Assembly: GCA_973895155.1 (NCBI GenBank)
Contig: OZ316891.1
Location: 2,865,801-2,929,800, forward strand
Direction of reading: 5' to 3'
Source: Marsupella aquatica
Taxonomy: Eukaryota > Plantae > Marchantiophyta
Length of the DNA: 64,000 nucleotides
Below, one piece after another: positions 1-64,000 of this stretch (positions are counted from its first letter, which is position 1; each line of letters begins with the position of its first letter). The notes under the pieces are model-generated. The model had not been told where the DNA came from. It was given only the letters and a program-made list of their open reading frames with translations, and did no database searches. A program made the translations under genes and the position numbers.

Positions 1-819
1 GCCGTCTCCTCATGAGACAAGGTTACATTGGCTTTATCACAGACTACATTGCCCTCCAAAACGTATAGATTATTATGTCTCTTTCCCTTCAATACAACTT
101 TAGTACCAGTTGAAACCTGAAGGACACCATTAGTAGAACTCCACTGATGGCCATTTGCTTCTAAAACTCCAAGTGAAATGAGATTTTCCATCATGCTGAG
201 AATATGTCTCACATTCCTCAACGTTCTTACAGCACCATCAAACATCTAAAATCTTACAGATCCAAGTCCAACAACTTGACATGGGATTCCATTTCCCATC
301 AACACTGACCCGTTGGAAACCATGTAAGAACTGAAAAAATCTCTCCTAGAGCAAATGTGAAAAGTACATGCACTATCTAGAATCTAGTCATCACTACCTG
401 GATTTGACACTACGTTGAGAGCATAACCTTGGCATCACAATATGTCATCATCATCGAGTAAATCTACCTCATGCGAGCTTGATGCTGCATTTGCTGATGC
501 AATAGGGTTTTTTACTCGACAATCCCTTTTCATGTGGCTAGGCTTGCCACAATTCCAACATGCAAGAGGCTTCCTTTCTTGCAATTTTGCTCTAGATTTA
601 GATGTCCTCCGTGATGTAGATCTAAACCTGTTCTGCCCATTTGAGCGCTGCACTGCTCTCCCACGGTTCACGTTCAGCGTAGTGCCAGAAGAAGATGCTG
701 TCTGTGATTGACCCAACTTCTTCTGAGCATTATCAAACAATAAAGAGCTCACCACCTCATTATACAAATGGACTTCAGATTTCTGTATAAGAGCACCTGT
801 TTCAAGCCCTGGTATGACG
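1..819 (-). pseudogene. Copia gag C-terminus (CCHC knuckle), aspartic protease and following linker
   Basis: CWNCGKPSHMKRDC knuckle; protease motif reads *ILDSACTFHIC (expected W is TAG); then VLMGNGIPCQVVGLGSV...LRNVRHI...NLISLGVLE...GKRHNNLYVLEG; stops and frameshifts. Confidence 0.9.
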
Positions 820-948
820 GCGATGTCATAATTTTCTCTTAAGTTATAAAAAATTGTTTGTTTTAATATGCTATAGATTATATAAGTAATTTAGTAGTTA
901 GATTATTAAGTTTAGATTTTATTAAAACTCTTTAGCTATATTAACGGA

Positions 949-1180
949 CTATAGTAGTTCCACCAATGCATATGAGTAGTTCCACCAACTACAATAATAT
1001 TTACCAACGCATAGTAGTTCTACCAACGCACAGTAGGTCCACCAGCGCATAGTAGTTCTACCAACTACAGTAGTTTTACCAACGCACAGTAGTTCTACCG
1101 ACGCACAGTAGGTCCACCAACGTATAGTAGTTCCACCAACGCATGATAGTTCCACCTACTAAAAGTAGTTTCACCAACTA
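949..1180 (+). repeat. Degenerate ~21-bp tandem repeat (tagtagttccaccaacgca-like) within the solo LTR
   Basis: About 10 imperfect copies visible; explains the spurious repetitive ORF 949-1155. Confidence 0.85.
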
Positions 1181-1417
1181 TGAACAATACTAGCACACTC
1201 TTAGGTATTAGATGTTTGACACTTGGCCTTCATCCAAGTGCTTGGGCTTGATCCATGCCCTCTTGGTGTGCACTATAAATAAAGTGGTGAGGGGCACTCT
1301 CCCCTCATTCCGCAGTGTTTATCATTCAAGATTGGGAAGCTCTTTTGTGCCTTGAACATAGTAGTGGGGCGTCCTTTGGCCCGGATAGCAAAGGAATGAG
1401 TGGTAGACTTATAGATG

Positions 1418-1435
1418 CACTAGTAGAAACCGGGG
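1418..1435 (+). repeat. CACTA left TIR
   Basis: CACTAGTAGAAACCGGGG, the reverse complement of 32476-32493. Confidence 0.97.
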
Positions 1436-1623
1436 CAATTTAGACCATACCTTATAGGACTAAGCCCACTAAGTCCTTTTTCCATACTTGAAACGACTCG
1501 CACCCATTGCACCGGTTTTGTTGAAGACTACAAAAGACTATTAGTGTTTTATGGTTCACTAAAAGACTATGAGAAGTAACCTTGCTACTTTGTGAACGGT
1601 GAATAGTCTAGCACATCATGGGT

Positions 1624-2369
1624 AATGTTCACTTATGTTGAGGAGGGGTAATTCTGTAAAGAGGGAGATAGCAAGGGGCATAACTCAATAAATGGCCTTA
1701 TTTGTGACAAAAAAGGTTTTGGAGTGAGGTTCATGGAGGGTGGACTACGGAGGGATCGATTACTAACTCCATCAATAAAAGGCCGAGATGCACAAAGGTA
1801 GATTTGTACCGGTCTCAAGGGGGTGTGGGTTTAGGGTTAGGGGGTTGTCCAGGCGAAGAACACTCGATTGAAATAGTGACGCAATGGTTTAGGGTAAAGG
1901 AACATGTTTAGGGACCCTAACTTGTTTGCTGCCTTGGGAGGATCTTGAGAGCCTGAGCTTGCAAGCGGCATGCACTCTAAAAATGGCCCTTGGCATTGCA
2001 AAGATAGTCTGGCCACAGTCGAGTTGTGAAGACGTTTAGGGGGTTTATATGTCAAGGCTAGGGGGTGGCTGGGTTGTCACTAAAGGGGGTTTAGGGGGGT
2101 TTGATGTCAAGGGTCGGGGGTTGCATGTTAAGGGGATGGGGGTTTAGGAACCATTGGATCGTTGGCATCATGTCCATTGACATCATGTTCCCCATCATGT
2201 CCATTGACATCATATATGTCGGGAAAGATAATTGACAAATTATTCATGAGGGTAGGCAATTTGGACAATGTTCACTTGTGTTCAGGAGGGGTAATTGCAT
2301 AAATTAAGAGGGTGATGACAAGGGGCATCACTCATTAAATGGCCTTATTTGTGACCAAAAGAGGTTTGG
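1624..2369 (+). repeat. ~100-bp imperfect direct repeat (1624-1722 and 2267-2369) in the CACTA 5' region
   Basis: aatgttcactt.tgtt.aggaggggtaatt...caaggggcat.actca.taaatggccttatttgtgac present twice. Confidence 0.8.
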
Positions 2370-5300
2370 TTTAATGAAGTTCGATCACCACAGATATTTG
2401 CTAAGGCCAAAGTATTTGTTTAGCGACACTACACTAAGTTGTCACTCACAACACTTGAGTGAATGGAGGGGGTTTATGGAGGGTCAGGATAATCTTGCCG
2501 TTACCATGTCGGCAACACCAGTGACTTTGGTAAGGGTATCCCAAGCTAGGGGCCTGTACCGCTTGCAGTACCGTTTGGACACCCGAGTCGCGCGACCGTT
2601 GGAAGGGAACAAGCCGGTTATGCAACTTTGCTTACACTTAGCAGGTTGTTGATGTGTTTAGGGATCCCGCCACATTCCCAACTTGCGGAGCAAGGTTTAT
2701 TGTGTTCTCTTGGTGGGATCGGGAGTTTAGGGATTGGAGCAAGGTTTTATCGTGTTCTCTCGATGGGATTGGGAGCTTAGGGATCGGAGCAAGGTTTTCC
2801 GTGTAATCTTGGTGGGAACGTCTCTACAGTGAGGTTTAGTGTTCCCATTTTCTTGTGGTCGGCTCTGTGGAATCCGAGAAGAGGGATCGGGAGTTTAGGG
2901 ATGCTGCAATGACCGGCTCTCGAAGGGTGAGGTGAGACAACCTATTCAACGCCCTTTTGCTGCACCCTTAAGCTGTTGAGCTGCCATTGAGCTGGTGAAG
3001 CTGCATGCGGGTTGCATCTGTTCTACGGGCGCACTATCTGCCTGGTTTATGGATTGTGGACTTTGTGGGGAGCGACAATCGGTAACAACGTGAAGGCCAT
3101 CAGAGGCTGGGCAAAGCAGTTTAGGGTGCTGTGGTCGAGGAGGAGCTCACCACAAATTGGGGAGAAGACGCGGGTGACGAGCTGGGGGCGGGGAGGAGCT
3201 GCAGTCAGGGAGGATACAGACCGTCTACAGAACGACTGGCAGTCAGAGCGGCGCAGGAGCTTAGAGTGGGCCAACGCCAGCTGAATACAAGCCAGGAGTT
3301 GCATAAGGTGAGAGTCCAAGTTTTGTGTTGCTTTAGTGTTCGAGCAGCGTGCTGCCATTTCAGCCACAGTGCACCGCCTTTGAAGCTCCCATTGTCAGGG
3401 CTGGTAAGACATCACGGCTACATTGCTTTTCTTTGTTGTCCTCTGTCTTTTTGTGGGGACAACCTACTTGATTTGAGCTGCGCAAATCGTCATAAGTTAA
3501 GGCATGCGTCATGCCATCTGGATAGTGTGCCACCGAACTGTGGGAGGATGAGCAACGCGTGGCTGTAAGCAGGTATTCTGTCAGCACAGGCGAGACTTCA
3601 TTGTTAAAATCCTATTGCCTGCAATGTGTCTTGTAATGTGTTTTTCCTCATTCAATCAGGAGCTGAGAAGGGTATTGTTAGGCTTCAATTACTCTGTGTT
3701 TTTCTCCAGCTCCATGGTATAGTTTGTGCTTTGTCTGGCGCCCATGCTCCGTCGATCGTAGAGCTAGGTCAACCGAGCTTTGAAGAGGGAGGCTGTGGGA
3801 GCTCCTTACTGTGCTGCAGCTGCTCTTCAATCAACGGTGTAGAGATTGTAGCTACGATCAGTGTTTGCGGAGCTGCCAGCCGGGTGCTTCGATAGTAGAG
3901 AAGAGCAGCCACAGTGATTCAGTCCTTCTCCTACGTGCAACCAAGGACCCCCTGTGCATCGTAAAGTGTGACCTCGGAGCTGAGCTGCGCACTGTCTCTA
4001 TTACATGCCTTGTTGTTCTCTATTACATGCCTTGTTCTCCCGTCCACTATTTCCTGTGATTTTCTTTCTTCTAGAAGAGAATGGTGATTTCTTCTTCAAT
4101 CAAACAAAACCCCACCCAACCACCACCCAAGAACGTGGGGTGCGCGCTTCTCAATCCTCCTCAAACTGGCCCCAAGTCTGCTGAAACCCCATATATTACC
4201 CACCGGCACCAAGGGTCCAGTCCCAACCCGTCTTCCGCTTGCCACCCTCCTCACTCTCTCGCGCATCTATCTCCCGATATTTCACGCGCAGCCGAGCCCA
4301 CCAAAAGCTCTCTCCCTACAATCCCTCCTAAATCAACTTTCTCGTTTCCTGTTGCTGCTGATGTATGTTTGTTCTCCCCTATTTTTGTTTACTGATTGGT
4401 CTCTCCACACTTCCTGCTTGACATTACTGTTTTGCTCCTCCTGGATCCAAACATGCCTTGTGCCCCGTGCTCCAACCTGCATCCTTTTCTTTACTGAGGG
4501 GGGGACCACAGCCTCCAGCCATACCTTGTGGCAGGCCTGGTCAAGACGGTGGTCGGTAGCTCGTTTTTGCTTTTTTCTCTTTTGTTTCCCAAGCTTCTGG
4601 GCGAGGGCATTACCATTCTGGATTCTCCGCGAGGCGCCACTAGCTTTTTTTCTCGGTTGCCCGTGTGCCTGCCTTCTTAGTTTTGTTTTTTCCTCAAGTG
4701 ACCGGGCCATCGCTGTATGCAGATTTTTCTTGTTGTATTCATGTACAATATTTTATTGTTCTATCTAGGTTGTGGCAAGCCAACAAACTGTTGACAACCA
4801 ACATGGAATAACAACTATGCAGTGCAATGGCAGAGGACACTGTCCAATACAGGAATGACATGGTTATGTTTTCAATTCCCTGCTTGGATGAGGCGTGGTG
4901 TTGCTTGTAATCATGTATTTCTTCACACTAGAAAAGCAGTCTGTCGGATGAGGTTGTCGGGATTGTCTGTGGGTCAGTCATCTTACGGACACCTAGCAAC
5001 GTCAAATGAATGGCGGAAACGGGCCATGTTGTCATTTTGAAATTTGTCTTTCCTTTTGCCATGCTACCCAATCATTTTGTTAGTCCATGAGTCATAGATT
5101 CATAGATTCTATGTTTTGTGCTTTGTCTAGAATGCTATGGCGCCCATGCTACAATTTGTGGTTTTTGTCTAAGCACAAATCCTCTCTGTGCCTGGTCTCT
5201 GTGTACCGTCATTTGGATTGATTGTGCAGACGTTTCCTCTTCTCCCAGTCCTTGTCATCCACCAGCCAAAGCACATTGGATTGTTTTCAAAGGAGGGCTG

Positions 5301-6237
5301 TGTAGTTCGGAGGGTTTGATCTATGCAGCGGATTTGAGTAGATTGGCGGTTGTTAGTTTCTTCTTGTAAAACCTGTCTGTCTTTTCTGCTTTTGGCCATG
5401 CTCCTTCACTTGTTGCTGCAAGCTCAATGTGCTTCAGCTATGGCAATATTCACTTACCCTGTCCCAACGGCACTGCCATGAGCTATAGGACAGCCAACAG
5501 AAGCAGATTGTATCAATTGCATGTAAGTCAGGGTATTTTATGTATTGCGGAACAACTATCCAAGTATGCTGCAATGGTCCATCTTGCGGAGCTGAATGAG
5601 CCAATTTCATTTTCCCTGTGCACTTCTATTTCTCAGAGAATTCCCTGGTCATGCTCATTTCCCCCAGAGTTAGAAAACAAAGAAGAAGAGCTGACTAATT
5701 GTAATTCCAATCCATATCCTGATCGGTCAAGGATTGTTCACTACATTGGCCTTGTCATTGGCCGAGGTCACCAAATTTTGCTTGGTTTCAAAAAAAACAT
5801 TTAAATAATTTTTTTTACTGCTGTGATGGATTTGTCGTAGCATTCTGCAAACTCTCACGGTTTGCTTATGGCCATTATTTGCAATTTGCTGCTACTAATA
5901 TGTCTTCTTTTGAGCAGCATACACCAGAAGTAAGCAATAGTGGAGGTTTAACTGCACATCAACACATCTAGTGAACTACCTCTCTGCTGCTCACTGGAGG
6001 GTGAGACTTTCACTCTTTCTGGATATTGTAGTTTGTAAGCAAGTTGATTAGGAGTGTTTCATGCTATGTTTACATTGTGACCCCTAGCTGGAACCAATGG
6101 AATGACACAGTGAGTGGGAACTGATAATTTAAGGTTGGTTGCTGTTGGTGAGGCAAGTACAGCTCCTGCTCACCTTGCTGATCGAAGGTGCTTATCAGAG
6201 GACGTGAACACACGACATCTCCACAAAAGCAACACTT

Positions 6238-6687
6238 ATGGTGAGGACCCGCAACGCTGAACATGTGCGGCTTGCACGCAAGGCAGAGATGTTGCGCCTT
6301 GAGTATGTCAGACTTGGGATCCTTCCAGCCCAGTCTGCATGGTACTTTGAGTACACAGTTGTTGCCAGGAACAACTACAGCCGGCCTGTACCTGCTTCTC
6401 CACCCTTCCCAACATCCTTGGTATTTCTGTCTCTTGTACATGACCCGCCACAAATTAGGGCCCAAGGGTGTGTGCACAGTTGCCAATATGACTGTCCTGC
6501 CTGTAGGGCTTCTGGCCTAGAGTTGGATGACCGTTCTCTTGGATGTTGGTTTTTTCACAGAGCACAATGTATCATCTGGAACCACTCGCCATCCTGCAGT
6601 GTGCCTGGCAATGTCACTTGTCCTGCCCTCCCAGACCCCACCACCGGTCACTTTGGTGTCTACACATGTTTGGATCACACGCTCTAG
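6238..6687 (+). CDS. Hypothetical Cys/His-rich (zinc-finger-like) cargo protein, 149 aa
   Basis: ATG start MVRTR; CxxxCxxxCxxC...WFFHRAQC...YTCLDH pattern. A competing minus-strand frame (6070-6702) has an internal stop. Confidence 0.35.
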   Translation: MVRTRNAEHVRLARKAEMLRLEYVRLGILPAQSAWYFEYTVVARNNYSRPVPASPPFPTSLVFLSLVHDPPQIRAQGCVHSCQYDCPACRASGLELDDRSLGCWFFHRAQCIIWNHSPSCSVPGNVTCPALPDPTTGHFGVYTCLDHTL

Positions 6688-7356
6688 AGGACCACTTGTC
6701 ACACCACATGCACAAACCAGAGACCATTGACCTATAACTTAACACTTTGACTTGAACAGAGAGGATATTTACTTAAGATTTTGAATTATGACCAATTTTG
6801 GGTCCAGGGTTTAGGGTCAACAGTACATAACTTATCCTATTATGGCTGCACTAAGTACAATATCCTAATTTAAGAGGCTAGCACGCTCACTTAAAAGTCT
6901 CCTTTCAAAGACTGGAATTAATGGGCCATGTGATAACCTGGAAAAAGTGATTTATGCCTAACTTATTTGTCTCATTCACTATCATAGCCTATTTAGGATG
7001 TATAAATTACAACCCTGATCACACTGCTTGATACCAATCCTGTTCAAAAAATGCCTGTTTTACATGTCACGACTGTTATATGTGATTCAAATGCATTAAA
7101 TCTTGTTGCAGATCTCCTTTGGTGAATCATAGCCACAAAATTGAGGTGTAGGTGGAGCTATTGTACGAGGGGATCAGTTTTTAGTGTGGGCTCAACAAAC
7201 CAAAAAGTATGTCTACTCTGCACATGTGTGTGAACATTTCATTGCAGTAGCAATTGCCACTCTAGTCTATATGCTACACTGTACTTTTTGTACACTGCAC
7301 TAAATTGTATTGTCCGTGCACTCTGCTAAATTGTACTATCTGTCTCATGCGTAGGC

Positions 7357-8037
7357 ATGGCACGCCCTAAAATCCGAGCCAAGAAGCGGGGGACAGAGGT
7401 GAGCAACACAGGTGTAGTTGGGCCAGATGGTAGTAACTTCTCCGCAAGTCAGATTTTCCAGAAGGCAGCTCATTGTTGTGCCATTTGTGACGATGGTGGT
7501 GGCTTAGCCATATGTGAGGGCCCTTGCATGAGGCATTTCCACCTCAACCCGGAGTCTGACCTTGCTGCAGAAAACAACTGTCCAGGGGTGGGCCTCCCGT
7601 CAGCACACCAGGGAGGCTGGATGTGCACTGATTGTTTGGAGAAGCGGGCTAAGTGTGCACAGTGTGGGAAGTTGGGGTCTTATGAGGGCTCTGTTGATGC
7701 TCCACCACTTGTTAGGAAATGCCCTGACAGATATTGTGTGAGGTTCTTTTGTTTTTCATGTTTGCCCGATCTTGCCACAGCTTGCCCACTTCATAAGTGC
7801 AAGGCATGTGGTCAGCACGATGAAGATTTCTGGGTGGACATAGTCCACTGTGTTAGGTGTCCCACCATGTGGCACTTTCATTGTTTGAAGGAGCGTCAAG
7901 CAGAAGGCTATGCTTGTGACAGACACATCTATGATCACTCTGCACATGGTGTTGATCGATGGATCTTCTATTGTCATCGCCATGCCATAGATCCTACTTT
8001 GCACACTCCCATGAGAGATCACATTTCTTGGCTTTGA
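7357..8037 (+). CDS. Stand-alone EDM2/NSD-type composite PHD-finger protein (CACTA cargo), 226 aa, intact
   Basis: CAICDDGG..ICEGPCMRHFH, CTDC...CAQCGKLGS, CPLHKCKAC, CVRCPTMWHFHCL and IFYCHRHAIDPTLHTPMRDHI follow the EDM2 PHD region as recalled (CAICDNGG..CCEGSCLRSFH...CPLHKCSVC...CRRCPKSYHRKCL...IYCQEHEIDEELLTPVRDHV). Confidence 0.85.
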   Translation: MARPKIRAKKRGTEVSNTGVVGPDGSNFSASQIFQKAAHCCAICDDGGGLAICEGPCMRHFHLNPESDLAAENNCPGVGLPSAHQGGWMCTDCLEKRAKCAQCGKLGSYEGSVDAPPLVRKCPDRYCVRFFCFSCLPDLATACPLHKCKACGQHDEDFWVDIVHCVRCPTMWHFHCLKERQAEGYACDRHIYDHSAHGVDRWIFYCHRHAIDPTLHTPMRDHISWL

Positions 8038-8635
8038 ACCTGAATAATATACATGCATAGTGCACCTGATGTGGATACCTTGGAGATTGCAGACATTCCA
8101 ATTTTGAGAAGAAGGACCTCTGTAGGAGAGGATGCTTAGGCAACAAGTACCCTAAGTTCATTACTTGTTCCTGGGTACATGCCTTCAAAAACTGCCCTTA
8201 AGCCTTCTAGGAACTTTTTTAACTCTGCAATCATTTTGATCACGACTTACATGACACTGCTTAAATTAAATCAGGACTTCTCATTATGAGCATATAAGTT
8301 ACAAGGCTATTTAATTTGCGAGAATTCCCTTAAAGTGTACCAACATTTTGTATTCTCATTGAATGTCTGCCCATTTACAACATCTGTATGTGGCATCACA
8401 AAACAATTGCACTTGTCACCTTCAATATTGTGAAGGCACATATTCAAACTATGAGGTGCATGCTTGCAGGTGTCTAGTACGTTTGTCCCAATATTTCTCC
8501 CGTTTGGAATCGGAGCAGAGACTCACCAGACGACTGGACTGGACCAAGTTATAAATGCAGCATTTTAAGGGCCCTCCGATTATCAGGTGAACGCATTATC
8601 TTCCGGTCTGCAGTGATTAGGTGGCCCGTGTGTAC

Positions 8636-9484
8636 ATGGCCTCTAGGAAACGTACAAAGGTTGACCACCCGCCTCTGTTGGCTGGAATCAAAGCCATTTT
8701 GATTCCTGGCCACTATGGGTTCACCCAAGTGAGTTGGCCAATCGTACAAAAACGATTCTCAGAGTTCCATGGGACTGAAGTCAAGGACATCACTCCACAG
8801 ACTACACATGTTGTTGCGGGGACATGGCTGGATGTGATGAACAAGTGGTCATGGTCCTTCATTGATTCTGCCATTACCAACTAAGGTCTAAAAGTAGTTG
8901 AAGTCTCTTGGCTGACCGATTCTGTTAAACATAGGTGTGTACAGAGTACTGAGCAATATGAGTTGTGGGAGAGTGAGGAGGCCACTGCAGAGGCTTTGGC
9001 TGAAAAGGAAGCCTATGAAGCAGCGGCAGAGAAACCCAACTTTGCTTCTGTCCAATATGGACCTGTTGTCAACATAGGACACCATCCTATGCGTGCAGAT
9101 GCTATATTGAATGAGCATGGCAAGGAGAGAAATACCATTATGAAGGGGTTCAGTGTGGTATTTGCAGAAGAAGGAATTGGGGAGACTAAGTGCAGACTGT
9201 ACAAGTCTATAGTTGTTGAGCTAGGTGGGACAGTGGAGGAGAGTCTAACAGAAACCTCCACTCATGTTGTAGGTCTGTCATACATGAAAATATGCAGAAA
9301 ATTCTTTAAGACAACAGTGCGTGATTTTGTCATGAACAACAATCTTTGGGTGCTTTCCCCTGATTGGCTTCTAGAATCAGCAGCTAGAGGGAAGCGACAG
9401 AATGCTTGGGACTTTGATATTTTTGAGGCCTGGCCCTCCAAGATTCAGCGGAGATGTATGCTTAGCAAAGGTGGGAGAGAGTGA
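8636..9484 (+). pseudogene. Tandem BRCT-domain cargo gene with one in-frame TAA (8882-8884)
   Basis: Repeat 1 has TTHVV...KVVEVSWLTDSV; repeat 2 has LGGTVEESLTETSTHVV...VLSPDWLLES. ORFs 8621-8884 and 8963-9484 are the same frame. Confidence 0.75.
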
Positions 9485-9660
9485 GGAGTAGGAGTCCCTC
9501 ATATTTTTGTATAAAACACAATTTTGTAATAAATGTGATCCTTGAACTAACTCATCTTGTCATGGTTGGTCGCAGTTGAAGTGATTGTTGTTTCCTGCTG
9601 TGTGGGGTGTGACTGTGAATCTACTTGCTAGGCTCTGTTTGGCTGAAGACTTTGGTGGGT

Positions 9661-10194
9661 ATGCTGCCTCTTCCAGACCGTCAGGCCCTATGTAGGGTCC
9701 TCCTACGGGTTGCATCGTGCATGGCTACTGCTTGGGCTTACTTGTGTGGATTGGTAACCAGACAGAGTGTAGCTCCATCCGAGATAATGCCTGCAGACCT
9801 TGGATGTGTTGTGAATGCTGTGGTGAATGAGGATGCACAGTCGGAAGAGGACATTTACTTTTCAGCAGATGAGTTAGACAAGCACAATGCTGTAGGTGGT
9901 TCCTTGTTGCCTGATTTGGCAGATGATATAGTTCTTACACATGTCTGGCCGAGGGTTCTTGTGGTGTCTGGCGCACAAGATATCTGCAAATATAGACTAA
10001 TTAGTACCCAGTGGAGGGACTTGGTAGCAACATGTGCACCATGGAGGGCACTGCTGCCACTGCTTGTAGGCACGGATCGAAGACCACCATGGCATGAGCA
10101 GGGTTTAGACCTTGATGACTTAATGTACATGCCTGAGTACCTTAGGGCTGAGTGGCATCGACAACAGGATTGGTATCCGTATTTGATGTGGTAG
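9661..10194 (+). CDS. F-box-like cargo protein
   Basis: LLPDLADDIVLTHVWPRV...KYRLISTQWRDLV fits the F-box pattern; start codon uncertain. Confidence 0.55.
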   Translation: MLPLPDRQALCRVLLRVASCMATAWAYLCGLVTRQSVAPSEIMPADLGCVVNAVVNEDAQSEEDIYFSADELDKHNAVGGSLLPDLADDIVLTHVWPRVLVVSGAQDICKYRLISTQWRDLVATCAPWRALLPLLVGTDRRPPWHEQGLDLDDLMYMPEYLRAEWHRQQDWYPYLMW

Positions 10195-10520
10195 TAAGAT
10201 GAGGACATCTCACACCGGTCTCGCACCTGGCACCTGTGTCTATGACTATACATGATTGGACTCTGATATGGTCATGGATGTACGTGCAGAGGCAGTACAT
10301 GTGAGGACAGCGGAGGAGTTGACACCCTCAAACATTTAGGAATTTTGTCTCATTCCCTTGAGAATAGGTACATGACTCAGGCACCTATATTTTTTGTTTT
10401 TTTGTTTTTTTGGAACGTTACGTATTTTGGCAAGTACAGTCGGGGGTGAAATCCTTAACAGGAAGTGTATTTTTCACTTGCATAATAAAATGACAGGGTG
10501 CTGAGTGCGTGTGTATAGTG

Positions 10521-13500
10521 ATGGCTCCAAGGTTGCCTCTTCACAACCCATTTAGGATTAGGCATCATGATTCTAAATTGTGGATGCGTGAACAAGCCCG
10601 GGCCGCCCAAGGTAGGAGTAGGAGGATGAGATGCCCATGCACACAGTGCCAAGGATTCAAGTCGTTGAGTTTGAACACTGTGCACCTTCACCTGCTGCGG
10701 CATGAAAGGCACCCTCGGTGGAGGGTTTGGAATGTACCAGCAGAAGAAGACTCCTCTGATGAAGAGTGGAGAGCTGACTTTGTGGATTCTAATACAGCTA
10801 GGCGTAGAGACTACGTAGAGCAGGACATAGACTGTGCAGAGGATGGTCCTGGGGTCCAACATGAGAACGTGGATGACCAAGATGGAGATGCAGAGGCAGT
10901 CACTGAGGACGGTGGGATGGATGTCCCAAGAATGGTTCAAGAGATTTTTGAAGACCTTGATGCTTTTTACGACACAGTGGAATCAGAAGAGGACAATGAA
11001 CCACAGCCACACATTGGCGACGGCCAAGCTCAACCTGACTTTGACATTGGGGAAGGTGCAACAAAGAGGGAGTGGGTGTTTGGGGGCCCAAAACACATCA
11101 AAGAAGCTTGCATTCCTATCTACGAGGGGTCGAACTGCTCCAAGCTGGGTTTTGTCGTGTTGTTGTTGAACATCTGTGGCAATCACAATGTTCCCAATAT
11201 ATTTGTGATAGAGTTGTTGACCTTCCTGCGCTGAAATGTGTTACCAGATGGTAATTCAATTCCAAAAAATATGTACGAGGCTAGGAAATTGATGTCTAAC
11301 CTTGGGCTGAACTATGTGTCTATTGACGCATGCCCTGATGGGTGTGTTCTCTTTCGCAAAGAGCATGCAGATAAATTGACATGCCCTCATTGTGGTAAGC
11401 ACAGGTACAAGAATGTAGGGAAATGTACACACCCTGCCAAGGTTCTTCGTCATTTTCCTCTCATTCCTAGACTACAACGTCTGTTTAGATGCCCTGCCAT
11501 TTCCAAGCTGATGACATGGACTCCTGATAACAAGAGCAGTGATGGCCTGCAGCGTCACATTGGAGATTCCAACCATTGGAAATTTGTTGATGAGAGGTGG
11601 CCACAGTTTGCTGTAGAGAAGCGGAACTTTCGATTTGGTCTATCACTGGATGGAGTAAACCCATTTGGAGACAAAAACAACCGTTATTCATGTTGGCCGG
11701 TTACGCTGCTAAATTACAACCTTCCCCCATGGATGACTACAAAGAGGTTTTTTGTCATGATGGTGCTGTTAATCCCTGGACCAGCTTCTGTGACCGAGCA
11801 ATTCATAGATATCATGTTGGCTCCAGCAGTGGAAGAGTGGAAGACTTTGTGGATAGAAGGGGTGTTAACCCATGATGTTCTGAAGGGGCTTCTTCGACCC
11901 AGCCCCTTTAGACTGCATGCAATTTGTTTGCTGGATATAGCAGATTACCCAGGCCATGGCATCATATCTGGACGAGTGACAAAGGGCTATGTGGGGTGCA
12001 CACCATGTGGGAAAAATGTGACAAGTGAGTGGTCGCATGCCCTGCACAATATGAAATTTCAGGGGCATAGAAGGTATCTGCCTGTTGATCATCCTTACAG
12101 GCACACACGGTCTCAAATTGCACACTTCAACAACAAAACAGAGCTTCGTGGCCCACCACAGAGGGTCACCAGAGAGCAAGTCCTGAGGTGGGCAGCCAGG
12201 AAGGCTGATTGGGACAAGAGAAGTGCCACTGATCGAGAACCTGAGGATCCAGTGGTGAAACACGGTGTGAAAAGACAGACCTTGATGGACTTGGAGTTGG
12301 AGTACTGGAGGGTAATGTACTTAGCCTCCAGCCCCTGTATGATTGCAATTTTAGATTGGAGCAATGGTGGATTGATGTTGGTTACAATCCTCTTATGTGG
12401 TTAATTAGTGTTTATGTTGTTGAATTCTTTGCTTTGTGGAGTGCAGGAATTCGAGCCCAGCAAACACAATGTGGACGTCATGCACATTGAGAAAAATATT
12501 TGTGAGAGCTTGCTGAAGTTCTTGTCGGGTGAGAAAGATACAGGAGCAGTTCGAGCTGATATGCAACAGAAGGGGATTCGCCCTCACCTTTGGTTGAAGC
12601 CCCATGCAAGCAATCCCAATGTACTTCTCAAGTTCCAAGCTCCCTATGTGTGCACACAGGATGAATGGAAGACATTCTTGTATAGATTGAGCTGTCTGAA
12701 AGTGCCCTCTGGCTATGCTGGTGCCTTCAAGAAGCATATTACAAAGAATAAACTTGGCAGTATGAAAACACATGACTACCATGTGTTGATGCAGCACATT
12801 CTGCCCCTATGCCTCAGAGGTCTCATGCAGAAACCAGTCCGTAATGTCATTCTTTGACTGTGCAATGTATTTCGCCGTATATGTGTGAAAGTGTGGGATC
12901 CCCAAGGATTGGAGCAGTTGAAGCAGGATGCTGCTTATGTCCTCTGTGACTTGGAGATATACTTCCCCCCTGCTTTCTTTGATGTTATGACTCATCTCCT
13001 AATCCATGTGGTAGAAGAGCTAGGGCAGTATGGGCCAGTCAGTACCAGATGGATGTACCCTATGGAGCGATACATGAAGTTGTTGAAAGGTCATGTGAGA
13101 ACATACTACAGGCCAGAGGCTTCCATGGCATTGGGGTACATTAAGGATGAGATGTTGGGATTCCTAACAGAGTACATGGCTGGGTCTGGTGAAGCTATGA
13201 CAAGAGTTTGGAAATCTGGTGAAGATGATGGAGTGAGTGGCGAGGTTGTTGAAGGTGTGGGACGTGCTGTTCAGCTGCCTGTTGCGATTCGAGACAAGGC
13301 TCATTCATATGTGCTGGCAAACACAGAGCCTATGCAACCATGGTGGAGGTGAGTGATTGAATTGACTTGCCTTTGTTGTGATGCTTCTTGTCTGTTCCAA
13401 GGGTGATCTTAGGTTGTCATGTGTTGTTTAGACCTAACTATGCCTGTACCTCATATTGCAGGGAATATGATATGCAAAAAGCTGCACACTCTGGGCAGCA

Positions 13501-14221
13501 GGATCCTTTCCCACAGTTCGAGCAGTGGATTCGGGTGACAATTCGAGAGCATAGTAGACATCACCCAGATATGGAGAAGGATTTGTATCTTCTATCTGTG
13601 CCACCACGATTGTCTATTCTGACCTACAAACGGATGAGAGCTTATGGAAATCATTATCGAGTGAGGGATGAGCAGGGTGACCATTGTGTATCATATGATT
13701 GTGGTTTGATTTCTGTGTTTGAGCAGAGAACCTCTAAAGAACAGAGGGGGTGGATGAAGATGGGTTACGTGGGGGAGTTGACCGACATTTGGGTGTTGAA
13801 TTATGGTAACACAAGTGTCCCAGTGATATTGATGAAGGGATCATGGGTGAAATCAGAGTGGCAGAGACCAAGGGCCACCATGAAGTGTGATCATGATGGG
13901 TTCTTGTTGGCCAATTTTAGGTCCAGAGTACCAGAATGGTCTGAGCCTTTTGTTTTCCCTAGCCAAGTTGAACAGGCTTTCTTTGCAGATGTGGAGGAGT
14001 CACATGGCTGGAGGGTGGTATGCCATAGCCAAGCACGGAACAGGCGGATGGATGGAAGTAAAGTAGAGTTCAGTTTGGATGACCATGCTGCATTCGAGCA
14101 TCCTAGTCATGAGACTGTACTTCCAACTCGGGCAGGGACTGACTACATCCCCTTAACATTGAGAGAGACATATGATGAACCTGGGCAAATGGAATATGAT
14201 GAGGTTGATGATTTGCAATAG
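10521..14221 (+). pseudogene. CACTA TnpD-type transposase, spliced, with two in-frame TGA stops
   Basis: RCPCTQC, IDACPDGC, LSLDGVNPF, YNLPPW, DYPGHG, HNVDVMHIEKN, MKTHDYH, FFDVMTHLLIH, WMYPMER, EPFVFPSQVEQAF; introns 12312-12446 and ~13349-13461; stops at 11232 and 12855. Confidence 0.95.
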
Positions 14222-16480
14222 GCAACAGCTGGCGATTGGCAAGTATGAGGTTGAGGATGACTACTTGCACAGAGTCACATAACGGGAATTGCTGCCTAGA
14301 ATGATGTTTAGGATAGTTGGATATGCATGAAATTGATTGATACTTTGAATTTAGTGTGCTGATTCTTCCTGTTTGGTTGTGGGTGCTGTGTAGAAGCTAT
14401 GGGGGAAGAGGGTGATGACATGGAGACAGACATGGGGCTTGGAGAGTGGGGTGAAGAGTAAAGATTGGATATGGATGGAGACCCAGATGCAGGGGGCTCA
14501 CAGAAAAATGCACCTGTGCAAGATGCACAGGGCCCTCATCAAGTCCCAGGTAGGTGGGCAGTTAGAGAGAAATCACATAATCCATACCCTAGAAGGAGCC
14601 AGAGTTATTGGCAAGGGACGCCTGATAATTATGATGATGACTGTGATGGAGCAGAAGATGGATGGGATGAATATGAACACCCAGAGCGTGGTAGAGACGG
14701 GTACAGAGGGCAATGGAAAGGTGAGGAGGATGATTGGACAAGTAAGTGCCTTGTGCTAGTGATTTTGTGATGGTAGTAGAGATTTAGCTCAATATGCACT
14801 TATCTGATGTGTAGCTAGGGCAAAGAGTTTATCTTACAGGTCCATGAGTGTGGCATGTACCTGTTGGTATGCAGACTCTGATTGGGACAATCACGAAAAC
14901 AACAAAGGCCATCCACGTTCAGATAGGAGGCAATCATTCACAGGCGGGAGAAACGCCCCTAATTCATCAAGACAAAGCAATAGGACAGGTGGTCCAGAAC
15001 CATCTATGCGCCAAGGGAGAGGTAACTTGGTCATTGCAGAATTGCTCTGAAGTCCACTGTATATTTGGCAGCGGGATTTATGATTCATACTTACCTAATG
15101 TAAGTGATTGTAAATGGATCTTGTAAATGTGCAGGGACTCCAGGGAGGTTTGGACAATGCAATCCAGGCCGTGGGGGGAGATCAGGCCGTGGAGGGACCC
15201 CAGGCCGTGGGGGGACACCAGGCCGTGGAGGGACACCTAGTAGCGCTTCAGGGAGTACCAAGGCAGGAGACAGTAACAAATTTGGTAAAGTAGAAGTGAA
15301 TTCCGAAGGTTGGATAACTCCCACATGTGATGGTAAGAACCGTTGGCATTCTGACCTAAGAGGAGAAGTATTGCGTTGGTTAGATTTGAGCATTACAGAG
15401 TTTAGGAGTCAGAACAAAGCTGATTGGGCTGCTATCTGCAAGGACATTCTTGAATGGTGGGAGTATGTTGGTAATGATGGTAAGGGCCCAGTTGAAGATT
15501 GCATATCAGATTATGCAATGAGGATTTTGAAACAAGAGAGGCATAGGTTGAAAAGGATGTGGATAGACAATGGTTCTAACAGGAGAATGCCACCACCCCC
15601 ATCATTGGAACTGGATCAATGGACACGGTTAATCAAAGGGTTCATGTCGGAGGCTGCACAGAGCAAGAGTGAACTGATGTCAAATGCTCGAGGCAAAGTG
15701 AAACACCTTTCACAGGCTGGGAGAGGAAGTTATGCTCCAGTGAAAGAACAATTGGTAAGGCAGTGACATGCCTGATAGTAAGCCTCAAACTTATCATCTT
15801 GCTACCATTATTACATTTTCATTGACAATCAACACTTGGTTTCATTCATATGTATGTTGATGTGGACTGCAGAAGAAATTGATAGGTGAAGAACCATCAG
15901 CACAAGAAGTGAGAGAGGAGTTCATGAAACAAAGGAGTGAGGTGACAAGTGTAACTTCCAAACAGGTGATTATGTTGTAATTCTGTATGTTCTGTGACTA
16001 TTTGGCCTTGAGCATCAGAAAGAAATGTAGTAGGAAGTAAGCAACCAGTTCTTAGGGACAGTTATCTGAGATATGTAAGCTGTGTTATGACAGGGAACTG
16101 TTACAACTCTCACAGAGATGTGTGTGACGCCGCCGGTACGGCGGTTAATGAGTGATTCAGTCTAACTGCGCTCAGCACGCGCGTTAGGTGGGTCTTAGGC
16201 CGCTATTATTAGCCTAACGACAGTATTTAGGTAATCATTAGGGGTAGGACATCATTAGGCAATAAGGGGGACTTCAGGTTCGGGCTGGCGGCGGGTCGCT
16301 ATTCGCACACCCGGGTTATGAGCATGGAGGGGCCCCTCCCTCGGGTCCGTATAACGAACTTAAGGAAGCGGCCACTGACGCACGCTGACTCAGACCGGCG
16401 GAGTGGCCGGTACACCACAAGCGTGAGCAGTTCAACCTATGGGCGTCGAGGAGACGTCGGGGATCGACAAGCCCTCAAAG

Positions 16481-16487
16481 TATAAAA
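16481..16487 (+). promoter_or_regulatory. TATA box (TATAAAA) ~100 bp upstream of the LTR ORF
   Basis: Kept in the 3' LTR (~26572) and in the diverged solo LTR (minus strand, ~62420-62426). Confidence 0.7.
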
Positions 16488-16588
16488 GGGGAGCCAACCC
16501 TTTGTAGTGCACCAGTCCATCAGTCCGCGCGCCAGCTTCGACCCCAGCTCTCTCGTTCTCTCTAGGTCGCCACTACTATCTCCTCTGA

Positions 16589-19231
16589 ATGTCGCACACG
16601 ATCCTCTCCAGCTCGGCCATTCGATTCTGGACGCAGTTCCTATCTACCGGAAGGCACTTGGCCGATTCATTGAAACACGCCAACCCGCGCCGATACGAGA
16701 TCGAACGCGAATACGAGAGAGCCATCCGCCTAGCAGGACGACACCACTACGTCCTTAACTTTGACTACCCGTCTCAGAGCGAGCTTTACCGACCAGCTGA
16801 GGTATCTGGGTACTTCTTTGACGGAGACAAATATATCGGGTTCTGGGAAGCATTGCTTCGGCTTCCGGACGAGGTCTTCAATATCCCGGGTACAATCGAC
16901 CTGCAGCGACATCACTTTGACCACATCCCTGCCCAGGTTCGGGCAGTCATTAACGGCGAGTCCAATACCAACCGTTCGACAAGGGCGTCCGCACTCGCTT
17001 CGGAGAACTTCTACCAGCACCTACAGAGCTTCATGGGAACTCGGCCATCAACCAACATGACCAACTCAGCCGGACCCGTACCCGTACCCGTACCCGTGCC
17101 CATGCAACCTCAGCTTCAGCTTCAGCCTCAGCCGCAGCCTAGCCAAACCCCACCACCTATCACCCAGCCAACACAGGTACGCTCCGTCATCAACGCTGTG
17201 GATCTTAGCGATGACGACGAGGCTACCCCACCCTTGACCAGGTGGCCCAGAGGAACAAGCGCTCGGGGGGCCGACACTATATCGTCCCCACCCCCTGCTC
17301 TGACCCCAGGAGCGGCCCCAGCAGACAACATGGTGACCGTGGCCGCCCCGCGCCCGTTACCAACCGCAGTGGCACTCCCCAGGCCCGATCGGGAGGATGG
17401 GGAAGTATCACCTTCCCCGAGTCAGTCACGGGGAAAGAAGAGGAAGGAATCCGCCAGTGCATCCGGGTTACCGTTGGCCACGGTAGCCGTAGCCAAGGTA
17501 ACGATGCATCGCATGGGGGAAAACGTTCACAGCAACATCCTCCATCCCAAGCATGCGGTGTACCTGAAGACTCAGGGATTTGAGCACCTCGCCTCTCTCC
17601 CCTGGAACACTTGCAGGTACTACGGGGAGGACATGACAGAATTCGTCAAGAATTATGACGACGTACGTCAACAGACTCGGCTGCGGGGAAGGAATATGTC
17701 CCTCACAGAAGAACGGCTCAAGATGATCTTCGGGTTACCCGAAGGTGACCATCGAGTCGAATCACGGGCTCCCGGGGGCAAGGGGGCCAAGTACCAATCT
17801 TCAAGTTTTCCCTCAGAGGGATCAGTAGACAACGGGTTCGTGATGAGGACCTGCCTCATGCCCGAGATAGCTGAGCGGCTGGAGTTCCAGAGGTACGCTC
17901 TCCACATGATGGAACCCCGGGGGGAGATCTCCGCCGCCCAGGTCATCCAGGTCGAGAACTATCGACCTAGGAAGTGGGCGTCGTACTTCGCTAAGAAATT
18001 CCATGAAGAGATGAAGCGGCGAAGGAAGACGCTGTACATTGGCGGGAAGGCGTATTTCGCTAGCCACATCGAAATCATTCTTGAGTGGTACGCCCGGTTT
18101 GATCGACGAACCCTTCCCCGCATCAACGTTACAAAGCTGGTCCCAGCTAGGTGGGTTTTTCCGGCATTGGAGAGACGGCCCCAACCCGAGGCCCGAAGTC
18201 CAGTGGACACGCTAGCTTCACCCACCCCACCTCCACAAATAGCTGTAATCGTAACCGAGGAGGCGCCGGAGGGGTCGGTCGTCGCAACCGTTGATGCGAC
18301 CCAACTAGCCGGGCTAAGTACAGAAGTTGGTACGGCAGAGGTCTTACCCGAACCCGGGTCTCCCAAGGACCCGCCGGTGGCAATTCCGGAGAACCGGACA
18401 TCGCTGCAGGAGGATACTCCGGCCCCTTCCAACGTTATGTCCCCAGGGCTGGACGTCACTGCCCTGGCCCCTGCGCGTGTTGATGTCTGCCCGTGCCCAA
18501 ATCCGGACAGGCACAACTTGGACCACCCGGAACTCTTCGTACAGGGTACGTTTCTGAACGGGCTTCTGGGAGATTTCTCTCATCAAATTGCCCGGGATAC
18601 CGGGGAGTTCATGGCTCGGAAGGTAGCCTGTTTCTTCAATCAGGAGTTGGTTGCCGCCGTAAAGGCAGGGCGGGCCCAGTCGGAGGCCCTTCAGAGGATA
18701 GAGCGGTACCGGGTGGAGTCCGTGTACCTAAAGAACGAAGTGGCGGCTCAAGAGGCTGAGCTTCTGCAACTACAACCCAAGGTTGCAGCCGCCGATGAGT
18801 TGTTAGCAAAGGCGTACGCTCTTACCGCCCTAGCCGAACAGGCCAAAGCTAGGAACGAGGCCGAGATTACACGACTCCGGAACCAGATTGACAGTTTGAA
18901 GAAACAAGCTGTCACCTGGCAGAAAGACCTGGAGGAGGCCGAGGAGCGAGCCCAGCGGGACGCAACGGAGATAGCCACGCTGCAGGCCGAGATGGCGCGG
19001 CTCCAAACCGAGGCCGAGAAGCAGGACCAGCTGGCGAGTAAACTGGCGAGCGACGCCCAGCAGCTGGAGGAGGCATGTCAGGAGGCAGCAGAGGAGACGG
19101 ACGTGGCGAGGCGAGAGAACGAATCTCTGCTGGACCAGGTCCAGCTCCTCAAAGCGGACAATGACAGGCTTCGAAGGCAGCGGGATGGCCGTTCCCATTC
19201 GGGCGGCTCTGGCAAGCGTGCCAGGCATTAG
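16589..19231 (+). CDS. LTR-encoded 880-aa protein: N-terminal domain, Pro/Gln linker, NLS, PMD/Athila-extra-ORF-like core, coiled coil, basic tail
   Basis: Intact ATG-to-TAG ORF entirely inside the LTR; GKKRK NLS; core EFVKNYD...RLRGRNMSLTEERLKMIFGLPEG; heptad-rich C-terminal ~190 aa. Confidence 0.9.
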   Translation: MSHTILSSSAIRFWTQFLSTGRHLADSLKHANPRRYEIEREYERAIRLAGRHHYVLNFDYPSQSELYRPAEVSGYFFDGDKYIGFWEALLRLPDEVFNIPGTIDLQRHHFDHIPAQVRAVINGESNTNRSTRASALASENFYQHLQSFMGTRPSTNMTNSAGPVPVPVPVPMQPQLQLQPQPQPSQTPPPITQPTQVRSVINAVDLSDDDEATPPLTRWPRGTSARGADTISSPPPALTPGAAPADNMVTVAAPRPLPTAVALPRPDREDGEVSPSPSQSRGKKRKESASASGLPLATVAVAKVTMHRMGENVHSNILHPKHAVYLKTQGFEHLASLPWNTCRYYGEDMTEFVKNYDDVRQQTRLRGRNMSLTEERLKMIFGLPEGDHRVESRAPGGKGAKYQSSSFPSEGSVDNGFVMRTCLMPEIAERLEFQRYALHMMEPRGEISAAQVIQVENYRPRKWASYFAKKFHEEMKRRRKTLYIGGKAYFASHIEIILEWYARFDRRTLPRINVTKLVPARWVFPALERRPQPEARSPVDTLASPTPPPQIAVIVTEEAPEGSVVATVDATQLAGLSTEVGTAEVLPEPGSPKDPPVAIPENRTSLQEDTPAPSNVMSPGLDVTALAPARVDVCPCPNPDRHNLDHPELFVQGTFLNGLLGDFSHQIARDTGEFMARKVACFFNQELVAAVKAGRAQSEALQRIERYRVESVYLKNEVAAQEAELLQLQPKVAAADELLAKAYALTALAEQAKARNEAEITRLRNQIDSLKKQAVTWQKDLEEAEERAQRDATEIATLQAEMARLQTEAEKQDQLASKLASDAQQLEEACQEAAEETDVARRENESLLDQVQLLKADNDRLRRQRDGRSHSGGSGKRARH

Positions 19232-20142
19232 CGGCGGAGTAGGAATAGATTAGGATTAGGATTGGCTTAGTCAGGCTCTTGGGACAGGCACCTACCTTAG
19301 GTACGGCAGCGCTGCCCTGCTGTCCAGCCTGCGTAGATTAGGATCTTCTAATAAGACACAGCTGTTTTCCGGCCTGACTGTCAGCTTAGTTAGGACCTTG
19401 GTCAGCGAATCTTCGGCGGGAGGACACCCCGTTCCTCGGCTCTTAGTATTTAGTGCACCCCTCGGTAGAGGCAGGGGGGGTTTTTAGTTTCAGAGTCGGA
19501 CATCCGCGGGACATGCGGGGAGTCCCGACCTCTGGGAATGACAGAGTACCAAGGGGAGGGGGTAGGATTAAGCTTGCCGGGCGAGTGCGGAGCCGGGCTC
19601 CGTTGTAGTGTGCACCCTTGGCCTTGAACCTGTGCATTCCAGGGCTGTCGTGTCAACTAAGTGTACGCATATGTTCCCTTTGTAGTAAAAATCCTTTCCC
19701 ATCATTTTTCCTTCGTGTAAATCGAGATTGTATGCATGTGTGCGCATATGTGTGTGGGTTTCTCGTATATGGGTGGCAGCGCCGGGCCGAACGCACTACC
19801 CGAGACGTGCACAGGGTGCAGCCTGCGGGTAAGTGGTTGCGAGCACGGGTTGAGGACCTGTATCATCAAATCCGGATCGAAGGCGGACAGCACGAAGGCT
19901 TAGAAGCCCTTAAGCCGGGGTCGATCCTGCTATCGACTAGGGTACGTTCCGGCGGCGGAACACAAACCATACCTAGGAGGTGTCCGTATTTAGCAGTATG
20001 CGCACTTAGCGCTAGTTTACGAGAATAAGGTGCATTACGTGCTTCCCTTCCTGCCCGAACCCTCAGATTTACGAGGGATGTGCCCGTCTAAGTTGAAGTC
20101 TGAGTTAAGGCCGAAGCCTACGACGTGACATAGCCTTTGTTT

Positions 20143-20160
20143 TGGCGCTAGATGGAGGGG
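20143..20160 (+). promoter_or_regulatory. Putative primer-binding site TGGCGCTAGATGGAGGGG
   Basis: TGG-start motif 12 nt after the 5' LTR, resembling Tat/OTA-type PBSs; cognate tRNA not determined. Confidence 0.6.
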
Positions 20161-20253
20161 GCACTCTACATATCGTAGAGGGGAGACATGTGCGTATTCA
20201 CCTAGGCAGGATACATCAGGACGTGGTACTAACCATTGCATTTATATGAGTAA

Positions 20254-22536
20254 ATGCCCGTCACTCGTTCTCAAGCAGCTTACTTGAGGAGATTGACCAG
20301 CGAACGAGAAAGTGCAACCACAACAAGCTCCGACTCGTCGGGCTCGGAGGACTCACAATCGTCCCGACGTATGAACATACCCCCGGGATCTTCGGGGTCC
20401 GGTTCGACCGGCCCTGCTGCGGTTCCACCACCACCACCACCACCACCTATGGCAGCCGCTCCACCAGTGGCCCGCGCTGCTCAGGCGCCTCCACAAATAT
20501 CGCAACGATCGCGATTTCATTATCAACCTTTCAAAGGGCGTCATGGGGATGATCCGGATGAATGGTTGGATGAGTTTGAAGCCACTGCTAAAGCTAATGG
20601 GGAAGACGCCATTAAGCTAACCGTCCTCCCGGGAGTAATGCGGGGAGAAGCTCGTCCATGGTACAACTCGTTACCACCCGGGACTACCTGGGCACAATTC
20701 CAAGCTGCATTGCTGCAGGAGTTTTGTGCCATTGGATCAGAACAACGTTCTCTATTAAAGATTGGCCAGCTTCGCATGGAAAAAAAAGAGTCCCTGCGGA
20801 AGTTCATTCAGAAGTTTCAGAAACTTGCGGCCAAGATCCGGCCCAGGCCAGGAGACGCGCTCCAGCTTACATGGTTCCTTCATGGTTTGCCCACGAATAT
20901 GCAATTCTGGGTACGCCAGAATAATCCAATTTCAATGCAGGCGGCCATAGCGTGCGCCGAAACTTACCGGGAGTCCACCTATAACTCCCGGCGGAGCCAG
21001 CGAGCACGCCGTAGGAAGGGTAAGTACGAAACCTTCAGTGACAGTGACTCCGAATCGGACGACGAGAGGAAGAAGAAACGGAAGAAGAAGAAGAAACATC
21101 GTTCGACCTCGTCCAGCTCCAAGACGGAATCCAGTTCGGATTCAGCTTCAAGCATCGGATCCTCTACCTCCAGTTCATCAGGAAGTGACTTGGAGAGCGA
21201 AAGCCGGAGCAAAAAGAAGAAGAGACGAGTGAAGAAGGAGGGGAAGATTAAACCCCGGGCACGAAGAACGATACCAGATCCAAAGGCTGCCGAAGCAGAC
21301 AAGCTGAACGAAATCACGGATCGACTCAAAGCACTGTCAGTACATCTTGCGGAGAAGCCGGTGGAGAAGAAGAAGCCATCTGAGATTCGAGCCCATGCGT
21401 GGTGTTCAAAGTGCTTCCAATCCGGCCATGTGGTGCAGGAATGCCCAAGGTGGAAGAACCGAGTTCACCAAGTAGAGCTGGATGATGTTGACAACCCGGG
21501 CCCCGAATCGGAGTCCACGGAGTATTTCTTTGAGGACCCTCCTGATTCCGTGTACCAGATTTCAACGGTTGGTCCGCGTAATTTAGCGGGTAGAACTGCG
21601 TACCCCTACCCAAGTAATGGCCAGAGTTTCCAGGTTATCAGTAACCCGAGCATCCCTCCTAAGCCAGGGATTTGGCGGTCCCCGGTTTGTTACAACTGTG
21701 AAAAGCCAGGACACTTTGCGAGGGAATGCACCGAACCAAGACGTCAGGGAGATGGCCGAGGCACCCCACTATGTCAAGTTTGCAAAATGGAGGCTCATTC
21801 CACGGCCAACTGTCCGTTGGTAATCGCTGCTCGAACGAGTGCGGCTAGACCGGCCCAGGCTGGACCAGTCACGAGCGATGCAGTCGTCCAAATGATTGCT
21901 GTAGAATGGCAAGATGACAACACCGAGTGGGTGAATCTGGTGGACGTGGCGGAACACCCTAATCCATTGGATGAGGCCGAGTGCTACCGAGTGTCGACAA
22001 GGGCCGAACAGAAGGAAGAAAAGACGGAGGAGAAACGGAGGAAAAAGCAAGATACTACTCCGGTGCAGCCAGCGATAAATATACCCCCGGAAAAGGACGA
22101 TGACTACCGACGGGACAACCCGAAGCTATTTTTCCCCCGCATCGAAGAATTGGTAAAGAAACAGTTGGAGGCTTACGAAGCTCGGGAATACCAGAAGGCA
22201 ATCGATAAGGACATCAAAGCAGCCGAGACAGCCCGGCGTCAGGAGCAAGAAAAGCAAGATAAACAAGAGGAAGCCAAGCAGCAGCCAACGAAAGAAACAA
22301 AGGAGGACTATGATATTAAGGAGGACGTGAAGAGTTGCCCGGTTACAGCGACGGTGGGGCAACTGCTGCAGAACAACCCACAGTACAGACGACAACTGAG
22401 GGAGTTGCTCATGGGTCGCCGAAGGAGAAGACTACCCCGAGTTGGGAGTGCGGACTGCAACATGATATGCGAGGACCTTGGAGCGCCGACATCTCGATCG
22501 AAATTAATAACTGTACCATCAAGATGGTCCTTGTAG
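20254..22536 (+). CDS. gag: Gypsy Gag with three CCHC knuckles (frame shifts to pol near 22485)
   Basis: PFKGRHGDDPDEWL...GEARPWY...LRMEKKESLRKFIQKF...WFLHGL capsid-like region; CSKCFQSGHVVQEC, CYNCEKPGHFAREC, CQVCKMEAHSTANC. Confidence 0.9.
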   Translation: MPVTRSQAAYLRRLTSERESATTTSSDSSGSEDSQSSRRMNIPPGSSGSGSTGPAAVPPPPPPPPMAAAPPVARAAQAPPQISQRSRFHYQPFKGRHGDDPDEWLDEFEATAKANGEDAIKLTVLPGVMRGEARPWYNSLPPGTTWAQFQAALLQEFCAIGSEQRSLLKIGQLRMEKKESLRKFIQKFQKLAAKIRPRPGDALQLTWFLHGLPTNMQFWVRQNNPISMQAAIACAETYRESTYNSRRSQRARRRKGKYETFSDSDSESDDERKKKRKKKKKHRSTSSSSKTESSSDSASSIGSSTSSSSGSDLESESRSKKKKRRVKKEGKIKPRARRTIPDPKAAEADKLNEITDRLKALSVHLAEKPVEKKKPSEIRAHAWCSKCFQSGHVVQECPRWKNRVHQVELDDVDNPGPESESTEYFFEDPPDSVYQISTVGPRNLAGRTAYPYPSNGQSFQVISNPSIPPKPGIWRSPVCYNCEKPGHFARECTEPRRQGDGRGTPLCQVCKMEAHSTANCPLVIAARTSAARPAQAGPVTSDAVVQMIAVEWQDDNTEWVNLVDVAEHPNPLDEAECYRVSTRAEQKEEKTEEKRRKKQDTTPVQPAINIPPEKDDDYRRDNPKLFFPRIEELVKKQLEAYEAREYQKAIDKDIKAAETARRQEQEKQDKQEEAKQQPTKETKEDYDIKEDVKSCPVTATVGQLLQNNPQYRRQLRELLMGRRRRRLPRVGSADCNMICEDLGAPTSRSKLITVPSRWSL

Positions 22537-25500
22537 ACGGAGGAGCGGGAGTCAACATCATGACTGAAGAAACGTCAGTCAAGTTAGGATACCTCACGTA
22601 TCAACCCACGGCCCGAGCTATCAGATTAGCAAACGGGGCAAGGGTCCTCCCATTAGGCACGCTCACACGAGTGCTCACTCTGGTGGGAGGGGTAGAGTTC
22701 TATCTCAACTTCTTAGTCATGAGGCCGGTTCGTCCCTCCTCTTATCCGGTTCTTCTGGGCAGGCCGTGGCTGTACGGTGGCCGTGTAGTCACGGATTGGG
22801 GAAAGAAGGAGCTACGGTTCGGGGAACCCACCATACGGGTATCCTGGGCAATGGACGATTATCAGGGAGAAACCCCACAAGGACCCGAGGAATATGATTC
22901 GGAGACCTCGGAGGAAGAGGAACTCAATATGATCGAACTCATCTCGTCCCTATCCGAGGAAGATGTCTTCGGAGTTGAAGCAACCCGAGAAACACATCTC
23001 CTAAATTACCCGAGGGCTGCCATTGAGTCCACCCCAAGTACATCTACTGTCGGGGATGAGGAAACGCACGAACAACTCGTCGAGACGGAGGACACGGCTC
23101 CAGCCAAGCAGGGAGCCGTGGCTACTCCTTCCATTTCAGAGCCTTGTAACCATGAACCAGCCCAACAACCGCCTGAGGCCGAAAACTCGAGACCGAGACA
23201 TAAAAAGCGAGTCTCATGGGATCCGTCCATTCCGCAATTGGAGGAAGTAAACCCCATCCCGAGACCAATCCCGGTCCCACCCATGTACGGAGGGGTTCGG
23301 TTAGCTGAGCTTGACGCGAGCCTGGACCCGAGTCTGCGAAACCAGGTTGAAGTCATCAGGAAGGAGCACTACCGGAAGTACACTATTGGGATGGACAAAT
23401 CTTTTAACCTGGGCCACGCTTTGACGGGGAAGGCTGAAAAAGCCATCCAAGCTTTGCTCAAGGAATATGAAGATGTGTTTGCATGGAGTCATCATGATTT
23501 AACAGGCGTCTCCCCCGAGTTGGGAGAACACACAATCGATCTGAACCTAGGAGCCCATGCGGTACGACAGCGACAACGTCGCATGAATCCGAGGTACTCC
23601 ATCTTAGTGAAGGAGGAAATTGATCGTCTCCTCGCCGCCGATATCATTTACCCGGTAATGGCCAGCGACTGGGTCTCTCCCATTGTCATTGTACCAAAGA
23701 AGGGAGGTACGGATGGAAAACCTAAGATTCGTATCTGTCAGGACTACCGTAAGCTGAATGACGCAACCCGAAAAGACCATTACCCATTACCATTCACGGA
23801 TATGGTTCTAGATATGGTGGCCCGAAATGAAATCTATACATTTCTTGACGGGTATTCAGGTTATAACCAAATCTGGATTCGTCTCGCGGATCAGCTCAAA
23901 ACAACGTTCACTACGGAGTGGGGAACGTTCGCATTTCGGAGGATGCCTTTTGGTCTGTGTAACGCCCCGGCTATGTTTCAGCGCCTTATGATGAATATCT
24001 TCCACGATTTCCTACGGGAATTTTTGGAGATATTTATCGATGACTTTGCCATCTTCGGAACCGTTGCCATGCACCCCGAACACCTACGACGAACGTTGCA
24101 ACGATGCTGAGATGTTAACCTCAAACTACATCCCGCCAAATGCTTCTTCGGGGTAGAGGAGGGGGTGTTACTCGGGCATCGTGTGTCCAAACGGGGCATT
24201 GAGGTGGACCAAGAGAAAGTTGCGGCCTGGATGGCGGTGGTGTTCCCCTTGGATCAAAAAGCAGTACGATCCTTCTTGGGCTGCGTAGGGTATTACCGCC
24301 GGTTCATTAAAGACTTTGCTAAAATTGCGTTGCCCTTAACTGAGATGATGAAGAAGGACGCAGCGGTCGAGGAAACACCCCGGAGATGGATTGCTTTTGA
24401 GGAACTCCGTAAACGACTCACCACCGCGCCTATCATGGTCACCCCAGACTGGAATAAGGAGTTCCACGTGTATGTCGATGTGTCAGAGTTCTGTATCGGA
24501 TCCGTACTTAGTCAGCTAGATGAGGATGGACGTGATCACCCCATCTATTTCGCTAGCCGTCAACTATTTGCAGCCGAAAAGAATTATTCCCCCACTGATC
24601 GAGAAGCTTTGGGAATAATCTACTCGTGTAAAAAGTTCCGACACTATCTGCTAGGCTACAAGGTCATTTTCCACACGGATCATGATAGCCTGAAGTACAT
24701 GGTCAACAAAGCGGATGTGACAGGACGGATAGCCCGGTGGGTGCTACTTCTCCAGGAATTTAATTACGAAGTTCGGGTTCGGCCAGGAAGGGTACACCTC
24801 AATGCCGATTTCTTTTCACGACTGGACGGCGTACCAGTCGATCAGCCAATTGATGATATTTTTCCGGATGAGGAGTTGTTCCACGTAGGGGAAGGGACAC
24901 CAACGTGGTACGGCTCAATAATCACCTTCCTTTTAACGGGCCGCATCCCTGACGGCATCAATCAGGAGGCCGCCGCTGTGTTTTTACGGAAAGCCGGGCC
25001 TTACGTCATGATACAGGGTCACCTACATAAGGAAGGTATTAACGGAAAGTTACGACGCTGCTTAGAGTATAAGGAGACACTTATCGTGATACGGGCCTTG
25101 CATGAAGAAGAAGCTGGAGGCCATTTCGCGGCAGTTACGACAGCCCGAAAGATTCTGGACTCGGGGTATTGGTGGCCTACGTTGCATCGGGATGTACAGC
25201 GCTTCATTAAGGGCTGTGACTTGTGTCAGCGAGCGGGGGCCCCGAGGCGGGCTCATCATCACCCGCTCACATCTGTGCTTCCATTGGCACCATTCGAAAA
25301 ATGGGGAATTGATTATATCGGACCGTTCACTCCCGTTACCCGAAGGCGAAGGTGCAGGTACATCCTATTAGCTATTGATTACTCCACCAAATGGGTCGAA
25401 GCGCGGGCTACGGTAAAGGACGACGCCGCAACCAGTGCCAGATTCTTATACGAACAGATTTTCACCCGATTCGGACCGCCCTTAGAATTGGTAAGCGACC

Positions 25501-26246
25501 GTGGAACCCACTTCCTCAATGACACCGTAGCCCAGCTTACGGAGCGTTACCTAGTCAAGCACCGCAAGACTACCCCATATCATCCTAAAGCCAACGGGAT
25601 GGCGGAGAGAGCAAATGGTATCATTGGGAAGATCCTCAACAAAACTGTAGCTGCGCATAAAACGGATTGGGATGATAAGTTGTACGCGGCGGTGTACTCG
25701 TATAATCTAGCTTACAAAACTACTACGAGTCATAGCCCGTACTTTCTGGTGTTCGGCCAACATTCGTTGGTGCCCGTCGAATTTGAAGTGCACACTCCAC
25801 GGGTCAGCATTCGGGATCGCTTACCTGAATCTGAAAGTCTGTCAGACCGAGCTTATCAGATTGAAGCCTTGGAAGAAGCACGGCTACTGGCAGCTCGACA
25901 CACCGTGAAGAAACAGGCAACTTCGAAGAAGCAGCACGACAAAGGACTACGGAGGGTCGACGTCGTGGCAGGCGATCTAGTCCTTCTGTACGATAGTAGG
26001 TACATGCAGTTTCCAGGGAAGCTGCATACCCGGTGGTTGGGGCCCTTCCTTGTCAATCAGATCTACCGAAACGGATCTTTGGAGCTTGCGACGTATGCCG
26101 GCGATTTACTCCCCATGCGAATCAGCTACGATCGTGTAAAAAAGTACCACCATCAAGATGACGACGCCGATAGCGATGTTCGCGAGGACGCTTCACAATT
26201 AAGCAGGGAGCTATGTGACGCCGCCGGTATGGCGGTTAATGAGTGA
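22485..26246 (+). pseudogene. pol: Gypsy Pol (PR-RT-RNase H-INT) with one in-frame TGA (24108-24110); stop codon lies inside the 3' LTR
   Basis: LVDGGAGVNIM; DHYPLP, LDGYSGYNQI, PFGLCNAP, FIDD; YVDVS...DREALG...TDH; HEEEAGGH...CDLC, DYIGP, SDRG, NGMAER, WLGPF. Confidence 0.95.
26200..26213 (+). promoter_or_regulatory. Putative polypurine tract (aagcagggag) overlapping the integrase C-terminus
   Basis: Short purine-rich run immediately before the 3' LTR TG. Confidence 0.5.
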
Positions 26247-29200
26247 TTCAGTCTAACTGCGCTCGGCACGCGCGTTAGGTGGGTCTTAGGCCGCTATTAT
26301 TAGCCTAACGATAGTATTTAGGTAATCATTAGGGGTAGGACATCATTAGGCAATAAGGGGGACTTCAGGTTCGGGCTGGCGGCGGGTCGCTATTCGCACA
26401 CCCGGGTTATGAGCATGGAGGGGCCCCTCCCTCGGGTCCGTATAACGAACTTAAGGAAGCGGCCACTGACGCACGCTGACTCAGACCGGCGGAGTGGCCG
26501 GTACACCACAAGCGTGAGCAGTTTAACCTATGGGCGTCGAGGAGACGTCGGGGATCGACAAGCCCTCAAAGTATAAAAGGGGAGCCAACCCTTTGTAGTG
26601 CACCAGTCCATCAGTCTGCGCGCCAGCTTCGACCCCAGCTCTCTCGTTCTCTCTAGGTCGCCACTACTATCTCCTCTGAATGTCGCACACGATCCTCTCC
26701 AGCTCGGCCATTCGATTCTGGACGCAGTTCCTATCTACCGGAAGGCACTTGGCCGATTCATTGAAACACGCCAACCCGCGCCGATACGAGATCGAACGCG
26801 AATACGAGAGAGCCATCCGCCTAGCAGGACGACACCACTACGTCCTTAACTTTGACTACCCGTCTCAGAGCGAGCTTTACCGACCAACTGAGGTATCTGG
26901 GTACTTCTTTGACGGAGACAAATATATCGGGTTCTGGGAAGAATTGCTTCGGCTTCCGGACGAGGTCTTCAATATCCCGGGTACAATCGACCTGCAGCGA
27001 CATCACTTCGACCACATCCCTGCCCAGGTTCGGGCAGTCATTAACGGCGAGTCCAGTACCAACCGTTCGACAAGGGCGTCCGCACTCGCTTCGGAGAACT
27101 TCTACCAGCACCTACAGAGCTTCATGGGAACTCGGCCATCAACCAACATGACCAACTCAGCCGGACCCGTACCCGTACCCGTGCCCATGCAACCTCAGCT
27201 TCAGCTTCAGCCTCAGCCGCAGCCTAGCCAAACCCCACCACCTATCACCCAGCCAGCACAGGTACGCTCCGTCATCAACGCTGTGGATCTTAGCGATGAC
27301 GACGAGGCTACCCCACCCTTGACCAGGCGGCCCAGAGGAACAAGCGCTCGGGGGGCCGACACTATATCGTCCCCACCCCCTGCTCTGACCCCAGGAGCGG
27401 CCCCAGCAGACAACATGGTGACCGTGGCCGCCCCGGGCCCGTTACCAACCGCAGTGGCACTCCCCAGGCCCGATCGGGAGGATGGGGAAGTATCACCTTC
27501 CCCGAGTCAGTCACGGGGAAAGAAGAGGAAGGAATCCGCCAGTGCATCCGGGTTACCGTTGGCCACGGTAGCCGTAGCCAAGGTAACGATGCATCGCATG
27601 GGGGAAAACGTTCACAGCAACATCCTCCATCCCAAGCATGCGGTGTACCTGAAGACTCAGGGATTTGAGCACCTCGCCTCTCTCCCCTGGAACACTTGCA
27701 GGTACTACGGGGAGGACATGACAGAATTCGTCAAGAATTATGACGACGTACGTCAACAGACTCGGCTGCGGGGAAGGAATATGTCCCTCACAGAAGAACG
27801 GCTCAAGATGATCTTCGGGTTACCCGAAGGTGACCATCGAGTCGAATCACGGGCTCCCGGGGGCAAGGGGGCCAAGTACCAATCTTCAAGTTTTCCCTCA
27901 GAGGGATCAGTAGACAACGGGTTCGTGATGAGGACCTGCCTCATGCCCGAGATAGCTGAGCGGCTGGAGTTCCAGAGGTACGCTCTCCACATGATGGAAC
28001 CCCGGGGGGAGATCTCCGCCGCCCAGGTCATCCAGGTCGAGAACTATCGACCTAGGAAGTGGGCGTCGTACTTCGCTAAGAAATTCCATGAAGAGATGGA
28101 GCGGCGAAGGAAGACGCTGTACATTGGCGGGAAGGCGTATTTCGCTAGCCACATCGAAATCATTCTTGAGTGGTACGCCCGGTTTGATCGACGAACCCTT
28201 CCCCGCATCAACGTTACAAAGCTGGTCCCAGCTAGGTGGGTTTTTCCGGCATTGGAGAGACGGCCCCAACCCGAGGCCCGAAGTCCAGTGGACACGCCAG
28301 CTTCACCCACCCCACCTCCACAAATAGCTGTAATCGTAACCGAGGAGGCGCCGGAGGGGTCGGTCGTCGCAACCGTTGATGCGACCCAACTAGCTGGGCT
28401 AAGTACAGAAGTTGGTACGGCAGAGGTCTTACCCAAACCCGGGTCTCCCAAGGACCCGCCGGTGGCAATTCCGGAGAACCGGACATCGCTGCAGGAGGAT
28501 ACTCCGGCCCCTTCCAACGTTATGTCCCCAGGGCTGGACGTCACTGCCCCGGCCCCTGCGCGTGTTGATGTCTGCCCATGCCCAAATCCGGACAGGCACA
28601 ACTTGGACCACCCTGAACTCTTCGTACAGGGTACGTTTCTGAACGGGCTGCTGGGAGATTTCTCTCATCAAATTGCCCGGGATACCGGGGAGTTCATGGC
28701 TCGGAAGGTAGCCTGTTTCTTCAATCAGGAGTTGGTTGCCGCCGTAAAGGCAGGGCGGGCCCAGTCGGAGGCCCTTCAGAGGATAGAGCGGTACCGGGTG
28801 GAGTCCGTGTACCTAAAGAACGAAGTGGCGGCTCAAGAGGCTGAGCTTCTGCAACTACGACCCAAGGTTGCAGCCGCCGATGAGTTGTTAGCAAAGGCGT
28901 ACGCTCTTACCGCCCTAGCCGAACAGGCCAAAGCTAGGAACGAGGCCGAGATTACACGACTCCGGAACCAGATTGACAGTTTGAAGAAACAAGCTGTCAC
29001 CTGGCAGAAAGACCTGGAGGAGGCCGAGGAGCGAGCCCAGCGGGACGCGACGGAGATAGCCACGCTGCAGGCCGAGATGGCGCGGCTCCAAACCGAGGCC
29101 GAGAAGCAGGACCAGCTGGCGAGTAAACTGGCGAGCGACGCCCAGCAGCTGGAGGAGGCATGTCAGGAGGCAGCAGAGGAGATGGACGCGGCGAGGCGAG

Positions 29201-30214
29201 AGAACGAATCTCTGCTGGACCAGGTCCAGCTCCTCAAAGCGGACAATGACAGGCTTCGAAGGCAGCGGGATGGCCGTTCCCATTCGGGCGGCTCTGGCAA
29301 GCGTGTCAGGCATTAGCGGCGGAGTAGGAATAGATTAGGATTAGGATTGGCTTAGTCAGGCTCTTGGGACAGGCACCTGCCTTAGGTACGGCAGCGCTGC
29401 CCTGCTGTCCAGCCTGCGTAGATTAGGATCTTCTAATAAGACATAGCCGTTTTCCGGCCTGACTGTCAGCTTAGTTAGGACCTTGGTCAGCGAATCTTCG
29501 GCGGGAGGACACCCCGTTCCTTGGCTCTTAGTATTTAGTGCACCCCTTGGTAGAGGCAGGGGGGTTTTTAGTTTCAGAGTCGGACATCCGCGGGACATGC
29601 GGGGAGTCCCGACCTCTGGGAATGACAGAGTACCAAGGGGAGGGGGTAGGACTAAGCTTGCCGGGCGAGTGCGGAGCCGGGCTCCGTTGTAGTGTGCACC
29701 CTTGGCCTTGAACATGTGCATTCCAGGGCTGTCGTGTCAACTAAGTGTATGCATATGTTCCCTTTGTAGTAAAAATCCTTTCCCATCATTTTTCCTTCGT
29801 GTAAATCGAGATTGTATGCATGTGTGCGCATATGTGTGTGGGTTTCTCGTATATGGGTGGCAGCGCCGGGCCGAACGCACTACCCGAGACGTGCACAGGG
29901 TGCAGCCTGCGGGTAAGTGGTTGCGAGCACGGGTTGAGGACCTGTATCATCGAATCCGGATCGAAGGCGGACAGCACGAAGGCTTAGAAGCCCTTAAGCC
30001 GGGGTCGATCCTGCTATCGACTAGGGTACGTTCCGGCGGCGGAACACAAACCATACCTAGGAGGTGTCCGTATTTAGCAGTATGCGCACTTAGCGCTAGT
30101 TTACGAGAATAAGGTGCATTACGTGCTTCCCTTCCTGCCCGAACCCTCAGATTTACGAGGGATGTGCCCGTCTAAGCTGAAGTCTGAGTTAAGGCCGAAG
30201 CCTACGACGTGACA
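26214..30214 (+). repeat. 3' LTR (4001 bp)
   Basis: Near-identical to the 5' LTR; 6-bp and 1-bp indels. Confidence 0.97.
26680..29316 (+). CDS. Second copy of the LTR-encoded protein (878 aa), intact
   Basis: About 14 amino-acid substitutions and a 2-aa deletion relative to 16589-19231. Confidence 0.9.
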   Translation: MSHTILSSSAIRFWTQFLSTGRHLADSLKHANPRRYEIEREYERAIRLAGRHHYVLNFDYPSQSELYRPTEVSGYFFDGDKYIGFWEELLRLPDEVFNIPGTIDLQRHHFDHIPAQVRAVINGESSTNRSTRASALASENFYQHLQSFMGTRPSTNMTNSAGPVPVPVPMQPQLQLQPQPQPSQTPPPITQPAQVRSVINAVDLSDDDEATPPLTRRPRGTSARGADTISSPPPALTPGAAPADNMVTVAAPGPLPTAVALPRPDREDGEVSPSPSQSRGKKRKESASASGLPLATVAVAKVTMHRMGENVHSNILHPKHAVYLKTQGFEHLASLPWNTCRYYGEDMTEFVKNYDDVRQQTRLRGRNMSLTEERLKMIFGLPEGDHRVESRAPGGKGAKYQSSSFPSEGSVDNGFVMRTCLMPEIAERLEFQRYALHMMEPRGEISAAQVIQVENYRPRKWASYFAKKFHEEMERRRKTLYIGGKAYFASHIEIILEWYARFDRRTLPRINVTKLVPARWVFPALERRPQPEARSPVDTPASPTPPPQIAVIVTEEAPEGSVVATVDATQLAGLSTEVGTAEVLPKPGSPKDPPVAIPENRTSLQEDTPAPSNVMSPGLDVTAPAPARVDVCPCPNPDRHNLDHPELFVQGTFLNGLLGDFSHQIARDTGEFMARKVACFFNQELVAAVKAGRAQSEALQRIERYRVESVYLKNEVAAQEAELLQLRPKVAAADELLAKAYALTALAEQAKARNEAEITRLRNQIDSLKKQAVTWQKDLEEAEERAQRDATEIATLQAEMARLQTEAEKQDQLASKLASDAQQLEEACQEAAEEMDAARRENESLLDQVQLLKADNDRLRRQRDGRSHSGGSGKRVRH

Positions 30215-32475
30215 ATGTGTGAACGGTTGAAGTCATTAGAGTGTGGACTCCCTCGAGTGGAAAGTAAATTGGCTGATCGTTTGGATATTGTGGAGGCATC
30301 TGTGGCGAACCTTCTTGCATCAGTGGAATCTAATTTCAAGCTTGTGATTGAAAAATTGGGTGGTTCCCAACCAAACAATGAGGGCAACATTGTACAAAGT
30401 GTGCCCTTGTTAACAAAAAAGGGAATTGGCAAATCTGACACAGGTATGGAAATGACACCGGCCCATTGTTCATTGTGTCCTATGTTCAAATGTTAGAAGT
30501 AAGTTTTCATGAATTGAGTGAATGGTTTGAATGCAGGAAGAGTGGAGGCAGAGAAGGACCCTGTAATCAGTAAGCAGAAGGGCAAGAAGGTTGCTGAGAC
30601 AGGTAACCTGCTATGATCCAGTACATTACATTTGAAAAGTGCATGGAGTTTTGTGAAGCTTAAGCCGGTTGGAGGTAATCTTTTCTGTAAGAACTGGTTG
30701 GATCAACTGGGATCTGAAGTGACATCATGATTGATGTATCAGGTGATTCAAAGAGCAATAATGAAGAAGATGTGCCCAGTGCCTCAATGACCATAGCCAA
30801 GGAGGTATCAGGTAAGTTGATGCTTTAAATTCCTCTATATGAATGTTGAGCAACAATTCAGTGGTTAATAGATTCAACCTGAATATTGTGGTGTGTTTAT
30901 TGATCAACAGAAGCAGACATGGAGCATATGGCAATGGCAAAGAAGGGGAAGAAGGCTGTTCATAATGGTAAGGAGATAGTGACAACTTTGTGGTTGGTGA
31001 CATGTACATTTAGCACATGTGATGAGTGATTGACTTATGTTGGACATGACACTGAATTGTAGTTGATGCAGAGTTGACAGACTCTCAACCAAGTGGGAGT
31101 AGGGTGAAGCGACGTCGAAACTTGGGAGCAACATTGGATGCAAGTAAGATTGTAGATGCTTCAATTGAAGCAAGTACAATGTTGGTAGATACTGAGATGA
31201 TGTCGCAGGGAAATCCTGCTACACAATCAGAAGTGTCAAATATGGATGCAGATTCTTTGAAGAAGAGTGTAGCCAATTCTCGATCACCAGCACAAAACAC
31301 TCGTGCCAAAGTCATGACTCGCAACCAAGGTATGAATAATGTCATGTGTAAGCCACCCAGGAAAGCCAAGAAAAACAGCCAGGGTAAGGTGGAGGTGATA
31401 GCCACAGCAGAGCCAGTCCATAATCTTCTATCATGGGAGGATGACTCGCAGGTATGTGTGGGTACAGGCATTTTGCGACCGGATCATGCAAAATTCCATG
31501 GCAAAGTGGTCCCGGATGACCATGTAGTAGTGTTGTTGACTACAGTGATTGTATCTGATTGTAATTTGCCATTTCCGAATAGAGACGATGATCCACCTCA
31601 GGAAATAATTGCAGATGCAGTAGGATCTCTTGTGCTCTGGCCATCAGAGTGTGTTAGTCTGCAATGACTGAATGCAAGTGTAGATAGCATCATGTGAATT
31701 GTGTCACATTTTGACATTGCCTTGGAAAGATCCAAGAAATATCTGTACCAATTTTTCCATTTGGTAAAGAGGATGAAGGAGACGTTGTGTATGACATTGA
31801 TATTTCTGAATTCTGTATGTATGAAACAAGTGATTGATGTCAAACTATGGCTCTATGGTGATTGTCTATGATACTTGAATCTATTTTATCATTTCAGTAT
31901 TAGTGTGTATGGTATAGAGGAATACTTTGTGACCTTCTTTGTAGTCTATGAAGTTTGAATCTATGAATTCATATTAGTGTACATGGTATAGAAGATGGCT
32001 TTCTGAAACTATGTATTCTAATGTTAACATGATGAATGGTGAACTTATAGAGTGAGTTCATTCCAAGTACACAATAAAACATGAATGCAATATGTTATTT
32101 GTGCACAAGAGTGGGTTCATTCCAAGTAGTATAGTGGGGTCTTCATCACTCATATCCAGTTGACATGAAAGACTTATACATACCCCACAAAGTATATTTA
32201 AAGACTACCCTCCATAACCTTTTTAGTCGTTCCCAACGACTCATCATCGCAGCCCATAAAAGACTAAAAACGACTCACCAAAGCTACCCACACAAAGACT
32301 AAAATAGACTGAAAATCCAGTCTATTAAACGACTTATAAACCAGTTCTATAAAGGACTCAGTTGATTATAGTAACAAAACATACGACTCACAGTCCTATA
32401 AAGGACTAGAGTCCTTCCCAGTCGTTTCCAAGTCCTATACGGTACTGAATAGTCGTTTAATGGGGTCTAAATACC

Positions 32476-32493
32476 CCCCGGTTTCTACTAGTG
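32476..32493 (-). repeat. CACTA right TIR
   Basis: CCCCGGTTTCTACTAGTG followed by the ATG TSD. Confidence 0.97.
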
Positions 32494-33078
32494 ATGGGAC
32501 CTTAGGGAATAAGGTTTCTTTGGGAATATAGGGGTGGGGTGTCCTTTGGCCCGGATAGCAAAGGAATAGGAGAGCCATCATGAATCCAGGAGAGAGAGTT
32601 ATCCCTGATCTTCCCCTTCGTAATCCGTTTTTGATTAGAGTCCATCTTTTAGATAAACCATCTATGAGGCAACATCTAACCTATCATTTTGGAGCTCAGT
32701 TTGCAACTGTTGTTATGGTTTCTAACGAGCCAATAATATACCTAGTGGTGTCGTACCGAGAGGAGTGGGAGTGCATCATCTTTGTCCTTTATTGAAGTCA
32801 TGGATCTGAATAGGAGTCCGGATGATATTCCTGTTTCATTTTCTCTTGGAGATATTAGGATCATATGTCGTAAAAAAACTAATTTTCGCGATGTGTTGGT
32901 CCGCAAGTATGGTGAAGTAGGGTTTAACAGTATTTTAGTTTCACCTGAACCTTTCTTAATACCCACTACCCTTGTTACTAGAATTATCATTTTGATTTTA
33001 GTGTAGAACTTATGAGCATGCAAGGTTAACTTCAAAAGAGCCAACATGCTCTTGCCAGAAAACACGGTCACCCAGACA

Positions 33079-33458
33079 GCGGTAAGGAGCTTAGTAGAAG
33101 CAAGGCCTTATCCTCATCTTCAACTCCTTTTCCCAGGTTTGACAGATCCACCGCTAGACTGTCAAACTCATCCAGGTGATCCTGCATCTTGCTCCCTTCC
33201 TTGAGCCTGAGGCTCATCAAGAGAGACTTCTTGTATAGCCGATCTGACGCATCTTCCCGGTAGTACTTCTCTCTTAGAGCCTTGAACAGTGATGTGCAAT
33301 CCGTATAATCATCCAGCTGCTTGATGATGTGCGGCTTGAGATATAGCATCACTGCATTGACAGCAATCACCTGCTCCACTTAGCCCTTCCCAGAGCAAGT
33401 AATCAGTATGACCATCGTACTTCTCCACCTTAAACTTCACTCCTCCAAATCTAGCCAT
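33079..33458 (-). pseudogene. gag: Copia gag N-terminal part (UBN2-like), frameshifted
   Basis: MARFGGVKFKVEKYDGHTDYLLW...LRLKEGSKMQDHLDEFDSLAVDL...EDEDKALLLLSSLP. Confidence 0.9.
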
Positions 33459-33542
33459 CTCCCTCTTGTTCTCCACTACCAATAGCTCTAGTAGTAACAC
33501 AACTTCCTCCACTGCACGCCGCAACGGTGAATGTACCAGTGA

Positions 33543-35548
33543 TGTAATGCTGTACATTAGTTAGAAATGATGGAAATTTTATAAATTTTAAACTTTTTCT
33601 AACTCAAGGTGCAATCTAGTTACCTTTTATAGCAATTTAGATCAACTGAACACTTAACCTAATGTTATGCTTCATCGGAGGCTATTGTATTGGACAAGGA
33701 TCGCGAATATAAATCCTTGCTCTTTACATGCTACCAAGAAAGAAGACTGGACATCATTGGAGAAGCAATGCAGACTAGAAGATTCAAGAACCGGCCTCCA
33801 AAACACTTTTTCAACAAGAATGAGCTCTGTATACAATTATCACAATCAGCCGATCCCTGCTATTTTAGTTAAATAGCTAAAGTGGTCAGAAAAGTCTCAT
33901 ACTTTTTCAGGAGGTAGTAGTTGCGTAGTAGAATCATCCCTGCAAGTTTCATCTCAAACCGACATGTGTTTTGAAAGTTAGAATTAATTTAGTTTTGCTG
34001 TTTTTTGCATAGCCGCGACTTCGCCGACGCTTTGTGAAGCGTCCCTTGTATTTGTGGACGCTTCAGAAAGCGTCCACCCAAAGACCACGACGCTTTCTGA
34101 AGCGTCCACCACCCAACCAGTTGTACTCCGACGCTCTGCAATCCACATGAGGAGCGACGCCCACAGAAACGTCTGCTACCCCGAAGGTGACCTCGACACT
34201 GTGACGCCCACTGAAGCGTCCCGCCTGGAGCCCAGAAGACGGACGCTGCGACCAAGCCTCAAAATTCAGCCGACGCTTTCTGAAGCGTCCATAAAAGTCC
34301 TTTGTAGTTTTGGACGCTTTATGAAGCGTCCACTATGCTCCCGACACTTAGAAACATTTTCAGTTTTCGCACTTTTATAACACCGCGCCACTTTTACCGA
34401 TTTATTTGAGGCACTTAGAAGTCTCAGAAAAGTCTGAAACTTTTCCAGCATATAGACTATATGTAGTAGAGTACCCTATAAAAGTTTCAACTCATTCCGA
34501 CTCTTAGTTTAGAAGTCAAAATTAGATTAAAATCACTGTTTATTAGTTTTACCGCAAACACCGACGCTTTGCAAAGCGTCCGCTCAAACCTCGACGCTTT
34601 CTGAAGCGTCCCCTGCATTTTTGACACTTTCAGCAGTGTCCATTCACTTTTCAAGGATGACCGTCATTAAGTTTATTCAAGACCCTTTAGATATGAAAGG
34701 GCATGTCCTTTCAGTATCTCAGTCTCCTTGGGTTCCTGCTAGCCTATATGAAGTAGAATTTGTGTCATTTTCAAGTGTGAAGAAATAAAGTAGTGCCTGT
34801 GGCATGTGCTGCAGACTGGAATCACCTTTGCTTGCAAATACAAAGGAATTCTTCTCCCTTCCTTGGTCTGAATGATTGAGAGTTTAGATCATTGAAGTAA
34901 AATTACTTGTATGAAGTTGAATCTCATAAGTATGAGGGAATAGATTCCTTAAGTGGTGACAACCCATCTTCTTGAGTTCTTGATGCATAGTTTTTGGCAT
35001 GACATTGCTTGTGCACGGATGCAAAGATTGTTACTCACCAATTACCTGTGACTTCAATTTGATCATGATGGTGTTTATTATTCGTGACTCAGAGTACCGA
35101 CTGGATATCGAAGTGATTGATTACTAGTTTCTTCTGAGTACCTTTGGAAGGAAAAGTTGAGACGTGTTGACGGCATTTTAGTAATCATCCTAGTACAGTA
35201 ATCCATTCCAAAAATGTTCTTACGGATATACCACCCAAATCATATCAAATGAAGTATTGATGAGAAGTTACCTTGGTGTTTTCCAGACTCCCTCATCATA
35301 CCTCAAGATTTCATTGTGTTTTGTTATTTGTTTCCATTTTATTAATTGCATTTACAATGTTAAGCAAACATTCAAATCTATGCCTTGCTGAGCAATCATA
35401 GTAAAAGGCTCAAACCTGTGTTTTTTGTGACCTTAGTCATTCATAAGTGTTAAACGATAGAAAATCATTCCTTTCTTGTTCTTCCATGGGATCGAATACC
35501 GAGTTTTGGACATTAAATGTTGATTTATGTCCTTAGTACAATACTACA
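33543..35548. mobile_element. Solo LTR (2006 bp, probably Gypsy) in the Copia leader
   Basis: TGTA...TACA ends with perfect 5-bp TSD AGTGA (33538-33542, 35549-35553); no coding domains. Confidence 0.88.
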
Positions 35549-37300
35549 AGTGATACTAGTTCTTCCTCAAACGGTAGTAGCTCCTCTTCAGACTCTCCGT
35601 CTGATCATTGCGATCCTGAAGCTCCACCGATGCCAATTCTTCCAGTATCCTCCGAGTCACTCATATGAAACAATCACGAAAAAATGTCTTTTTTCAAAAC
35701 TTCTCATAAAACTCAAAACTCAACACCGCCGCGTAGCCCACGAAGCTAGGAGTCCAATATTGAAAGCCGAAATCAAAATCAAATTCAACGAAAAAGTTAT
35801 TCAAATTTTGGTTGGGGTGGGTAAAACCTTGGGAAACTCCCCCGTTTTGACCACCTCAGGGAATAACCAAAATACCAAGTACAACCCATCGTCGGAATCG
35901 CGATGTCATTGGTGGGCCGCGTTGCCAACTTCAATGGCTACCACCGCGCCAAAAAGGAATAAAAAAAGTTACCGTTTGGTGGATAGAATCTTTGTCGGAC
36001 GGCCAAAAAACAGTTCTCTATTTTTTAGGAATATTCCCGCACAGTCCGACAGGTCTCACAAGGGGTTGTTCCCCCTGTCGGAGCGGTTAAAACGGAGTGT
36101 AGCAAGTCCCAACACAAGAGGAAAATCAAGGGGAAAGAAATGGCTTAAAATAGGGCCTAAAGGGGTGCCAACGCCCCTTAAGCACAAAATATGTTCAAAA
36201 ACGTGGGTGAATACGAGCGTAAACTTGGCAGTTGCGTACGCAGCCAAGAATATGCAAGAAAGGGGCAAGGGATTAGTTTGCGATCGGCAGCAGGGCCCCG
36301 TCGCAAAATATGTACAAAGGGGGGGCCGAGGGCTCGTTGCGGGGGTCCCAAGGTCAACCGCGCGCGAGCACCACGCGTCGGGTGAAGGAGGGGCAAAGGA
36401 GGGGGGGCAGCAATAGCCAGGCGGCTACTTTTGTGCCGGCCGGCGTTGCACAGGGGGTAAAAAAACAAAAATTGGGGTGCGGGAGGGGGAGGGGGGAAAA
36501 TACGATAGGGGGGGCGATTATGTGCAAGTATGAGGAAGGGGGCCGGGTATACCTTTTGTGTGTGTATAGACACAAAAGTCTCAAATGACCCCCCAAAAAC
36601 AAAAAATCAGCCCTTAAACCAAAAAAGCCAATTACTCACATAAAAAAGTTGTTGTTTGAAACGAGAAAAGTGAACGTTGCCGACGGAAAAAGTTGTCAAA
36701 TTGCACCGGCACAATCTGCAGCTCTAGCAGAGTAAAAAAAATCCGCCGTGTCGCCTTCACTCCGCGTCAAGTGCCAATCCTGGACTCCAAACAACCGCCT
36801 CGCCGCAATCAAACCATTGAGCCGTAGCACTTCGTGTTTCTTCCACCGAGTCATACGTCACGAAGAGAAACCCGGTTCAGATGTGAACAAGCTCCATAGC
36901 TTGTGAAAAAACCTGAATGCCTCCTTCACGTGTCACGACGCACTCGATAACAACTCGGCAGCAATCCAACTACCAAAACAACCAGCTCGCTTCAACCTTC
37001 AACTTGAGCTATAATGTGCGATCCCTCGAACATCATACAGCTCACACCGTTGAAAAATGCAAATTCTGGTCTCTCCCCCACAAAGCCTTGAACACGAATA
37101 AAACCTAAACAACACAAACTTCAATTCTTCCACACCACGGATACCAATCAGCGAGTTCTAACCACCGTTAGAAAGCCCTCTCACTAACCTATCCGCTCAG
37201 CCACACACATTCGAGTTTCATGCGACAAAACTCCGAGTGTGTCACCGACATTGAACGCTGAAGAACCCATCACAAAAAAACCTCGTCACCTCTGAGACAT

Positions 37301-37312
37301 GATCTGATACCA
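37301..37312 (-). promoter_or_regulatory. Copia PBS complementary to initiator tRNA-Met
   Basis: TGGTATCAGA on the minus strand, 2 nt from the LTR end. Confidence 0.9.
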
Positions 37313-37314
37313 CT

Positions 37315-37660
37315 TGTTAAGCATAGACGACATTCGCAACCTCAAGCCCATGAACCATCCAACGCACAATTTAGTCGACACAGAGAGATACGTGGTTCAC
37401 CTGCACATGAGGCTACGTCCACGGGAACACACAAGAGCTTTACTGCACTCTAGGCCGACCGGCCATACCAAGCATCCACAGTACAAGCTCTCCCTATCTC
37501 TCAACCAGCTCCGTAACAATGAGCCTAAGTTCCATTAGGGTCTGGCATCAGCCCTGGCTATATGCACAATAGCACTACCGCTAACATTAGCTAAGTTCTA
37601 ACGTGAGTTAGACTAACTATGGTTAGCTCATGAGTCACAAAACTAGAGCAATATCTAACA
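37315..37660 (-). repeat. Copia 5' LTR (346 bp)
   Basis: TGTTA...TAACA ends adjacent to the PBS; partner LTR is outside the window. Confidence 0.85.
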
Positions 37661-40600
37661 TTGTACAGGAATCCAACGTGCAAGTTCTCGCTCTTGTCTT
37701 GCACCAACAAAGGGTGCAGTTTGATCTTCCATCTCTTCCATGTACTCATTTTGAAGGTCCATCATCTTGGGATTTTGAGAAGGTACACTTGACGAGTGAG
37801 ATGTCCCCAAAATCATCTTGTAACCTGTGCCATGGTTAGTCTTTGGCCAAAAATCAGTTGTCAATGGCAATTGTCTTTCCCCCTCCCCTTGAACAGTGCT
37901 TGCACAAGATTCTCCCAATATTTGACCAAAGGAAATCTCTCTTGATATGCTGTAGAGGTTTCATCCTTACAACTTTTCTTCAAGAAATCAATATAGCGAT
38001 TAAGGAATAGGATGATTTCTCTGGGCTTCTTTTGTACATCCCCAGATACAGGTTTTGCAAATGGTTGGTTTTCCGATAAAAATGAGCGCATTTGTGATGG
38101 GATCAGTTCTCCAAATGGACCTCACCATTGCTGGAAGCCAAGGTTGCTTGACGTGTGCTTTATATTGATACACTGGCACATTATCCCTCATGGAGAAAAG
38201 AAATGCCACTAGTTTTGAGTGACCTTCTATCCCTTTCACTTAGAAAGTCTTCAAATACTCCTTGTAAGATGCAACCTCTTGAATTAGTTGTGGTACAGGA
38301 TGAATGCTTTCACACTCCCAAACCTCAGCCATCAACCCCAAGAGGGTAACAACCTCTTTGTATCTGACTTGTTTGGATACTTGAGAAATAATGCATCCAC
38401 GTCTTCATGGGTGTGGCCAATGATGAGGAATGACATTTGCACAGTTTCAAACACCCCCTGCTAACAAGCTCAGTGCAAAATGCCATTACATACTGATTTT
38501 TGTTATCTTTCCCTGCATTCTCCATCTCCAATGTTACGTGCCTTGGTAAGGGCTTGAAAGAGCCCTTGGTAGTCTGAGGATCATCCCTAGAACCAACATC
38601 CACTGTGCTTGATTTTTGAGTCTCCTGCCCATCTTCAATGCCTTGAAATTGAACAATTGAAACATTTTTGGGTTCAAAGTAACCGGCCAGAAATGCTTCA
38701 AAGTCAAGAAGGGACTGAAATATTGGCCTAGTTGCATTCCAATTCAATCTTTCAAGAAGATCTCCAGTTTTGTCTCTTGTGCAATCTTCCAAATCTTGGA
38801 GGCATTTGGCCAAAGATGTCACAGTAAACTGAAACGTGCATACACTCCAAGATCTCTTCCATCGGTTAACATCCCAGTAAGAGCAATAGGCAGAGGCTGC
38901 TCACTACCAAAGAGGGATTTTGGAGTGGGGACCAACCTAGAGATGCAAGTCTTGGCTTGATCCATCTTATCGTGAATAATGAAAAGATAGTTTTGAGGAT
39001 CCTTCTTTGCAAAAACCCTATGAGCATAATAAACATATCGTTCTTGACATTTGTTCACAAAAATGTTGCGCTCTCTTCTCTTCAATCTTTGCATGCTTTT
39101 TTTTTCTCTTCTCTTGCATCAATTGATCTTTGAACTCAATGCAAAATGTGCACTTGGCAAATGCACTTCCCTTGTGAAAGTCAAAGTTATCAAAAGAATT
39201 ATTCCAGATGTTGTACATAGTAACTTCAGTAACCTTAGCATAGCTGTCTAATTCCATCTTGGCAAACACCTCCAGAAAAATCTACTTCTTAGTAAAACAT
39301 GACGGAGGCCAATATTTGACAGTGTCGGTACCGTGAGACCCGCCATAGGGAAGATGTGGCATTGGTTCCCTACTTTGGATTAAAATGGACTCCAATAATG
39401 CCCGAGCGTGCAAGGTGTCTTATGCTCACCCTGATTCCATGGAAACCAACTGTGCAACCAGCTTCATATTGATTTTTGTAGTTGTAATATTTTGTTGTAC
39501 TAAACCCATCCTTACAAACCACATGACCCTTTAGAACAAAAAATCCTTTTTGCATGACTTGCTCCTCTCTACATCCAAAGAGACTGAAGGTATGACTTGT
39601 TTTGTTGTCACTTGACATTCCATGGTATTCCCTCCTTATCACCTCTAAGTCCTCCCTTGGCATGTTCAAGCAACACTTTAACTTGCAACAACCTTCTCTT
39701 TGGATGGAATTGATTGACTCTTCTGTGACCTTCATAACTGCCCTTGACTCCAAATGCCTTTTTTTCTCCTCAAGATCACCTTTGTCCTCCTAATGAAATT
39801 ATAAGGTTTTTTTAGAAGCTTACCATCACCATCCAAATCAGGGTTGCCCTTGTGTTGACCCAATTCCATCCACGTTTGTGATCCTTCTTGAAGGATATCA
39901 CCAAGAAACCTTTCAGTCGATCTTAGTAGAAGGGATTTGATTTCCCACCTCACCCAAACTAGAGTACCAGCGCGGATATTTGGAAATAATGGAGAATCAC
40001 TAATATCCACAACAGCTACACCCACATGATCTGGACTGTGACAGGGCTCCAAACCCGCTAGTAACTTAGTGATGACTTATGATTGCGTATATAAGTAGAA
40101 AGACAAGTAGGTGTCGTAAAAGTGTTGGGATTTTCAAATTTTTTAATTTTTGTTAGTTCTAATTAATGGATGCAACAACCGGAGGCTAGAGTTGAGAGGG
40201 GTGTCGGGCGGTCATGGATGACAATGGAGCCATTAAAGGGGTACAAGGAGGCCAAAAGGCAGCCCAATGACTTGGAGGCCAAGGTGTGGGCATCTTAGAG
40301 GGGTGGGGGCTGGCCGAAGGCTCCACATAAGGTGCAAAACAAGAATAACGACCAAAATATAGAAAACATTGAAACAGACCATTGAAACTTGAAACAATCA
40401 CATGGGGCTGAAAGGTTTCAGAAACTCATGCAAAACTGGGGTTCCCTAGTTGATTTTAGGTCTGTATCAAACAATGACATCTTGAGAAACCTCAATGCCC
40501 GTAAAACGGTAAAACTAGACAATCTTGGAGTAGTGACGGTGGGAGGGCCCTTAGAAGGAAGGGGTTCCACACTTGTTGAGGGGCGCTTTGTAGAGGGGCA

Positions 40601-42924
40601 CTCTGTAGAAGGGGCCCCCACACTTTCTTCCTTCTCTTTTTCTCTTTTCTCACTTGTGGGGTTCCCACCCATTCCTAAACCCTAAACCTTTTCCCTGTTG
40701 TGCTTGATTTCAATGTGTGTACGGACCCTAGTCGTACGAGCATCATATTTTTGACCATCTCAAAATCAGAGGTTTATGGGATTTTTTGAAAGATCTCGCC
40801 GAGCTAAATCCAACGATATATCATGTAGTCAAAACGGAGTCAAGATGGTAAAGATATGTTAGATTATGTTTTTGACAATAATTTCTCGACATCGAATCCA
40901 TACGGACGTCTGTACATACTGCAGCCATGGACCCCAGTTTTTTCCCAGAAGTGGAGATGGTAGTTGCAAAGCCGGGGACCCCTTTTGTGGGAGAAGCCGT
41001 GGCCCCCTGGTGTTGTATGGACAAACAGAGAGGGATGGTGTCCAATAAAAACTTAAACGATCATATCTTGGCCGTTTGACCTCCGTTTTGTGTGCCATTT
41101 ATGGATCTGTGATTAGGAAGAGGAGAGCTCCTTAGATATGTTTTCAGAAGTAAGTTCTGAGAATATTTTAGTTTTGACAATCGTAGGGGCCCTTCCCTTT
41201 ACGGCGGACCGGTGGTGGCGATCAAGAGGATTGAGGCTGGTAGGCTGGGTAGATAGATAGGATAGGAGGTGGTGGACTCAAGTGAGTCCATTTTTAGTGG
41301 AGTGGTACTGGGCACTGTTGAAGGCAGCATCGGTCTCCCTTAGGATAGGATAGGTTGGTGATACATGTGTGTGCTGCATGTTAGGTTTTGAGGTTAGCGG
41401 CGCCACCAAGGGGTAGGGGCCAGCCAGGGCAATGACCGCCACACCCTTGTAGGGCTTGTCTGCTTTGGTGTGTTTTTCCAGTATTTAGGAGGGAGCCCCA
41501 TAGTGAATCGGGGGGAACTCAGTCTAGTGTTGATGAAACGTTAGCTGGTAGCATAGGGAAGGAAGTAATCTGGTCTGGAGTAGCGAGGTGAGAAGTAGTC
41601 ATTGTCCTAGTAAGGCAGGAGTTGAGTAGACGGCAGGAGGTCGGGTTACTCATGCAATGTATTACTTGTCACCAAAAGATATGGATTCAAATTGACTCTC
41701 CAAAGTTCGTTACATGTTATGATTTTGGTGCATTCATAGTTGTGTTCTTCCCATAGCCAATTTGGTGTGTTTTCATGAGAGGACCCACCAAGTGGTTTCT
41801 TGAGAGAAGTTTACAAGGTCTGGTTGGCTTTGTGAGCCAAAGGAGTGGTGACAGCACCCCACTAGAGACCAAGAGGAAAGTGCAATCCATGGGACTTGAT
41901 CAAAAATAGTGACGGGTGAGAAAGTTGACAGACTTGATCAAAAAATGCAATTCCGGGAGCGGAAACAAATATACTCATTCCTAGAGTGATGAAGTCTAAA
42001 TAGCGTCTCTCCACATCCCCGTGATACGATTAAAACGGTATTGGCTGTGAAGAAGTGGAAATGTACGTAGTTACCGTTTGATAAATAGACGACATGGACC
42101 AAGACATTCATCATTAATTGCACCTATTTCAAAAGGAATTGTGATAACACCCATTGCCACCTTGTGACAATGAGAAGCATCGTACAAATCAACTTCCTTC
42201 GCCATCCAATTGGAGCGCATTGTAAAATCTTTTAACGTATGATCTATGAAAACATTTCTGCCAAAGGATTTGCCAAGATCTTTGCCAGGATCTTTGCCAG
42301 AGCCCATTTTTGAAACCTGTGCTGCATCCCAAATAACCCAAGTTTGAATGGCCTCATCTATTGTATTAGCTTCTGGATGTGGATAAGGCAGTGTTTGATT
42401 TCCCTCCACAATCTCCATTATTCGTATAGTGATGCGACCAGCACCAAGTATATCACTATGGCAAGTATCCATTGGATTTGTCTTGAATACAAATCCTTTT
42501 GCAACAAGCTGATCTAAAACAAACATTTCCACCTCATCTCCTTCATTGAATGTGTCTTGTTGAAAGCCAACATCAGATTTGGAACATTTATCATTATCAA
42601 TATCAACTGGAGAGGAGAAGTCATCCATGTTGGATTTATGTTGGAGAGTTGGTGACCTCAAGTATGCCAAGGCAGAATCCCAAATCACGCACGAGTCAAT
42701 TGCCTCAGCCAGAGTCATTGATTTTGGTGATGGAAATGGAAGTTCAAGCGATCCTTCAAAATATTTCTCAATCAGTACCCCAATTCGATTCCTCCCTAAA
42801 CAAATATTTTGTATAGGGTCTTTGGGGTCAACCTTTTGAACTATCCCTGTTGCAACTTCAAATCCTTCAATCGATCACCAATGAAACTTCATCCCCACAA
42901 GAAAAAATAACCATGATAGCGTAC
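37661..42924 (-). pseudogene. Sola-like (DUF7869-type) transposase with three N-terminal TnpA-C-terminal-like repeats; heavily decayed, cut by the Copia and a solo LTR
   Basis: CCKLKCC...VLKGHVVC, FAKCTFC, IIHDKMD, LEMENAGKDNKNQYV...LVSRG, GHTHEDVDALF (in a shifted frame near 38400); many frameshifts. Confidence 0.7.
40037..42094. mobile_element. Solo LTR (2058 bp) inside the Sola-like gene
   Basis: TGT...ACA ends with perfect 5-bp TSD TGGAC (40032-40036, 42095-42099); removal restores NDECLGP|DHVGVAVVD in frame. Confidence 0.88.
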
Positions 42925-44709
42925 CTGACCTTAATGAAAAAACTTTCAAAAAGGTTTGACATCATTTTGTCCCTCTTCCCAAAACTACGTCAATCATGAT
43001 CAGATAAACATCGAGAAATAGGCTATCTTCCAAATCTTCAGGTTAGCTCAAAATTATTTCGTCCCAATGACCTTGACAATCTTAGCTATGGTTGGATCTC
43101 TATAGACTGAGTGAGCAAAATGGCAATCTTGAACAATATATTTATGAGTTTTCAAAATAATTAGACCACATTCCAAGGAAATCTCATGACTATGCTTGAA
43201 TGATCTACATAGGTGTAATAGTAAAATTAAAGAAAATTTGTGGATGGGTCGACCTTTTTGCGACCCCCTGTCAAAACTATATTGGATATGCATGTTTGCA
43301 TTACAACATAACTAATCTAGAACTTCTTGCATCAAAGCCCTTGCCCAAGTTAGCTAGCATTCCCTCACCCAAATTCTATTACATGTATAGTGTATAGTTA
43401 TTATAATCCTATCTAAGGTAGCTTACCTTGACCAAAGTTAAGTATATAATTATGTTTCTAAAAAATATAGATTGGACTACAAAAGGCTTTAGTGAAGTCA
43501 ACAAGATTGAATCCAACAACCCTATTGACTGACTAGTCAAATAAAAAAGACTGACCTGCTCTCAAATGTTGGACACAAGATTAGACCTTTCAAAAGAGAC
43601 TTTAATTGTGGACCTGCTTGACAAGTTGAGTGGGTGCAAACTGACTCCCCTCACTCCAAATGAACCTAACCAAGACGGGCACAAGAGATATTGATCTCTC
43701 AAAGTCGGGATGCAAATGAAAGGAAAAGATGGATCCTAAATGACTTCTACCTCTTGACAGTTCACATTGGGAGCCTCTTATGTTGGGAGGATTTTCCGCT
43801 AGACGATAAGGTGATATTCCTTATCCATCCCAATTGTACGGATAAGGAATGGCAGGTGGGCAACAAAGGTTGGCAGGGTTGAGGGCAGGGAAGAAACGGT
43901 TGCGGTAGGCAGAAAGACAGGAGGTGGCATCGTATGGCTGTGACTTCGTACGGCCATGGCATTGTACGGTAGTCGTATGGAATAGGCAATCGCAACAAAG
44001 GCAGGTGCAGCGATTGGCAGGCAGGCACGCACACAGGCCAACAAGGCAAGCAGGGGGAGTATAGAGGAGTATAGAAGGAGTATAGGGGAGTATAGAAGGA
44101 GCTTCAGGCCTCATTTGTCTCATTTCTCCGCTTGCTCTTTGCTTTTTAATTTTTGCTCTTCTCCCTTGCTTGCTCTTGCTCCTTGCTCCTTGCTCCTTGC
44201 TCTTTTGCCTCACTCCTCAAATTTTTTTTGGCCTCGCTCTTGCATGTTTTGGGTTGCTCTTGGATGTTCCCTTCCGTTTTGCAAGGCTCAAATCAGGGTG
44301 GTCGTCTCCTGCACTGCCACATGTCACTCTTCAGCTATCTCAAACCCCCTCTATTATTTCAGAATGTTTTCTTCTAGCAGTTCAGAGATTCAAGTGGTTC
44401 TGGTGCATCTAAAGAGTCTATGAATTTTTACTACAACTTGGTGCATCAGTATGACCCCAAAGACAAGGATATCCAAAAGGTCGTACAAAAAGTTTTGACG
44501 ACCTCCAAGAGATTGCAAGCTGTCTTTCCAAGTAATGCATCCTTGAATTCATTTCAATCTAGGTCCGCCTTGCTCTAGGAGCGAGGGAAAGTCATTGGCA
44601 TTTGTTTTATGCTTGTTTGAGTGCGGTAAATTGTTTTGCCTTGCTTGTTTGAAGGGTTTGAGAAGAGTTGCCTCGCTCTTGGGGCGAGCCAACTAATGAC
44701 TCCTTGAAG

Positions 44710-45387
44710 TTCTTAGCTAATTTTCTAGGTGGATTTTGTTTCTTGTTTGAAGGGGTCAAAAACTTTGCCTCACTCTCGGGGCAAGGCAACGCATGACTCC
44801 ATGAAATTGGGGTAGCGAGGATCATCAGTTATCAGTTTTTCCGCTTAAATTTTTTGAATCTCAGCTGAGCAGCTGAGATGACGACTTTGCACTTCCACGC
44901 ATCTCAGCTAGGCAGCTGAGATTGACTTCATCTCAGCTGACCTCGCCAAGATCGGCATGTGGACAAAAAAAATAGGAATTTGTTTTTTAAATTTATATTC
45001 TTGAAAAATTCAAAACGAAAAAAAAATTGAAAAAAAAATTCTACAAAATCCCGTGTCCGTACCGTACTTGGTATCTTGGCTTGCCCCGCCGAGAAGTGGT
45101 GTCCGTACGGTACGGACACCCATAGTGAAGAAATTTTTCAAAAAAGAGTTTTTTTTCAATCATCAAATTTTTCTTTCCGCATTTTTTTTCGGCACCGCAT
45201 CTTGGCAGCCTCTTTGAGATGATGTGGCAATTGATAACAGGTCGACTGATGGAAACGACTGATAACTGATGATGTAATTTTACTCCATAAAATTCTTAGC
45301 TAATTTTCTAGTTGGATTTTGTTTCTTGTTTGAAGGGGTCAAAAAACATTGCCTCGCTCTTGGGGCGAGGCAACGCATTCATGACTC
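44710..45387 (+). repeat. ~90-bp direct repeat (44710-44800, 45293-45387), each ending in a TTGCCTCGC...GCGAGGCAA hairpin
   Basis: ttcttagctaattttctag.tggattttgtttcttgtttgaaggggtcaaaaa...ttgcctc.ctct.ggggc.aggcaacgcat twice; another hairpin copy at 44668. Confidence 0.8.
44823..45271. mobile_element. MITE-like element (~449 bp)
   Basis: Inverted ends CATCAGTTATCAGT / ACTGATAACTGATG flanked by AT on both sides; AT-rich non-coding interior with internal palindromes. Confidence 0.65.
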
Positions 45388-48168
45388 TGTCATGAGATGA
45401 GAATGTTGGATTCAAGTTGGGATGCAAGATATCTCACGTTTCCATAAACACTACTGACTGGAGTTATTCCGAGCTCAGTCTTTAGAAGTGAGAAATAGAC
45501 AGTACATACAGTGCGACAGTGAAGTAGCTTCAATCGAAGGCAAGTATTTGAGTTAAATTCAGTTGTTCACATTTCCTTTGTACTCAATTACAATTATTTT
45601 AGACTTAGAGTTGGTTGGTGTTGATAGTAAAGGCTGCAACAAGCTAGATTGAATATTGCCTCAAAAGTGGTGTGTGCTAGAAAAATGCTCTTTGTCAGAA
45701 TGATATTAGCTTAAAGCACAAATCATAGGGAAGCAATTAGTCATTAGAAACCAAATGGGCATAAAATAAGGCCCTTAAGCCTTTGTAAAGGGCACCTGCC
45801 CAGATTTCTCCTTAATCTGCCCGAAAAACATTTGACGGATGAGATTAATTGCATCTAAGGTATCGTGAAAGGAATTGGCAAGCAGTTCTCTAAAGAAAGT
45901 TGGGATCTCTTTTGATTGTGGCGTAAGTACAGTACGTGTATGTACGTACGTAGATGTTGACAGGAATGCGGATCGTGAATGAGCCGACTCTGTCACTCCC
46001 TTTCCAAAGGAAACAGTCAAAATTGCATCCCGCGGGAGTGTTGCTGGCTTGCATGGAACTGACTTTTTGCGGGAGGAATGCCGAGGCATAGTGAATCATT
46101 TTTGAACCTTTCTCTCAACTGAATTGGATTTGAAGTGTTTGGTCAAATCCAATACCTTCCAAAGACAATCCGCGGGAGTGAAACTGAGGAGCGATGAGTA
46201 GAGTGTGCATCAAAAAGTAGAATTGAGTTGAATAGTGGAACATTGGAATGGTGAATTGAGCAGGGCGGTGCGATGGCGTCCCGATGGGCAGGAGGAATGT
46301 TGACAATGCCATACTGTGCAGCCAAAATGTATAAGATTGGGCAATTCTGCCCCGTGGGATTGTCATGGTTTTTGAGATTTGTGAGTTTAGAAATAGACTA
46401 AATAGCTCCACAATTCAAGCATCGTTATGTGGTAGACTTAGCGTCGACTTCAGGCCTTGCCAGTGCCATCAAATTGGAAGAGGAATAGTCTATTTTCCTG
46501 CTTTCAATTCACTCGCGACAGCAGCAATAGCTACAGGGAAGTGACTCGAGCGCAAACAAATTGTGGATGCAAAGATTAATTGAGCTTCCACTCGTGATCT
46601 TTCCATGCAAAGATTCAATAGCGAGGAGTGTGCACTGTCGGGTAGCAAATTGCGAGGATCGGAGAAGCTGGGACCAGGATAAGATTCGCACTGAGCCTTG
46701 GCCAAGAGTGAGCAGTGTTTGCACTGCCGGGTAGCAAATTTTAAGGATCAGCCACAAGCCTTTGTCGGCTTGCTGTGCAATTTTTTGCCTCTATTTACTT
46801 CTATGGGCCAGGCGATAGATCAGGCGATTCTGAATTGTTGAGGTACGAGAATTGTCCAATTGTTTAATTTGTAGAAAGCGTTCTTGCACTTTTGGTTCTG
46901 CACTGTGGTCATGTTCTCGTCATGCTGTGCTGTGTACAACTACATTGTCATGCTTTTCTCCTGTTTATGATGACCTGTAGAAGGGAATTTGTCGCTTGTG
47001 CTGCACGAGGTCTCCCAAGTTTAAGCCACGGACCATACTCGTCCAACTAGTCATCACATTTACAGGTATCCAATCTTGCCAATCATGCGGTTGTGCCTGG
47101 TTGCGTCTTTGACCAGGTTCAAGAATTCTCTGCTTAGTTATGAAATTTGCTTTTCAGTGGATCCCTGATTTGCTCCGCTGATGAAACAAGGCCCAGCCTT
47201 TGCTTAACCGGTGTGTAGGGGAGCAAGTTGGTGCAGCTGTCGGCCCTGAAGCAAATAGAGAGGAGACGGAGAAGCCTTTTGCACTTTTACTAAGAAAACA
47301 TACAAAGCAGTGAGTGCGCATCCGAACTTCTGCTCAATTTGTTCCTACTTACTGAAAATTGTTTGGTTTAGTGTCGACATTTACTGTACACAGGCTCCTG
47401 GTCTGCTACTGATGTCTGCTCTATGAATCTATGGTACGCATCAGAATAATGGATGTCAGGCTAATGCATTTTTGTTTTTGAAATTTACAGGCCAGTAGCT
47501 GAGTAGCGATCCACGTCGAGTTAAGCTAAAGCTTGTGAGATTTTTACTGACCATTCTAAGTGAGTTGAGAGACAGAACTAGTGGCGACAAGTGGGAATGC
47601 AAACACTCCCGCATGGTTGCTCCTTGTTTTGTCACTCAACAAGCTTCCAATTACTACTCAGTCTCGTGCAAAACCCCTGTATTCATCATGGTTGCCATAA
47701 GGCCAATTTACATGGAGAGTTTCTATCCTGAGAATGCGACTATAGATACCCTATTTAACTTGGTCCCCTTAGTGGATAATTGATAACTCTTTTTAAACTC
47801 ATGTTTACAGGAGTGTGTTTGGGAAGCCAACAATACCCGAATTGGTCTGCTTACACATATATTTGGACATTTCTTGAGGTTAGTGTAGACATAAAACCTA
47901 AGTAAAACCCCTGCTTTGCTAATTTATCGATTGAATGTGTCTAAACCTATATAATCCTTAATTGACTTGACTAGCCTAATGGCATGGTTTTTGTTTATGA
48001 GGGTATTAATACATTCTCATCAGAGTTTAATTCCTAGTACTGTTCATTTGATTTTTTAAAATTTGAAGTGAATGCTTAGGACCAGATGGGCACGGCTCAG
48101 AGGAGGTTCCAGCTATCATTGTTGGTGAACGTAGCATTCCAGGGAAAAAGAAAAAGAGAAAGTCTCAC

Positions 48169-49734
48169 TTGTCTAAGCCTGATATTGCTAAGAAGCAAAG
48201 ACTAAATGGGGCCATTAGACATAAGTGGATGGCAACTTGGTACCTTAACCTTGTTAACATCAGCATGGTAGAAGATGAATATAGCACACCTGGAACTCCT
48301 TATGGCCTTCACATGTTTGTCCAATTTCTGTTTGAAATTGGAAAGGAGGCAATATCCGAATTCTTAGCAGATTTGATAGCCTCCGAAGGTAATATAGACA
48401 AAGCCAGCAAAGAGGACAACGCCTTGTTGGAGATGTGCAAGCAAGGTGCTTTGAATTGGAAACGCGAGTGGGCCCTTTGGTTGGATTCTGCAGAGAAGAA
48501 GGAGTGGATTACTACGGAGGAGGGGGCATTAGTGTGGGGGGTGTTCACAACTGATGAGGCTTTCCTGACCAACCGCAACACTCTAGCTGAGGAGATAGAA
48601 GGGTGGTTCAATGCATCAAGTGGGTCTACAGGAAGAGTGGTGACCCAAAGACAGGTTGATGAGCCCATTACAGACCCCTCCCTTACTTGTATCTCATTGA
48701 AGGACCTATACTCTCCTTGGGATGATAGTTCACATATTTGCAGTGATTCTCAACATGATTATCACCTTGTCCGTTTTGTTGGGGTGCATCTTGTTAACTT
48801 ATTTGGAGCATCCATGGTGTATGTGGCCAAACGCTTTAAGAGAGTTAACTATGAACGCCATATCTTGCCTCAACACCGCATGTTTTCAGAAATGCAGGTT
48901 TGTGGGGTAAGGATGTGTGGATTAGTTAACCCTGTAGCCATGATAAATGATTATGAGTGTCCAACACTCATTTTTCCATACTGGAATGGAGGGACATTGG
49001 AAGACATGTTGGGCCACTTGAGGGAATTTCAAAACAACCGAATGTTGGGATTCAATGAGGCACCAGAGCAAAGATTGGCCATTTTTATGGACAGTTGCTT
49101 AGAGATTTCCCTTGCCCTTTTAGAGACACTCCGATGTATGCATTCAAAGGGGTGGCTTCACAATAGCCTGCATGCTAGAAACATCCTTTTACATTTTCCA
49201 ACATGGCAATGGACTAAAAAGGGAGAGCAAAAAGTGACTGGGACCACTGATCTTGTGTTTGTTGGCATCTCAAACTTTGGAAGATGTTGCAAAGTCATGG
49301 GAACAAAAGAGGACTGGGCTCCCAAGTTTGGAGAATGGAATTGGGAAATCAACCCAGTTGGCCCCCCTCGTCACATAGCCCCTGAGTTGTATATGGGGGA
49401 GAACAACCGACTTTCTCCCTCTGACGGGTCAAGATTTTACACTGAGCTCACTGATGTCTATGCTCTTGGCACCTCAATTAGAGGGATGTGCAAAAACTAC
49501 TTTGAAGGTTGGGAAAGGGTGCATTACATTGGTTGGCATGATAGATTGGATCATACACAGGCCTTTAGAGATAAGAAGGGAGTGGCAAGTAGGTTAGTGC
49601 ATCTTTTACACCGTTTGGCACATCCAGACATGAAGATTCGGAAAACAGCAAAGACTAATGCAAGGCAATGGAAAGAGGATCTGGGTGTGAACTCTAGAAA
49701 TGTGTATAGGCCATTGGCTGGATGGTTTACTTAG
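48169..49734 (+). CDS. Protein-kinase-fold protein, probably catalytically dead; further upstream exons likely at ~46980-48170
   Basis: VAKRF, PYWNGGTL, WLHNSLHARNILL (HxD is HNS), GISNFG (DFG is NFG), HIAPEL, TDVYALG; the track start is TTG, so the true start is uncertain. Confidence 0.75.
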   Translation: MSKPDIAKKQRLNGAIRHKWMATWYLNLVNISMVEDEYSTPGTPYGLHMFVQFLFEIGKEAISEFLADLIASEGNIDKASKEDNALLEMCKQGALNWKREWALWLDSAEKKEWITTEEGALVWGVFTTDEAFLTNRNTLAEEIEGWFNASSGSTGRVVTQRQVDEPITDPSLTCISLKDLYSPWDDSSHICSDSQHDYHLVRFVGVHLVNLFGASMVYVAKRFKRVNYERHILPQHRMFSEMQVCGVRMCGLVNPVAMINDYECPTLIFPYWNGGTLEDMLGHLREFQNNRMLGFNEAPEQRLAIFMDSCLEISLALLETLRCMHSKGWLHNSLHARNILLHFPTWQWTKKGEQKVTGTTDLVFVGISNFGRCCKVMGTKEDWAPKFGEWNWEINPVGPPRHIAPELYMGENNRLSPSDGSRFYTELTDVYALGTSIRGMCKNYFEGWERVHYIGWHDRLDHTQAFRDKKGVASRLVHLLHRLAHPDMKIRKTAKTNARQWKEDLGVNSRNVYRPLAGWFT

Positions 49735-50101
49735 GTGATAGACTCGTACATTCTAGGTGGCTTAATTTGGACAGGATAGGCTGTTTTATCGGCAATGGAT
49801 GTGGCCGACAAAAAGTTACTTTGTCTATCATTATACATTAATGAAGTATATTTCATTGTTGACCACCTATTGCAAAAGCTGGTGAAAGGACAATTGCCGG
49901 CATGCCAGTTTTGTATTATTAAGGATTTTTGCCTTAAGGCACAAATGTTCCATGCCAATGTTGTATGTTTGGGGTGCATGTATGGGTGGCTTGATCAACT
50001 GATGAGGGTGATTATTTTAACTGCCAATATGAGTTTTATTTCTGAGTATGAGCTTGCCCTATGGCTAATGAAGATATGTTTATTGTACTCTCTTATACAG
50101 A

Positions 50102-52933
50102 ATGATGGCCTTGGCAGATGTCACCAACAAATGGGGCAAGGCCTATGAAATTCGCTTTTCAGTGGATCCCAAATTTGCTCCGCTGATCAAACGGGGGCTC
50201 AACATTGATTTACAAACGCAAAAAAAGTCTTTTTCAACAAAAAGGGAAGAGGGGTGCACAAATCTTGACTTGTGGATAGATGGAGGCATATACCCTAGAG
50301 ATCCAAGGACTAACTTAGCTCCCCAGTTCACCAATTTAAAAGAACTTGTGGTCTTCTTTTGCCTTGGGAAAAATGGGTTTTATGGGTATGCCCAAAGCCT
50401 TGCACAAGAGCATGACAGAACTCGTGAGAGAGAAGAACATGCTCTTGCCATCAAAGGCCTAGAAATTGATAAGAGTGTTTTATTAAAGGATAATCTTCAG
50501 TCAAGGGTAGAAAATTTGGGTTTGTTGGCGAAGATAAGGTCATTGGGAGATGACAAGGAGCAGATGTTAGAGAGGATTACTGAGCTAGAGGAAAGCTTAG
50601 CAAGACAAATACAGGTTGTGCAAGACCTGAACCTGGCACATAGAAGAGCATTGCAAGGCAGGAGCAAAGTGTTTGCTTCATTGCGATACAAATACGAGAA
50701 GCTGTTGCGAGATGGATCGACAGGTTCGCAAAAGGAAAAATTTGACAAAGCTTAGCCAAACAGGTGGGCATGCAAAGAAACTGAAACGCCAAGTTCGTTC
50801 CCTACTACAAGCAAGCACAACGAAGCAGGCTCAGGAACAGAATGCAGCAAGTGGGACAAAACAACACTTTTGTGGAGATGTTGATGCACAAAGGCATAGT
50901 GCTATCTTAATTGCAAGCATGTTGACAAAAAGGGAGAAGGAATATATGGTGCAACAACCCAACATGACAACAACAATTGTGAAGGCCACAAACAATTTAC
51001 TCACTGAGGTTGGAGATCATGTCCAAGCTAGTGATATGTTGGCTGCGTGTGACACAACAGGTGTATCTCAAAAAGGATTTGCTGCAATCCGTAAAACTTT
51101 GAAGAATGGCTTCAAGGTTGTGCATCCACAATTGAAGCTTGCAGCTGCTGTTCCAAGTTCACATCAAGTGACCAAGTTGCGGACAGAGTACAATGCAAAC
51201 CTGTCGCAACTCATTGGTGACTACAAAAGCCTACACATGGAGCTTCCGGATGCTCCAACATAAAAAAAGGCCAAAACCACTGATGGTTCCAAACCAAAGA
51301 AGATATTGCTAAGTGACAAGAATTCTCTATTCGTTGATCTTGAAGTGGTTCAAAAAAATATGGTCAATTTTTATGGAATCACTAAGGAGGAGATTGGTGA
51401 AGCTCCACTACTTTTTGTGCTCAAACTTGACGAGGCAGAGATTGTGAAAAATCAGAAGTTTGAAAGAGTCTCCATCACCCTTATGAATCGAGCATTGGAT
51501 AGCACAATCCTACATGATGATCCTCGATACTTCTCGGTGCAATCCGATCGTGATATTTGGCCTGTGGCTTGCTTTGAGGTGGCAAAGGAGTCGCATGCAC
51601 AACTTAAATACATCTTTGGTCATACATCATTTCCAATGGTCATTGAAGCACAAGAAGCAGGGAAGTTGCTGCAAGTCCCTGGAATGGGGGAATACAAAGT
51701 GGAATGGCATCTTACAGCTGACATGAAGACAATTAAGTGCATGTATGGTTTGCAACATGGTGCAAATGCCAAACACTCATGCATATATTGTCTTCAAGAG
51801 AAATCAAGTAAAGAAGCACTGGGGAGTGATACTGCTGCAAAGAAAGCTGCTAAACTTCGACAACAACCTTCTTGGAAAGGTGGGCTATTCTCCACATGTT
51901 TTGGAGCTGAACCTAGCCGTGGGACCTCAACTGATGTTGTTTGGGACCCAATATTTGCAATACCATTGACAAGGGTTCACATTTGCACATTGCATGCCAA
52001 TGTTCGAATGGTGGAGAAAATTTTGCATCTCCATTTCATGTTTGTTTGGAACATGCAAAATAAGGGTTTGCAAGTGAAAGCCATACAAGAAATGGAAGAT
52101 TCTTTGTCATCTGCCGGAGTTCATGGAGGTAATGTGCGAATATTCAAAGATCCAAATCTTTCGGGATCAACAGGGAGTGTCCCAAATCGACCTAGCATGA
52201 ATGGAGCGCATGTTGCTAGGTTATTCAAAAGAAGCTCATCGTCAGATAAGGAGAAAATTTGGATGGATATATGTGCCGCTGATAATCATAATGGGCAAGG
52301 CGGAAAATTGTCTAGGATGCGCATGTGGAAAGCTTACGAGGAGTTGCAACCATACCTCACTGGGCTAACCTTGACTGCCTCACAAAGGGTGGCATTCAAG
52401 GACAAGATTGAGAATTGGGGTTGGTTGTATATTGAAGCCTTTGGTGAGCACCATGTGACTCACTACATGGTAAGTGGCTATATTATGAGTGACCCTTATT
52501 TGCATAATAGTGCCATAGATAGACACCGCAATATTTTAGTGAGAACTTCCATCAGTTGTTCCTGGCTACATCAATAAATATCGTGAAAGTATACTGGCAT
52601 TATATCTAATGTTGGCTTTGCCCACAACTCTTCTGATGATTGCAGCATGTTTTGGTTCGGCATGCGCCTTGGTTTGTGGACAAGTATGGGAGTTTGTCAG
52701 TTTGGAGTTCTCAAGGTATGGAAAAAAGTCACTCATCAGCTAAATCAGCATACCAACGACACACACAACATGGTGGCACAAAGAACCGGACATCACCAGT
52801 AGTGCAGACATTTCAACATTGGTACCGTATTATACAACACCGAGAGAATAGCAAACTGAAACTTGCACATGCAGAGGACACAATATCCCATGGTGTCACA
52901 ATGACCAATGAAGAAGATGAGAGTGCAATGTGA
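50102..52933 (+). pseudogene. RAG1/Transib-like (or Chapaev-related) DDE transposase; frameshift near 50710, TAA at 51261-51263, intron 52470-52645
   Basis: FVLKLDE; QSDRDIWPV...KES; TADMKTIKCMYGL...HSCIYC; CTLHANVR; MNGAHVARLF; after splicing YMHVLVRHAPWFVDKYGSLSVWSSQGMEKSH. Confidence 0.85.
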
Positions 52934-53196
52934 CCTCTTGAAATAGTCAACTGATGCACAATAGTTTTCATTTACTTGTGGCAAGAGTGTACATTGAAGT
53001 AGATCTTTACATTCCTGAGTAGCTACCTACTATGCCATGGAGTAAGGATGGCATGGCTTTGTTTACACTGGGCATACTTTAGGAGCAAAAAGTGACCAAC
53101 GAAATAGGTTGCAAAAGGCTGTTGCATTTTATTGATGATAGATTCATAGACCTACTAGCTAGCTAGGCAGCTTTACACATGACTTGCAATGTGGTC

Positions 53197-54612
53197 CTAC
53201 ACTTTTTTAATGCGGAGAAAATTTCCTTCGCCAATGTCCTGGACTAGCATCACCTTCTCCTTCCTTGCATTTATCTGCAGATTCACAAGTACTGAAGTCA
53301 TCAATTATAGTTGAATGGTAAGGGTTAAAAAAGTGAATGATTAGAATGTGACTTTTAGTTAAGCTGCACAAAATAGTATACCAATTACCTTCTCCCAACG
53401 TCCCTTCTTTGTTGGCCTAACAATGCCAAACAGGAAAGTAGTCTCAGCATCCTCTGAGTTGATGTAGAAGCACACTTCTTCCCGCAGATCTCGTAAGCCC
53501 CAATTTTTTCCAACATCCAAGTTCACATGTGTTCCATCAAAAAGTTCAACCTCTAGGTCCATCATTTCAACAGCATTAGCTTGGTCCATTGCAACCCACA
53601 CATCTCGCACAAGCCGTTCACGCACATAACCAAAAGTCACATACAACATTTGTCGTCCCACATGGTACCTAAAACCAATCGATGGTCGAAGAACATGACA
53701 CTTAATAATGTCATTTGCAGCCTCAATTTTAACATCCCAACCTGGATCCATTAGAGATGCAAGTAGGGCTTCAGAAGCTGGTTTGAAGACACACAAGGTC
53801 TTAGTTTGACGCATTCCCATACCCCCTTCAACATTAAAAAGGTCTATCATGATATGGATTGGCATGAACCAACTTACTCTACACACACGGCCACCTGTAC
53901 TTGATTTCATTGCCAAATGGAAGTCCCCAAAGAGTCTAGCACGAAATGATTCACTGCTGCTCATATCTGGAACTGGCCACGAGGGATCTTGGAATGGAGG
54001 AAGAGGTATAGCTGTCAAGGTTCCAAACTTCCCTTTTTTCAAGGGTGGTATATAGGCCGCATCATAAAACAAGATGCTAGAATGTAGCAACTCCTTGTGG
54101 GTTCGAGTTCCTCGAGTGGCTTCACCAATCACTCCATGTCGCACCACAACCACATCCAAAATAGAAATTGGGTCTTGCCAATCTTCACACTTTGTTGGAT
54201 AAATATCTGTAAAGAACAATACAAGCAAATCAGTTAGACTTCCACCAAATACTAGTGGCCCAAGATAGTCATATAACCTAATGTCCAACATGGGATTAAC
54301 TATGGAGGCCTCACAGAATCACTTACAATTCAACCGGTTGCTTGGTACCCCATGAGAGTTTGACTTGACTTGCAATTGGCAATGATAATATGCATGTGAC
54401 ACCAAAATTGATTGTATTGATGATGAACCCGGAGTAAACTTGAAGTTTTTGACTTGGCCAACAATATCTTGTTTGGCCCATGGCCCTTTTTTTGGTGGGT
54501 TCAAAGTAACCCATGAACCTTTATCAATTCTTTTGGGAACCCAAACATCATTGTTGTCCCCCTTGATGTGGATGAGGACTGATTGGACCTCTGAGCGAGG
54601 GCGCTTCGTCAT
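53197..54612 (-). CDS. Intact 3-exon 393-aa protein, putative N-terminal BAH-like and C-terminal ubiquitin-like domains
   Basis: Exons 54612-54327, 54206-53389 and 53274-53197 with GT-AG introns join into 1182 nt with no internal stop; domain calls are by pattern only. Confidence 0.7.
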
Positions 54613-55258
54613 GAAAGCTGAGTTGTACAATATTCCACAATAGTCTGCATGTTGGAGTACACCCAATCTTTGACATAAGTGACTCAATTACATGTGGCAT
54701 TTTATGTTTAATTTCAAGTCAAGAAATATACTGATTTCACCCTCCGAGTATGTCCAAAATAAAGGGTGGAATAGTGGTTTGGTTGGTTTAAGTATTCACC
54801 CACATTTTGATGTTCAATGATGATATGTAATTTCATTTAACTTTCCTTCATCAAATCCTTGTTCCACATGTTTTGGTACACTTTGAATAGATTGTACAGA
54901 CTCATCACACTTGAGGTATTGAAATAGTAACCTTCAGTACATAACAAATCTGGGGTCCCAATGTTAATCAAATTTAATTTAATTAAACATGGGGTCCAAT
55001 AGGCACATTCAAGTAGGAGATCATAGTGTTTAATAGGCAACTAACTTTCTAGATGGATGGGTACAGTTTGGTTGCAATATCCAGAACAATATATTACGGC
55101 ACCCTGGATATGGAAAGTGGATTATTTTTGGCTAGAATGGACCTCACTATTTGCCAAAGGCAGGCCGCTGTGCAGCCGGTTTTCCATTTGCAAGGGCTAC
55201 TCATTGGGCTGAAGTGCCTTAACATGCCCCGCGATATACTATTTGCCGCAATGGCGAG

Positions 55259-56648
55259 TGTAACCTGACTGCTAAATGAGTCACGGTTCTACACGTGGCA
55301 TTTTGAGTCGTGCCGATAAGCGGGGACGATGGCTGGAGTTGCGAGAGACGGAAGCGACGACACAGATGTAGCGACCGTGACTTGCAGAACCACCACCAGG
55401 ATCGGCAGCGTCAAAATGCCACCGCCTGCTCATCTCCATGGCTGCTCGCTATTGGGATTGATTGTTCCTACACAACCCAGCAACCTCGATGGACAAAAAT
55501 TGATCAACGCAGTAGGTGGATCGATCGGTTTCCTACACGACAAAGCAATGTCGAAGGACCACTGCAAATGGATGTGAATCCGAGCGCAGACGAGGACAGC
55601 ATGGTGAGTCGATCAATCGAAAGAATAGGAGAGGGTTATTAGTTTGGCACGAGCTTGCTTCAATCAAACTGGAGCGGAGTGTTGGGTTCAGGAGAGCTGC
55701 AGAGCATAGCAGAGGAGAAGAGAGGAGAGCCTGAAAGGAGACGTCCTTCATGAGTGACTTGACCGGAAGCAACCTTGGGTGTGCGAATTAGATTCACTCA
55801 TCCCTTGTCACCGCCTGTCATGTCTCTCAGTTGGAGACTTGAATTCAAGGTGTGGATTGCCAACTAATGGTTTCTATAAGAACACAACCGGCAGCATGTG
55901 CAATTCAACTTCAGGCAGCTCTCACCTTCAATTACACTGGGCCTGTAACCAAAGCATTCACATCCACAAAACCAAACTTAGCCCCAATCGAATGTCACAT
56001 TCTAACTGAATGAAAGAGTCCCGTTACTTCCCAAATCAAAAATCATGTGAAACGCGACCATTCACGAAACCAAAATTAGCCCCAATCAAATGTCACATTC
56101 TAACTGAAGAAAAGTCAGAGTCTTTACTTCTTCCCCAATCTGGAATCCTGCATTAGCCAGTGGCAAATCAGTCACAAAATGAGCTCCGTGTTTGAGCCAT
56201 CATTAATCCCCGCAGAAAGTCTACTCAAATGTGACAATCAATTCATCACCCTCGACGAAGTGACCGCAGTTGAGAAATCAGTGATACCTGGACTAGGACC
56301 TGGAGATTTCTAAGAGAGAATGAGCCAGAGGATAGGATTGTAAACTCGTCCATGCATGATTGATCAAGAAGCGCGCTAGCTACAGCACATAAACTCTTAC
56401 ATAGACACTTATGCATTCAAGACTTTGGATGCGCCGGTGCACAAAGCCTTGCCTAGTTTACAAATGATCTAGAGCAAACCTGAGCTAGTTATGTGTCGTT
56501 CTCGATTCTTGCCACCTCTCGATTGCTATCCATACTCTTGAGATGATTATGTACTTCCGGGTGCAAATATGAAATCTATCGGCACATCCAAATTTGAAGC
56601 ACACCTCATCGCGCGAGCGTATGCGCTAAGTTCCCTACTGTCACAACA
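55259..56648. mobile_element. Candidate LTR of a further retroelement (possibly the 3' LTR of the minus-strand element carrying 57198-63922)
   Basis: TGTAAC...ACAACA ends, internal ~50-bp direct repeat (55966, 56064) and a weak minus-strand purine tract at ~56650-56660; no TSD or partner LTR in the window. Confidence 0.3.
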
Positions 56649-58858
56649 TTAATCTCCCGACTACACTCGGCCATGCATTGCCAATTGCCTCAGCCAATGT
56701 GCTCTAGCTTGCGAGACCGCAAATTGGCCTGTATCCACATCTTAATCTGCAGCACACATTGCGTGAGCAGATGCAGCACTAAGTTCTCTAACATCAAGTT
56801 CATAAAGCTCCTGACTGCCCTCAGCCAGCTTGCAAGATCAATGGCGAATTAGTCCAATTTGCTTTCGTCTTGGCCCTCCCCCTTCGCGCCTTGCTTCGCG
56901 CCAAAGAGTACCTGGGTTTCTCTGCCACTTCGTACTCGATCTGTACAGTCTGGGCGTTTTGCCTTCTGGCCGCCTGGCCGCGCGATGTTGACTCCCCCTT
57001 TTTCTTTTGAATGGACCAAGGAGACGGTTCTTTTTTCCCTCTGACTGACACCCTAACTAGTGAGGTGGCACACCCATGAATCCATGGAAATGTACTTTGG
57101 GCAGCTTTGGGGCAGTCCTATGAAAACTTCTAAATTCCAGTCTTTAATTGTGGCAAAACTATTTCTAATGGAAGCAGAACTTTTGAATGTGTTTAGATTA
57201 CACCTGCCTCAAACGTAGGATAGCATTCTTCTTCTTCTTTGGTTTGGCAGCTGGCCCCTTCCCCTTGCCACTTACCTCCGGCACCGGTGCGAATGTCTTG
57301 GCTTGTCCTTCGGCCAGTACTACACCAGGTAACTTGGTTGCCCCAATTGGAGTTGGTCCTGAGGAAGCCAAGCACTTAAATACTGCGACCTGTTTCTTCA
57401 GCCGCTCCGTTTGGTTGTCGGCTTGCCGCTGTAAGTTTTCCATCTTCCGCGTGCTTTCCTCCAACTCCTCCTGCAATTCATCCAAGTCCTTGCGCGCCTC
57501 CTCTCGCTCCTTCTGGGCTTCCTCCAATTCCTTCTTTAAGGTCACCCTCTCCTCCTAGGTTGCTCTCAGCTCCTTGTCGAGCTCCGTAATGACCTCAGAC
57601 TCCATTTTATTCATCTTGGCATAAGTCTGGTCGAGCTGGTCGTCTTTCTCGCGGACGTCGGCCTTGAAGCTGGCCATCATGGATGCGAGCTCTTGCCACA
57701 GCACGATAATCTCCTGATAGGATTTCCCTAACTTGGCCTCCTTCTGCTCAAGGGCTTCGCGAATATCCTTGAGTTCCCCCTTCAGCGCCCTTTCCCTTCT
57801 CTGAGTTTCTGCCATGGCCCGATTGTTGGTTGCTATGTGGTCCTCCTCTGCGTCTCTCAGCTCTCGCTTCCACTTCTCCTTCTCCTTGATCGAATTGGCC
57901 AGATCACATTGGGTCCAAGTCAGTTTATCCTTGATAATTTGATTATCAGACTGTGCAGTATCCAATTGCCCTGCATGATGTTGAGCTCATGCCGCTTAAT
58001 CCACAGCTCATCTTGGACTTTCTTGGACGCCTCCAGGTCTTCTACCTCGGCTTCCCTTGCCCCAAGCCGACGGATGACCTTGTCCTTCTTGCTTCTTTCC
58101 AAAGCCACCGCTTCTTCTAATTGGTGCTTCTCCAACATTTCCCTCTGGAAAAAAGATCCCCAATGCTCCAACTCCTCCCCAAACATGCCGAGCGCAAGTT
58201 CCCCACACATCTCCCCGTACTCCATGGCTCATTCTTTAGCATAGGTGGAGTGAGTAGAAGTCATCGGCATAATCCACCACGGCCTTTGTTCCCAGGCAGC
58301 CTTGCGAATTTCTTCTATCGTGGCTGGCAAAATGCTTCATTTTTTCTGCAAGCCACCGGATGTCCTCTGGCCATTCTCCTCCTGGTAAATCCTTCTCCCT
58401 TGCCAGGACTGCCTCCTCTTCCTCCCTGCGTCGTTCCTGAAACTCCTCTCTTGTGCCGTCTGTTTTATGCCGTCAAAACTCGGGGGAGCGACATCTGGTG
58501 GGGGAGATTCGAGGCTCCTCTGCTGGGTCGGGTCCCCTCAAACTACTCTTGGAAGAGTGGGGATGAACCTGCCACAGGTCCTTATTCCTGGAACATGATG
58601 GTCCGACCCGTAGCCAGAGTCATCATTGTCGTAGCCTTCTACCGCCTCCTCCTTGGCTTGGACTACCAGCTCCCCCCGCTGCTATCCTGGTCCTGCCGTG
58701 AACGCAACCCCATAGATCACGGGTCCTGGTTCCTCCGGCTTCCACGTTGATCTCATCTTCTCCCTGTCGTGACCAGGGGCCTCGGGCTGCTTCTCCTCGG
58801 CTTCGCGACTTGAAGCTCCTACATATATTCGGACTCCCGGCTCGTGTTCCGGCCCCCT

Positions 58859-61800
58859 TGTCACGTCGTCAGCCTAGGCCTTAACCCGTGCTTCGGCTTA
58901 GACAGTCACATCCTTCGTCAAAATGAGGGTTCGGGCAGGGAGGGATGCACGGAATGCACCTAACTTACATAAACTAGCGCTAAGTGCACCTATGGTCATA
59001 TACGGACACCTCCTAGGTATGATTTGTGTTCCGCTGCCGGAACGTACCTCAGTCGATAGGAGGATCAACCCCGGCTTACGGGCTTCTAAGCCTTCGTGTT
59101 GTCCGCCTTCGATCCGGATTTGATGGTATGGGTACTAAACCCGGGCTTGCAACCACTTACCCGCAAGCTGCACCCCGTGCACGACTTGGGTAGTGCGTTT
59201 GGCCAAGCGTTGGCACCTATACATGAGATTCACACATATACATACGCACAAGCATACAACCTCAATTTACACGAAGGAAATAGTAGGAAAGGATTTTACT
59301 ACATAGGAGACATATGCGTACACTTAGTTGACCTGAAAGCCCTGGAATGAACAGGTCCGAGGCCGAGGGTGTACACTACAATGGAGCCTGGCTTCGCACT
59401 TGCCCAGCGAGCTTAGTCCTACACCCTTCCCTTGGTACTCTTTCACTCCCAGAGGTTGGGACTCCCCGCACATACCGCGGATGTCCAACACTGAGACTAA
59501 AAATCCCACCCCCCGCCTCTATCGAGGGGTGCACTAAATACTAAGGGCCAAGGAATGGAGTGCCCTCGCGCCCGAAGATTCGCTAGCTAAGGTCCTAACT
59601 AAGCTGGCTATCAGGCCGGAAAATGGCTTGTCTTATTAGAAGATCCTAATCTACGCAGGTTGTACAGCATGGCAGTGCTGCTCTAACTAGGGCAGTTGCT
59701 TGTCCCTATAGCCTAATTGAGCTATTCCTAACTCTACTCTAATCCTACTCCGCCGCTAATGCCTGGCACGCTTGCTAGAGCCGCCTGAGTGGGAACGACT
59801 ATCCCGTTGCCTTCTGAGCCTGTCGGCGTCCTGCTTGAGTAGCTGGACCTGATCCAGCAAAGATTCATTTTCTCGCTTCCCCGCGTCTACGTCTTGCGCG
59901 GCCTCCTGGCATGCCTCCTCCAGTTGTTGGGTGTCGCTCGTCAGTTTGTCCACCAACTAGGCCTGTTTTGTGGCTTCTCCTTGAAGCCATGCCACCTCTG
60001 CCTTTAGGGCGTCAATCTCGGCTGTGTCCTACTGAGACCTGGAGTCAGCTTCCTCCAGATCCTTTTGCCAACTGACGGCTTGCCCCTGCAAACCGTCAAT
60101 CTTGGTTCGGAGCCGCGCAATCTTGGCGTCCTTTCTAAGCCTGGCCTGTACTTCCAATGCTACTTGGGCTCTAGCCTCGGCGACCTGGTCTTCCATGGCC
60201 GTTACCTGAGGCTGTAGTTGCTGGAGTTCAGCCTCCAAGGTTGCCACTTCGTCCTTTAGGTAGGCAGACTTAACCTGATATCGCTCTATTCTCTGCGCAT
60301 GTCCTGCCCTTACTACCGCAACCAACTCCTGGTTGAAGAAGTAGGCCACCCTCCGGGCCATGTATTCCCCGGTGTCCCGAGAGATTTTTTGTGAGAAATC
60401 TCCCAACAACCCGTTCAGAAATGTGCCCGACGCAAAGAGTTCTGGATGGTCTAGACTATGTCCTTCGGGATTCGGGCACGGGCAGACTCCAACCCGTGCA
60501 GAAGTAGGAGTGGACACATCCAGCCCTTGAGGTAAGTCGGTCGAAGGGGATGGTTCCACTGGAGGTGGGTGGTTCTCCTGCACAACCGCGGGGAGTAGAG
60601 GATCTCCCTGGCTACCGTGGCATCTGCTTCGGGTATGGCTTCATCCGGCCCAGCTTTGATGGCATTGTCCCGATTGATCACGTCTAAGGTCGCGATAACG
60701 TCAATGGATATGCTTGGCGGGTTGCGGGGCCAGAAAGCAGGACTTGCAACTCCTAGACTTTGGGCCTTGGGCTGCGGTCACCTTACCTGGGCTGGGAACA
60801 CCCATTTTGGCGGGGTCAGCTCGGGCTCATTGAGACGCGGGAGGCTCCGGCGGTCGAAACAAGCATACCACTTGAGGATGATTTTGACGTGGCTAGCAAA
60901 GTACGCCCTCCCACCAAGGTACAAAGTCTTCCTTCTTTGCTCCATCTCCTCGTGGAACTTCTTGACAAAGAAGGACGCCCACTTCCTGGGCCAAAAGTTC
61001 TCCACCTGAATGACCTGAGCCGCCGATATTTCTCCTCTAGGTTCCATCATGTGGAGGGCATACCGCTGGAACTCTAGGCGTTCTGCTACCTCCGGGATGA
61101 GGCACGTCCCCATTAAGAACCCATTGTCCACTACCCCTTTGGCCGGGAAGCTAGAGGACTGGTATTTAGCTCCCTTGCCCCCAAGAGTGCGTAACTCTAC
61201 CCGGTTTATCCCCTCGGGTAAGCCGAAAATCATCTTTAGGCGCGCCTCATCAAGACACATCACTCTCCCGTGCGCTTGGGTTTGTTGACGGGCCTCGTCA
61301 AAGTTCTGAATGAACTCCGTCATATCCTGCCAGTAATACCTGCTCCCGTTCCAAGGGAGAGAGGTGAGGTGCTCAAACCCCTGGGTCTTCAGATAGCATG
61401 CATGCTTGGGGTGGAGGATGTTCTTGTGAATGTTGTCCCCCATGCGATGCATGGTCAGCTTGGCTACCGCAACCGTGGCCAAAGGCAACCCGGATACGGC
61501 TGCGGGCTCCTTCCTCTTCCTACCCCGAGACTGATTCCCGGGGTGACTAGAATAAGGGGACATCTCTCCATCCTCTTGGTCAAGTGGTGGTAGGGCGACT
61601 GCCGTGAGTATTGGTGCCGGGGCGCTAGCGTTACCGTGTTATCCCCCTTGGGCTTGCTGGGGTGGTGTGGTGTTGTTTGTACCCCGCGGTCGTCGATTCA
61701 AAGGAGGGTGAGCCTCCTCGTCTTTGGAGCTAATATGTACCGCATTCACCACGGATCGTACTCGAAGAGGTGGTGGAACTGGTGGCGGGGACCGGCTTGG

Positions 61801-62824
61801 CTGAGGTCGAGGAGGTGTAGGTACGGGTACTGGCACGGGTTGGCCGGCACTGGTCATTGATGGCAGAGTTGCCATGAAGTTCTGCAAGTGCCGGTGGAGG
61901 TTTTCCGACGCAAGTGGAGATGGTCCTGTCGACCGGGTAGTGTTGAACTCGCCCTTGATGATAGCCCAAACCCGAGCGGGGATGTGATCAAAGTGGTGCC
62001 TCTGTAAGTCGATCGTGCCCGGAATATTGAAGACCTCGTCCAAAAGGCGAAGCAGTGCCTCCCAACAACCGATGTATTTGCCTCCGTCGAAGAAGTACCC
62101 TGATACCTCTTTGGGTCGGTAAAGCTCGCTCTGGGACGGGTACTCAAAGTTAAGGAGATAGTGGTGTTGTCCTGCTTGGCGGATGGCTCTCTTGTATTCG
62201 CGTTCGATCTTGTAATGGCGCGGGTTAGCATGTTTCAATGAGTCGGCCAAGTGTCCTCCGATAGACAGGAACTGAGTCTAGAATCATATGGCCGAACTGG
62301 AAAGGATCGTGTGTGACATTCAGAGGAGATAGCAGGTGACTAAGGAAAAGCGAGAGAGCTAGGATCGAAGTTGGCGCGTGGACTGGAGAGCTTGGTGCAC
62401 TGCAAAGGATCAACCCCCTTTTTATACCCTGAGAGCTCGTCGATCGCCCGACGCCTCCTCGTCGCTTATAGGTCGAGCCTTTCACGCTTGCAATGTACCG
62501 GCCCCTTCTCCAGTCCGGGTCAGCTCGTGTCAGTGGCCCTTTTCTCCAGTCCGGGTCCGGCTCCAGGTCAGTCAGTCCGGCTCCGGCTCCAGTCCGGGTC
62601 AGCTTGTGTCAGGGCCCATGACACGCTCGCAACCCGGGCGTGCAAATGGCGACCCGCCGCCAGCCCGAACATGGATTCCCCTTATTGACTAATGATTTCC
62701 TACTCATAATGGCTACCTAAGTACTGTTGTTATGCTAATAATAACGGCCTAAGATACCCCTAACCTGCGTGCTAAGCGTGGTTAGACCAAATTACTCATT
62801 ACCCGCTGTACAGGCGGCGTCACA
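58859..62824 (-). mobile_element. Solo LTR (3966 bp) of a diverged relative of the 4-kb-LTR Gypsy
   Basis: TGTGACG...CGTGACA ends on the minus strand, colinear with 16123-20130; perfect 5-bp TSD CCCCT (58854-58858, 62825-62829). Confidence 0.95.
59756..62319 (-). pseudogene. Decayed copy of the LTR-encoded ORF inside the solo LTR
   Basis: MSHTILSSSAI*F*TQFL...ADSLKHANPR...RSHSGGSSKRARH; several stops and frameshifts. Confidence 0.92.
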
Positions 62825-64000
62825 CCCCTTCTCTCCTTGGCCCCGGTAAAGGGGTTTTCCCTGGTAAGTTGGCTAAGGCCAACTTTGGAAGCAGTATTTT
62901 GTACTGGCCCCGTTGCCGCTGTCGTTCTCCTTTCCTTCTCCAGCAATTTCAGCAGATTCTGCATGCTGGTTGCTGCATGGGCAAGTCCTCCTTCCTCGGC
63001 CTAAACACTTGCTCGATTGTAGGACTGTCGGGCTGGGTCGGTTTCTCTATTGTCGGCCTTGGTTCCGGAACCTCCTCTGGTGATCTTGCCTGCAGGGGCA
63101 GTACCGGGGTGAATATCTGGCTTCGGGCATATCGGCACAATAGCGGCATGTGATAACCAAGCCGGGACACGCTTCCCATGCCAATCACCAGCTGTTCCTC
63201 CTTCAAGATCTTCTTTAGTTGGGTTAGGAGGTACCCATTGTAGTCTCGGCTTGGGTCTGGCCTCTCCGCCAGATAGACCTGTGCCTTGCCGATCTCTGCC
63301 CTCGGCAAGTTACAATGCATGGTCACCCACAAGAAATCAATCATTTCTCCTATGTGCGGGTTGGTGCAGGTATTTCGGAAGAAGCCATTCTTTGTTGATG
63401 GCCCTGGAAATGACCGGAACTCCTTGTCTGGCAAGGTCTTCCTGGTATCTACTTTGGTCTTATTGCCCATCGGCAAGCCAAACACTTTGGCAATCACCCG
63501 GGGAGTGAGATAGAAATCCTTCCCATACACCCTTGTGGAATTGGTCTCGGGCTCCCATGATCCCACAAATTCTAGTAAGTCTGAATCCGGCACCTCCAGC
63601 TTCAGCCATGGTAATTTTACGAATGCTTCCAAGCCGGATCTGGCCATGAAGCCCTGGTATTTCCGAGTCTACATAACCGTAAAGCATGCATCCTCTTCCC
63701 GCGCAAAGTGTAATTGCACCTCCTTGGGGAGGATCGCCGCCCAGCCTTTCCAGGTGTCATCTCTTGTTGGAACGACATTGACGGGGTCGACCTCCTCCTC
63801 TTTGGCTTCCGCCTGCCTCTGCTTCCCTACTCTGCTGGTTTCCTGGGTGCCGCCGACCTTGTTCTTTTCGCAGGGGTGGCTTCTTCATTGTTGTTCCCTT
63901 TCCTCTTCATAGCGGCTGCCATGGATGTTTCTCCTAGCACGGTTGCCTCCGTCCACCCCTCCGTGCCACCCTTCAAATCCCAGTGTATGTCGTTGCAGCG

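Follow-up and report, generated by a model that had tools for sequence, protein, structure and literature searches.

Does a liverwort genome carry a RAG1/Transib-like transposase, and how close does such an enzyme stand to RAG1 and Transib themselves? The question is raised by a disabled gene in a stretch of 64,000 nucleotides of Marsupella aquatica (contig OZ316891.1; hereafter the window), for which a preliminary description had proposed exactly this. One half of the proposal stands, a DDE enzyme with a RAG1/Transib-type predicted fold; the other half, membership specifically of Transib/RAG rather than of the wider CMCT clade, is not supported. The explanation that we favour, with about even confidence, is a disabled copy of a likely cut-and-paste transposase with a RAG1/Transib-like predicted fold, from a likely unnamed CMCT lineage of seed-free plants with algal relatives. 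Lanisha, a CMCT lineage proposed from moss, was set apart by its published description, and ‘unnamed’ is therefore provisional.

Organization of the gene and conservation of its motifs

Four open frames (50072-50755, 50631-51263, 51264-52577 and 52640-52933) are pieces of one gene, since full-length relatives of 898-900 aa align in order to all four. Two lesions disable it, one frameshift and one stop codon, as had been described. Coordinates are collected in Table 1.

Table 1. Features of the transposase locus and of the CACTA control in the window
Feature	Position	Strand	Remarks
CACTA transposase	11235-14221		Transposase_21 E 3.8e-60, DUF4218 E 1.8e-27
Low-copy block between high-copy repeats	45860-56925		Approximate minimum extent of the element, ends undefined; from contig depth
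Short direct repeats near each side of the block	46616-46660/46703-46749 and 55961-56016/56059-56114
Relic of 70 bp, with stops	47139-47208	+	80% like the transposase 5′ region 50144-50213
Kinase-like frame, 555 codons, open	48067-49734	+	Pkinase E 4.4e-7
Transposase gene	50102-52933	+	Disabled copy; start ATG 50102
N-terminal part	50102-50714	+	Domain specific to the family (DLW.DG..YP.DP), coiled coil; runs to the +1 frameshift near 50700-50720
Next-frame continuation	50715-51260	+	Basic motif conserved in the family, a candidate helix for TIR binding; helical region
Premature TAA stop	51261-51263	+	No difference from the window in 2 organism-A contigs covering it
Catalytic core exon	51264-52469	+	First Asp 51429 (in KLDEAE), second Asp 51720 (in TADMKT), CxxC 51780-51791 (CIYC), CxxH 51984-51995 (CTLH, then MNGAHVARLF)
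GT-AG intron, 176 nt	52470-52645	+	Position common to the family; HYM reads on into HVLVRH...SSQGME across it
Last exon	52646-52933	+	HxxxxH (52646, 52661), catalytic Glu 52721, C-terminal helices, stop
Convergent gene, no Pfam family	53359-54612	-	Intron 54207-54326; possibly another exon at the 3′ end

Somewhere in the region with the frameshift, one organism-B contig lacks 4 bases relative to the window, the size to be expected if the frameshift were a polymorphic insertion.

The histidines and the catalytic Glu come into one frame with the core only through the GT-AG intron that the preliminary description had proposed. We examined its position in the 25 of 32 metagenome loci which reach the end of the core exon (two of them, L007 and L008, are near duplicates). 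GT directly follows the same codon in 21, while the other 4 run straight on into HxxxxH, as do two proteins from the databases. AG lies immediately 5′ of the His codon in 14 of the 21 GT loci, with introns of 69-199 nt. A GT at the same codon boundary in related loci, together with read-through in intronless ones, thus confirms independently that the proposed splice is real. An artefact from forcing an intron was rejected because the intronless relatives give the same peptide.

All motifs quoted in the preliminary description (the second Asp, CIYC, CTLH, MNGAHVARLF and the spliced H-H-E) were found in place; the RAG1 strings that it set beside them are taken here as an assumption. Among the rows of a 70-row alignment (A3) which cover the site in question, 45 of 47 retain the first Asp, all 55 the second Asp, 52 of 55 each of the CxxC cysteines, all 57 the CxxH and all 19 the Glu. 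Both HxxxxH histidines and Glu are invariant in the 18 rows of a further alignment (A4). Such near-invariance argues that the D-D-E and zinc motifs are not due to chance. MNG is not family-wide, most relatives having GG.KAR.

The N-terminus consists of a conserved domain of its own, a coiled coil and a conserved basic motif. The latter is the stretch earlier likened to the nonamer-binding region: its conservation in the family was borne out, its likeness to RAG1 is putative. Neither a Chapa nor a RING finger was seen in a 15-row N-terminal alignment, where 5 scattered columns are at least half Cys/His without a finger pattern. Searches of PDB sequences with the family gave no meaningful match, one returning coiled coils only.

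Predicted fold and the CACTA control

The window core exon was modelled with AlphaFold from 92 sequences (pLDDT 89.0). Foldseek, the check suggested at the outset, ranked RAG1 first (E 1.2e-8), followed by BbRAGL (1.3e-6) and HzTransib (3.3e-5), the next unrelated protein appearing at E 0.15; among the matches listed at E<=0.001, all were RAG1, RAGL or Transib. Comparison with 48,161 chains gave Z 14.6 for RAG1 (rmsd 4.6, 330 aligned), 11.5 for HzTransib (rmsd 6.7, 270 aligned), 7.2 for the P element and 5.4 for Hermes. A second model (pLDDT 89.4) was obtained for L005, an intronless relative which includes the Glu and is ~40% identical to the window core. Its structural search gave Z 19.2 for RAG1 (rmsd 4.2, 395 aligned), 18.0 for BbRAGL, 17.9 for HzTransib (rmsd 4.2, 360 aligned), 11.0 for P, 7.9 for ISCth4 and 7.8 for Hermes. 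The models predict an RNase H core that is interrupted, from the second Asp to the Glu, by a zinc-binding insertion. As far as the predicted fold goes, the enzyme would thus work in the manner of RAG1/Transib.

At the sequence level the resemblance is faint. Identity to RAG1/Transib in the structural alignments is 11-16%, short of the mean of about 26% for RAG1L and Transib together (PMC9435367), and single-sequence and profile searches gave no HMM match to RAG1 or HzTransib among PDB sequences at E<=10. A match to the Pfam RAG1 family (PF12940; 16 bits, E 0.003-0.004), below the curated cut-off, was seen over YxH-H-E in two of the 70 rows. The best 30 ESM Atlas clusters were RAG1, DUF1280 and unnamed clusters, the last chiefly from cnidarians, and none of the 30 was a CACTA family; the top score of 0.96 (189/256 features) is weak evidence because recognition, at 2181, was under the tool threshold of 2300.

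To judge how specific the catalytic layout is, we compared it with the CACTA transposase of the same window. This belongs to a degraded element (7330-15766) with PHD and BRCT frames 5′ of its transposase; a frame at 31056-31667, presumably DUF8039-like, may be a far part of it. The distance from first to second Asp is 98 in the CACTA copy against 97 in our transposase, that from second Asp to CxxC 18 against 20, and that from last His to Glu 20 in both. With spacings so nearly equal, the ‘gapless’ C-terminal match on which the preliminary description had leaned is not diagnostic. The two enzymes differ in that CACTA has DxxH and HxxxH where the transposase has CxxH and HxxxxH, and in the span from second Asp to Glu (374 against 275), the CACTA insertion being ~100 residues longer.

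Neither Transposase_21 nor DUF4218 was found in the pieces of the window transposase or, for the 70 rows, among the 25 families listed out of 46. Canonical CACTA was rejected, the control scoring strongly with both, and the expectation that the gene would fall outside it was supported. Profiles of A3 and A4 matched the CACTA pieces with probabilities of 0.2 and 0.5%, a weak test in which the CACTA side is one sequence.

The catalytic layout is common to the whole CMCT clade, ordinary plant CACTA included, and true Transib status is not established. Within this frame the family leans to the RAG/Transib side, as judged by HxxxxH, CxxH, the shorter insertion, the weak Pfam RAG1 match and the Atlas neighbours. 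The transposase shows GLQ.G and E..H, presumably Chapaev-like, for which the preliminary description had allowed a separate branch; with no RAG1/Transib profile match in PDB sequences and no CACTA Pfam families listed, this caveat has become the best reading. The family carries the motifs, and its models the RAG1/Transib-type fold, which delimit the CMCT clade in PMC12730594.

The same features, together with the best folds being RAG1, RAGL and Transib, would also suit a true but very divergent Transib/Chapaev-type transposon, the closest kin of RAG1, in land plants. We consider this improbable. The low identity and the missing HMM matches speak against it, as do the absence of a Chapa or RING finger and the size, relatives having ~900 aa and the low-copy block at least 11 kb, against 3-4 kb and one gene of ~700 aa, with a 5-bp TSD, for Transib (PMC1131882). 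Moreover, the PDB matches represent CMCT only by RAG1, RAGL and Transib, and no CACTA, Chapaev, Mirage, Plavaka or Lanisha enzyme competes with them.

The element, its neighbours and its family

Several other elements lie in the window. Within 16589-29316, a Ty3/Gypsy-like gag-pol (20254-26246) lies between two near-identical 880-codon frames (16589-19231 and 26680-29316), very long repeats with one gene each; decayed minus-strand relatives are present at 57.2-64 kb. On the minus strand are a decayed DUF7869 transposase-like frame (38325-39050) and a Transposase_23-like frame (42071-42874). High-copy, small palindromic MITE-like repeats at 44557-45858 (arms 44840-44940 and 45053-45119) border the left side of the element.

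Depth and copies were taken from contigs of four runs from two studies, one perhaps that of the window itself. The block at 45.9-56.9 kb has a depth of 30-74 in run X1, the flanking repeats of hundreds to tens of thousands. Besides the transposase it contains two further genes. The kinase-like frame has HNSLHARN and ISNFG in place of the usual motifs HRDLKxxN and DFG, with both usual catalytic aspartates missing, and is predicted from its sequence to be a pseudokinase. The convergent gene, for which no Pfam or PDB match was found, has its closest named relatives (63% and 71%) in the leafy liverwort Calypogeia fissa, and a relative at 85% in the run contigs. The Calypogeia likeness would suggest a host akin to liverworts, as far as a gene that is itself likely mobile can tell. 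Both are likely cargo of the element, a linkage that similar contig depth alone suggests; at 32 short loci the transposase had neither gene, nor a relative of it, as a neighbour.

Neighbours at those loci are of other kinds. Five (L009, L010, L024, L025 and L029) share a convergent gene of no known family that lies 3′ of the transposase on the minus strand. It has a CxxH..C cluster and the motif FDLREDY and is unrelated to the window's convergent gene. At L009 a perfect 16-bp inverted repeat of low complexity (399-414 and 5032-5047) flanks the transposase and this gene. Divergent histone H3-like genes lie directly 3′ of family transposases at L005 (1675-2226) and L020 (3633-4436); that of L005 has a lengthened loop 1 and, among PDB entries, matches CENP-A chimeras and Cnp1 best. 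The two are possible histone cargo. Since neighbours vary between loci (pseudokinase, convergent genes, H3-like genes), the family looks multi-gene with changing cargo, the linkage of that cargo within TIRs being putative.

CMCT elements have termini 5′-CA..TG-3′ and a TSD of 2-5 bp according to PMC12730594. A comparison of 44.5-48.1 kb with 54.3-57.4 kb gave no TIR pair; high-copy repeats cut both sides of the block, whose right end is perhaps beyond the window. None was found in 17 family loci of 3 kb or more either, and no TSD was found. The proposed check for CAC ends with a duplication of 5 bp or one of 4 bp hence gave neither, and the ends and mobility of the element are inferred. The window contains 11 copies of CACAGTG, where 10.1 would be expected.

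Run contigs contain a sister transposase copy ~80% identical and, in organism B, a doubly deleted copy at ~96.5%. The low copy number and the two lesions speak for a copy that is disabled and moderately young rather than for current activity. They and the identities of these relatives leave the earlier suggestion of recent activity unsupported; a recent burst was rejected.

The low copy number, the conserved intron position, the open neighbouring frames and the lack of a TIR might also be read as signs that such a transposase gave rise to a gene cluster which became domesticated, lost its mobility and is now decaying in this species. This seems very unlikely, given the two disabling lesions, a position flanked by other repeats in a window full of transposons, the presence of deleted and of diverged copies in related runs, neighbours which differ between loci and several divergent loci per single assembly.

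The family is large: 96 proteins were retrieved with a single sequence and 227 with a profile, besides 825 cluster representatives at E<=0.001 and 32 metagenome loci, several divergent loci coming from single assemblies. Named members are from the green alga Klebsormidium nitens and the fern Adiantum nelumboides, a range which rests on few labels, most members being nameless. Of 115 core-spanning sequences, 71 entered a quick tree after removal of near duplicates (family members only, no outgroup); in it the window transposase falls in a well-supported group of 35, its nearest relative 57% identical, within a deeply diverse family. None of 14 pattern matches in viral contigs and none of 18 in prokaryote genomes was a relative, viral folds gave no match at E<=0.001, and an endogenous virus was rejected.

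Candidate lineage, mechanism and known systems

Has such a family been described? The preliminary description knew of no such enzymes as regular land-plant elements, which is too narrow: Lanisha was reported from moss by Carey et al. 2021 (PMC8245031) and in PMC12730594, and Tao et al. 2022 (PMC9435367) counted 39 plant Transib-like proteins. The species in the figure legends of the latter are flowering plants, and none of six seed-free plant genus names occurs in its readable supplement text. Kapitonov and Jurka 2005 (PMC1131882) reported no recognisable Transib in plants. The literature searched on plant, bryophyte, fern, Physcomitrella and Klebsormidium Transib/CMC transposases did not describe the family beyond mentions of Lanisha, and the accessible portions of bioRxiv 2021.09.26.461848, bioRxiv 2026.08.26.747230 and PMC13547354 add no plant family of this kind.

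Our transposase could therefore itself be a member of Lanisha, the CMCT lineage proposed from Ceratodon purpureus, with the same mechanism and already known; we give this reading serious weight, short of an even chance. Lanisha elements are probably multi-gene, as ours appears to be, and the bryophyte host agrees. They probably also carry helicase and protease genes, which were not seen at the window locus. No Ceratodon-named protein is among the matches listed, though most matches are nameless. According to PMC12730594 Lanisha has the motifs C(2)C and H(3-4)H in common with Transib and RAG1 and is similar to EnSpm; our family is without EnSpm signal.

The favoured reading, a likely unnamed CMCT lineage, stands outside Transib, Chapaev, RAGL and CACTA by the features that could be tested. 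We advance a bolder form of it only tentatively: an undescribed, ancient, superfamily-level RAG1-fold lineage of streptophyte algae, bryophytes and ferns, nearer to Transib/RAG1 than to the CACTA of plants, with varying chromatin and signalling cargo (H3/CENH3-like at two loci, the pseudokinase here) in the place of RAG2. If distinct from Lanisha, the family would add a large plant branch to the transposase group behind RAG1, a branch invisible to Pfam and likely to be overlooked when the repeats of seed-free plant genomes are annotated. Some relatives of ~900 aa are intact and intronless, and with them one could ask which features of RAG1, such as the zinc site, hairpin chemistry or end recognition, are older than animals. 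Nothing here shows a special connection of plants to V(D)J recombination.

RAG1 and Transib work by end binding, nicking, hairpin formation and strand transfer. By analogy, a dimer of the intact enzyme would bind terminal inverted repeats through the basic N-terminal helix and nick one strand at each end, the D-D-E residues holding two Mg ions and CxxC with HxxxxH one zinc. The other strand would be broken by a hairpin on the flanking DNA, and the ends would be joined to a target with a duplication of 2-5 bp. An element of at least 11 kb might thereby carry the pseudokinase and the convergent gene. The window copy is unable to make the enzyme, and would move only if another copy supplied it.

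Among known systems, Chapaev elements make a 4-bp TSD according to the preliminary description. Chapaev/Chapaev3 share the CMCT motifs and differ at the N-terminus, where the transposase is without the Cys/His-rich Chapa zinc finger, or the RING of two subgroups, described in PMC4411706. Lanisha (Ceratodon purpureus; GenBank MT647524) has the CMCT motifs, a bryophyte host and escape from standard families in common with our family, which is not EnSpm-like by profile, in contrast to the likeness to EnSpm that PMC12730594 gives for Lanisha. Transib (HzTransib, PDB 6PQX/6PQN; PMC1131882) shares fold and catalytic motifs and differs by a shorter protein, an element of 3-4 kb where ours is apparently larger and multi-gene, and no profile-level sequence match.

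RAG1 (mouse and zebrafish core; PDB 4WWX, 6DBO) and amphioxus BbRAG1L (6B40) differ from the transposase by the low identity; our family is without a RING or Chapa finger and has another N-terminal domain with a coiled coil. No RSS-like ends were found at the window locus, and no RAG2-like gene was found by sequence comparison among the neighbours, that is, the kinase-like frame and the gene without Pfam or PDB match. Our family matches PF12940 weakly on the H-H-E stretch, and all three share the D-D-E, CxxC and HxxxxH layout and a fold, predicted for our family, that is alike over ~395 residues (Z 18-19).

Follow-up and report, generated by a model that had tools for sequence, protein, structure and literature searches.

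A gene with predicted BAH and ubiquitin-like domains lies tail to tail with a predicted RAG1-fold transposase in the liverwort Marsupella aquatica and may be its accessory gene

The window analysed here, a stretch of 64,000 nucleotides from Marsupella aquatica, contains a transposase gene and a convergent partner gene, together with a kinase-like open reading frame and candidate element ends:

45742..45750, plus strand: candidate left end, a 9-bp arm starting CA, near the left edge of a low-copy block
48067..49734, plus strand: kinase-like ORF (Pfam Pkinase, E 4.4e-7), inside the low-copy block
50102..51263, plus strand: N-terminal part of the transposase in two frames, with a frame change near 50715-50725 and an in-frame TAA at 51261-51263
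51264..52469, plus strand: transposase catalytic core exon (KLDE 51423, ADMK 51717, CIYC 51780, HICTLH 51978)
52470..52645, plus strand: transposase intron, 176 nt, at a position common to many relatives
52646..52933, plus strand: transposase last exon, with the H(4)H motif's second His and the catalytic Glu (QGMEKSH at 52712)
52934..53196, no strand: 263-bp spacer separating the stop codons of transposase and partner, tail to tail
53197-54612, minus strand: whole partner gene, three exons and two GT..AG introns
53197..53274, minus strand: partner exon 3, 78 nt including the stop, end of the ubiquitin-like domain
53200..53574, minus strand: ubiquitin-like (beta-grasp) domain, residues ~307-393, spanning intron 2
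53275..53388, minus strand: partner intron 2, 114 nt, GT..AG, position the same in loci L001 and L002
53389..54206, minus strand: partner exon 2, 818 nt, encoding the second half of the BAH domain, the middle domain and most of the ubiquitin-like domain
53584..53979, minus strand: middle alpha/beta domain, residues ~172-303, modelled confidently
53998..54600, minus strand: BAH domain, residues ~5-165, from fold comparison and profile match
54207..54326, minus strand: partner intron 1, 120 nt, GT..AG, diverged in sequence in related contigs
54327..54612, minus strand: partner exon 1, 286 nt, ATG at 54612, junction as in Calypogeia fissa proteins
54465-54463 (Ile), 54396-54394 (His) and 54390-54388 (Tyr), minus strand: cage-equivalent codons in the BAH domain, from alignment
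57162..57170, minus strand: candidate right end, an inverted 9-bp arm, near the low-copy block's right edge

The partner gene is intact, consistent with the initial annotation of a three-exon, 393-aa gene ending tail to tail 263 bp from the transposase stop: splicing yields a CDS of 1182 nt with a single terminal stop, and all peptides cited in that annotation are found in the translation. Exon 1 encodes a basic KRPR motif near the N-terminus along with the first half of the BAH domain. Both intron junctions are identical in annotated homologs from C. fissa, in two of these annotated proteins the reading frame continues past the same residue into intron 2, and BLASTP aligns the partner with a full-length C. 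fissa homolog at 62.8% identity over 395 columns with 3 gaps. Diverged contigs align with the partner exons and break over both introns (joints 53290/53384 and 54211/54320). Combined, the C. fissa junctions, the protein alignment and the contigs diverging across the introns provide independent backing for the gene model. The first 550 bp of the span 52646..54612 are the last transposase exon and the spacer rather than partner gene. The gap between the stop codons is just 24 and 10 bp in relatives, whose transposase tail is longer, indicating that 263 bp does not represent a conserved distance.

The Marsupella aquatica transposase copy is broken, and this copy of the element is therefore probably non-autonomous. 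The tail of its last exon is shorter than in relatives, and a tblastn search of the other frames for a frameshifted remnant found no continuation. Fold models were made for homologs (P0007 for the transposase; P0001, from C. fissa, 394 aa, for the partner) and not for the Marsupella aquatica proteins. The fold of family member P0007 matches RAG1 (E 7.3e-11, Z 17.8), HzTransib (E 2.4e-6, Z 15.6) and the P element (Z 8.2), in agreement with the RAG1-like neighbour posited initially. A RAG1 fold match cannot separate CMCT lineages, most of which are not known to have a solved structure. The transposase also carries D-D-E plus C(2)C and H(3-4)H located after the second D and ahead of the E, the features by which CMCT transposases are defined (PMC12730594). 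Searches of the transposase profile against RAG1 chains, HzTransib chains and Pfam gave no sequence-level match, no Pfam family exceeded the threshold for the transposase pieces, and neither Transposase_21 nor the window's own CACTA transposase matched. No C. fissa transposase protein is present among 109 matches of 221-2010 aa, and that genome has 12 partner copies despite this.

Upstream of the transposase, the kinase-like ORF lacks the catalytic Asp (LHNSLHARN) and has NFG in place of DFG; it probably belongs to the element as a putative component, and gave no match in 11 transposase loci, whose upstream sequence is short. CMCT-clade transposons are characterised by CA..TG termini, TIRs and TSDs of 2-5 bp, and Transib and RAGL by CAC heptamer-like TIRs and a 5-bp TSD. 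Searches here yielded no TIR adjoined by a TSD, pairs occurring at chance level only. The sole candidate for the element ends is the 9-bp arm pair 45742/57170 with a displaced 5-mer, the 5 bases after the right arm recurring 7 nt before the left arm, and such pairs are expected by chance (66 x 187 tested). A GGGC-starting arm pair (45757/55229) was rejected, being without a TSD and at chance level, and no RSS-like TIRs were found.

The partner homolog P0001 was modelled with a pLDDT of 89.3 as three confident domains, namely BAH, a middle domain of ~130 residues and a beta-grasp domain. The initial annotation staked its proposal, a RAG2-analogous chromatin cofactor, on the domains being BAH and ubiquitin-like and on linkage to the transposase elsewhere, and both folds are indeed predicted. 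The BAH fold matches EBS in Foldseek (E 1.1e-6) and, over residues 6-165 (VIA), ORC1b (Z 13.5, rmsd 2.8, 127 aligned), while the sequence profile of the partner family, separately from the fold, matches the BAH of BAHCC1 (E 0.0012). Structural matches to this domain span Z 10-13.5 at 8-17% identity. The ubiquitin-like fold (residues 309-394, VIA) is matched at Z 10.4 (rmsd 1.8, 77 aligned), a viral ubiquitin-like protein was matched at E 0.003, and the domain has no terminal GG, making it an integral part of the protein. Within the whole-protein model, the middle domain gave no usable structural match and no DNA-binding fold, a negative that carries no weight as to its fold. Sequence searches were less informative: no Pfam family exceeded the threshold for the partner, Pfam over 140 homologs yielded one weak BAH match (E 0.017) and two weak ubiquitin-like matches, single-sequence searches of the PDB gave nothing useful, the whole protein gave leads below 0.9 only in Atlas, and no relatives were found in viral and prokaryote collections. 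ZW10 was the best profile match to the partner (E 0.0003) and was discarded because it is missing among the listed fold matches. In one homolog cluster (P0070, 29 members) a zinc-ribbon part is fused at the N-terminus, and this cluster may represent a host gene that has been domesticated. The literature searched contained no description of a BAH and ubiquitin-like architecture in such an element.

Linkage was surveyed in 11 metagenome transposase loci, a small sample, of which 4 group in the same clade as the Marsupella aquatica transposase in a quick tree without bootstrap in which long branches meet. Both same-clade loci with sequence beyond the transposase stop have the partner tail to tail: the L001 partner matches at E 2.4e-49, and the last partner exon of L002 ranked top of 3720 ORFs (E 3e-5). 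Single contigs spanning the last exons of both genes were also recovered in runs X5, X6 and X7, which come from two studies apart from those with the best matches. The transposase-partner linkage is thus real within the clade, as the initial annotation had required. An alternative is that the partner is a host gene or an inert captured fragment adjoining the transposase by chance, as might be read from an intact gene beside a dead transposase, the possibly domesticated cluster P0070, and the failure to find a C. fissa transposase protein. However, partner position, strand and last intron are the same in L001 and L002, the transposases of which are just 51-54% identical, and the 12 annotated C. 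fissa copies are spread over 11 contigs of differing size in a repeat-like dispersal, many being dispersed and partly truncated. Purifying selection on the partner is also evident, as 25 of the 39 exon differences listed are synonymous compared to ~27% expected (p 2e-6). We therefore consider a chance neighbour very improbable.

In the four informative loci from other clades no BAH-ubiquitin-like gene follows the transposase; the place is taken by an H3-like gene in L003 and L005 and by a convergent, unrelated gene in L010 and L011, indicating that the partner is not obligate at that position across the family. The presence of an H3-like or other gene in the same slot of sister clades suggests exchangeable chromatin-directed cargo, and would suit a transposon-borne anti-silencing or chromatin-modulating factor with a VANC-like role, acting without transposase binding on element chromatin or host silencing proteins. 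BAH domains bind silencing proteins too, with Orc1-Sir1 (1zbx) and ASI1-SUVH6 (7xpk) among the structural matches of P0001, and the element is CpG-depleted (observed/expected 0.25-0.45), although a unique flank is as well (0.39). Given that the middle domain was assigned no DNA-binding fold and that most characterised plant accessory proteins bind their own transposase (PMC12973397), we regard an anti-silencing role as possible but somewhat unlikely.

The initial annotation further cast the BAH domain as a possible reader in the manner of the RAG2 PHD, and this part is not supported. In H3K27me3-reading BAH domains a His and an Asp recognise H3P30, and the cage Trp mutation W170A abolishes AIPP3 binding (PMC7718874). 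Of 31 partner homologs, 28 carry His in place of the cage Trp and one keeps Trp, the H3P30-recognising Asp is retained in 15 of 22, and the His position is variable, with His absent from the six commonest residues there. The cage set in Marsupella aquatica is Ile, His and Tyr compared to the aromatic cage Tyr-Trp-Tyr of readers, with positions 2 and 3 mapped by alignment to BAHCC1 and position 1 deduced from spacing. Judging from these residues, the replaced cage Trp and lost specificity His make methyl-lysine reading by the partner BAH unlikely; a conserved exchange of the cage Trp for His would set such a BAH apart as a new subtype. A RAG2-like subunit, in which the BAH reads a methylated histone lysine and directs the transposase to the mark, would be in keeping with the readers EBS and BAHCC1 as leading Foldseek matches, with aromatic residues at the other two cage-equivalent positions (26/30 and 31/31 homologs), and with a convergent layout as in RAG1L/RAG2L (PMC7204232). 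The changes at the cage Trp and at the H3K27me3-specificity His, the effect of W170A, and the Ile of the Marsupella aquatica copy in place of the first cage aromatic nevertheless leave it a small chance. The BAH region is basic (pI 9.7-10), in contrast to the acidic cleft of the AIPP3 BAH (PMC7718874), whole-domain charge being weak evidence for binding mode.

We posit, at a probability of roughly 0.45, that the partner is an accessory gene of the RAG1-fold transposase in one plant-transposon clade, and likely an adaptor tethering the transposase to chromatin. In broader terms it is likely an accessory gene, directed at chromatin, of a CMCT-clade transposon with several genes. As an adaptor, it may use its basic BAH domain much as Sir3/Orc1 do, touching the surface of the nucleosome or a partner protein and not a methyl-lysine. 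Its middle or ubiquitin-like domain may bind the transposase or a host factor, and such contacts could aid target access or insertion. A more far-reaching scenario, which we consider rather doubtful, is that a transposon lineage with a RAG1 fold, present in seed-free plants and green algae, has evolved its own two-part transpososome. In it the BAH-ubiquitin-like subunit, its gene placed tail to tail as for RAG2, would bind the transposase and guide it to nucleosomes, and sister clades would use an H3 variant or another protein in the same slot. If true, the RAG1-RAG2 partnership would have been repeated independently, and the clades would form a natural series for testing how a lone transposase gains a chromatin-targeting partner. 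Few independent cases exist for studying how RAG1 came to depend on a partner that reads chromatin, and the clade-specific second genes of this plant family (BAH-ubiquitin-like, H3-like and a third) make partner recruitment comparable and testable.

Compared to known systems, the partner BAH has the fold of the H3K27me3 readers EBS, SHL, AIPP3 and BAHCC1 and of the nucleosome binders Orc1 and Sir3, but is joined to the middle and ubiquitin-like domains and has the reader cage Trp and specificity His replaced. Second genes beside a DDE transposase are likewise found in MuDR (MURB), PIF/Harbinger (Myb/SANT protein), CACTA (TnpA) and VANDAL (VANC), although the partner matches none of their Pfam families. 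The mudrA and mudrB genes are also convergent, and orientation alone is thus weak evidence of a RAG2-like role. Direct binding between accessory protein and transposase is described for MULE (MURB), PIF/Harbinger and CACTA elements (PMC12973397). The D-D-E, CxxC and HxxxxH motifs are common to Transib (HzTransib) and the CMCT clade (EnSpm/CACTA, Mirage, Chapaev, Plavaka, ESTA), whereas the element described here is multi-gene and intron-bearing. Plavaka transposases may contain a BAH domain; no account of it was found in the literature searched.

RAGL/ProtoRAG and vertebrate RAG1-RAG2 have in common with this element a RAG1-fold transposase and a convergent second gene with a chromatin-type domain, and close convergent linkage was observed in the window, L001, L002 and the bridging contigs. 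The partner is not related to RAG2, a kelch propeller with a PHD: as the initial annotation noted, kelch repeats are lacking, and the BAH, middle and beta-grasp domains of the 394-aa P0001 model form no six-bladed propeller of the RAG2/RAG2L kind. Unlike in RAGL, the second gene varies by clade, and neither a sequence-level RAG1 match nor RSS-like TIRs were found.

The element may belong to Lanisha, a superfamily of DNA transposons known from the moss Ceratodon purpureus (GenBank MT647524; Carey et al. 2021, PMC8245031) and assigned to the CMCT clade (Kojima 2025, PMC12730594), a likeness in description that comprises a bryophyte host and cut-and-paste DDE transposases bearing C(2)C and H(3-4)H. 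Lanisha makes up as much as 5.8% of one moss sex chromosome and is enriched on the C. purpureus V chromosome (PMC8245031), and a partner homolog, KC19_VG147200, was located on a C. purpureus sequence of 110.5 Mb, which matches the V chromosome in size. The gene content of Lanisha may already include the partner ORF. Since this same-clade moss superfamily of cut-and-paste elements is already named, the initial claim of an undescribed transposon is doubtful; if the element is Lanisha, the present analysis would give genes of that superfamily a fold, together with a hypothesis on their function.

The gene convergent with the plus-strand transposase of the window is an intact three-exon gene encoding 393 aa, as the initial annotation had read it, and both splicing and the exon junctions of homologs confirm this structure:

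54612–54327, minus strand, partner gene exon 1, with the ATG at 54612
54206–53389, minus strand, partner gene exon 2 of the spliced model
53274–53197, minus strand, partner gene exon 3 of the spliced model

The introns (120 and 114 nt) are both GT..AG, and the 1182-nt coding sequence contains no internal stops and lies 263 bp, stop to stop, from the transposase. Both exon junctions are common to the window gene and its Calypogeia fissa homologs, including a 394-aa protein 62.8% identical to it over the full length, and diverged contigs track the partner exons and depart from the window sequence in both introns. Synonymous changes make up 25 of 39 partner-exon differences (the listed, best-supported part of 362 over the whole compared stretch) against about 27% expected, and the partner gene is therefore under purifying selection; we consider it quite improbable that it is a passenger gene. 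Querying with exon 2 gave six homologs among 781 candidates, headed by the 394-aa C. fissa protein, which make a bryophyte host likely. A search of 1.84 billion representatives gave 211 at E ≤0.001; those with a name belong to C. fissa (12 annotated copies falling into two clusters, located on 11 contigs that all differ in length), to the moss Ceratodon purpureus, to two ferns of the genus Adiantum and to Pyramimonas, a green alga.

Fold calls for the window protein go via an AlphaFold2 model of the C. fissa homolog (140-row alignment; pLDDT 89.3, pTM 0.82), which bears out the suggested BAH-like N-terminus and beta-grasp C-terminus. Residues 5–167 form a predicted BAH domain (Foldseek EBS E 1.1e-6; VIA ORC1b Z 13.5) and residues 309–394 a predicted ubiquitin-like domain (Z 10.4); between them lies a confidently modelled middle domain (residues 172–305) to which structure comparison of the model assigned no fold. 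In protein P0070, which stands for a 29-member cluster, the same three-part unit follows an N-terminal region that has a zinc ribbon (Pfam E 2.6e-5) and looks RadA-like; this fusion may be a host gene, either domesticated or chimeric.

The further suggestion of a BAH reader, taken strictly as a reader of methyl-lysine, is not supported. According to the accessible text of PMC7718874, H3K27me3-reading BAH domains require a Tyr-Trp-Tyr cage plus His and Asp, and W170A in AIPP3 abolishes binding. With cage positions mapped via alignment to BAHCC1 (the first from spacing), 28 of 31 homologs have His in place of the Trp; at the third position all 31 carry an aromatic residue, and at the first 26 of 30 do, the window protein having Ile there. 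The specificity His is not conserved among the aligned partner homologs. Replacement of the cage Trp and loss of this His thus place the partner outside the H3K27me3-reader subfamily, and a role as strict methyl-lysine reader appears unlikely. A novel cage using His is a less likely possibility; it is more likely, by analogy with the matched Orc1, Sir3 and ASI1 structures, whose BAH domains bind nucleosome surface or protein, that this basic domain (pI 9.7–10) does the same.

Eleven transposase loci (L001–L011) came from one metagenome scan with the transposase alignment. A quick tree unites the window, L001, L002, L006 and L007 (45 of 78 tree rows, SH-aLRT 100), and within this clade the linkage of partner and transposase was recovered. 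In both L001 and L002 the partner faces the transposase tail to tail and has its last intron at the same place as in the window, the two stops lying just 24 and 10 bp apart; the L006 and L007 sequences stop within the transposase. Single diverged contigs from other sequencing runs connect the last exons of both genes (52839 to 53204 in X5 and X7, 52946 to 53142 in X6), and run X1 holds a deleted copy joining 52718 to 53991. Outside the clade, none of the four informative loci (L003, L005, L010, L011) has the partner directly downstream, L004, L008 and L009 being too short to inform on this, and other genes occur there:

L005:1723–2226 and L003:2208–2704, plus strand, divergent histone H3-like gene (Pfam Histone) directly after the transposase, sister clade
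L010:3105–4572 and L011:1502–1988, minus strand, another gene, convergent and with introns, following the transposase, third clade

The H3-like genes of L003 and L005 (E 5e-26 and 5e-34) share the strand of the transposase, and the L003 copy contains a stop; behind the H3-like gene is a second ORF starting like an H3 tail. The convergent genes of L010 and L011 are related (38% over 53 aa) and match neither a Pfam family nor the BAH partner. Such gene exchange at the partner position across clades favours the main rival explanation, a possible but less probable role as anti-silencing factor. Counting against linkage, no C. fissa protein is among the 109 transposase homologs found (proteins of at least 221 aa searched; names only from Klebsormidium and Adiantum), which may reflect annotation. 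Folds and linkage are well supported, and we infer with a probability of about 45% that the partner would act as an accessory adaptor tethering the transposase to chromatin.

The window transposase has a 176-nt intron (52470–52645), a last exon ending at 52933 and no sequence match in Pfam or PDB. A model of its full-length relative P0007 (pLDDT 75) resembles in fold RAG1 (E 7.3e-11; Z 17.8), the RAG1L of lancelet and HzTransib (Z 15.6), and the P element far less well. The window protein has D, D, E, CxxC and HxxxxH, which in the available part of PMC12730594 define the entire CMCT clade (including Transib, RAG1 and EnSpm/CACTA), so the RAG1-type fold does not make it Transib or RAGL. This copy is broken (frame change near 50715–50725, stop at 51261), with a tail shorter than those of L001, L002 and L006. 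A decayed duplicate at 47139–47208, upstream of a kinase-like ORF, is 80% identical to the 5' coding segment 50144–50213, and in the Adiantum gene model P0015 a fragment of this transposase family is joined with reverse transcriptase and RNase H, a fusion that probably reflects a nested insertion.

By contig depth, high-copy repeats flank a block of low copy number that runs from about 45.7 to 57.1 kb; run X6 has diverged pieces along this block, with none in the unique 43.0–44.3 kb flank. The block includes the kinase-like ORF (48067–49734, plus strand), which is without the catalytic Asp; among contigs from elsewhere, none was found that joins it to the transposase. A search for TIR/TSD at the element found none convincing; two inverted 9-bp arms starting with CA, at 45742 and 57170, coincide with the block edges but have no adjacent TSD. 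Decayed reading frames at 46800–47900 and 55900–57100, within the block, could derive from additional genes of the element.

Elsewhere in the window, another chromatin-type domain lies near a DNA transposon, upstream of its genes:

7330–8037, ORF encoding NSD-like PHD fingers (Pfam E 1.2e-5)
11235–12404, CACTA transposase (Transposase_21)
13382–14221, DUF4216

Six to seven copies of a 19–24 bp motif in both orientations (34021–34623) resemble DNA-transposon subterminal repeats. Gypsy-like retroelements with visible gag/pol motifs occupy 16589–29316 and 57226–64000, the latter, at the right end, being high copy; an extra coiled-coil ORF occurs twice in them (880 and 878 aa).

A literature search, judged from listings apart from the papers cited here and parts of PMC8355894 and PMC12130436, found no description of a BAH–ubiquitin-like transposon gene, and bryophyte and fern terms had no match in the supplement of Tao et al. 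2022 (PMC9435367), which reports 39 Transib-like proteins in plants. Among named groups, Lanisha, a moss superfamily of the CMCT clade compared here by its published description, is probably the nearest. Accessible parts of PMC8245031 and its preprint describe it from C. purpureus, enriched on the 110.5-Mb V chromosome. One C. purpureus partner homolog appears to sit there, a link that is only circumstantial, resting on one gene and a chromosome making up 30% of the genome; the Lanisha Repbase report, the PMC8245031 supplement and MT647524 may already cover the ORFs described here. Accessory proteins of plant MULE, Harbinger and CACTA elements bind their own transposases (PMC12973397, in part). 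RAG2L, as defined in the available text of PMC7204232 and PMC10629977 by kelch and PHD domains and convergent linkage, has the convergent layout alone in common with the partner.
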